Below are positions 1-24,000 of a stretch of 24,000 bases of DNA, piece by piece (position 1 is the first letter of the stretch; each line of letters opens with the position of its first letter). The notes under the pieces are model-generated. The model saw only the letters and a list, made by a program, of their open reading frames with translations, was not told the DNA's origin and made no database searches. The stretch is from positions 18,489 through 42,488 of the forward strand of contig NZ_JBHSGG010000041.1 of the NCBI RefSeq assembly GCF_042654365.1, given 5' to 3'. Made by a program: the position numbers and the translations under genes. Source of the DNA: Coralloluteibacterium thermophilum (lineage in GTDB: Bacteria > Pseudomonadota > Gammaproteobacteria > Xanthomonadales > Xanthomonadaceae).

Positions 1-1
1 G

Positions 2-94
2 CGGCTGTTCGCGCGCGCGGCGATCTGGGGGCACTTCGCGCTCATCCTGCCCCGCCTCCTCTGGCGCCAGCTGCGCGCCCGCAACGGCGCGTAG
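2..94 (+). CDS. C-terminal fragment of an unidentified protein entering from upstream of the window
   Basis: Frame 2 is open from the window edge to TAG at 92-94 ([30 protein letters not shown]). GC-rich third positions and a hydrophobic/basic tail. Too short to assign a family. Confidence 0.3.
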
Positions 95-200
95 GCGCGC
101 GGTCGCGGCCGGAGCGGGCGGGCGCCGGACCGCGCCGGCAGGCTGGCCCGCCGGTGCCGGGGCGACGCAGAATGCGGGCGGTCCAGCGAGGCGATCCGCC

Positions 201-725
201 ATGATCCATCCCATCCTCCGCATGGGCGACCCGCGCCTGCATCGCGTCGCCCGGCCCGTCGCCGACTTCGGTCCCGCGCTGGCGACGCTGGTGGCGGACA
301 TGTTCGAGACCATGGACGCGGCAGGCGGCGTGGGCCTGGCGGCGCCGCAGATCGGCGTGGACCTTCAGCTGATGGTGTTCGGCTTCGAGCGCAGCGCGCG
401 CTATCCGGACGCACCGCCGGTGCCGCGGACCGCGCTGTGCAATCCGCAGTTCGAGCCGCTCGATGCGCGGACGGAGGACGGCTGGGAGGGCTGCCTGTCG
501 ATTCCCGGCATGCGCGGCCTGGTGCCCCGCCATGCGCGCATCCGCTACCGCGGGCTGACACCGGACGGCGAGACGCTCGTGCGGGAGGCGGACGGCTTCC
601 ACGCCCGGGTGGTCCAGCACGAACACGACCACCTCGTCGGGCGGCTGTATCCCTCGCGCATCCGCGACTTCAGCCGCTTCGGCTTCAACGACGTGCTGTT
701 CCCGGAGCAGGGGCCCGACGCCTGA
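201..725 (+). CDS. def: peptide deformylase
   Basis: 174-aa ORF with the three deformylase motifs [18 protein letters not shown] and HEHDHL. Confidence 0.95.
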
Positions 726-738
726 GGCGCCGCGCGGC

Positions 739-1491
739 TCAGTGCGCGGTCGCCGACGGCGCGCTCGTCGCGGCGTCAGGAAGGCCCAGGGCGGCGCGCA
801 GTTCCTCGCGCGCGGCCTCGAAGTCCCGCCGGAAGGCCGGCTGCCGGAACAGGCGGTCGGCGAGCACCGTGCCCGCGATGCGTCCGGCGTCGACGTCGCT
901 CGGATAGTGCACGCCCGCCACCACGCGGTTGCGCGCGTAGCGCCCGGCGCGGGCGAAGATCGCCTCGCTGCGCTCGGGCAGCATGCGCGCGAGCACGATG
1001 GCGGCGACGTAGGCGTAGGTCGCGTGCCCGCTCGGATAGGACGCCCCGTGGGCCTCGACCAGTGGCGCGACGGCATCGCTCGCCTCGGCCGGCCGCGGCC
1101 GTTCCCAGCGCGCCTTGGCCGCGCGCGTGCCGCCGCGCAGGTCGTCCGCGGTGCCGTCGAGCAGGGCGGCCACCCGCGGCGTGCGCGCCGGATCGAAGCC
1201 GGGGCCGATGGCGTCGGCGAAGCGGAAGGGCGAGATCTCCACGTCCGCGACCGCCTCCGCGCTCTCCGCGGGCGTGCGCGACCGCTGCAGCGCCAGGACC
1301 GCCTCCAGGTCGGCGCGCGCCTCGGCGGAGCCGGCGGCCGGCGGCGGCGCCAGCAGCTCGGCCAGGGGCGGCAGGTCGCCGCCGAGATAGCCGCCCGGGC
1401 GTCCGGTCGCCTGCGCGCCGGCGAAGGCCGCGGCCAGCAGCAGGCCGCAGGCCACGCGGGCGGAGCGGGGCAGTGCCGTCCGCACCGTCAT
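739..1491 (-). CDS. secreted PAP2-superfamily (class A type) acid phosphatase
   Basis: Lies inside track ORF 739..1788(-). Start ATG at 1491 gives a signal-like N-terminus [31 protein letters not shown]2 motifs [16 protein letters not shown] and [12 protein letters not shown]. The upstream 99 codons of the track ORF are Arg-rich and overlap pyrF. Confidence 0.85.
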
Positions 1492-2315
1492 GCGCCCTGG
1501 CCCCCGCGATGGCGGTTGATGGCGTCGCGCTGCGCGCGCGCGGCGGCGCGCGCCGCATCGGCGAAGTCCGCGCCGTCGCCGGCGTAGAGGATGGCGCGCG
1601 AGGAACTGATCACCAGTCCGCTGCCGTCGGCGGTGGCGGCGCTGCGCATCACCGCCGCCACGTCGCCGCCCTGGGCGCCGATGCCGGGAACGAGGAAGGG
1701 CAGGTCGCCGACGAGGGCGCGCACCTGCGCGAGCTCCTCGGGCCAGGTGGCGCCCATCACCAGCAGGCAGTTGCCGTTGGCGTTCCACTCGCGCGCGACC
1801 CGCGCCGCGACGTGCTGGTAGAGCGGACGGCCCTCCACCGGCAGGTCCTGGAACTCGCCGGAGCCCGGGTTCGAGGTGCGGCAGAGCACTACCACGCCCT
1901 TGTCGGCGCGGTCGAGGAAGGGCTGGGCGCTGTCGCGGCCCATGTAGGGATTGATGGTGACCGCGTCCGCGCCGTAGCGGTCGAAGGCTTCGGTCGCGTA
2001 GTGGCGGGCGGTGCTGCCGATGTCGCCGCGCTTGGAGTCGAGGATCACCGGCACGCCGGGGTGCGCCGCGTGGATGTGCGCCACCAGCCGCGCCAGCGCG
2101 TCCTCCGCGCCCAGCGCCGCGAAGTGCCCGATCTGCGGCTTGAACGCGCAGACCGCGTCCGCCGTCGCATCCACGATCTCCCGGCAGAACGCGAACACCG
2201 CATCGGGCGTATCGCGCAGGTGCGCCGGAAACCGCTCCGGCTCGGGGTCGAGCCCGACGCAGAGCAGAGTGTCGTGATCGCGCCAGCGGGCGCGGAGGGC
2301 GGCGATGAAGGACAT
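1488..2315 (-). CDS. pyrF: orotidine-5'-phosphate decarboxylase (type 2)
   Basis: Lies inside track ORF 1488..2591(-). Start ATG at 2315 ([24 protein letters not shown]). Motifs [28 protein letters not shown]. The first 92 codons of the track ORF are just translation of the repeat element. Confidence 0.9.
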
Positions 2316-2362
2316 GCTGGGTGGGGTGGAGGGGAGGGTGGGTAGTGTGCCGTGGTGAGGTA

Positions 2363-2589
2363 GAAGCGGGAATCGGGAATGGGGAATCGGGAATCGGGAA
2401 TGGGAGGCGGCAGCGGAGTGAGCGACGGAGCTCCGCATCCCCACCTCACCAACCTCCAGGTCCCGATCCCCATTCCCGATTTCCGCTTCACCCAACGCCA
2501 TACTGGCCCCTTCGGGACATACAGAGCGCGGCATCCCCGCCTCACCCGCCCCCAGGTCCCGATTCCCGACTCCCCATTCCCGCTTCACC
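2363..2589. repeat. G-heptad inverted-repeat element, copy A (composite, gene-less)
   Basis: G-arm 2363-2405: GAAGCGGGAATCGGGAATGGGGAATCGGGAATCGGGAATGGGA. Two C-arms at 2456-2492 and 2552-2589, whose reverse complements are GGTGAAGCGGAAATCGGGAATGGGGATCGGGACCTGG and GGTGAAGCGGGAATGGGGAGTCGGGAATCGGGACCTGG. Same family as copies at 8454, 12691 and 20275. Confidence 0.8.
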
Positions 2590-2599
2590 AAAAAAAGCC

Positions 2600-3775
2600 A
2601 TGCCCATCCCCTCCCTCCTCGACACCGACCTCTACAAGTTCACGATGATGCAGGCGGTGCTGCACCAGCATCCGGCGGCGCAGGTGGAGTACCGCTTCAA
2701 GTGCCGGACGCCGGGCGTGGATCTGGCGCGGCACGTGGATGCGATCTCCGAGGGGATCGACGCGCTGTGCGCGCTGCGCTTCCGGGAGGACGAGCTGGAC
2801 TGGCTGCGGGGGCTGCGCTTCATCCGCTCGGACTTCGTCGACTTCCTCGGCCTGTTCCGCCTCGACCGCAAGTACGTGCATCTCGCGCCGTCGGCGTCGG
2901 TGCCGGGGGAGATCGACCTGACGATCCGCGGGCCGTGGCTGCACACCATCCTGTTCGAGGTGCCGCTGCTGGCCCTCGTCAGCGAGGTCTGGTCGCGCGC
3001 GACGCACGTGCTCGACCCGGCCGAGGGGCTGCGCCGGCTCGACGCCAAGATCGAGCGCCTGGTGGCGGCCGATCCCGAGGGCCGGCTCGCCATCGCCGAC
3101 TACGGCACCCGGCGGCGCTTCTCGCGCGACTGGCAGCGCCAGGTGCTGCTGCGCCTGCGCGAGGGGCTGGGGCCGCGCTTCGTCGGCACCAGCAACGTGA
3201 TGTACGCGCGCGAGCTGGGCATGACGCCGCTGGGCACCATGGCGCACGAGTGGCTGCAGGCCTTCCAGGCGCTGGGTCCGCGCCTGCGCGACTCGCAGAA
3301 GGCGGCGTTCGAGGCCTGGGCGCAGGAGTACCGGGGCGACCTCGGCATCGCGCTGTCGGACGTGGTCGGGATCGACGCCTTCCTGCGCGACTTCGACATG
3401 TACTTCTGCAAGCTGTTCGACGGCATGCGGCAGGACTCGGGCGATCCCTTCGCCTGGGGCGACCGGGTCGTCGCCCACCTCGCCGCCAACCGCGTGGACC
3501 CGCGCACCAAGACCCTGGTGTTCAGCGACGCGCTCGACGTCGAGCGCGTGCTGGCGCTGCAGGACTACTTCCGCGGCCGCGCGCGCGTGGCCTTCGGCAT
3601 CGGCACCAACCTCACCAACGACGTCGGCCCCCGGCCGCTGTCGCTGGTGATCAAGATGACCCGCTGCAACGGTCAGCCGGTGGCCAAGCTGAGCGACTCG
3701 CCGGGCAAGACCATGTGCGAGGACCCGGGCTACGTCGCCTACCTGCGGCAGGTGTTCGGCGTCGCCGAAGGCTAG
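2600..3775 (+). CDS. pncB: nicotinate phosphoribosyltransferase
   Basis: Lies inside track ORF 2321..3775(+). Start ATG at 2600 ([21 protein letters not shown]...). NAPRTase-type blocks [27 protein letters not shown]. The upstream part of the track ORF is repeat translation. Confidence 0.9.
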
Positions 3776-3855
3776 GGCGCGCGGGCGGCGGAAGGCGCCC
3801 GGGCCGCGACGCCCCGGACGTTCTGCCGCCCGCGCTCGCCGTGCCCCTGGAACGA

Positions 3856-3883
3856 GGAACGGGCGCATCGCTGCGCCCGTTCC
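3856..3883. terminator. GC-rich hairpin between convergent pncB and ettA (possible bidirectional terminator)
   Basis: Perfect 12-bp stem GGAACGGGCGCA / TGCGCCCGTTCC with 4-nt loop TCGC. No clear U-tract on either strand, so function is uncertain. Confidence 0.35.
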
Positions 3884-3909
3884 CGTGTCGCCGGCGTCCG
3901 CCGTGCGCC

Positions 3910-5571
<1,662 letters not shown>

Positions 5572-5789
5572 GGGGGCTCCGGGCCGGTGCGCAGGGACGG
5601 GAGGCCGGTGCGTGCGACGCGCCGACGGTCCGCGATAAGGGGCCGGCCATTATCGCGCATCGCGCCGCCCCGGGACACCGCGGTCCGCCCGGGTTTCGCC
5701 ACAATCCGCCCGCGCGGCGCCAGCATCCGCCCGCGGGGCCGCCGCGCCGCCGGCTGCAATGCGCGTCCCACCCCGAGGACGACGCGGCC

Positions 5790-7112
5790 ATGCGCGCGAT
5801 GCTGAAACTGCTGGTGATCGGAAGCCTGATCCTGGTCCTGACCCTCCCCCTGCTGCTGATGCGGGGCCTGGTGCACGAGCGCCAGGCGCGCGGTGCGGAG
5901 GCCGCCGCGGAGATCGCGCGGGCGTCCAGCCGGGCGCAGCGGGTGGTCGGGCCCTATCTCCTGATCGAGGCCGAGCGCGTGGTGCGCGTCCCGCGGGGCG
6001 CCGCCGCCGGCGACGCGCCCGTGCGGGAGACCGTCCGCGAGCTGGTCCTCCCCGAGACCCTGGTCGCCGACAGCACGCTCACCACGGAGGTCCGGCGCCG
6101 CGGCCTGTTCGGCGTGCCGCTCTACCGCGACGCGCTCGACCTGCAGGCGCGCTTCGTCGTGCCGCCGCCGCCCGTGCCGCAGGGCGAGGTGCTGAGCTAC
6201 CGCCGTACCGGCGCCGTGCTCGGCCTCGGCCTGGGCGACACGCGCGGCATCCGCAGCATCGACCTGCGCGTCGACGGGCGGGCGCTGCAGGTCGAGCCCG
6301 GCAGCGAGCAGGCCTGGCTGATGGACGGCGTGCATGCGCGGCTGGAACCCGCGGCGCTGGACGGCGGCGTCCTGCGGGTCGCCCTCAGCGCCGACCTCCT
6401 CGGCACCGGATCGCTGCGCTTCGTGCCCGCCGCGAGCGACACCCGCGTCGCCGTCCGCGGCGACTGGCCGCATCCCGGCTTCGACGGCAACTACCTGCCC
6501 GACACCCGCCGCGTCGGCGACGACGGGTTCGAGGCGGAATGGCGGGTCTCGCGCCTCGCCAGCAACGCCCAGCAGGTCCTGGCGCAGTGCGCGGAGGTCC
6601 GTCAGGGCGGCTGCCACGGGCTGGACGAGGTCGTGTTCGGGCTGCGCCTGGTCGATCCGGTGGACCGCTACCTGATGACCGACCGCGCCATGAAGTTCGG
6701 CCTGCTGTTCCTGGTGCTGGTGTTCGGCGCGGTGTTCTTCGTGGAGGCGCTGCGCGGGGTGGAGGTGCACCCGGTGCAGTACGGGCTGACCGGCCTGGCC
6801 CTCGCCCTGTTCTTCCTCCTGCTGCTGGCCCTGGCCGAGCACATCGGCTTCGGCGCGGCCTACCTCCTCGCCGCGACCGCCTGCGTGGGGCTGATCGCCG
6901 CCTACATGGGCGGCGTGCTCGGCGGGCGCCGCCGCGGGCTGGCCTTCGCCGGGCTGCTGGCCCTCCTGTACGGCCTGCTCTACGGGCTGCTGAGCGCCGA
7001 GACCTACGCCCTGCTGGTCGGCAGCGTCGTGCTGTTCGCCCTGCTGGCGACGGTCATGCTCGCGACGCGGCGGCTCGACTGGAGCCGCGTGGGGCGGCCG
7101 GAGGGCGCCTGA
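5790..7112 (+). CDS. creD: cell envelope integrity inner-membrane protein CreD
   Basis: 440-aa ORF. N-terminal membrane anchor followed by ...ERQ. CreD-like blocks [60 protein letters not shown]. An alternative ATG exists at 5799. Confidence 0.85.
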
Positions 7113-7119
7113 GGCCGCG

Positions 7120-7159
7120 CCCGGCGCGGGGCGCGGCGTGGCCGCAACCCCGCGCCGGG
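7120..7159 (+). terminator. GC hairpin downstream of creD (possible terminator)
   Basis: 12-bp stem CCCGGCGCGGGG (7120-7131) / CCCCGCGCCGGG (7148-7159) with a 16-nt loop, followed by TCTACAATTCC. No strong U-tract. Confidence 0.3.
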
Positions 7160-7198
7160 TCTACAATTCCGGGCTTTCCGCAGACCAAGGCGCGCCCC

Positions 7199-8452
7199 AT
7201 GTTCCCCAGCAGCATGCGTATCGAAGGCTACGACCCCGAGCTTGCCCAGGCCATCGCCGACGAGCGTCGCCGCCAGGAGGACCATGTCGAGCTCATCGCC
7301 TCCGAGAACTACGCCAGCCCCCGCGTGATGGAGGCCCAGGGCAGCGCGCTGACCAACAAGTACGCCGAGGGCTATCCGGGCAAGCGCTACTACGGCGGCT
7401 GCGAGTACGTCGACGTGGCCGAGCGGCTCGCCATCGACCGCCTGAAGCAGCTGTTCGACGCGGACTACGCCAACGTGCAGCCGCACTCGGGCTCGCAGGC
7501 CAACCAGGCCGTGTACTTCGCGCTGCTGCAGCCGGGCGACACCATCCTCGGCATGTCGCTGGCCCACGGCGGGCACCTCACCCACGGCGCCAAGGTCAAC
7601 GCTTCGGGCAAGCTGTTCGACGCGGTCCAGTACGGCGTGAACGACCAGGGCCTGATCGACTACGACGAGGTCGAGCGCCTCGCCGTCGAGCACAAGCCGA
7701 AGATGATCGTCGCCGGCTTCAGCGCCTATTCGCGGGTGATCGACTGGGCGCGCTTCCGCGCCATCGCCGACAAGGTCGGCGCCTACCTGTTCGTGGACAT
7801 GGCGCACGTGGCCGGCCTGGTCGCCGCGGGCGTCTACCCGAACCCGCTGCCGCACGCCCATGTGGTCACCTCGACCACCCACAAGACCCTGCGCGGTCCG
7901 CGCGGCGGCATCATCCTCGCCAAGGGTGCGGACGAGGAACTGACCAGGAAGTTGCAGTCCATCGTCTTCCCCGGCATCCAGGGCGGCCCGCTGATGCACG
8001 TGATCGCGGCCAAGGCGGTCGCCTTCAAGGAGGCGCTGGAGCCGGCGTTCAAGGCCTACCAGCAGCAGGTGGTGAAGAACGCCCAGGCCATGGCGCGGAC
8101 CATCGTCGAGCGCGGCTACCGGATCGTCTCCGGCGGTACCGAGAATCACCTCATGCTGGTCGACATGATCGGCAAGGGCATCACCGGCAAGGACGCCGAG
8201 GCCGCCCTCGGCCGCGCCCACATCACGGTCAACAAGAACAGCGTCCCCAACGACCCGCAAAAGCCTTTCGTCACCTCCGGCCTGCGCCTCGGCACCCCCG
8301 CCGTCACCACCCGCGGCTACGTCGAGCAGGACTGCATCGACCTCGCCCACTGGATCTGCGACGTCCTCGACGCCCCGGCGGACGAGAGCGTCATCGCCGC
8401 GGTGCGCGAGAAGGTGGTGGCGCAGTGCAGGAGGTATCCGGTCTACGGGTGA
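7199..8452 (+). CDS. glyA: serine hydroxymethyltransferase
   Basis: Lies inside track ORF 5759..8452(+). Start ATG at 7199 ([38 protein letters not shown]...). 417 aa. PLP-lysine region [16 protein letters not shown]. Confidence 0.97.
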
Positions 8453-8453
8453 C

Positions 8454-8927
8454 GCGGGAATGGGGACTCGGGAATCGGGACCTGTGGGCGTTTGAAGGTC
8501 GGAGGGCTCGCCATGGAGGGCGGGATGGCGCAGGATTTCAGGGATCTGCGGGTGTGGGAGGAGGCGATGCAGCTGGCCGAGCGCGTATACGCGCTCGCCG
8601 GGCGCCTTCCGCGGGAGGAGCGCTTCGGCCTGTCGATGCAGATGCGCAAGGCGGCGGTTTCCGTGCCTTCGTGCATTGCGGAAGGCAATGGCAGATCCTC
8701 GCTGGCCGACTATCTTCGCTTCCTTTCCATGGCACGCGGCTCCCTGTCGGAGGTCCAGACACAGCTGCTTCTCGCGGGGCGCCTGGGCTTCCTGTCTCCG
8801 GATGATGTCGATGCCGCCCTTGCGCAGGCGCGCACGGTCGGCATGCTGCTCACCGGCCTTCGACGAGCCCTGGCCTCCAAGACCGCATAATCCCCGCCAT
8901 TCCCGATTCCCCCTTCCCGATTCCCGA
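8454..8927 (+). mobile_element. G-heptad inverted-repeat element, copy B, carrying a four-helix-bundle gene (putative non-autonomous cassette)
   Basis: G-arm 8454-8484 (GCGGGAATGGGGACTCGGGAATCGGGACCTG). C-arm 8891-8927 (reverse complement TCGGGAATCGGGAAGGGGGAATCGGGAATGGCGGGGA). Fills the glyA-nrdR spacer. Mobility is inferred from the multiple copies, not demonstrated. Confidence 0.5.
8525..8890 (+). CDS. four-helix-bundle protein (23S rRNA intervening-sequence protein / Avd-like family)
   Basis: Family-typical pattern DFRDLRVWEEAM...ERFGLSMQMRKAAVSVPSCIAEGNGRSS..DYLRFLSMARGSLSEVQTQLLLAGRLGFL. Start ATG at 8525 is preferred because GGAGG lies 5 nt upstream. Alternatives are ATG 8513 and TTG 8492 (the track start). 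Confidence 0.85.
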   Translation: MAQDFRDLRVWEEAMQLAERVYALAGRLPREERFGLSMQMRKAAVSVPSCIAEGNGRSSLADYLRFLSMARGSLSEVQTQLLLAGRLGFLSPDDVDAALAQARTVGMLLTGLRRALASKTA

Positions 8928-8935
8928 CAGCCCCC

Positions 8936-9469
8936 ATGCACTGCCCCTTCTGCCAGCACGAGGACACCCGGGTCATCGACTCGCGGCTGACCGACGACGG
9001 CACGACGGTGCGGCGGCGGCGGGAGTGCCCGCAGTGCGGGGAGCGCTTCAATACGTTCGAGACGGCCGAGCTCAAGCTGCCGGCCATCGTGAAGAGCGGG
9101 GAGCGGCGGGAGGCCTTCGACGAGCGCAAGCTGCGCACCAGCTTCGAGCGCGCGCTGCAGAAGCGACCGGTGGCGGCCGATGCCGTGGAGCAGGCCCTGC
9201 GCAACGTGGTGGCCGACCTGCGCAAGGCGACCGAGCGCGAGGTGCCCTCGCGCCACGTGGGCGAGCTGGTGATGCGCGAGCTCAAGAAGCTCGACCAGGT
9301 CGCCTACGTGCGCTTCGCCTCGGTCTACCGGCGCTTCGAGGACGTGCAGGCCTTCCGCGAGGAGATCGAGAAGCTCGAGCGCGACATGCCGGGGCTCGAG
9401 GCGGCCCAGCTGTCCCTGCTGGGCGAGGCCGCGGTGCCGCCGCCCGCGGGCAGGCGCGGCCGCGGCTGA
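8936..9469 (+). CDS. nrdR: transcriptional repressor NrdR
   Basis: [42 protein letters not shown] zinc ribbon followed by an ATP-cone. 177 aa. Confidence 0.95.
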
Positions 9470-9581
9470 ACCGCAACGCTGCATCCCGGGCCGCGACCGC
9501 GCCGCCGACGGACCGCACGGGCGCCGCGTGCTAGGCTGCGCGCGCTCCGGCCGTCCATCGGCCGGGCGACCACGATGAACA

Positions 9582-9737
9582 CGTCTTCAGGGCGGGGTGC
9601 GATTCCCCACCGGCGGTAGGTCGATCGGCGCGGCGACGCGCGACGACGAGCCCGCGAGCGCCTCCGGCCACGCCGGAGGGTCAGCAGATCCGGTCCGAAG
9701 CCGGAGCCGACGGTCACAGTCCGGATGAAAGAAGACG
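9582..9737 (+). promoter_or_regulatory. FMN riboswitch (RFN element)
   Basis: Conserved RFN blocks CTTCAGGGCGGGGTGCGATTCCCCACCGGCGGTA, AGCCCGCGAGCGC, GGTCAGCAGATCCGGT, AGCCGGAGCCGACGGTCACAGTCCGGATGAAAGAAGA. P1 CGTCTTC (9582-9588) pairs with GAAGACG (9731-9737). Sits 81 nt upstream of the ribD ATG. Confidence 0.9.
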
Positions 9738-9818
9738 GCACGGCGCGCATCCCTCGCGGGAGGCGCGGCCGTTCCGACGCCTCTGGAGGCGTCGTTCGCC
9801 CCCGAGCGGACCGACGCC

Positions 9819-10938
9819 ATGCCCAGCCCCGCAGAATCCAGCTCCACCGCCGCCTTCGATCGTCGCGACCACGCGCACATGGCGCGCGCGCTGGCGCTCG
9901 CCGCGCGCGCGGCCTGGACCACCCGCCCCAATCCCATGGTCGGCTGCGTCCTCGCCCACGGCGACGAGGTGGTCGGCGAGGGCTGGCACGTACGCGCGGG
10001 CGAGGCGCATGCCGAGGTGCACGCACTGCGCATGGCCGGCGCGCGCGCGCGGCGCCACCGCCTACGTCACCCTCGAGCCCTGCGGGCTGCACCGGCGCAC
10101 GCCGCCCTGTGCCGACGCCCTGGTCGCGGCGGGCGTGGCGCGGGTGGTGATGGCCACCGAGGACCCCGACCAGCACGCCGGGCACGGCGTCGCACGCATG
10201 CGCGCCGCGGGCATCGTGGTCGAGTCGGGGCTCATGCGGACGCAGGCGCGGGCGCTCAACCGCGGCTTCTTCCGCCGCGTGGAGGCCGGGCGGCCCTGGG
10301 TCGCGCTCAAGCTCGCCATGAGCCTGGACGGGCGCACAGCGCTCGCCGACGGCAGCGCGCGCTGGATCACCTCCGAGGCCGCGCGCGCCGACGTGCACCG
10401 CCTGCGCGCGGCGCACGGCGCCATCCTCACCGGCATCGGCAGCGTGCTCGCCGACGACTCGCGGCTGACCGTGCGCCTGCCGCCGGACGCCCCGGCCTTC
10501 GTGCCGCCGCTGCGGGTGGTGCTCGATTCGCGCGCCCGCCTGCCCGGGAGCGCCGCGCTGCGCGACGGTGCCGCGCCGACCCTGCTGCTGCACGCGCCGG
10601 ACGCCGCGCCCGTGCCGAGCCCTGACCTGGAGGCCGAGGCCGTGCCGCGGGCGGTCGAGGGCGGGCTCGACCTCCCGTCCGTGCTCGACGCGCTGGGGCG
10701 CCGGCGCGTCAACGACCTGCTGGTCGAGTGCGGCCCGCGCCTGGCCGGTGCCTTCCTGGCGCAGCGCCTGGTCGACGAACTGGTGCTGTACGTCGCGCCG
10801 GTCCTGCTCGGCGCCGGCGGGCGGCCGCTCGCGGAGGGCATCGACCCGCCCGACATGGCCTCCCGCCTCGGCCTGCGCCTGCTGGAAACCCGGCAGGTCG
10901 GACCCGATCTGCGCCTGCGCCTCGCCGGCGCGCCCTGA
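9819..10938 (+). pseudogene. ribD: bifunctional riboflavin biosynthesis deaminase/reductase RibD, reading frame broken by a frameshift (or assembly error) at about 10039-10051
   Basis: ORF 9819.. encodes the deaminase N-terminus (NPMVGCVLAHGDEVVGEGWHVRAGEAHAEVHALRMAG). It then goes out of frame. ORF 10009..10938 in the +1 frame continues with GATAYVTLEPC..RTPPCADALVAAGVARVV and the whole reductase domain. The junction lies in the run GCGCGCGCGCGCG. Confidence 0.8.
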
Positions 10939-10957
10939 CTCCGAAGGAGACCCACCC

Positions 10958-11560
10958 ATGTTCACCGGACTGATCGAAGCCGTCGGCGCCTGGCGCGAGG
11001 CGGAGCCGCGCGGCGGCGACCTGCGCGCCTGGATCGACACCGGCACGCTGCCCGTCGCGGAGCTCGTCCTGGGCGAGAGCGTCGCGGTCAACGGCGTGTG
11101 CCTGACCGTGGTCGGGACCGATGCCGCCGGCTTCGCCGCCGACATCTCGGTCGAGACCCTGGACCGCACCACGCTCGGCACGCTGGGGCCCGGCCGCGCG
11201 GTCAATCTCGAACGCGCGCTGCGCGCGGACGCGCGCCTCGGCGGCCACCTCGTCGCCGGCCACGTCGACGGGATCGGCGAGGTCGTGGCCATCGCCGAGG
11301 ACGGCCGCGGCCAGCGCTGGCGCTTCCGGGCGCCGGAGGCGTTGCGGCGCTACATCGCCGAGAAGGGCTCCGTCTGCGTCGACGGCGTCAGCCTCACCGT
11401 GGCGTCGCTGACCGGAGACGGCTTCGAGGTCGCCCTGGTGCCGCACACCCTCGCGCACACCGCCTTCCACCGTCTCGCTGCGGGCGATCCGGTCAACCTC
11501 GAGATCGACCTCGTCGCCCGCTACGTCGAGCGCCTGCTCGGCGCCGCCGCGCCCCGCTGA
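10958..11560 (+). CDS. ribE: riboflavin synthase (alpha chain)
   Basis: Lies inside track ORF 10568..11560. Start ATG at 10958 preceded by AAGGAGA. MFTGLIEAVG... with the duplicated motif VNGVCLTV / VDGVSLTV. Confidence 0.93.
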   Translation: MFTGLIEAVGAWREAEPRGGDLRAWIDTGTLPVAELVLGESVAVNGVCLTVVGTDAAGFAADISVETLDRTTLGTLGPGRAVNLERALRADARLGGHLVAGHVDGIGEVVAIAEDGRGQRWRFRAPEALRRYIAEKGSVCVDGVSLTVASLTGDGFEVALVPHTLAHTAFHRLAAGDPVNLEIDLVARYVERLLGAAAPR

Positions 11561-11595
11561 CCGACGCGCTCCCCACGACTTCCACAGGACCCGAC

Positions 11596-12714
11596 ATGCC
11601 CTTCGCACCCGTACCCGAACTGCTCGAGGAAATCCGCGCCGGCCGCATGGTCGTCGTCGTCGACGACGAGGACCGCGAGAACGAGGGCGACCTCATCATG
11701 GCCGCGGAGCTGGTGCGCCCGCAGGACGTGAACTTCATGGTCACCCACGCGCGCGGGCTGGTGTGCCTGGCGCTGACCCGCGAGCGCTGCGCGCAGCTGG
11801 GGCTGGGGCCGATGGTCCGCGACAACACCGCGCAGTACCAGACCGCCTTCACCGTCTCCATCGAGGCCGCCGAGGGCGTCACCACCGGCATCTCCGCCTA
11901 CGACCGCGCGCACACCATCCGCACCTCGGTGCGACCCGATGCCAGGCCGTCCGACCTGGTGCAGCCCGGCCACATCTTCCCGCTCGCCGCGCATCCGGGC
12001 GGCGTGCTCAGCAGGGCGGGGCACACCGAGGCGGCGGTCGATCTCGCCATGCTCGCCGGGCTGGAGCCCGCCGGCGTCCTGGTCGAGGTGCTCAATCCCG
12101 ACGGCTCCATGGCCCGGCGGCCGGAGCTGGAGGCCTTCGCACGCGAGCACGGGCTCAAGATCGGCTCGATCGAGGACCTGATCGCCTACCGGCTCGCCAC
12201 CGAGCACACCGTGGAGCGCATCGATGCGCGCGGGATCGAGACCGAATTCGGCCCCTTCACCCTCGTCACCTACCGCGACCGCATCGCTCACGACCTGCAC
12301 TTCGCCCTGGTGCGCGGCGCGCCGGACGCCACGACCCCGACCCTGGTGCGCGTGCAGGTGGAGAACCCGCTCGCCGACCTGCTGCACTGGCGCCGCGAGG
12401 ACTTCGGCGTCGCCGGCACCGACGCGCTGCGCGCCATCGCCGAGGCCGGCAGCGGCGTGATGGTGGTGCTGTCCGCGCCGCGCGATCCCGACGCCCTGCT
12501 GGCCCGCCTGCGCGCCGAACCCGCCCCCGCGGACCGCCGCGACGTCGGCGAATGGCGACGCAACGGCGCCGGCGCCCAGATCCTCGCCGAACTCGGCCTC
12601 GGCCCCCTCCGCGTCCTCGGCACCCCCCGCCGGCAGGTCGGGTTGGCGGGGTTCGGGCTGGAGGTGGTGGAGTATGTGGAGCTGGAAAATGCGGGAATGG
12701 GGAATCGGGAATAG
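11596..12714 (+). CDS. ribBA: 3,4-dihydroxy-2-butanone-4-phosphate synthase fused to a GTP cyclohydrolase II-like domain (RibBA/RibBX type)
   Basis: Lies inside track ORF 11098..12714. Start ATG at 11596. DHBP synthase blocks DDEDRENEGDLIMAAE and AGHTEAAVDLA. C-terminal GCH-II-like half. The last 8 codons (AGMGNRE*) are encoded by the repeat arm. Confidence 0.9.
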   Translation: MPFAPVPELLEEIRAGRMVVVVDDEDRENEGDLIMAAELVRPQDVNFMVTHARGLVCLALTRERCAQLGLGPMVRDNTAQYQTAFTVSIEAAEGVTTGISAYDRAHTIRTSVRPDARPSDLVQPGHIFPLAAHPGGVLSRAGHTEAAVDLAMLAGLEPAGVLVEVLNPDGSMARRPELEAFAREHGLKIGSIEDLIAYRLATEHTVERIDARGIETEFGPFTLVTYRDRIAHDLHFALVRGAPDATTPTLVRVQVENPLADLLHWRREDFGVAGTDALRAIAEAGSGVMVVLSAPRDPDALLARLRAEPAPADRRDVGEWRRNGAGAQILAELGLGPLRVLGTPRRQVGLAGFGLEVVEYVELENAGMGNRE

Positions 12715-13014
12715 GGACCTGGAAGTCGGCGCGTGATTGGGGCCTCGCGCTGGCGGCCTCCACGCCCTCGGCGCCCTGCAGCGGGTAGGGCAGGAGTGGA
12801 AGGGGCTCGGGAATAGGGCCTCACGGTCGGCTCGCGGTCGGAGTTCGAGCTTCGGGTGCCGGGGTCGAGAACGGGGCGCGGCGTGCGTGCCTCTCCCTCT
12901 CTCCGTTCCGCTTCGTGCCTCTCCGTCGCCCTCACTCTGCCCCACCTTGCCAGTCCGTCCCGCCCTCCAGGTCCCCATTCCCGATTCCCCATTCCCGCTT
13001 TTCCCGCTTCATCC
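12691..13014. repeat. G-heptad inverted-repeat element, copy C (gene-less, rearranged)
   Basis: G-arm 12691-12722: GCGGGAATGGGGAATCGGGAATAGGGACCTGG. Internal partial arm 12802-12822: GGGGCTCGGGAATAGGGCCTC. C-arm 12967-13014, reverse complement GGATGAAGCGGGAAAAGCGGGAATGGGGAATCGGGAATGGGGACCTGG. Confidence 0.75.
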
Positions 13015-13039
13015 CCCATCCCGTAAACTCCCCGCCCCC

Positions 13040-13537
13040 ATGTCCCATCCCTCCGCCACCAGCCCCGTCGCGGGCGACGTCCGTGCTCCGGACGGCGCGC
13101 GCTTCGCCGTCCTCTCCACGCGCTGGAATCCCGAGATCGTCGAGCCGCTGGTCGCGGGCGCGGTGGCGGCGCTGCGCGCGCGCGGGGTGGCGGACGCCGC
13201 CATCGACGTGATCCGCGTGCCCGGGGCGTGGGAGCTGCCGATCATGGCCGAGCGCATCGCGCGGGCCGGCGGGCATGCCGCCGTCGTGGCGCTGGGCTGC
13301 GTGGTCCGTGGCGACACCCGCCACTACGAGCACGTCGCCGACGAGTGCGCGCGCGGGCTGATGCGCGTCGCCCTCGACCACGCCCTGCCGGTCGCCAACG
13401 GCGTGCTCGCGGTCGAGCGCCGCGCCGACGCCGAGGCGCGCGCCGGCGGCAGCCACGGCAACAAGGGCGAGGAGGCGGCGCTGGCCGCGCTCGAACTCGC
13501 CCACCTGTTCTCCCTGTCCCCGAGTGGTCCTGCATGA
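13040..13537 (+). CDS. ribH: 6,7-dimethyl-8-ribityllumazine synthase
   Basis: Lies inside track ORF 12737..13537. Start ATG at 13040. Blocks [51 protein letters not shown]. Confidence 0.93.
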
Positions 13538-13992
13538 ACCGTCGTCCCGAAGGCATCGATCCCGCCGCGCGCTCGCGCGCCCGCCGCCGCGCCCTGCAGG
13601 CGGTCTACGCCTGGCAGCTGTCCGGCACGCCGGTGGTGGAGGTGCTGGCCCAGTTCCGGCACGAGCAGGACATGGAGATCGCCGACGCGGAGTACTTCGA
13701 GGACCTCGTGCGCGGGGTGGTGACCCATTGCGGCGACCTGGACGAGGGCCTCGCGCGCTTCGTCGACCGCCCGCTGCCGCAGGTCGACCCCATCGAGCGG
13801 GCCGCGCTGCGCATCGCCGCCTACGAACTCGTGCACCGCATCGACGTGCCCTACCGCGTGGTCATCAACGAAGCCATCGAGAGCGTGAAGCGCTTCGGCG
13901 CCGAGCACGGCCACACCTACGTCAACGGCGTGCTCGACCGCGCCGCGCTCGAATGGCGCGCCGCCGAGGCCGGTGCCGCGCGCAGGCGCTGA
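13534..13992 (+). CDS. nusB: transcription antitermination factor NusB
   Basis: Lies inside track ORF 13228..13992. Start ATG at 13534 overlaps the ribH stop (ATGA). [16 protein letters not shown]..., [26 protein letters not shown]. Confidence 0.93.
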
Positions 13993-13999
13993 TGTCCCC

Positions 14000-14102
14000 G
14001 TAGGAGCGGCTTCAGCCGCGACCGGCAGGACAGTGCAGGCGTGCATGACCCATGATGCCGCGGATCGCGGCCGCCGCCGGTCGCGGCTGAAGCCGCTCCT
14101 AC
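14000..14102. repeat. REP-like perfect inverted pair
   Basis: GTAGGAGCGGCTTCAGCCGCGACCGG (14000-14025) and its exact reverse complement CCGGTCGCGGCTGAAGCCGCTCCTAC (14077-14102), separated by 51 nt. Each arm contains its own mini-hairpin GCGGC-TTCA-GCCGC. Confidence 0.75.
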
Positions 14103-14116
14103 CGGGTCCGCTACTG

Positions 14117-15094
14117 ATGCCGTCCGAATTCGACCTGATCGCCCGCATCCGCAGCCGCGCCGCCCTCCGTCCCGACGTGGCGCTCGGCATAGGCGACGAC
14201 GCGGCCGTGCTGCGCGTTCCGCCGGGGTGCGAGCTGGTCGTCACCAGCGACACGCTCAACGCGGGCGTGCACTTCTTCGAGGACGTGCCGCCCTTCGACC
14301 TCGGCTGGAAGGCCCTCGCGGTGAACCTGTCCGACCTCGCGGCCATGGGCGCGAGGCCGGCCTGGTGCACGCTCGCGCTGTCGTTGGCGGCGCCGGATGC
14401 CGCCTGGCTCGATGCCTTCGTCGGCGGCCTGCTCGCGCTGGCGGCGGACCACGACGTGGCCCTGGTCGGCGGCGACACCACCCGCGGGCCGCTGTCGATC
14501 AACGTCACCGCGCACGGCCTGGTGGAGGCCGGCACCGCGCTGCGCCGCGACGGCGCGCGGGCCGGCGACGCGGTGTGGGTGACCGGCGTTCCCGGCGAGG
14601 CCGCGGCGGGGCTGGCGGTGCTGCGGGCGGAGCGCGAGGGGCGGGCCCTGGCCCTCGCGCCCGACGTCCGCGCGCAGCTGGTCGGGCGCCTGCAGCGCCC
14701 GCAGCCCCGCGTCGCCGCCGGATGCGCACTCCGGGGCCTCGCCACGGCCTGCCTCGACGTGTCCGACGGCCTGCTCGCCGACCTCGGCCACATCGCGACC
14801 GCCAGCGGACTCGGCGCCGAGCTCGATCCCGTCGCCCTGCCGGTGCCGCCGGCGCTCGCGGCGCTGCCGCCGCCGCTGCGCCGCGACGCGCAGCTCGCCG
14901 GCGGCGACGACTACGAACTGTGCTTCACCGCGCCCGCGGACGCCGATGCGGCGGTGCGGGCCGCGCTGGCCGGCGTCGGGCTGCCGGCGACCCGCATCGG
15001 CCGCATGGTGCCTGGGCGGGATGTGCGCGTGCGCGGGGAGGATGGAGAATGGCGGGTTCCGCCGCATCGCGGCTTCGATCACTTCCGCGCATGA
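14117..15094 (+). CDS. thiL: thiamine-monophosphate kinase
   Basis: Lies inside track ORF 13973..15094. Start ATG at 14117 (MPSEFDLIARIRSR...GIGDDAAVL...TSDTLNAGVHF...LAVNLSDLAAMGA). Confidence 0.9.
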   Translation: MPSEFDLIARIRSRAALRPDVALGIGDDAAVLRVPPGCELVVTSDTLNAGVHFFEDVPPFDLGWKALAVNLSDLAAMGARPAWCTLALSLAAPDAAWLDAFVGGLLALAADHDVALVGGDTTRGPLSINVTAHGLVEAGTALRRDGARAGDAVWVTGVPGEAAAGLAVLRAEREGRALALAPDVRAQLVGRLQRPQPRVAAGCALRGLATACLDVSDGLLADLGHIATASGLGAELDPVALPVPPALAALPPPLRRDAQLAGGDDYELCFTAPADADAAVRAALAGVGLPATRIGRMVPGRDVRVRGEDGEWRVPPHRGFDHFRA

Positions 15095-15624
15095 GCCAAC
15101 CCGCATCGCCCACCGGCCAGGACCGCAGCCTGCTGCGCGCCCGCATCCTGCTCCGGCATCCCGCCGGCTGGCTCGCCACCGGGCTCGGGGTCGGCATGGC
15201 CGCGCGCGCGCCCGGCACCTTCGGCAGCATCGCGGCGCTGGCGCCCTGGCTGCTGCTGCGCGAACTGCCGTTCGCGGGCTACCTGGCCGCGGTGGCGGTG
15301 ACCTTCGCCCTCGGCGTGTGGGCGTCGAACTGGGTGATCGCGCGGACCGGTGTGGAGGATCCCGGCGTGGTCGTGCTCGACGAGTTCGTCGGGCTGTGGA
15401 TCGCGCTGGCGCTGGCGCCGCCGGGCTGGGGCTGGATGCTGGCGGGGCTGCTGCTGTTCCGGGTGTTCGACATCGCCAAGCCCTGGCCGGTCTCCTGGGC
15501 CGACCGCCGCATCAAGGGCGGCTTCGGCGCCATGTTCGACGACGCGCTCGCCGGCCTGTACGCCTTCGGGGTGCTGCAGCTGGCCGCGTGGTGGCTCGGC
15601 CACGGCGGCATCCTCCCGGGCTGA
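15091..15624 (+). CDS. pgpA: phosphatidylglycerophosphatase A
   Basis: Lies inside track ORF 14227..15624. Start ATG at 15091 overlaps the thiL stop (ATGA). PGTFGS, VVLDEFVG, FRVFDIAKPWP, GGFGAMFDD. Confidence 0.9.
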   Translation: MSQPASPTGQDRSLLRARILLRHPAGWLATGLGVGMAARAPGTFGSIAALAPWLLLRELPFAGYLAAVAVTFALGVWASNWVIARTGVEDPGVVVLDEFVGLWIALALAPPGWGWMLAGLLLFRVFDIAKPWPVSWADRRIKGGFGAMFDDALAGLYAFGVLQLAAWWLGHGGILPG

Positions 15625-15645
15625 GGGTGGGTGCCGCGGACGCGG

Positions 15646-17037
15646 TCACGCCGCCGCGGGGGGCAGCACCTTGCCCGGGTTGAGGATGCCGTCGGGGTCG
15701 AAGGCCTGCTTGACCGTGCGCATCAGGGCGAGGGTCGGTGCGTCGAAGGCCTGCGCCATGAAGTCGCGCTTGGCGGTGCCGATGCCGTGCTCGCCGGACA
15801 GGGTGCCGCCCAGGGACAGAGTCAGCGCGAACAGGCGCGGCAGCGCGCTGCGCGCCCGGGCGGACTCGGCCGCGTCGTCCGGGTCGAACAGGATGTTGAC
15901 GTGCAGGTTGCCGTTGCCGGCGTGCCCGAAGGCGACGATGCGCAGGTCGAACTCCGCCGCCAGCGCCTCGACGCCCGTCACCAGGTCGGGGATGCGCGAG
16001 ACCGGCACCACCACGTCCTCGTTGATCTTGCCGGCCGCGATGGTGCGCAGCGCCGGCGAGAGCGCGCGGCGGGCCGCCCACAGCGCCTCGCTGGCGGCGG
16101 CGTCGGGCGCGGCGTCGAGGGCGAGCAGCCCAGGGCCGCGCGCGGCGTCGGCCAGCGCGCGCGTCGCCAGTTCCACGGTCGCCGCATCGCCGTCGGCCTC
16201 GATCATCAGCAGTGCGCCGGCGTCGGGAATGTCCGCGCCGCCGACCTCGCGTGCCAGCCGGATGCAGTGCCGGTCCATGAACTCCAGCATGGCCGGGGCC
16301 ACCGGCTGGCGCATGAGGCGCGCGACCGCCGCGGCCGCGGCGGCCACGTCGGCATAGAGTGCGCGCAGGCTGCGTCGCGCCGACGGCAGCGGCGCGAGCT
16401 TCAGCGTCGCCTCGACGATCAGCCCGAGCGTGCCCTCGCTGCCGACCAGCAGGTGGGTGAGGTCGTAGCCGGTCGCGTCCTTGGTGGTGCGGCTGCCGCA
16501 GGTGACCAGGTCCCCGGTGCCGGTCACGGCGGCGAGGCCGAGCACGTTGTCGCGGGTGGCGCCGTACTTCACGGTGCGCGGCCCGCCGGCATTGCAGGCG
16601 AGGTTGCCGCCGACCGTGCAGGTGTCCGCGCTGGCCGGGTCCGGCGGCCAGAACAGGCCGTGCGCGGCGAGCGCGCGCTGCAGGTCGCCGTTGAGCACGC
16701 CGGGCTCGACCACGGCGATGCGGTCCGCAGGGTCGATGGCAAGGATGCGCGCCATGCGCTCGAAGCCGACCACCACGGCGCCACCGCCGGGAATCGCCGC
16801 GCCGGTGCTGCTGGTCCCGCTGCCGCGCGCGACCACCGGCACCCGGTGCGTCCGGCACGCGTGGACCAGCGCGACCACCTGTTCGCGACGCTCCGGCAGC
16901 GCCACCCCCGCAGCCGGCACGCCCCGCCGCGAGGCGTCCTCCCCGTAGCGCCGAAGCGTCTCCGCATCCACCCGCCACCCGTCCCCGAGCAGCGCGGCGA
17001 GCGCGTGGGCGAGGGCGGGCGGGAGGAGGCTGGGCAT
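15646..17037 (-). CDS. FAD-binding oxidase, GlcD / D-lactate dehydrogenase family
   Basis: Lies inside track ORF 15646..17361(-). Start ATG at 17037 (MPSLLPPALAHALAALLGDGWRVD...). FAD-binding PCMH-type block VVARGSGTSSTGAAIP. C-terminal GGTLSGEHGIGTAKRDFM and DPDGILNPGKV. The first 108 codons of the track ORF are repeat translation. Confidence 0.85.
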   Translation of the reverse strand: MPSLLPPALAHALAALLGDGWRVDAETLRRYGEDASRRGVPAAGVALPERREQVVALVHACRTHRVPVVARGSGTSSTGAAIPGGGAVVVGFERMARILAIDPADRIAVVEPGVLNGDLQRALAAHGLFWPPDPASADTCTVGGNLACNAGGPRTVKYGATRDNVLGLAAVTGTGDLVTCGSRTTKDATGYDLTHLLVGSEGTLGLIVEATLKLAPLPSARRSLRALYADVAAAAAAVARLMRQPVAPAMLEFMDRHCIRLAREVGGADIPDAGALLMIEADGDAATVELATRALADAARGPGLLALDAAPDAAASEALWAARRALSPALRTIAAGKINEDVVVPVSRIPDLVTGVEALAAEFDLRIVAFGHAGNGNLHVNILFDPDDAAESARARSALPRLFALTLSLGGTLSGEHGIGTAKRDFMAQAFDAPTLALMRTVKQAFDPDGILNPGKVLPPAAA

Positions 17038-17327
17038 GGGGCAGGGGTGGGATTGGGAGGTGGGGAAGTATGGGGCAGGGGCGCCGGGCGCGGGCCCAGG
17101 GCTTGGGGCGCAGGGCTTGGGGCAGAGGGCAGGGGCAGGGGCAGGGGCAGAGGGCAGAGGGCAGAGGGCTTGGGGCAGGGGGCGTAGCGTCGGCCCCGAG
17201 CCCCGAGCCCCGAGCCCCGAGCCCCAGGCCCCAGGCCCCAGGCCCAAAGCCCAAAGCCCAAAGCCCCGAGCCCCGAGCCCCAAGCCCCAAGCCCCAAGCC
17301 CCAAGCCCCAAGCCCAGCCCCAGGCCC
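17038..17327. repeat. head-to-head array of G-rich hexa/heptamer tandem repeats
   Basis: Left half is G-rich on the + strand, including (CAGGGG)x3 and (CAGAGGG)x3 flanked by CTTGGGG. Centre lies around 17184-17192. The right half is 17 in-phase heptamers at 17193-17311: (GCCCCGA)4 (GCCCCAG)3 (GCCCAAA)3 (GCCCCGA)2 (GCCCCAA)5. Confidence 0.9.
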
Positions 17328-17332
17328 ACCAA

Positions 17333-17710
17333 CTAGAAGAGCTCGTCCATCCGGAAGGCATCCCGCAGCCAGCGCACCTGGGGTGCGTCGGGGGCGCCCT
17401 CCAGGGCGAGGACGTCGAAGCGGCAGGGGGCTTCGGCGAGGCGGCGGTCCGCGGCGAGGAAATGGCGTGCGGCGAGGGCGATGCGGCGCCGCTTGCGCAG
17501 GTCGATCGAGGCGGCGGCGCCGCCGAAGGCGCTGCCGCGGCGGTAGCGCACCTCGACGAACACCACGGTGTCGCCGTCGCGCATCACCAGGTCGATCTCG
17601 CCGCCGCGCACCCCGAAGTTGGTCGCCAGGGTGCGCAGGCCGGCGGCTTCCAGGTGGCGCCGGGCCGCGGCCTCGGCGCGCGTGCCCTCACTCGTAGGGG
17701 ATGTCGTCAC
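17333..17710 (-). CDS. yraN: YraN family (UPF0102) endonuclease-like protein
   Basis: 125-aa [17 protein letters not shown]...[22 protein letters not shown]...RFDVLAL pattern typical of YraN. Sits downstream of lpoA as in other Gammaproteobacteria. Confidence 0.85.
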
Positions 17711-19280
17711 GGGCGTCCTGCCCTGGCGCGAGCGTCTCCACGTCCTGCGGGATCAGTGCGCCGTCCAGCGCCGAGCGGGTGCGGCCGCCGCTGAACATGG
17801 CCCAGGCCGGGTCGCGCACGACGTTGCCGAAGCCGTCGAGACGCAGCTCGCCGGTGGCGCCGGGCACGCCGCGCTCTGCGCTGCGGCCGAGGTGGTCGAG
17901 GTAGGCCGTCAGCAGCCAGGCGTCGGCGCCGAAGGCGAACAGGCGCGCGCCATTGCCGCGGGCGGAGGGCAGGCGGCCCGACAGCGTCTCGGCCGTCGGC
18001 AGGCCCGGCGTGGCGCGCAGCATCCACGGCAGCTCGGGGTATTCGATGCCGTCCAGCTCGCGGTCCAGCTGCGGGTTGCCGCCGCCCGAGAGGACGAGGG
18101 AGGTCGCCATGACCGGGCGGCCGCCCATGCCCACCGCGGTCAACTGCGGGACCAGCAGGCGCGCCTCCGGCGCGCGCAGCGCCATGAACACCGCATCGAA
18201 GTCGGCCCCGACGCCGCTCATGCGGAGCTGTTCGCTGTAGTCCGGGCCCGGGCCGGCCAGCGCGATCTCCGCCACCACGTCGCCGCCCTCGGCGGCCACC
18301 CGCTCGCGGAAGGCGGCGGCGCTGCGGCGGCCGTTGTCGTCGCTGCCGAAGACCGACACCACGCGGCGCAGCCCGCGCTGCAGCAGGCGGTCGGCGGCGG
18401 CCACGCCCTCGTCCTCCGGCGCCAGGGAGAAGCTCGCGCTGCCCGGCGGGGGCGGGGCCTGGACGCGGTTCAGCGCCAGCAGCGGCACCGGCAGGTCGCC
18501 GGCGAAGAGCTGCGCCACCGACTCCTGCGACAGCGGGCCCACGACCAGCTGCGCGCCCTCGGCCACGGCGCGCTGGTAGGCGGCGAGGGCGCCCGCGGCC
18601 TCGGAATCGTAGAAGCGCACGTCCGGGCGCCTGCGGCGCTCGCCGTACCAGGCGGTGAGGTAGCCGTCGCGCACCGCGTTGCCGGCCGGGGCGAGACGCC
18701 CGCTCAGCGGCAGCAGCACCGCGACGCGCTCCGGCGGGCGGTAGCCGTCGGCCTCGGCGGTCGGCCAGTCTCCCGCCTCGATGCCGCCGGCGAGCTGGAG
18801 CTCGGGCGGCAGCGCGCGCGGCAGGGCCAGGCCGCGGCGGGTGAGTGCACGCGCGGCGGAGGGATAGAGCGGATGGCCCTCGGGCAGGGTGGCGGCGGCA
18901 TCCGAGAGGGTGCGGTCCGGCAGGCGGGACAGCAGCGCGTCGATGCGGCGCTGGTTCGCGCCGGCGGCGTCCGGCGGCAGGATCGGCTGCAGGTAGGCGA
19001 GTTCGGCGGCGGCGCCGAAGTCGTCGCCGGTGCGCTCCAGCAGGTCGGCGCGGAGCGGGTGCCAACGGGCGCGGAGCGAGTCCGGCACCTGGTCGGCCTC
19101 GAGGTCGAGGCTGGCGAGGGCGGCCTCGGATTCGCCCAGGGCGGCCGAGGCCCGCGCCTGGTCGAGCTGCTGCCCGGCGCGGCCGGCATCCTGCGTTCGC
19201 GCCGGCCCGCGTTCGACCATCACGTTGGCGCAGCCACCGGCGAGGAGGCTGGCGACACACAGCACGAGGAGGCGTTTCAT
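17688..19280 (-). CDS. lpoA: penicillin-binding protein activator LpoA (LppC family lipoprotein)
   Basis: Lies inside track ORF 17688..19922(-). Start ATG at 19280 gives a lipoprotein signal [17 protein letters not shown]. Periplasmic-binding-like C-terminal part [24 protein letters not shown]. Divergent from rsmI. The 3' end overlaps the yraN start by 23 nt. Confidence 0.85.
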
Positions 19281-19440
19281 CGAGACGCAGGTCCGTTCAT
19301 CGGGCGGGGGTGGGATGATACCCGCTGCGTTCGCGTGCGCCGGGTGAGCGCTGTACGCCCTGTGCCGCTGCCGCCTCCCCGGGCTCCTCCGGCGCAGGCC
19401 CCGCCCGCGGCCCTCCCGTCCTCTCCAGTCTCCCATCGCC

Positions 19441-20271
19441 ATGACCGCTTCCCCCACGCCAGGCACGCTCTTCGTCGTCGCCACCCCCATCGGCAACCTC
19501 GACGACATCGCGCCGCGCGCCCTGGAGACCCTGCGACGGGCGGACGCGGTCTGCGCCGAGGACACCCGCCACACCCGCCGCCTGCTGGCCCACTTCGGCA
19601 TCGAGCGGCCGCTCCTGGCCCTGCACGAGCACAACGAGACGGCGCAGGCGGATGCCCTGGTGGCGCGGCTGGCCGGCGGCGCCTCGCTCGCCCTGGTGAG
19701 CGACGCCGGCACGCCGCTGGTGAGCGATCCCGGTTTCGTGCTGGTCCGGGCGGCGCGCGCGGCGGGCATCCGGGTCAGTCCGGTGCCGGGCGCCTGCGCC
19801 GCGGTGGCCGCCCTCTCCGTCGCCGGCATCCCCAGCGACCGCTTCGCCTTCGAGGGCTTCCTGCCCGCCAAGGCGGGACTGCGGCGCGAGCGCCTGCAGG
19901 CCCTGGCCGGAGAGCCGCGCACCCTGGTGTTCTACGAGAGCGCGCACCGCATCGAGGCCTCCCTGGCCGACATGGCGGCCCTGCTCGGGCCCGACCGCCC
20001 TGCGGCCATCGCCCGCGAGCTCACCAAGCTGTTCGAGACGGTGCTGGACGGCCCGCTGGGCGATCTCGCCGCGCGCGTCGCCACCGATCCCGACCAGCGC
20101 CGCGGGGAGTTCGTCGTGGTGGTGCAGGGCGCCGGCGAGGATGCCGACGCGGCCCTCGCCGAGGGCAGGCGGGTCTACGCCCTGCTGAGCGCCCACCTCC
20201 CGCCGTCCCAGGCCGCCCGCCTCGCGGCCGAGATCACCGGGGCGCCGAGGAAGGGGTTGTATGGGGGGTGA
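19441..20271 (+). CDS. rsmI: 16S rRNA (cytidine1402-2'-O)-methyltransferase
   Basis: 276-aa ORF. GTLFVVATPIGNLDDIAPRALETLRRADAVCAEDTRHTRRLL, SDAGTPLVSDPG, FYESAHR. Confidence 0.93.
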   Translation: MTASPTPGTLFVVATPIGNLDDIAPRALETLRRADAVCAEDTRHTRRLLAHFGIERPLLALHEHNETAQADALVARLAGGASLALVSDAGTPLVSDPGFVLVRAARAAGIRVSPVPGACAAVAALSVAGIPSDRFAFEGFLPAKAGLRRERLQALAGEPRTLVFYESAHRIEASLADMAALLGPDRPAAIARELTKLFETVLDGPLGDLAARVATDPDQRRGEFVVVVQGAGEDADAALAEGRRVYALLSAHLPPSQAARLAAEITGAPRKGLYGG

Positions 20272-20274
20272 GGA

Positions 20275-20428
20275 GAAGCGGGAATGGGGAATCGGGAATC
20301 GGGACCTGGGGCGAGGTACGGCCTGCTGCTGCGCCACCCGGCGACGCCTTCAGACGGAGCGTTCCTCCCCGAAGCCAAGCGACCCAACCATTCCCAATTC
20401 CCGATTCCCGATTCCCCATTCCCGCTTC
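20275..20428. repeat. G-heptad inverted-repeat element, copy D (154-bp MITE-like miniature)
   Basis: Left end GAAGCGGGAATGGGGAATCGGGAATCGGGA (20275-20304). It is identical over 30/30 nt to the reverse complement of the right end (20428 back to 20399). About 80 nt of unique core. Confidence 0.85.
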
Positions 20429-20458
20429 ATCCCCCCAACCCATGCCACAATCCCGTCC

Positions 20459-20826
20459 GGCGGAGTCGACCAGGCAGTCGCGTCATCCTTCGGGATGCCG
20501 AGGAAAGTCCGGGCTCCACAGAGCAGGGTGCCAGGTAACGCCTGGGCGGCGCGAGCCGACGGAAAGTGCAACAGAGAGCAGACCGCCGATGGCCGTCCGC
20601 CGCTTCGGTGGCGGTCGGATCAGGCAAGGGTGAAACGGTGCGGTAAGAGCGCACCGCGAGTCCGGCAACGGACCGGCACGGCAAACCCCACCCGGAGCAA
20701 GACCGAATAGGGACCTCACGACGTTGCTCGCGTCGGGTCCGGGTAGGTCGCTCGAGCGCTGCGGCGACGCAGCGCCTAGAGGAATGACTGTCCACGACAG
20801 AACCCGGCTTATCGGCCGGCTCCGCC
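20459..20826 (+). ncRNA. rnpB: RNase P RNA, bacterial type A
   Basis: Universal blocks GAGGAAAGTCCGGGCTCCACAGAGCAGGGTGCCAGGTAACGCCTGG, ACAGAGAGCAGACCGCC, GGTGAAACGGTGCGGTAAGAGCGCACCGC, CCCGGAGCAAGACCGAATAGG, AGAGGAATGACTGTCCACGACAGAACCCGGCTTATCGG. P1 GGCGGAG (20459-20465) pairs with CTCCGCC (20820-20826). Confidence 0.93.
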
Positions 20827-21070
20827 CCTTCTTCCTTCTCGCATCGCCGGTTCCGGCGGCGCCGGCGTGCCCGACTTGGGGGCCGCTCCTCGCGCGCCCG
20901 GGCAGGTTCGGGCGCTAGCTGCCTGAATTTCACGGGAAAACGACATCGCGGGCGCCGTCTGTCGCCACGCCTTTCTGAATGAAAACAGTGCCTGCGGGCC
21001 ACTTCTTGAACCTGAGTGTCAAGTTCGCGTTAAGCCCTTGATCCCGCAGGCGATTCCCTCCCGAACCGTG

Positions 21071-21099
21071 TTGACAGTCTCAGGACCTGAGACTAAGGT
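21071..21099 (+). promoter_or_regulatory. candidate sigma70 promoter of the dcw cluster (Pmra)
   Basis: TTGACA (21071-21076), a 17-nt spacer, then TAAGGT (21094-21099), about 90 nt upstream of the mraZ ATG. The spacer is the perfect palindrome GTCTCAGG-A-CCTGAGAC. Confidence 0.5.
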
Positions 21100-21132
21100 G
21101 GGCAACCGAGGGAAATTCGGGAATTTTGTGGT
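21098..21132 (+). promoter_or_regulatory. candidate MraZ operator (10-bp phased G-rich boxes)
   Basis: GTGGG (21098), GAGGG (21108), CGGGA (21118) and GTGGT (21128), spaced 10 nt apart immediately downstream of the -10. Resembles the phased TGGGN repeats bound by MraZ in E. coli. Confidence 0.4.
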
Positions 21133-21187
21133 TTTTAGTGTCGTGCCTCGGTGCGGCGTGGGTGGGCAGGGCTTCCAGGCGTAGACG

Positions 21188-21634
21188 ATGTTCCAGGGCG
21201 AGACCGCCATCACCATCGACGACAAGGGTCGTCTGGCGATTCCCACCGCCTTCCGGGAGCTGGTCGCGCGCGAGTGCAACAGCCGCCTGATCGTCACCTA
21301 CAACCCCTTCGAGCACGGCTGCCTGTGGCTGTTCCCGCAGGCGGAATGGGAGTCGGTGCGCGACCAGGTCATGCGCCTGCCGAGCGTCAAGGCGACCCAC
21401 CGCAACATGCAGTTGAAGCTGGTCGGTGCGGCCACCCCGGTGGAGGCCGACGGCAACGGGCGCGTGCTGCTGCCCTCGAGCCATCGCCATGCCGCCGGGC
21501 TCGAGAAGAAGGCCGTCCTCCTGGGGATGGGCAACAAGTTCGAGCTGTGGAGCGAGCAGGCGCACCTGGCGCAGATCCGTCGCACGATCTCGGAGGACGA
21601 GATCAGCGACGACATGCTCGACCTCAGGCTGTAA
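21188..21634 (+). CDS. mraZ: division/cell wall cluster transcriptional regulator MraZ
   Basis: 148-aa [27 protein letters not shown] and a second SpoVT-AbrB repeat [13 protein letters not shown]. Confidence 0.95.
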
Positions 21635-21649
21635 CGGGAGGGCGCCGGC

Positions 21650-22585
21650 ATGGGGACGACCACCCCGAGCCATCTCCCGGTGATGTACGCGCAGGTGCTC
21701 GACGGCCTGCGCATCCGCCCGGATGGCCGCTACCTCGACGGCACCTTCGGGCGCGGCGGGCACGCACGCGGCGTGCTCGAGCGGCTGGGTGACGGAGGGC
21801 GACTGCTGCTGATGGACAAGGACCCCGAGGCGATCGCGGTGGCGCAGGCGGGTTTCGGCGCCGACGCACGGGTGTCGCTCTACCGCGGCAGCTTCGCCGA
21901 CCTCGGCGTCTGGGACGAGACCACGGCCGGCCTCGACGGCGTGCTGTTCGATCTCGGCGTGTCCTCGCCGCAGCTCGACGAGGCCCGGCGCGGGTTCTCG
22001 TTCGGCAAGGACGGCCCGCTCGACATGCGCATGGACCCCGACTCGGGCGAGAGCGCGGCCGAGTGGCTGGCGCGCGCCGGCGAGGCCGAGATCGCCGACG
22101 TCCTGTGGACCTACGGCGAGGAGCGCATGAGCCGCCGCATCGCGCGCGCCATCGTGGCCCGCCGCGCGGAGGCGCCGCTGGTCCGCACCGCCGAGCTCGC
22201 CGACCTCGTCGCCGGCATCGTCGGCCGCCGCGACACCGGCATCCATCCGGCCACGCGCAGCTTCCAGGCCATCCGCATCCACGTGAACCGCGAGCTGGCC
22301 GATCTCGAGGACGGCCTCGCCGCGGCCCACGCACGGCTGAAGCCGGGCGGGCGGCTGGTGGTCATCAGCTTCCACTCGCTGGAAGACCGCATCGTCAAGC
22401 AGTTCATCAACGCCCGTGCCAAGGCGCCGCCGGGCAACCGGCGCATGCCGGTCGCGGAGGCGTTCGCGCCGACGCTGCGCGACATCGGCGGCGCCCGGCG
22501 CGCCGACGCCGGCGAGATCGCCGCCAACCCCCGCGCGCGCAGTGCGGTGCTGCGCGTGGCCGAACGCCTGGAGGTCGCGGCATGA
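21650..22585 (+). CDS. rsmH: 16S rRNA (cytosine1402-N4)-methyltransferase
   Basis: 311-aa [51 protein letters not shown]. Confidence 0.95.
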
Positions 22586-22851
22586 CCTTCCGCGTCGCCG
22601 CCTTCGTGCTGCTGCTCGCCGCCGCCCTCGCCAGCGCGGTCGGGGTGGTGTACGCGCGCCACGAGCACCGGCAGCGCTTCATCGAGCTCAACGCGCTGGA
22701 GAACGAGCGCGACGAGCTCGACATCGAGTTCGGCCGCCTCCAGCTCGAGCAGGCGACGCTTGGCGAGACCCACCAGATCCAGCGCATCGCCGGCGAGCGC
22801 CTGCAGATGCGCTTCCCCGAGGGTGGCGACATCGTGGTGGTGAAGCCATGA
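22582..22851 (+). CDS. ftsL: cell division protein FtsL
   Basis: Lies inside track ORF 22063..22851. Start ATG at 22582 overlaps the rsmH stop (ATGA). 89 aa with a single TM segment ([22 protein letters not shown]), then a coiled-coil [22 protein letters not shown]. Conserved position between rsmH and ftsI. Confidence 0.85.
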
Positions 22852-24000
22852 GGGGCGCCGCGCGCAACGTGCGCCAGCCGCAGCGCGGAACGCCGGTCCG
22901 CGGGGCCCGCATGGGCTCCGGCTTCGACGTGCGCCGCCGGGTGGGCGTGGTCGCGGGCGTGCTCGGCCTGTGCGCGGCCGCCGTGGTGGTGCGCGCGCTC
23001 GACCTGCAGGTGATCGAGAACGACTTCTACCAGCAGCAGGGCGATGCGCGGTTCCTGCGCGAGATCCCCATCCCGACCTCGCGCGGCATGATCACCGACC
23101 GCAACGGCGAGCCGCTGGCGGTGTCGTCGCCGGTCGAGTCGCTGTGGGCCAACCCGCGCGAGCTGGTCAACCATCCCGACCGCCTGCCGGAGCTGGCGCA
23201 GGCCCTGGGCACGCCGCTGGAGACCCTGCGCGAGCGCATCGAGGCCCGCCGCGACAAGGAGTTCGTCTACCTGCGCCGGCACATGAACCCGGACGACGCC
23301 CAGGCCATCGTCGACCTCGGCGTGCCGGGCGTGTTCGCGCAGCGCGAGTTCCGCCGCTTCTATCCGCTCGGCGAGGTGATGTCCCACATCCTGGGCACCA
23401 CCAACATCGACGACCGCGGCCAGGAGGGCCTGGAGCTGGCCTTCGACGAGTGGCTGACCGGCAAGCCGGGCGCCAAGAAGGTCATCCGCGACCGCCGCGG
23501 CAAGTTCGTCGAGAACGTCGACCTCGTGCGCGCGGCCGAGCCGGGCCGGGAGCTGACGCTGTCCATCGACCGCCGCATCCAGTACCTGGCCTACAGTGCG
23601 CTGGGCAAGGCCCTGGCGGAGAACAAGGCCAGCTCGGGCTCGGTGGTGGTGCTGGACGTGCGCAACGGCGAGATCCTCGCCATGGCCAACCTGCCGTCCT
23701 ACAACCCCAACCTGCGCGCGCCCAGCGAGCCCGGCTCGCGGCGCAACCGTGCTGTCACCGACCTCATGGAGCCGGGGTCGACGATGAAGACGATGACCGT
23801 CGCCGCGGCGCTGGAGGCCGGCATCGCCACGCCCGCCCGGATGATCGAGACCAGCCCCGGCTACATGCGCGTGGGCAACGCCACCGTGCGCGACATCCGC
23901 AACTTCGGCTACATCGACGTCACCGGCATCATCACCAAGTCCTCCAACGTCGGCACCACCAAGCTGGCGCTGGAGATGACCGCCGAGCACCAGCACGACG
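22848..24000 (+). CDS. ftsI: peptidoglycan D,D-transpeptidase FtsI (PBP3), 3'-truncated by the window end
   Basis: Not in the ORF track because it runs off the window. ATG at 22848 overlaps the ftsL stop (ATGA). Translation: [12 protein letters not shown]...VVVRALDLQVIENDFYQQQGDARFLREIPIPTSRGMITDRNGEPLAVS. In-frame active-site STMK at 23778-23789 and KSSN at 23937-23948. Confidence 0.9.
   Translation, partial: MRGAARNVRQPQRGTPVRGARMGSGFDVRRRVGVVAGVLGLCAAAVVVRALDLQVIENDFYQQQGDARFLREIPIPTSRGMITDRNGEPLAVSSPVESLWANPRELVNHPDRLPELAQALGTPLETLRERIEARRDKEFVYLRRHMNPDDAQAIVDLGVPGVFAQREFRRFYPLGEVMSHILGTTNIDDRGQEGLELAFDEWLTGKPGAKKVIRDRRGKFVENVDLVRAAEPGRELTLSIDRRIQYLAYSALGKALAENKASSGSVVVLDVRNGEILAMANLPSYNPNLRAPSEPGSRRNRAVTDLMEPGSTMKTMTVAAALEAGIATPARMIETSPGYMRVGNATVRDIRNFGYIDVTGIITKSSNVGTTKLALEMTAEHQHD

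Follow-up and report, generated by a model that had tools for sequence, protein, structure and literature searches.

Why should the spacer between glyA and nrdR be given over entirely to a small four-helix-bundle (4HB) gene enclosed by two complementary arrays of seven-base repeats? The question is raised by a 24,000-nucleotide stretch of Coralloluteibacterium thermophilus DNA (the window), in which this cassette fills the whole 483-bp glyA-nrdR spacer. A check against the sequence showed that the first-pass annotation had placed the glyA stop, both arms, the ORF and the nrdR start correctly, and the features are as follows.

7199-8452, plus strand: glyA (serine hydroxymethyltransferase), the upstream host gene, with stop codon TGA at 8450-8452
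8454-8484, plus strand: 5' arm, four G-rich heptads (GCGGGAA TGGGGAC TCGGGAA TCGGGAC) and the inner boundary CTG
8485-8524, plus strand: leader, with a Shine-Dalgarno sequence GGAGG at 8515-8519, 5 nt ahead of the ATG
8525-8890, plus strand: 4HB ORF (PF05635/TIGR02436), 121 codons and a stop, with ATG at 8525 and TAA at 8888-8890
8891-8927, plus strand: 3' arm of C-rich heptads (reverse complement TCGGGAA TCGGGAA GGGGGAA TCGGGAA TGG)
8936-9469, plus strand: nrdR, the downstream host gene, its ATG 8 nt past the 3' arm

The 5' arm starts 1 nt past the glyA stop, and in the predicted fold positions 8455-8483 pair with 8899-8927 in a stem that encloses the ORF (z = -4.98). The neighbours of the cassette comprise CreD, glyA, nrdR, an FMN riboswitch and ribD-ribE-ribBA-ribH; a PF00464 serine hydroxymethyltransferase and NrdR orthologues with Zn_ribbon_NrdR and ATP-cone domains also stand beside the orthologous cassettes described below. 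Neither leader nor cassette shows a sigma-70 promoter consensus or a terminator consensus. An Rfam scan detected no rRNA in the window and no family covering the arms, PADLOC gave no defence match, and no reverse transcriptase was found among the annotated neighbours in a scan that covered part of the window's ORFs.

Known since the 1990s, the S23p/IVS/four-helix-bundle family is represented by a crystal structure; to our knowledge, no function has been assigned to it outside diversity-generating retroelements. The ORF product, which the first-pass annotation had assigned to this family, scores well above the curated cut-offs of both PF05635 (E 6.7e-34, 116.7 bits against 33.8) and TIGR02436 (E 3.5e-31, 107.6 bits against 24), and is 100% identical to the NCBI 'four helix bundle protein' of Coralloluteibacterium thermophilus. 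It has no recognisable catalytic motif. Its nearest solved relative by sequence homology is 2GSC (XCC0516; E 1.1e-26 over residues 7-118), in which, according to Lin et al. 2006 (cited in PMC4990558), five four-helix bundles assemble into a pentamer. Homology to Avd is distant (PHROG 3206, E 8e-8), with both Avd models under their cut-offs (NF033474, 26.7 against 80 bits; PF22296 bAvd, 22.2 against 40). Some 4HB genes are mis-annotated as 'carbamoyl-phosphate synthase large subunit'.

The arms are not confined to the glyA-nrdR spacer. The window has 23 matches to GGGAAKSGGGA, far beyond the 0.05 that shuffled sequence yields. The first-pass annotation was right in reporting three further copies of the arms, each of them an inverted pair; a fifth inverted heptad structure, of another class and absent from that annotation, brings the gene-less elements to four.

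2363-2586, plus strand: E1, upstream of pncB; left G-arm 2363-2405, right C-arm present twice, at 2456-2489 and 2552-2586
12691-13010, plus strand: E3, between ribBA and ribH; left arm 12691-12722, right arm 12967-13010
17092-17327, minus strand: E5, of a different heptad class, between yraN (UPF0102) and a glcD-like gene
20275-20428, plus strand: E4, between rsmI (stop 20269-20271) and the RNase P RNA gene (20462-20827)

All four are predicted to fold strongly (z = -6.5 for E1, -7.6 for E3, -8.8 for E4 with a 33-bp stem, and -8.0 for E5), and the left arm of E3 provides the ribBA stop codon (TAG, 12712-12714). On its transcribed minus strand, E5 consists of about 19 CTYGGGG units followed by CTGCCCC/CTGCCCT units, with no loop between them; elsewhere its heptad class flanks 4HB genes (loci L197 and L042). 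The GGGAAT-type elements of the window are convergent inverted pairs in four cases out of four, and their arms fit the GGGNATC class as defined by Rehm et al. 2015 (PMC4692102), intergenic position included. In an alignment, E1, E3, E4 and the left arm of the 4HB cassette share a 35-nt terminus in which the variant heptads follow one another in the same order, and independent slippage therefore cannot account for them. Inspection revealed no target-site duplications at the ends of E1, E3 and E4, which do carry the conserved terminus. The possibility that E1, E3, E4 and E5 are decayed 4HB genes was rejected, since the family HMM, run on all six frames of the window, matched only 8525-8887; without any 4HB remnant, descent of the gene-less elements from full cassettes is conjectural. 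The window thus holds four gene-less elements and one 4HB gene.

Is this arrangement peculiar to one locus? Flanks of 78 PF05635 loci from many phyla were compared with 239 controls by counting matches at lag 7 in 21-nt windows; a stricter detector (lag 7, mismatch penalty -3), which registered arrays at only 20-24 of 80 loci although they were evident by eye, was replaced. The best tandem period was 7 upstream of 62 and downstream of 64 of the 78 genes (controls, 11/239), and both flanks reached at least 15 of 21 matches at 48 of the 78 loci but at none of the 239 controls. The inverted-repeat score had a median of 24 at 4HB loci and 11 in controls. Complementarity is moreover specific to the cassette: the two arms of one locus score a median of 23, compared with 9 for arms of different loci, and in 63 of 78 loci the own-arm score lies above the cross-locus 95th percentile. 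The arms have median lengths of 4.7 (5') and 4.9 (3') units, the 5' arm ending about 22 nt ahead of the ATG and the 3' arm starting about 1 nt past the stop. They are also polarised, with more G than C in the 5' arm at 63 of 66 loci, and the same G-rich-5' polarity is seen in all five window elements and in 18 of 18 gene-less glyA-nrdR hairpins. Viral contigs carry 4HB copies with the same upstream layout in 35 of 45 cases, and within operons 4HB genes are found at glyA-nrdR, carA-carB, nuoC-nuoD and cmr3-cmr2, the carA-carB paralogue having arrays of GGGACCG. Arms stand beside other 4HB genes in nearly every lineage sampled, relatives carry the gene at this locus together with its arms, and the protein matches the family models; on all three points that the first-pass annotation had named as able to overturn its reading, the outcome was favourable to it. 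Judged from these sequences, the link between gene and repeat is family-wide in PF05635.

The idea that the purine-rich 5' arms serve to stop translation of the upstream gene in every frame was rejected, the count being 21 of 61 against 21.5 expected. In the 3' arms, stop trinucleotides are commoner than expected. In Bacteroidota-type copies the 5' arm is followed, ahead of the ORF, by a promoter-like TAnnTTTG box, so that the 4HB gene's own transcript would lack that arm.

Each cassette lineage appears to have its own repeat. Paralogues of one genome differ in their heptads (L017 and L020 compared with L071), and 4HB protein identity covaries with heptad similarity (Mantel p ≤ 0.0005). Of 54 gene-less arrays in the vicinity of 4HB genes, 22 are of the local arm class, where 2.6 would be expected, and 32 are of another; arrays of the local class are also found at L013, L016, L040, L046 and L075. 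The arms of a cassette stay mutually complementary while the heptad sequence drifts.

The history of the unit can be followed at the glyA-nrdR slot itself. An orthologous cassette of gene and arms occupies the same position in C. stylophorae, where it is collinear, encodes a protein with 83% identity and has alignable arms, and in Pseudoxanthomonas and Stenotrophomonas, where protein identity is 61-64%. Comparison with C. stylophorae gives a dN/dS of 0.112/0.616 = 0.18, which indicates that the 4HB ORF is maintained by purifying selection. Orthology, collinearity and purifying selection across at least three genera of Lysobacteraceae show that the cassette is not a recent insertion; the unit entered the glyA-nrdR junction of this lineage long ago and has since been inherited vertically. 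A search for empty sites, as the first-pass annotation had suggested, was rewarded among 77 metagenomic relatives: 27 of their glyA-nrdR spacers are truly empty (19 nt or less) and 18 distinct ones contain a gene-less heptad hairpin, and none of the 77 contains a 4HB gene. The same operon slots have been colonised independently by unrelated 4HB lineages; the unit has therefore been mobile over evolutionary time.

We propose that the spacer is one copy of a widespread heptad-flanked 4HB unit that is transcribed by read-through, processed by RNase III and bound at its arms by its own protein, a reading to which, taken as a whole, we give an even chance. The unit would comprise a G-rich tandem heptad array, a PF05635 ORF and a complementary C-rich array, always co-oriented with the host operon and placed in a transcribed spacer, and would be of the same kind as the ORF-bearing intervening sequences (IVSs) of 23S rRNA, here within a protein-coding operon. 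Since the cassette lacks promoter and terminator consensus, it is probably transcribed by read-through from glyA. In the transcript the ORF would be enclosed by the paired arms, an imperfect duplex of about 25-30 bp. As 23S IVS stems have been shown by experiment to be cut by RNase III, this duplex may likewise be a substrate, and cleavage would part the glyA, 4HB and nrdR messages. The 4HB protein, pentameric in its nearest solved relative, may bind the repeat units in its own arms and in the gene-less hairpins, which would be non-autonomous relatives of the cassette; the Avd pentamer with its RNA stem-loop offers a precedent for such binding. We infer transcription, RNase III cleavage and arm binding at this locus, and action of the protein on its own arms is plausible given the cassette-specific arms and the Avd precedent. 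Mismatches between the arms provide a caution as to the level at which they act. They include 84 G:U and 103 A:C pairs (p = 0.19), and with no excess of G:U, selection for a helix in the sense-strand RNA is without support; these data are fitted equally well by arms that act as DNA, or that a copying process keeps homogeneous. Other points that count against the proposal are the promoter-like box of the Bacteroidota-type copies, the lack of 4HB remnants in the gene-less elements, the majority of nearby gene-less arrays being of another heptad class, and a protein without a recognisable catalytic motif.

Could the arms then matter mainly as DNA (or cDNA), with the 4HB protein copying, spreading or maintaining heptad hairpins in trans in the manner of REPIN/RAYT systems? 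Several observations favour this: the ordered 35-nt terminus common to three gene-less pairs and the 4HB left arm, the excess of the local arm class in gene-less arrays, far above chance, the separate heptad class of each paralogue, the independent colonisation of identical operon junctions by different 4HB lineages, the empty, hairpin-only and gene-bearing states of a single slot among relatives, and the missing wobble signature of an RNA helix. We nevertheless regard it as unlikely, given that a small helical bundle has no known nuclease or transposase chemistry, that E1, E3 and E4 show no target-site duplications, that strict co-orientation with host transcription is unexpected of a DNA transposon, that the majority of nearby gene-less arrays are of another class, and that the annotated neighbours include no reverse transcriptase partner. 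Alternatively, the arms might be a private cis-regulatory device of the 4HB gene, serving for example in autoregulation or transcript stabilisation, with the gene-less hairpins being old cassettes that have lost the ORF. The end of the 5' arm near the ribosome-binding region and the 3' arm abutting the stop codon are suited to such a role, and X. campestris has arms without a gene at glyA-nrdR (Rehm et al., supplementary table), other Lysobacteraceae retaining the gene. However, the termini of E1, E3 and E4 are near-identical and have no trace of an ORF, indicating copying rather than independent decay, and there are far more gene-less arrays than 4HB genes (186 arrays in X. campestris, PMC4692102; 4:1 in the window), so that this explanation is quite improbable.

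Slightly less can be said for the absence of any functional link, with generic heptad hairpins in whose loops, or in short operon spacers, 4HB genes land or are tolerated. Heptamer arrays are indeed frequent elsewhere in the spacers of these genomes (62 in 403 kb outside 4HB flanks), and 23S IVSs are cited in PMC4990558 as sitting at the tips of pre-existing rRNA helices. Array density is, however, 3.43 per kb in 4HB flanks and 0.154 per kb elsewhere; matched arms in 63 of 78 unrelated cassettes, compared with arrays on both flanks in 0 of 239 controls, the paralogue-specific heptads within one genome and the covariation of protein and heptad also make this account very improbable. Regulatory G-quadruplexes (G4), proposed for the Xanthomonas GGGAATC arrays, would suit the four GGG tracts of each window arm, and repeat oligonucleotides do form G4 in vitro, the modal length being four units (PMC4692102). 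As a general principle we rejected this, since a GGG run is present in only 34 of 61 cassette heptad classes, and 11 classes lack even GG (e.g. TAGTCAT, TCAGTTG and AACGTTG); the complementary arm opposite every G-arm would, in addition, compete through duplex formation, and the idea is highly improbable. The first-pass annotation had taken the gene and its arms for a discrete inserted unit. That they form one unit, mobile over evolution, stands, but a recent insertion between glyA and nrdR in this genome, suggested by the exact filling of the spacer and by the compact empty spacers of relatives, is refuted by the collinear orthologous cassettes in C. stylophorae (83%), Pseudoxanthomonas and Stenotrophomonas (61-64%), and retains next to no probability.

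The unit of gene and arrays that we propose explains why small 4HB genes are found wedged in operons, as well as some mis-annotations, and annotators should be aware that the 3' ends of 4HB ORFs and of upstream genes often extend into the repeat arrays. More broadly, it ties the PF05635 family to the unexplained 7-base repeats that are common in bacterial genomes; among the periodic repeats of prokaryotic intergenic regions, no class is more abundant than tandem heptamers. That PF05635 genes of many phyla are bracketed by matched, cassette-specific, polarised arrays, with gene-less hairpins of the same class nearby, leads to the concrete hypothesis that the protein may bind its cognate repeat and that RNase III may process the paired arms. 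A broader reading we offer tentatively and do not consider probable: PF05635 pentamers would be sequence-specific partners of tandem heptamers, each lineage recognising, and perhaps propagating or maintaining, its own class of about five units. If true, this would be a symbiosis of gene and hairpin analogous to RAYT/REPIN, with a non-transposase protein, and one system would underlie the 23S rRNA IVSs, the heptamer repeats of cyanobacteria and the GGGAATC repeats of Xanthomonas alike. The first-pass annotation knew of no description of the association. For the gene/repeat link in general this holds, as no paper connecting PF05635 with flanking heptamer arrays beyond the Coxiella IVS was found in a literature search that was not exhaustive; it does not hold for the parts, the GGGAATC repeats (Rehm et al. 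2015) and the 23S rRNA IVS each being already described.

How does the cassette compare with these known systems? The 23S rRNA IVSs of Coxiella, Leptospira and Brucella likewise have a PF05635 ORF between stem-forming terminal inverted repeats, placed within a highly transcribed unit. In Coxiella, RNase III excises a stem with tandem heptamers beside the S23p ORF; these heptamers, GACAGAT in 2-3 strain-variable copies, are found at the RNase III cleavage site, immediately ahead of the ORF (PMC4990558). The cassette differs in lying in the spacer of a protein-coding operon rather than in rRNA helix 25 or 45, in that both arms are themselves tandem heptad arrays, and in having ORF-less copies dispersed in the same genome. 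Its ORF is intact, has a Shine-Dalgarno sequence and evolves under purifying selection; that of Coxiella, by contrast, is in decay and unlikely to be translated.

The arms themselves closely resemble the repeats that Rehm et al. 2015 defined as at least 14 bp of intergenic (GGGANTN)n with at least one GGGAATC, of which each Xanthomonas genome has 70-75 convergent inverted pairs and most of which are transcribed (PMC4692102). Shared features are the intergenic position, a mode of about 4 units, frequent convergent pairing and a G-strand right after the upstream stop, and the table of those authors includes one array between glyA and nrdR and another that overlaps the start of XCC0516 (PMC4692102). 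Related repeats are the GGGGA(C/T)T units of Nostoc (Rehm et al. 2015, PMC4692102) and intergenic tandem heptamers in general (Mori et al., 10.1101/309039). In these papers the repeats figure as stand-alone SSRs or G4 motifs of unassigned function, and a four-helix-bundle gene is not mentioned, whereas the arms analysed here bracket PF05635 genes across phyla, many of them with heptads that are not G-rich.

For the protein, the closest parallel is Avd, whose pentamer binds structured RNA, a stem-loop adjacent to and overlapping avd, through the same residues from all five protomers (10.1101/2023.10.23.563531). The nearest solved relative of the window protein, 2GSC, is likewise pentameric. Unlike Avd loci, the cassette has no reverse transcriptase among its annotated neighbours and no template repeat or variable repeat nearby, and we know of no Avd locus with heptad arms.

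The organisation of the system recalls that of RAYT transposase genes, which are flanked by REP sequences. In common with REPIN/RAYT, a single-copy, vertically inherited gene lies between inverted short repeats, many intergenic spacers contain the flanking repeat as hairpin doublets without the gene, and each gene lineage has its own repeat class. The differences lie in the protein and in the form of the repeat: in place of a Y1/IS200-like (IS200/IS605) transposase, the only gene of the cassette is PF05635, encoding a small four-helix bundle, and in place of a single palindrome its repeat is a tandem 7-mer array, carried by elements that are strictly co-oriented with transcription.

The four-helix-bundle (4HB) gene at the glyA-nrdR junction is enclosed by two mutually complementary arms, each a tandem array of 7-nt units (heptads). 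The observation made in the first-pass annotation is confirmed as a whole, the layout and positions of glyA, arms, ORF and nrdR matching base for base.

Features of the glyA-nrdR cassette
7199-8452, + strand: glyA (stop TGA at 8450-8452)
from 1 base after the glyA stop, heptads to 8481: 5′ arm (GCGGGAA, TGGGGAC, TCGGGAA, TCGGGAC, then CTG)
between 5′ arm and ORF: 40-nt leader, with GGAGG at 8515-8519
8525 (ATG) to 8890 (TAA), + strand: 4HB ORF
8891-8927: 3′ arm, of C-rich heptads
from 8936, + strand: nrdR

The ORF encodes a protein 100% identical to one that NCBI lists for Coralloluteibacterium thermophilus (Lysobacteraceae) as 'four helix bundle protein'. In profile searches it matches PF05635 (E 6.7e-34) and TIGR02436 (107.6 bits, cut-off 24), and falls below the cut-offs of models specific for Avd, the accessory protein of diversity-generating retroelements. 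Its nearest solved relative, XCC0516 of Xanthomonas campestris (PDB 2GSC), is pentameric (as cited in PMC4990558). The heptad motif has 23 matches in the window, compared with 0.05 expected, and RNA folding predicts that the paired arms enclose the ORF. At 8928-8938, the 8 nt between C-rich arm and nrdR carry no Shine-Dalgarno sequence.

That gene and arms form one unit, as had been proposed, is borne out, and the association extends well past C. thermophilus, to PF05635 loci with matched heptad arms from many phyla. A degenerate-pattern scan with one genome per species gave 80 PF05635 loci, 78 of them usable for measurement, from Planctomycetota, Acidobacteriota, Verrucomicrobiota, Clostridia, Selenomonadales, Bacteroidales, Cyanobacteria, Gemmatimonadota and Alpha-, Beta- and Gammaproteobacteria. 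Visual inspection shows, for nearly all of the 4HB genes, tandem heptads immediately upstream and their reverse complement immediately downstream, the unit being lineage-specific (for example GGCAGTC, GGGACTA, GGTGTCA, GGGACCG, TAGTCAT, GGGTGTA or TCAGTTG). The best tandem lag was 7 upstream in 62/78 loci (11/239 random placements) and downstream in 64/78; a lag of 8 was best in 8 and 7 of the 78, respectively (upstream control 8/239). With a threshold of ≥15/21 lag-7 matches on both flanks, 48/78 loci qualified and 0/239 controls. The upstream flank scored a median of 24 against the reverse-complemented downstream flank (control 11), and a locus's own two arms scored 23, compared with 9 for another locus's arm, the own-arm score exceeding the cross-locus 95th percentile in 63/78 loci. 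Arrays number 3.43 per kb in 4HB flanks and 0.154 elsewhere in the same loci. Median arm lengths in the 78 loci are 4.7 and 4.9 units, with medians of 22 nt from 5′ arm to start codon and 1 nt from stop to 3′ arm, and the 5′ arm has more G than C on the gene's sense strand in 63/66 loci. Homologues on IMG/VR contigs share this layout (lag 7 best upstream in 35/45).

Several variants were seen. Some cassettes have 8-nt units, such as AGCCACGA and GCAAGTCA (L024, L061, L063, L176), so that the period is not strictly seven. The sense-strand consensus heptad of the 3′ arm contains a stop trinucleotide in 23/61 cassettes, compared with 9.3 ± 2.2 expected from composition (a post hoc count; L006-L085); an array of such units halts translation in every frame, 7 not being divisible by 3, and this may shield the end of the ORF from gains or losses of units. 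On Nostoc PCC 7120 plasmid alpha (L211, 1495-1900), a 4HB gene with a 3′ arm only (CTCTGCC, ∼5 units) adjoins a transposase gene on its 5′ side, an IS-truncated cassette.

Judged from their sequences, the arms belong to the cassette rather than to the genome. Three loci, two of Bryobacteraceae and one of Verrucomicrobia, have a second 4HB paralogue at a distance of between a few hundred and 3,000 bases, and the neighbouring paralogues are bordered by different heptad classes. Mean protein identity drops from 63.5% where the heptad distance is 0 to 45% where it is 5 (Mantel p ≤ 0.0005, with host phylogeny as a confounder). Of the gene-less arrays lying >160 nt from a 4HB gene, 22/54 are of the local arm class (expected 2.6 ± 1.5), and these occur in 8/21 loci.

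Comparison with relatives rules out a recent insertion at glyA-nrdR. The closest homologues of the protein occupy this same slot in C. stylophorae (83% identity), a Pseudoxanthomonas sp. (61%) and a Stenotrophomonas MAG (64%), all with G-heptads on the 5′ side and C-heptads on the 3′ side, but with drift in the heptad sequence (GGGGAAC in Pseudoxanthomonas, for example). The cassettes of the two Coralloluteibacterium species are collinear in alignment, arms included, and dN/dS between their 4HB genes is 0.112/0.616 = 0.18, indicative of purifying selection; we therefore conclude that the gene is a functional, vertically inherited resident of the slot. In Pseudoxanthomonas and Stenotrophomonas the ORF continues through the C-rich arm to a stop codon that overlaps the ATG of nrdR (cTGATG; L003 3412-3423, L004 3410-3423), which suggests that nrdR is translationally coupled to it. 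Nearby, an FMN riboswitch precedes ribD (9579-9740; Rfam RF00050, 90 bits); in C. stylophorae an extra FMN-riboswitch-like sequence was seen by eye in a 362-nt ribD-ribE spacer (L001 5360-5500) that is only ∼20 nt in the window.

Wider relatives were surveyed through NrdR, in 80 loci from metagenomes whose NrdR shares 78-90% identity with that of the window; glyA lies directly upstream in 77, from which spacers were counted. Spacers of ≤19 nt, true empty sites, occur in 27/77. Another 29 have 60-210 nt (28 distinct sequences), and 18 of these 28 are gene-less inverted heptad hairpins of four classes (GAGAAGT/GAGTGAA, GGGAATC, GGGATTC and GGGACTC), the G-rich arm coming first in 18/18. The remaining 21 exceed 400 nt and hold other ORFs; a 4HB gene was found in 0/77. 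X. campestris is in the same gene-less state: the table of Rehm et al. (PMC4692102) puts one array 64 nt past glyA and 9 nt ahead of nrdR, with an inverted partner 33 nt off. More generally, this junction looks like a hot spot of gene insertion. Other relatives have unrelated, heptad-free inserts there (L108 1800-2498 and 16 similar loci; L151, L157), one being an ORF of 232 aa that bears a GTCGGFQH motif and probably encodes a glutamine amidotransferase, and others small hydrophobic ORFs.

Other operon junctions are occupied too. Pfam scans of flanking ORFs place 4HB genes between carA and carB in Xanthomonas, directly upstream of carB in Ramlibacter, between nuoC and nuoD in Bosea and between glyA and nrdR in a Hyphomonadaceae MAG; sequence inspection adds carA-carB in Pseudoxanthomonas and nuoC-nuoD in Bradyrhizobium and Rhizobiaceae. 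The proteins group by host lineage, not by slot: the one alphaproteobacterial glyA-nrdR copy is 57-66% identical to alphaproteobacterial nuoC-nuoD copies but only 37-43% to gammaproteobacterial glyA-nrdR copies, and the betaproteobacterial carA-carB copy shares only 43-46% with the gammaproteobacterial ones. The same junctions have therefore been colonised independently, which implies that the unit has moved and that tight operon junctions are to some extent preferred or tolerated. Comparable positions are on record, with 23S_rRNA_IVP genes wedged between cmr3 and cmr2 (PMC3936711), and array #15 of Rehm et al. lying 6 nt from accB (bccP) and overlapping the annotated XCC0516 start (PMC4692102). 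Several 135-139-aa 4HB proteins are labelled 'carbamoyl-phosphate synthase large subunit' by JGI (P0026, P0051, P0055, P0077), probably an annotation carry-over from the carA-carB position.

Dispersed gene-less relatives of the cassette lie in the window itself.

Gene-less inverted elements in the window
2363-2586: E1, pair of cassette-type heptads, upstream of pncB
12691-13010: E3, pair of cassette-type heptads, ribBA-ribH
20275-20428: E4, pair of cassette-type heptads, rsmI-RNase P RNA
17092-17327, − strand: E5, ∼235-bp structure of other heptads, yraN-glcD-like

With the cassette, all five elements lie in spacers of housekeeping genes, have the G-rich arm first along the direction of transcription (5/5) and have long predicted stems (5/5; z-scores −5 to −8.8). 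No 4HB gene remnant was found in the gene-less ones. Alignment of all arms gives a single common 35-nt terminus, (T/A)GAAGCGGGAATGGGGAATCGGGAATCGGGACCTGG, of which the left arm of the cassette is a member with 3 differences. Independent slippage at four loci cannot give one order of variant heptads; these termini were therefore copied. E5, on its minus strand, has ∼19 CTYGGGG units followed directly by CTGCCCC/CTGCCCT units, a predicted hairpin of ∼130 nt per arm (z = −8.0); since its heptad class also borders 4HB genes of other organisms (L197, L042), it points to a second 4HB paralogue somewhere else in the C. thermophilus genome.

Individual elements show further details. E1 has a single left arm and two right-arm copies (2456-2489 and 2552-2586), each after a similar ∼30-nt segment (catccccacctcaccaacctccagg / catccccgcctcacccgcccccagg), a local duplication within a gene-less element. 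The ribBA frame enters the E3 left arm (12691-12722) and ends at a TAG (12712-12714) from a variant heptad (GGGAATAGGGA), so that its last ∼8 codons are repeat-derived. E4 occupies the gap from the rsmI stop codon to the RNase P RNA gene (20462-20827; Rfam RF00010, 306 bits), ending 33 nt before the latter.

How might the cassette work? Since promoter and terminator consensus sequences are absent from it, transcription from glyA probably reads through it. In the read-through RNA, folding suggests, the arms could pair around the ORF, and they would then be a substrate for RNase III, by analogy with the classical ORF-bearing 23S rRNA intervening sequences (IVSs), whose inverted-repeat stems this enzyme cleaves. 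The analogy with Avd, together with arms of ∼5 equivalent units, makes it likely that the 4HB protein binds the repeated units. Arm complementarity is kept while the heptad sequence changes.

Three caveats make a role at the level of DNA or copying, in a relationship like that of REPIN repeats and their RAYT transposase, a serious rival to this RNA-based reading; it would better explain the common 35-nt terminus. Arm mismatches show no excess of G:U. There is a promoter-like TAnnTTTG box between 5′ arm and ORF in low-GC viral-contig copies, probably of Bacteroidota ('tatctttgcg', 'gtaactttgtg'; L169-L171, L177, L185, L187, L191, L199), from which the gene's own transcript would be without the 5′ arm. 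G-quadruplex formation is ruled out as a general principle, GGG being absent from 27/61 heptad classes. No known chemistry of the four-helix-bundle fold accounts for mobility.

The repeats are already known: Rehm et al. (2015, PMC4692102) reported 186 GGGAATC-type heptamer arrays in X. campestris (mode four units), 89-93% intergenic, with 70-75 convergent inverted pairs and the G-strand just past stop codons; most are transcribed, their function is unknown, and the repeats form G-quadruplexes in vitro. A full-text literature search revealed no description of inverted heptamer arrays around PF05635 genes as a general feature; as far as searched, this link is undescribed, and it is directly testable. 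In the Coxiella IVS the cut falls at 2-3 tandem heptamers immediately ahead of the S23p ORF (PMC4990558). Avd is a pentameric barrel whose five protomers all contact an RNA stem-loop beside the avd gene, the same residues serving successive flipped-out bases (10.1101/2023.10.23.563531). The window cassette is an IVS-type element, but one that lies outside rRNA, with heptad arrays for arms and with gene-less relatives.

Follow-up and report, generated by a model that had tools for sequence, protein, structure and literature searches.

The spacer between yraN and a FAD-linked oxidase gene is filled by a tandem array that is probably an oversized, unit-shifted form of the G-tract heptamer repeats of Xanthomonadaceae/Lysobacteraceae, one that grew by slippage in this lineage and may act in cis on its neighbours. 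The array is a variant of a repeat class described in 2015 (PMC4692102) and not a new element type. Compared with the GGGAATC-type arrays elsewhere in the window (the whole 24-kb stretch of DNA that was analysed), it is built of GGGGCNN units, is very large, and has arms that touch.

Anatomy of the spacer and of the other arrays

Between the oxidase start and the yraN stop, the spacer spans 17038-17332 (295 bp) and consists of 22 G-tracts and 20 C-tracts on the two sides of an 11-nt centre, for a total of 42 G/C-tracts. By window position, its parts and borders are:

17035-17037, minus strand: start codon ATG (CAT on the plus strand) of the FAD-linked oxidase gene 15646-17037
17038-17071, plus strand: irregular G-tract zone (GGGGCA GGGGT GGGATT GGGAGGT GGGGAAGTAT) adjoining the oxidase start codon, from unit parsing
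17072-17118, plus strand: semi-regular left arm of GGGCCCAGGGCTTG-like units with a period of about 14, from unit parsing and TRF
17119-17182, plus strand: regular left arm CAGAGGG (CAGGGG)3 (CAGAGGG)3 CTTGGGG CAGGGGG, from the sequence, TRF and unit parsing
about 17183-17193, no strand: centre CGTAGCGTCGG, the point of change in composition and the predicted hairpin loop
17193-17311, minus strand (the G-rich one): right arm, read on the plus strand as (GCCCCGA)4 (GCCCCAG)3 (GCCCAAA)3 (GCCCCGA)2 (GCCCCAA)5, with 17 in-phase heptamers
17312-17332, minus strand: degenerate right-arm tail GCCCAGCCCCAGGCCCACCAA, reaching the yraN stop, from the sequence and parsing
17333-17335, minus strand: stop codon TAG (CTA on the plus strand) of yraN 17333-17710 (Pfam UPF0102)

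The left half (17038-17182) has 22 runs of at least three G, and at its 3' end a CTTGGGG precedes the regular units listed above. TRF assigns a period of 7/14 to the left arm (14 in rows 17092-17123 and 17098-17183) and a period of 7 to the right arm, with 19.6 copies and 90% matches. The in-phase heptamers among the C-tracts fall into blocks of 4-3-3-2-5, and the right arm has zero T on the plus strand. Parsing yields GGGGCA, GGGCAGA and GGGCTT, together with GGGGCTC/GGGGCTT/GGGGCCT/GGGCTTT on the minus strand; in the spacer it finds no GGGAATC unit and a single GGGATT, at 17049. Matches to the G-tract pattern lie at 17092-17182 on the plus strand and at 17194-17315 on the minus strand. On the coding (minus) strand the G-rich arm begins 5 nt past the yraN stop, the degenerate tail extending to 17327, and the antisense G-rich arm is 0 nt from the oxidase ATG. 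The boundaries, units and blocks of the original prediction are reproduced by the sequence and by its parsing. Its claim that the G-rich strand diverges from the centre has to be reversed, as the G-rich strands run 5' to 3' toward the centre and are thus convergent, as in Rehm et al. (PMC4692102).

The repeat content of the spacer is far above chance. The GCCCCRRGCCCCRRGCCCC pattern with at most one mismatch has 13 matches against 0.01 expected, and GGGN4GGGN4GGGN4GGG has 42 matches in the window against 0.04 expected. In the right arm the block order comprises 5 runs where 13.35 are expected, and none of 200,000 permutations gave so few. For the left arm the runs test on block order is not significant (P = 0.10). 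Local replication slippage, which had been put forward as the source of the homogeneous blocks, is their likely origin on the strength of the right-arm test.

The oxidase (15646-17037, minus strand) has the Pfam domains FAD_binding_4 and FAD-oxidase_C over its 463-aa product and is a GlcD-like, metabolic FAD-linked oxidase with yraN as its upstream neighbour; neither is a surface gene. Alignments of orthologues start at residues 1-5, which supports the ATG at 17037, and the database copy (P0001) is also 463 aa long. On the coding strand, the zone 17038-17071 is a C-rich leader that has no Shine-Dalgarno sequence. Comparable C-rich leaders without a Shine-Dalgarno sequence are seen at other first-in-operon genes in the window.

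Canonical GGGAATC-type arrays occur in five other spacers of the window, on no single strand:

2363-2590: GGGAATC-type G array 2363-2405 and C arrays at about 2459-2492 and about 2550-2590, between pyrF and pncB
8451-8927: G array 8451-8481 straight after the glyA stop and C array 8899-8927 straight before the nrdR start, bracketing a PF05635 gene (8513-8890)
12688-13009: G array 12688-12717 after the ribBA stop and C array 12972-13009 before the ribH start
20275-20428: G array 20275-20310 after the rsmI stop and C array 20390-20428 before the RNase P RNA gene

The likeness originally claimed between these arrays and the spacer array holds for period, strand polarity and ORF abutment, and the units do differ as had been stated, with GGGGCNN in place of GGGAATC. 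The nine GGGAAT arms in the window have a common ordered consensus, TGAAGC-GGGAATG-GGGAATC-GGGAATC-GGGACCTGGAGG, with unique ends, and the arms of the spacer 17038-17332 are without these consensus ends. The arrangement of the glyA-stop and nrdR-start arrays is kept across other genera. Because the PF05635 gene sits between two arrays, we considered inverted arrays as mobile units with cargo. This idea was rejected, as the gene is a conserved resident of the glyA-nrdR interval, found there in Pseudoxanthomonas, Lysobacter, Stenotrophomonas and Coralloluteibacterium.

Relatives and known repeat systems

The window is collinear, at 74-85% nucleotide identity, with the closest genome, that of Coralloluteibacterium stylophorae (L201), whose yraN-oxidase spacer is 14 bp long versus 295 bp here. 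The alignment breaks exactly at window positions 17039 and 17340, both flanks aligning right up to the array, and the oxidase orthologue of C. stylophorae has 463 aa and the same start. Among 80 other relatives, 73 have yraN co-oriented with the oxidase and upstream of it; where the two are direct neighbours, their spacing extends from an overlap of 7 nt up to about 270 bp. A heptamer array directly preceding the oxidase is absent from all 80 Lysobacteraceae loci. Because C. stylophorae has 14 bp and the loci of relatives are without a heptamer array at this position, the array is lineage-specific, with an origin after the split from C. stylophorae. The contrast between the two species shows a rapid turnover of the spacer.

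Apart from the protein itself, the best oxidase homologue in a protein search has 78% identity, and the best homologues come from Pseudoxanthomonas and Luteimonas; exact-product look-ups for the yraN and oxidase of the window returned no identical product on record. In relatives the spacer carries different GTAG...CTAC palindromes. A -10 box (TANAAT, 6-7 nt before the oxidase start) is present in 30 of the 80 relatives and missing here, so expression of the oxidase may depend on read-through across the array.

Arrays of GGGGCTC/GGGGCTT/GGGGCCT units are found on at least 120 high-GC metagenome contigs, several of them as inverted pairs, and on some contigs GGGGCTC units make up one arm while the other consists of GGGATTC or GGGACTC. 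At one locus (L098), (GGGGCTT)4 directly follows a stop codon and is separated by 16 bp from (CCCTCAT)11. Across the loci compared, neighbouring arrays on mixed strands are arranged with G on the left and C on the right 15 times out of 16, and the other way round once. Unit sequences turn over between species and G-tract periodicity and strand polarity stay, which shows that the latter two, and not the unit sequence, are what persists in the class.

Rehm, Wurmthaler, Li, Frickey and Hartig (PLoS One, 2015) described quadruplex-forming GGGNATC (GGGAATC) heptamer repeats in Xanthomonas (PMC4692102). In that class the G-rich repeat lies no more than 50 bp from a stop codon (sense) or a start codon (antisense), there are 70-75 convergent inverted pairs per genome, the modal array has about 4 units, and array lengths differ between X. 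campestris and X. citri (PMC4692102). Judged by its sequence, the spacer array resembles this class: it is an intergenic tandem of period 7 with more than the two units (14 bp) required (TRF), it has 22 and 20 consecutive tracts of three or more G with short loops where four suffice, it abuts ORFs on both sides (5 nt from the yraN stop, 0 nt from the oxidase ATG), and it forms a convergent inverted pair, as is frequent in the class. Synteny with C. stylophorae and the oxidase homologues place the host in the same family (Xanthomonadaceae/Lysobacteraceae), and length variation between species is common to both. Unit parsing, however, gives no GGGAATC unit or (GGGANTN)n, the units being GGGGCAG, GGGCAGA, GGGGCTC, GGGGCTT, GGGGCCT and GGGCTTT, which places them outside the operational definition of the class. 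The spacer array also differs in having about 20 tracts per arm against the modal 4, in arms that are 11 nt apart and only 70-80% complementary, in filling the whole spacer, and in being absent at this site in every relative examined.

Heptamer arrays of the G3N4 kind serve as strain-level MLVA markers in Xanthomonas (PMC8002079), and the X. euvesicatoria loci include Xe_02 (TCCCCAT), Xe_04 (CGATTCC) and Xe_09 (GGGATTT/GGGATTC/GGGAATC) (PMC8002079). Like the spacer array they are made of G3-4N3-4 heptamers and include compound arrays of variant units, and they change copy number by slippage (PMC8002079). Polymorphism among strains is demonstrated for these loci, which have 4-18 copies (PMC8002079), whereas the spacer array is larger and bipartite. 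The hypervariable VNTR that was originally proposed is supported only at the level of the class, by analogy with other organisms.

Abundant intergenic period-7 tandems with a positional bias to ORFs and possibly a post-transcriptional role are also known from Nostoc PCC 7120 (GGGGA(C/T)T; PMC4692102) and from Beggiatoaceae (TAACTGA; PMC4679880). These belong to other phyla and differ in units and arrangement; the TAACTGA repeats are direct, unpaired and lack G-tracts (PMC4679880).

Predicted folding and competing explanations

The RNA of the spacer is predicted to fold strongly, with a minimum free energy (MFE) of -220.7 kcal/mol versus -180 +/- 6 in shuffles (z = -6.75); folding of the DNA gives z = -7.2. 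The predicted RNA structure is a single hairpin with about 107 arm-arm pairs, from innermost pairs at 17193-17183 and 17194-17182 to a stem base that holds the yraN stop (pairs 17333-17025 and 17334-17024) and the oxidase start, the A and G of its AUG being paired with 17322 and 17324 in the MFE fold. The pairing of G-arm and C-arm up to the oxidase start that had been claimed is therefore borne out as a prediction. The suggestion of a terminator fares worse, at least in its canonical form, since no T-run (U-tract) follows the stem, where the oxidase coding sequence continues, and no terminator-like site was detected when 16500-18000 was scanned. The scan detected no consensus sigma-70 promoter in the spacer, and a search of Rfam 15 returned a sub-threshold chance match only (mir-328, 21.5 bits against a gathering threshold of 70, E = 0.42).

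The two arms do not mirror each other in a mirror test, unlike those of most pairs. Their complementarity of 0.71 is among the lowest of the 28 pairs examined, which mostly have 0.75-1.0, so hairpin formation is unlikely to be the force that shaped the arms. Arms of the GGGAAT pairs in the window pair mutually in 4 of 5 spacers, with 13-35 predicted pairs.

The giant predicted hairpin, which takes in the start codon of the oxidase and the stop codon of yraN, could be read as part of a selected regulatory device, in which the inverted arrays serve as terminator, attenuator or translational mask of the oxidase and slippage provides a reversible, heritable and contingency-like tuning. Active slippage is indicated by the block structure, the class consists of strain-level VNTRs in Xanthomonas (PMC8002079), and the lack of the -10 box leaves room for expression by read-through. 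Such a device is possible but rather unlikely, given that the array is absent from the site in the closest relative and all others, that neither a U-tract nor a terminator-like site is present, and that the arms pair imperfectly. Contingency repeats switch surface or host-interaction genes, and neither the metabolic oxidase nor yraN is one; Rehm et al. found the class in all functional categories and deemed phase variation unlikely (PMC4692102). We also think it unlikely that the array is primarily a G-quadruplex or i-motif element whose four-stranded DNA or RNA acts on transcription, replication or a G4-binding protein, even with its 42 G/C-tracts and with 10 of the 26 canonical G4 motifs of the window (non-overlapping, 5 in the left arm and 5 in the right arm on the minus strand). 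The predicted fold includes a quadruplex once G4 energies are enabled (-228.2 versus -223.9 kcal/mol), K+-dependent G4 formation has been shown in vitro for GGGAATC-type oligonucleotides (PMC4692102), and units change between species while G-tract periodicity and polarity stay. One possible variant is that a G-arm locked as G4 would leave the other, C-rich and G-poor arm (61% C, 16% G in the 3' RNA arm) single-stranded as a loading site for Rho. However, the adjacent complementary arm is predicted to favour a duplex or hairpin strongly, the in vitro evidence comes from GGGAATC-type units and not from GGGGCNN loops, and Rehm et al. found no regulatory role (PMC4692102). The class also prefers about 4 units, and an array with some 20 per arm resembles uncontrolled growth more than a tuned G4.

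The contrast with C. stylophorae is a clean one of presence and absence, breaking at the gene ends, and might instead reflect the insertion of a pre-formed inverted-array element (REP/REPIN- or MITE-like) that diversified afterwards. The ordered consensus of the nine GGGAAT arms suggests dispersal of a defined sequence, and inverted GGGGCTC/GGGGCTT pairs exist on other contigs. REP, BIME and REPIN elements of E. coli and Pseudomonas and the GTAG palindromes of Stenotrophomonas and its relatives are likewise intergenic, hairpin-forming and dispersed, they are rare between divergent genes and have been credited with stabilising 3' ends or with insulating transcripts, and REP-like GTAG...CTAC palindromes sit in this very spacer in relatives. 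They are, however, defined imperfect palindromes of unique sequence (20-40 nt) with conserved ends and many copies, mobilised by RAYT and not tandem, whereas the spacer arms have no consensus ends, no target-site duplication and a complementarity of 0.71. Homogeneous blocks point to growth in place, the class has no mobile-element association and 90% conservation of flanking genes (PMC4692102), and there is no RAYT or transposase-like ORF within the 24-kb window; insertion is in our opinion decidedly unlikely. It is highly improbable that the array is a short-read mis-assembly or is translated, as an N-terminal extension in ORF 15646-17361 or as an 88-aa ORF at 17070-17336 on the plus strand. 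Arrays of repeats pose difficulties for assembly and the contig of origin is a database singleton, but the flanks align to C. stylophorae right up to the array, and heterogeneous blocks of variant units are atypical of a collapsing or looping assembler, although exact copy numbers could be wrong. Open frames traverse the array because it has no stop codons. A coding role on either strand was rejected in view of a period of 7 that is not divisible by 3, of orthologues, including the C. stylophorae protein, that begin at the ATG at 17037, and of the length of the database protein.

Proposed history and possible effect

In the slippage account that we prefer, each G-rich array of the class borders the ORF that lies 5' of it and mostly has an inverted partner, and both strands therefore read a G-arm followed by a C-arm. 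Such a pair probably arose after the split from C. stylophorae, in a gap of about 14 bp that had separated two genes, themselves probably co-transcribed, and it probably grew by repeated local slippage of GGGGCNN units. The arms would have expanded independently of each other, which would explain both the homogeneous blocks and a complementarity of merely 70-80%. The existence of the array would then require no selected function.

An effect on the neighbouring genes may follow nonetheless. In a read-through transcript of lpoA and yraN, if these are co-transcribed, the 5' G-arm and 3' C-arm would pair into a hairpin of about 107 bp with interruptions, clamping the yraN stop codon onto the oxidase AUG. 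This clamp could terminate or stabilise the upstream mRNA and hide the start of the oxidase, and two genes that were once tightly linked would thereby be uncoupled. The outcome may be modulated by alternative G4 structures in the G-arm (10 canonical motifs) and by shifts in copy number. From the folding models, the likely effect is that oxidase expression by read-through would be uncoupled and dampened.

Some arrays keep their position across genera, among them those at the glyA stop and nrdR start, which hints that the class may serve a function not captured by slippage alone. In a more speculative reading, which we regard as quite improbable, the arrays of the family would be polar gene-boundary elements that insulate in both directions through a hairpin or G4 and an exposed C-rich, Rho-loading arm, on the basis that the G-arm comes before the C-arm for transcripts of either direction. 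This locus would then represent the birth of such an element, splitting the yraN-oxidase operon and placing the oxidase under a switch tunable by copy number.

As an extreme, unit-shifted case of the repeat system of 2015, the array provides a natural experiment on an origin that can be dated, with a 14-bp spacer in the sister species, a 295-bp double array here, and flanking genes intact on both sides. A predicted RNA clamp that would tie the yraN stop codon to the oxidase start codon adds to its value. Given isolates of the organism, the locus would be well suited to asking whether such arrays are neutral products of slippage, whether they alter the expression of neighbouring genes, and whether a hairpin or a G4 forms in vivo.

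A double array between the oxidase gene and yraN

The window is a chromosome segment of high GC content (about 73-75%) in which pyrF, pncB, ettA, creD, glyA, a PF05635 gene, nrdR, an FMN riboswitch, ribD-E-BA, ribH, nusB and thiL are followed by a gene for a GlcD-like FAD oxidase, yraN, lpoA, rsmI, the RNase P RNA, mraZ and rsmH. The array fills the spacer between the oxidase gene and yraN.

Features of the oxidase-yraN region (window positions)
15646-17037, minus strand: GlcD-like FAD oxidase gene
17038-17332: oxidase-yraN spacer, 295 bp
17038-17182: 22 G-tracts (left arm)
between the arms: 11-nt centre, CGTAGCGTCGG
17194-17327: 20 C-tracts (right arm)
17333-17710, minus strand: yraN

The last units of the left arm are CTTGGGG CAGAGGG (CAGGGG)3 (CAGAGGG)3 CTTGGGG CAGGGGG, and the right arm contains 17 in-phase heptamers, (GCCCCGA)4 (GCCCCAG)3 (GCCCAAA)3 (GCCCCGA)2 (GCCCCAA)5. 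Our parsing of the units agrees in both arms with the original prediction, except that the G-rich strands, which had been said to diverge from the centre, run 5' to 3' toward it and are thus convergent. The repeat is real and statistically overwhelming. The unit pattern, allowing at most one mismatch, matched 13 times against 0.01 expected, and GGGN4GGGN4GGGN4GGG matched 42 times in the window against 0.04 expected. The right-arm blocks form 5 runs where 13.35 are expected, an order reached by none of 200,000 permutations; block order in the left arm was not significant in the runs permutation test. An assembly artefact or a coding sequence is an unlikely reading of the array, and exact copy numbers are provisional pending long reads.

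Gain of the array and turnover of its relatives

No oxidase homologue above 78% identity was found in the database apart from the window's own copy. The closest genome, that of Coralloluteibacterium stylophorae, was reached via the PF05635 protein (83% identity), and its locus (L201) is collinear with about 1500-19200 of the window at 74-85% nucleotide identity. The alignment breaks exactly at 17039 and 17340, and the C. stylophorae oxidase-yraN spacer is 14 bp, ggcgggagtggcgg. Of 80 other Lysobacteraceae loci, 73 have yraN upstream of the oxidase gene on the same strand; when the two are direct neighbours, their spacing runs from an overlap of 7 nt up to about 270 bp. A heptamer array occupies the site in none of the 80. 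From these comparisons, the array is a recent, lineage-specific gain. Given that its blocks are homogeneous and the unit repertoires of the two arms independent, it most probably grew in place by slippage, as had been proposed.

In other Lysobacteraceae, the same spacer is a hotspot of unrelated palindromic REP-like insertions, many of them GTAG...CTAC (L002, L009, L011, L015, L016, L027). When the window (15646-17710) is compared with C. stylophorae (L201 17070-18841), protein identity is lowest for the oxidase (70%) and YraN (62%), with neighbours at 79-93%; the window's oxidase is closer to Pseudoxanthomonas and Luteimonas homologues (77-78%). In the window, the FMN riboswitch (9579-9740) precedes ribD, while its C. 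stylophorae homologue sits in the ribD-ribE spacer (L201 12319-12510); the rib leader has been rearranged locally.

Five other intergenic spacers of the window share the architecture with GGGAATN units, which bears out the kinship originally claimed. In each, a G-rich array (plus strand) marks the left gene boundary, a C-rich array marks the right one, or both are present, irrespective of gene orientation, and folding predicted arm-arm pairing in four of the five (13-35 pairs each, against about 100 for the oxidase-yraN array). Nine GGGAAT arms (2352-2420, 2448-2500, 2538-2598, 8440-8495, 8885-8940, 12675-12732, 12955-13022, 20262-20322 and 20375-20440) have a common ordered consensus, TGAAGC-GGGAATG-GGGAATC-GGGAATC-GGGACCTGGAGG, with unique ends (alignment A1), which sets them apart from random slippage products and suggests that a defined, roughly 40-nt element was copied or that a strong convergent constraint acted. 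A 21-nt unit, CGCCACAATCCGCCCGCGCGG, repeated twice in tandem in the divergent ettA-creD spacer (5697-5739), is unrelated to the heptamer arrays.

Two arrays flank the PF05635 gene.

Features of the glyA-nrdR interval (window positions)
8451-8481: G-tract array after the glyA stop codon
8513-8890, plus strand: PF05635 gene (23S rRNA intervening-sequence/four-helix-bundle, bAvd-like)
8899-8927: C-tract array before the nrdR start codon

C. stylophorae has arrays of other units at pyrF-pncB, the glyA stop, the nrdR start and ribBA-ribH, and the glyA and nrdR arrays, built there of CCCCGTT or CCCCATT units, are kept in Pseudoxanthomonas, Lysobacter and Stenotrophomonas. Because these arrays persist while their units differ, the class retains position, periodicity and polarity as units turn over. 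The PF05635 gene itself is retained between them in Coralloluteibacterium and these three genera (L201 10001-10366; L203-L206), the C array lying within its 3' end in the latter. This layout, an ORF inside a stem, is reminiscent of rRNA intervening sequences.

Predicted structure and the oxidase start

The minus-strand RNA of 17030-17340 is predicted to fold into one interrupted hairpin of 107 arm-arm pairs (-220.7 kcal/mol; shuffled sequences, -180.1 +/- 6.0; z = -6.75, or -7.2 with DNA parameters). At its base, the yraN stop (17333/17334) pairs with 17025/17024, and in the oxidase AUG the A and G pair with 17322 and 17324, in keeping with the earlier intuition that the arms pair up to the oxidase start. 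Folding with G4 energies included puts a quadruplex in place of the stem tip (-228.2 kcal/mol), and of the 26 canonical G4 motifs in the window, 10 lie in the spacer. The base composition of the 3' RNA arm is 61% C and 16% G. The suggested role as a terminator fits poorly: the stem is not followed by a T-run, so the RNA would lack a U-tract. Scans of the array detected no consensus promoter or terminator, and Rfam gave no match.

In 33 of the 80 relatives (L001-L080), a TANAAT box, a leaderless-type promoter, precedes the oxidase start by about 6-20 nt, and in 30 of them by 6-7 nt. Since the box is absent from both the window (17038-17075) and C. stylophorae, we infer that the oxidase of their common ancestor relied on yraN read-through. 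The array would then interpose a strong structure between the two genes and could uncouple them, and in read-through RNA it might mask the oxidase start codon. A cis effect on oxidase expression is plausible.

First-in-operon genes of the window lack a Shine-Dalgarno sequence and have C-rich leaders often ending CCCC(C)ATG (40 nt upstream of starts 2315(-), 2600, 5571(-), 8936, 13040, 17037(-) and 19441); the internal genes ribE, rsmH and PF05635 have GGAG-type sites.

Relation to known heptamer repeats

Xanthomonas genomes each carry about 185 arrays of GGGAATC/GGGNATC heptamers, 89-93% of them intergenic, with a modal length of four units and 70-75 convergent pairs, one array per strand; they form K+-dependent G4 in vitro and are mostly transcribed, with no function identified (Rehm et al. 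2015, PMC4692102). The citing works found (reviews, G4 surveys, a repeat-detection method) do not address function. MLVA schemes for Xanthomonas use similar heptamers, such as GGGATTT/GGGATTC/GGGAATC at 6-18 copies, as VNTR markers at strain level (PMC8002079); the predicted VNTR nature of our array is supported only at class level.

Rehm et al. define the class operationally by at least one GGGAATC unit plus units fitting GGGANTN, a definition that leaves out the present array with its GGGGCNN and GGGCNNN units. The array also differs in having about 20 tracts per arm and arms that touch. Its arm complementarity (0.71) is among the lowest of 28 G-to-C pairs compared, most at 0.75-1.0.

GGGGCTC/GGGGCTT/GGGGCCT arrays are common elsewhere: (GCCCCRR)4GCCCC occurs in at least 120 metagenome stretches, mostly of 60-73% GC, and the matches listed include several inverted pairs, some with a GGGATTC or GGGACTC partner arm. 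Across the loci retrieved, neighbouring arrays were G-left/C-right 15 times and C-left/G-right once. In a marine contig (L098), a stop codon is followed directly by (GGGGCTT)4, 16 bp and (CCCTCAT)11, a back-to-back layout like that of our array but with non-complementary units. The marine metagenome genome ORCW01 (70% GC) has (GGGGCTT)n, (CCCTCAT)11 and (CCCGTTG)n at gene ends and CCGCTAG x4 immediately 3' of a stop codon (L098 1320-1346, 1349-1610, 6007-6134; L139 3331-3410).

The array belongs, as a variant, to a kind of element already known from Xanthomonadaceae, the G-tract heptamer SSRs; what is new is its unit type, its size and its abutting arms.

Follow-up and report, generated by a model that had tools for sequence, protein, structure and literature searches.

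Correia elements, a MITE family of Neisseria, are intergenic sequences of about 100–155 bp with terminal inverted repeats (TIRs) of about 26 bp, and the hairpins formed by their transcripts are cut by RNase III. Their insertion duplicates a TA target, their interior is conserved and includes an IHF site, and their ends can supply promoter elements to neighbour genes. REP/BIME and REPIN elements of enterobacteria and pseudomonads are short intergenic palindromes located just after stop codons, where they form 3′ hairpins that stabilise the upstream mRNA; their partner is a single-copy gene (RAYT) flanked by the same repeats. The STRR heptanucleotide repeats of heterocystous cyanobacteria and the GGGGA(C/T)T repeats of Nostoc are dispersed intergenic tandem heptamers near ORF ends (PMC4692102). 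GGGAATC repeats, with four units preferred, are enriched in Xanthomonas (Rehm, Wurmthaler, Li, Frickey and Hartig, 2015; PMC4692102). There, 70–75 convergent pairs per genome lie within 50 bp of ORF ends, most copies are transcribed, no function was identified, and 83% of positions are shared with a second species, with “extensive length and sequence variation” (PMC4692102). The intervening sequence (IVS) of the Coxiella burnetii 23S rRNA contains an S23p gene, strain-variable heptamer repeats and a 28-bp terminal stem, which RNase III cuts mid-stem in vitro (PMC4990558).

The window analysed here is a stretch of 24,000 nucleotides from Coralloluteibacterium thermophilum, a member of the same family as Xanthomonas (Lysobacteraceae) with a genome of 3.72 Mb and 71.7% G+C (G000 in the locus identifiers below). 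In this window, a 154-bp element begins 3 nt past the stop codon of rsmI and stops 33 nt short of rnpB by the Rfam boundary, a distance which the initial annotation had given as 30 nt. Its placement between the rsmI stop and the rnpB 5′ end is borne out by matches to both neighbours. On the forward strand, rsmI (16S rRNA C1402 2′-O-methyltransferase; TIGR00096, 270 bits) occupies 19441–20271 and ends in its native TGA at 20269–20271, 3 nt ahead of the element, with the C-terminal LYGG-stop positioned as in relatives. On the same strand, rnpB, a bacterial RNase P RNA of class A (RF00010, 306 bits), occupies 20462–20827. In Gammaproteobacteria, the adjacency of rsmI and rnpB, in this order, is old.

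Positions 20275–20304 are the perfect reverse complement (30/30) of positions 20399–20428; sequence reading and a repeat finder (pair I16) agree on these terminal inverted repeats, as described in the initial annotation. Allowing two mismatches, the arms measure 36 nt (20275–20310 and 20393–20428, both annotated on the forward strand), are 94% complementary and lie 82 nt apart, and both are made of tandem heptamers. The left, G-rich arm consists of a terminal GAAGC, the units GGGAATG, GGGAATC and GGGAATC and the inner junction GGGACCTGGG, its unit string being GGGAATG, GGGAATC, GGGAATC, GGGA. It continues into GGGACCTGGGG, and this CCTGG-type junction recurs, as previously noticed, in a gene-bearing copy at 8480–8490. 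The right, C-rich arm is composed of five nnTTCCC units, followed by GCTTC. The element is flanked by TGAGGA and ATCCCC. Its interior (20311–20392; no strand assigned), estimated earlier at about 80 nt without an ORF, measures 82 nt, is single-copy in the genome and contains no real ORF, as the ORFs listed for the region overlap rnpB or rsmI.

This element is an ordinary member of a family of about 50 copies of paired GGGAAnn heptamer arrays. A genome-wide search for other arm pairs, suggested as a check by the initial annotation, found about 50 further copies. The genome contains 420 arrays with at least three phased G3 or C3 heptamers; with at least four units, 143 G-arrays and 120 C-arrays were observed (263), compared to 0 in third-order Markov simulations, and four is the modal unit number per array. 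Among neighbouring arrays within 600 bp, G-then-C order occurs in 96 cases and C-then-G order in 7. About 55 pairs (a few of them false members) have GGGAAnn arms, usually of four units, which bracket about 80–125 nt; about 40 pairs are long GGGCnnn arrays placed nearly back to back, and an array type of GAGGAGT, GAGTGGR and GAGGAAC units is likewise dispersed in the genome. The GGGAAnn arms display a conserved outer motif, G.TGRRGC, and a conserved inner motif, GGGA(C/A)(C/T)(T/G)GnAGG. In our reading, the arms are discrete modules of outer motif, three to five GGGAAnn units and inner motif, and two of them, in G-then-C order, enclose about 80–100 nt of arbitrary sequence.

The element next to rnpB shares the traits of such paired repeats, with about four tandem GGGNATC units, convergent arrays (one per strand), and a G-rich strand that is the coding strand and starts 3 nt past a stop codon. 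Across the family, the first GGG follows the stop codon at a median distance of about 9 nt. The orientation of flanking genes displays no bias against the genomic background (based on crude gene calls, with approximate start-side distances), so that the family cannot be regarded as a device specific to gene ends. The window holds two more gene-less members, one in the pyrF/pncB spacer (2363–2589; one G-arm and two C-arms) and one after ribBA (12691–13014), neither with an assigned strand. It also holds the gene-bearing member at 8453–8927 on the forward strand, in which the same arm type surrounds a four-helix-bundle gene at 8525–8890 (TIGR02436, 108 bits).

Several other repeats were encountered in this survey. 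An inverted pair of a different, REP-like repeat (GTAGGAGCGGCTTCAGCCGCGAC) is located at 14000–14102 of the window, just after a gene ending at 13992; the GTAGGAGCGGCTTCAGCCGCGAC repeat occurs on many contigs and is nested in two large heptamer-armed elements (G000:C7:79374-79766 and C37:2984-3355). Outside of the window, at G000:C41:51900-52147, a 68-nt interior piece is duplicated directly downstream with 98.5% identity, together with an extra arm, so that a unit of arm and interior is locally duplicated in tandem. An abundant repeat of about 85–213 nt, both dispersed and in tandem, is found at G000:C14:88163-92814 and on many contigs, with one copy between two G/C tracts. In a related genome (G021:C8:89500-90210), GGGAATC-type units with a periodicity of 21 nt form an array that extends over about 700 bp.

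The initial annotation regarded the element as a MITE of a larger parent. In the classical sense, this would make it a recent internal-deletion derivative of the gene-bearing element, mobilised in trans by a transposase recognising the 30-nt TIRs. Terminal inverted repeats are indeed present (30/30 perfect; 36 nt at 94%), the element is small and intergenic with many copies, its arms match each other better than expected from the family pool, and some sites are empty in the sister species, though these are of the GGGCnnn class. However, when 45 copies were searched for 4-nt direct repeats, with boundary offsets of 0 to 13 allowed, none had a target-site duplication (0 of 45). Interiors of different copies show no relationship to one another or to that of the gene-bearing copy: in an all-vs-all comparison, 55 interiors matched only via nested foreign repeats or extra arms. 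Neither tblastn nor short-word blastn detected a remnant of the four-helix-bundle gene in gene-less interiors, including the one next to rnpB, and the latter has no detectable source elsewhere in the genome, where family-wide hits are nested arms or members of other repeat families. A transposase-encoding partner with the same ends was not found; the full copy at 8453–8927 encodes only a 121-aa TIGR02436 four-helix-bundle protein. Moreover, the sister species has an element at this site and at 9 of the 9 comparable class-A (GGGAAnn) sites, empty ones being confined to GGGCnnn arrays, and arm unit numbers vary as they do in simple-sequence repeats. The family is not spread by cut-and-paste transposition and is not a classical MITE; we consider this reading largely refuted and highly improbable. 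What stands of the initial proposal is the dispersed family, the arm design in common with 8453–8927 and a link between gene-bearing and gene-less copies at the level of the genome; the transposase-bearing parent and the descent by internal deletion find no support.

The age of the element was addressed by comparison with the sister species C. stylophorae LMG 29479 (G001), covering 0.8 Mb plus the region syntenic to the window, and with further Lysobacteraceae. Across about 50 genomes of this family, the length of the rsmI–rnpB spacer varies between 11 nt and about 1.26 kb, and only three genomes have a GGGAATC-type element in it: C. thermophilum, C. stylophorae and G012, which belongs to a different genus and is occupied at the same site. 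The spacer of Lysobacter daejeonensis contains degenerate G/C arms. Between the two Coralloluteibacterium species, the flanks of the site are 84–89% identical, and the right arm is alignable over 89% of its length with 91% identity over the aligned part; the left arm counts at least 9 GGGAAGC units in C. stylophorae versus 4 units in C. thermophilum. The interiors at this site yield no alignment (42 of 500 shuffles score equally), and the reverse-complement alignment, a sign of inversion, is no better than shuffles. At 8 occupied sites, the interiors align with z of −1.1 to 2.2, with a single exception of 5.2; five ordinary spacers reach z = 7–63, and the two species share 75% identity at third codon positions. 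The site and the arms persist, and the interior changes faster than near-neutral sites, third codon positions and ordinary spacers. The interior is either replaced or hypermutable.

These comparisons suggest that the rsmI–rnpB spacer was already occupied before the two Coralloluteibacterium species diverged. From then on, the site and the right arm would have been retained, and the interior would have been replaced or have diverged beyond recognition. Less probably, each lineage received its own insertion at a preferred target, which would account for the unrelated interiors. A recent origin of this copy, which the initial annotation had offered, next to selection on the arm sequence, as a reading of the perfect arms, is unlikely, given that C. 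stylophorae and a member of one other genus also carry an element there.

Sites of GGGCnnn arrays are volatile, as 3 of 4 comparable ones are empty or different in the sister species; the array loci are 17038–17332 of the window, G000:C48:66010-66181, C33:41927-42139 and C23:50274-50509. In the spacer at C23:50274, the sister species carries GGGAATC-type arms in place of GGGCnnn. At the site corresponding to G000:C15:55279-55410, the left arm of C. stylophorae is enlarged to blocks of six GGGACCT and seven GGGAACT units, which is a rapid block-wise expansion of variant units. The rsmI–rnpB spacer is itself an insertion hot spot in Lysobacteraceae (L001-L116), with ORF-sized inserts of 600–980 nt in several genomes (G010-G014 and G020-G021 types), and some Pseudoxanthomonas share a structured segment upstream of the −10 hexamer in this spacer.

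A perfect run of at least 30 is found in only 0.1% of non-cognate arm pairs, and the copy next to rnpB is the sole one of 45 cognate pairs that reaches 30, the next best being 22. As such a run is rare in the family pool, the perfection of these arms is therefore moderately unusual even within the family (about 0.045 family-wise). Complementarity averages 18.2 in cognate and 17.2 in non-cognate arms, a weak excess (permutation p = 0.024), and no covariation was detected between the end positions of cognate arms; family-wide selection for pairing is therefore not demonstrated. The arms are alike mainly because each of them resembles the consensus. Template switching at quasi-palindromes is a known mutational process. 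Perfect arms may thus be generated by arm-to-arm correction, i.e. template switching within the hairpin, or by repeat slippage, and the former is preferred because the site is old. Both seem more likely than a recent insertion as the cause of the perfect arms.

The gene-bearing copy at 8453–8927 has arms of GGGAATG, GGGACTC and GGGAATC units with the junction GGGACCTG, a design that it has in common with the element next to rnpB. The genome of C. thermophilum encodes two four-helix-bundle genes, which are 44% identical. One is bracketed by GGGAATC arms and the other (G000:C34:45340-45793) by inverted GAGGAGT/GAGGAAC arms; arms of both types are scattered over the chromosome sequence, with about 55 arms of the purine-rich type. 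Among 41 genomes, a TIGR02436 gene is present in 11 of 11 relatives with at least 20 GGGAATC-type arm hits, versus 10 of 30 others; these genomes are kin, and no statistic is claimed. In eight genomes, with nine gene/arm pairs between them, copies of the gene-flanking unit are scattered through the respective genome, the flanking unit being the sole unit tested per genome apart from GGGAATC. Thus, GGGGACC has 524 hits in its own genome (G036) and AGGTTTC has 456 (G029), each with 0 in the other genomes tested; GTTTTCA has 70 hits in its own genome (G038) and 0–5 in the others. GGGATTC, which flanks the gene in four genomes, has 210 (G011), 92 (G022), 95 (G021) and 31 hits (G013), and 0 in C. 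thermophilum. For the GGGCnnn array class, no gene-bearing copy was found in the C. thermophilum genome.

These data support a link between gene-bearing and gene-less copies, which appears real in a loose parent-and-miniature sense; the sequence comparison is correlative, and the genomes are related. The description as a gene-less miniature of a gene-bearing element can thus be kept in this loose sense by virtue of the unit match in eight genomes, but not as a literal remnant, as the interior retains nothing of the gene. The family probably represents the non-coding counterpart of cassettes whose same arms bracket a TIGR02436 (rRNA intervening-sequence/Avd-like) gene. A limited literature search found no link between TIGR02436 proteins and dispersed heptamer repeats, though one may exist. 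A four-helix-bundle cassette with heptamer arms also lies between accB (EAMKM motif) and accC (MLDKVVIANRGEIALRILRAC) in six related genomes (G003, G021, G013, G020, G011 and G022; L120, L123, L125-L128), a conserved operon-internal position.

The arms also invite readings in terms of the heptamers alone. Slippage at heptamer microsatellites could produce such arrays as a functionless by-product, with no connection to the four-helix-bundle gene and with incidental inverted pairing. Unit numbers at the same site differ widely, e.g. 4 versus at least 9 in the left arm next to rnpB, long homogeneous runs exist, and slippage has been suggested as the cause of the heptamer excess (Rehm et al., 2015). 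However, this leaves unexplained the non-repetitive conserved outer and inner motifs, the 96:7 preference for G-then-C order, the tight placement after stop codons (median of about 9 nt) and the genome-specific match of dispersed and gene-flanking units, and we think it unlikely. A G-quadruplex or i-motif switch, formed in DNA or RNA by the four G-tracts that the left arm (or, on the bottom strand, the right arm) provides, would modulate formation of the rsmI 3′ end or, through its place at the −35, transcription of rnpB; this reading is equally doubtful. By sequence, both arms fit four G3N4 repeats, and the C-arm adjoins the rnpB −10 hexamer in C. thermophilum, C. stylophorae and G012. Oligonucleotides of this kind form quadruplexes in vitro, and exactly four units are preferred (Rehm et al., 2015), which is also the mode here. 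Against this, the same architecture is built elsewhere from units that are no quadruplex formers (AGGTTTC, GTTTTCA, and GAGGAGT in this genome), the 30-bp duplex of a paired element competes strongly with a quadruplex, and no regulatory role was found by Rehm et al. (2015). The inability of some gene-matched units to form quadruplexes argues that quadruplex formation is not the general principle. Taken together, the results shift attention from quadruplex formation to a protein-linked mechanism.

The long hairpin predicted by the initial annotation was recovered in the folds. Positions 20262–20445 fold with −107 kcal/mol as RNA (z = −8) and with −60 kcal/mol as DNA (z = −8). In both folds, the stem extends into the last rsmI codons: an outer extension at 20262–20274 (forward strand) provides TGGGGGG from the end of rsmI, which pairs with CCCCCCA at 20431–20437. 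The stem is followed by CAUCCCCCCAACCC without a U-tract and is therefore not a canonical intrinsic terminator; a promoter and terminator scan of 19300–21100 likewise returned no terminator-like site. At a permissive threshold, Rfam gave only sub-threshold matches to plant microRNA precursors (51 bits versus a gathering score of 137), which reflect the generic shape of a long hairpin.

A stem of 30 perfect pairs with flanking pairs is a textbook substrate of RNase III. We hypothesize that the element is transcribed as the 3′ tail of the rsmI mRNA, that the transcript would fold into this stem, and that RNase III would cleave the stem or 3′ exonucleases would be halted by it. In this way, the hairpin could set the 3′ end of rsmI and prevent read-through into rnpB. 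Such an end-defining or insulating role of an RNA hairpin at the rsmI 3′ end is the function we would favour by analogy, because the stem is of the RNase III substrate type and because the Coxiella IVS stem provides a precedent.

Upstream of rnpB, the CACAAT reported at 20446–20451 is present and forms part of a probable extended −10, TGcCACAAT (20443–20451, forward strand), which lies outside of the element. In relatives in which the promoter-proximal spacer was read, a −10 hexamer (GACAAT, CACAAT, TAGAAT or TACACT) is situated 9–10 nt 5′ of rnpB, the same distance as here, in many cases with TG one base 5′ of it, and this motif is kept both with and without the element. The segment 20429–20461 is 88% identical to C. 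stylophorae. The initial annotation had let the −35 overlap the element end: a 17-nt spacer does place the putative slot at 20423–20428 (forward strand), inside the terminus, but the hexamer there, CGCTTC, is unlike TTGACA, and a −35-like hexamer is absent at this slot in both C. thermophilum and C. stylophorae. The scan of 19300–21100 found no promoter-like site either. In relatives with spacers of 11–50 nt, the −35 region lies inside the coding end of rsmI, and the element has therefore displaced that region. The idea that the element replaced or joined the rnpB promoter holds with respect to this displacement, but a supply of promoter elements is not demonstrated, and the −10 is outside. 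Judging from the sequence, the rnpB promoter most likely relies on the extended −10, and rnpB would be transcribed from this TG-extended −10 just beyond the element, which would not provide a −35.

A conserved, dedicated regulatory structure of rnpB, be it a leader or a promoter element, might be suspected, since 33 nt separate the element from the downstream rnpB and three genomes have a related element at this place. The comparative data refute this notion, and we give it next to no credence. The initial annotation had pointed out that conservation of the spacer across distant relatives would indicate an rnpB structure; among about 50 Lysobacteraceae, however, only the three carry the element, and the interior is unconserved even within the genus. 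About 45 other Lysobacteraceae have spacers of 11–110 nt or unrelated inserts in its stead, and all retain the −10; about 50 further copies of the family adjoin unrelated genes.

Based on this dataset, we consider it reasonably probable that the three parts of our explanation hold jointly, namely a long-resident family member, a hairpin at the 3′ end of rsmI and an independent rnpB promoter. The element probably persists mainly through a maintenance of all copies at the level of the family, and not through a locus-specific benefit. More speculatively, and with a rather low expectation of being right, the gene-less hairpins might be kept in trans by the four-helix-bundle protein of the genome, which would recognise its own heptamer arms, so that arms and site are preserved and the contents actively replaced. 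If true, the hairpins would be “brackets” that are maintained while their contents can be exchanged, and they would form a class of genetic element separate from transposons, REPINs and integron cassettes; the perfect arms of the copy next to rnpB would mark a recent round of bracket maintenance. The puzzle posed by this family is sharpened by its failure in the MITE tests, by the persistence of brackets with diverging contents, and by the gene-matched units.

Among the described systems, Correia elements resemble the element in size, terminal inverted repeats and intergenic position, whereas the heptamer family has neither a target duplication nor a conserved interior. REP/BIME and REPIN elements are similar as intergenic palindromes after stop codons and in having a partner gene with the same flanking repeats; here, however, the partner is a four-helix-bundle protein and not a Y1 transposase, the arms are tandem heptamers, and the interiors are long and unrelated. 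The STRR and Nostoc repeats differ in that they are mostly single arrays, with few inverted pairs reported in Nostoc. The Coxiella IVS has a long inverted-repeat stem (28 bp, compared to 30 perfect pairs plus extensions here), heptamers, and the same protein family in full copies; it sits inside an rRNA, unlike the present element, which lies between ordinary genes and is gene-less, and for which cutting by RNase III would be expected by analogy.

The closest counterpart is found in the GGGAATC pairs of Xanthomonas. The published account treats them as simple-sequence repeats and describes no outer or inner motifs, no fast-changing unrelated interiors and no gene link; divergent spacers are under-represented there, whereas the flanking orientation equals the background in C. 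thermophilum (PMC4692102). Nevertheless, both occur in the same bacterial family and agree in the unit (GGGAATC/GGGAATG), the number of about four units, the convergent pairing and the proximity to ORF ends, and in both, positions are conserved between species while length and sequence vary. The copy next to rnpB is thus an ordinary member of a published repeat class, and no special rnpB story is needed to account for it.
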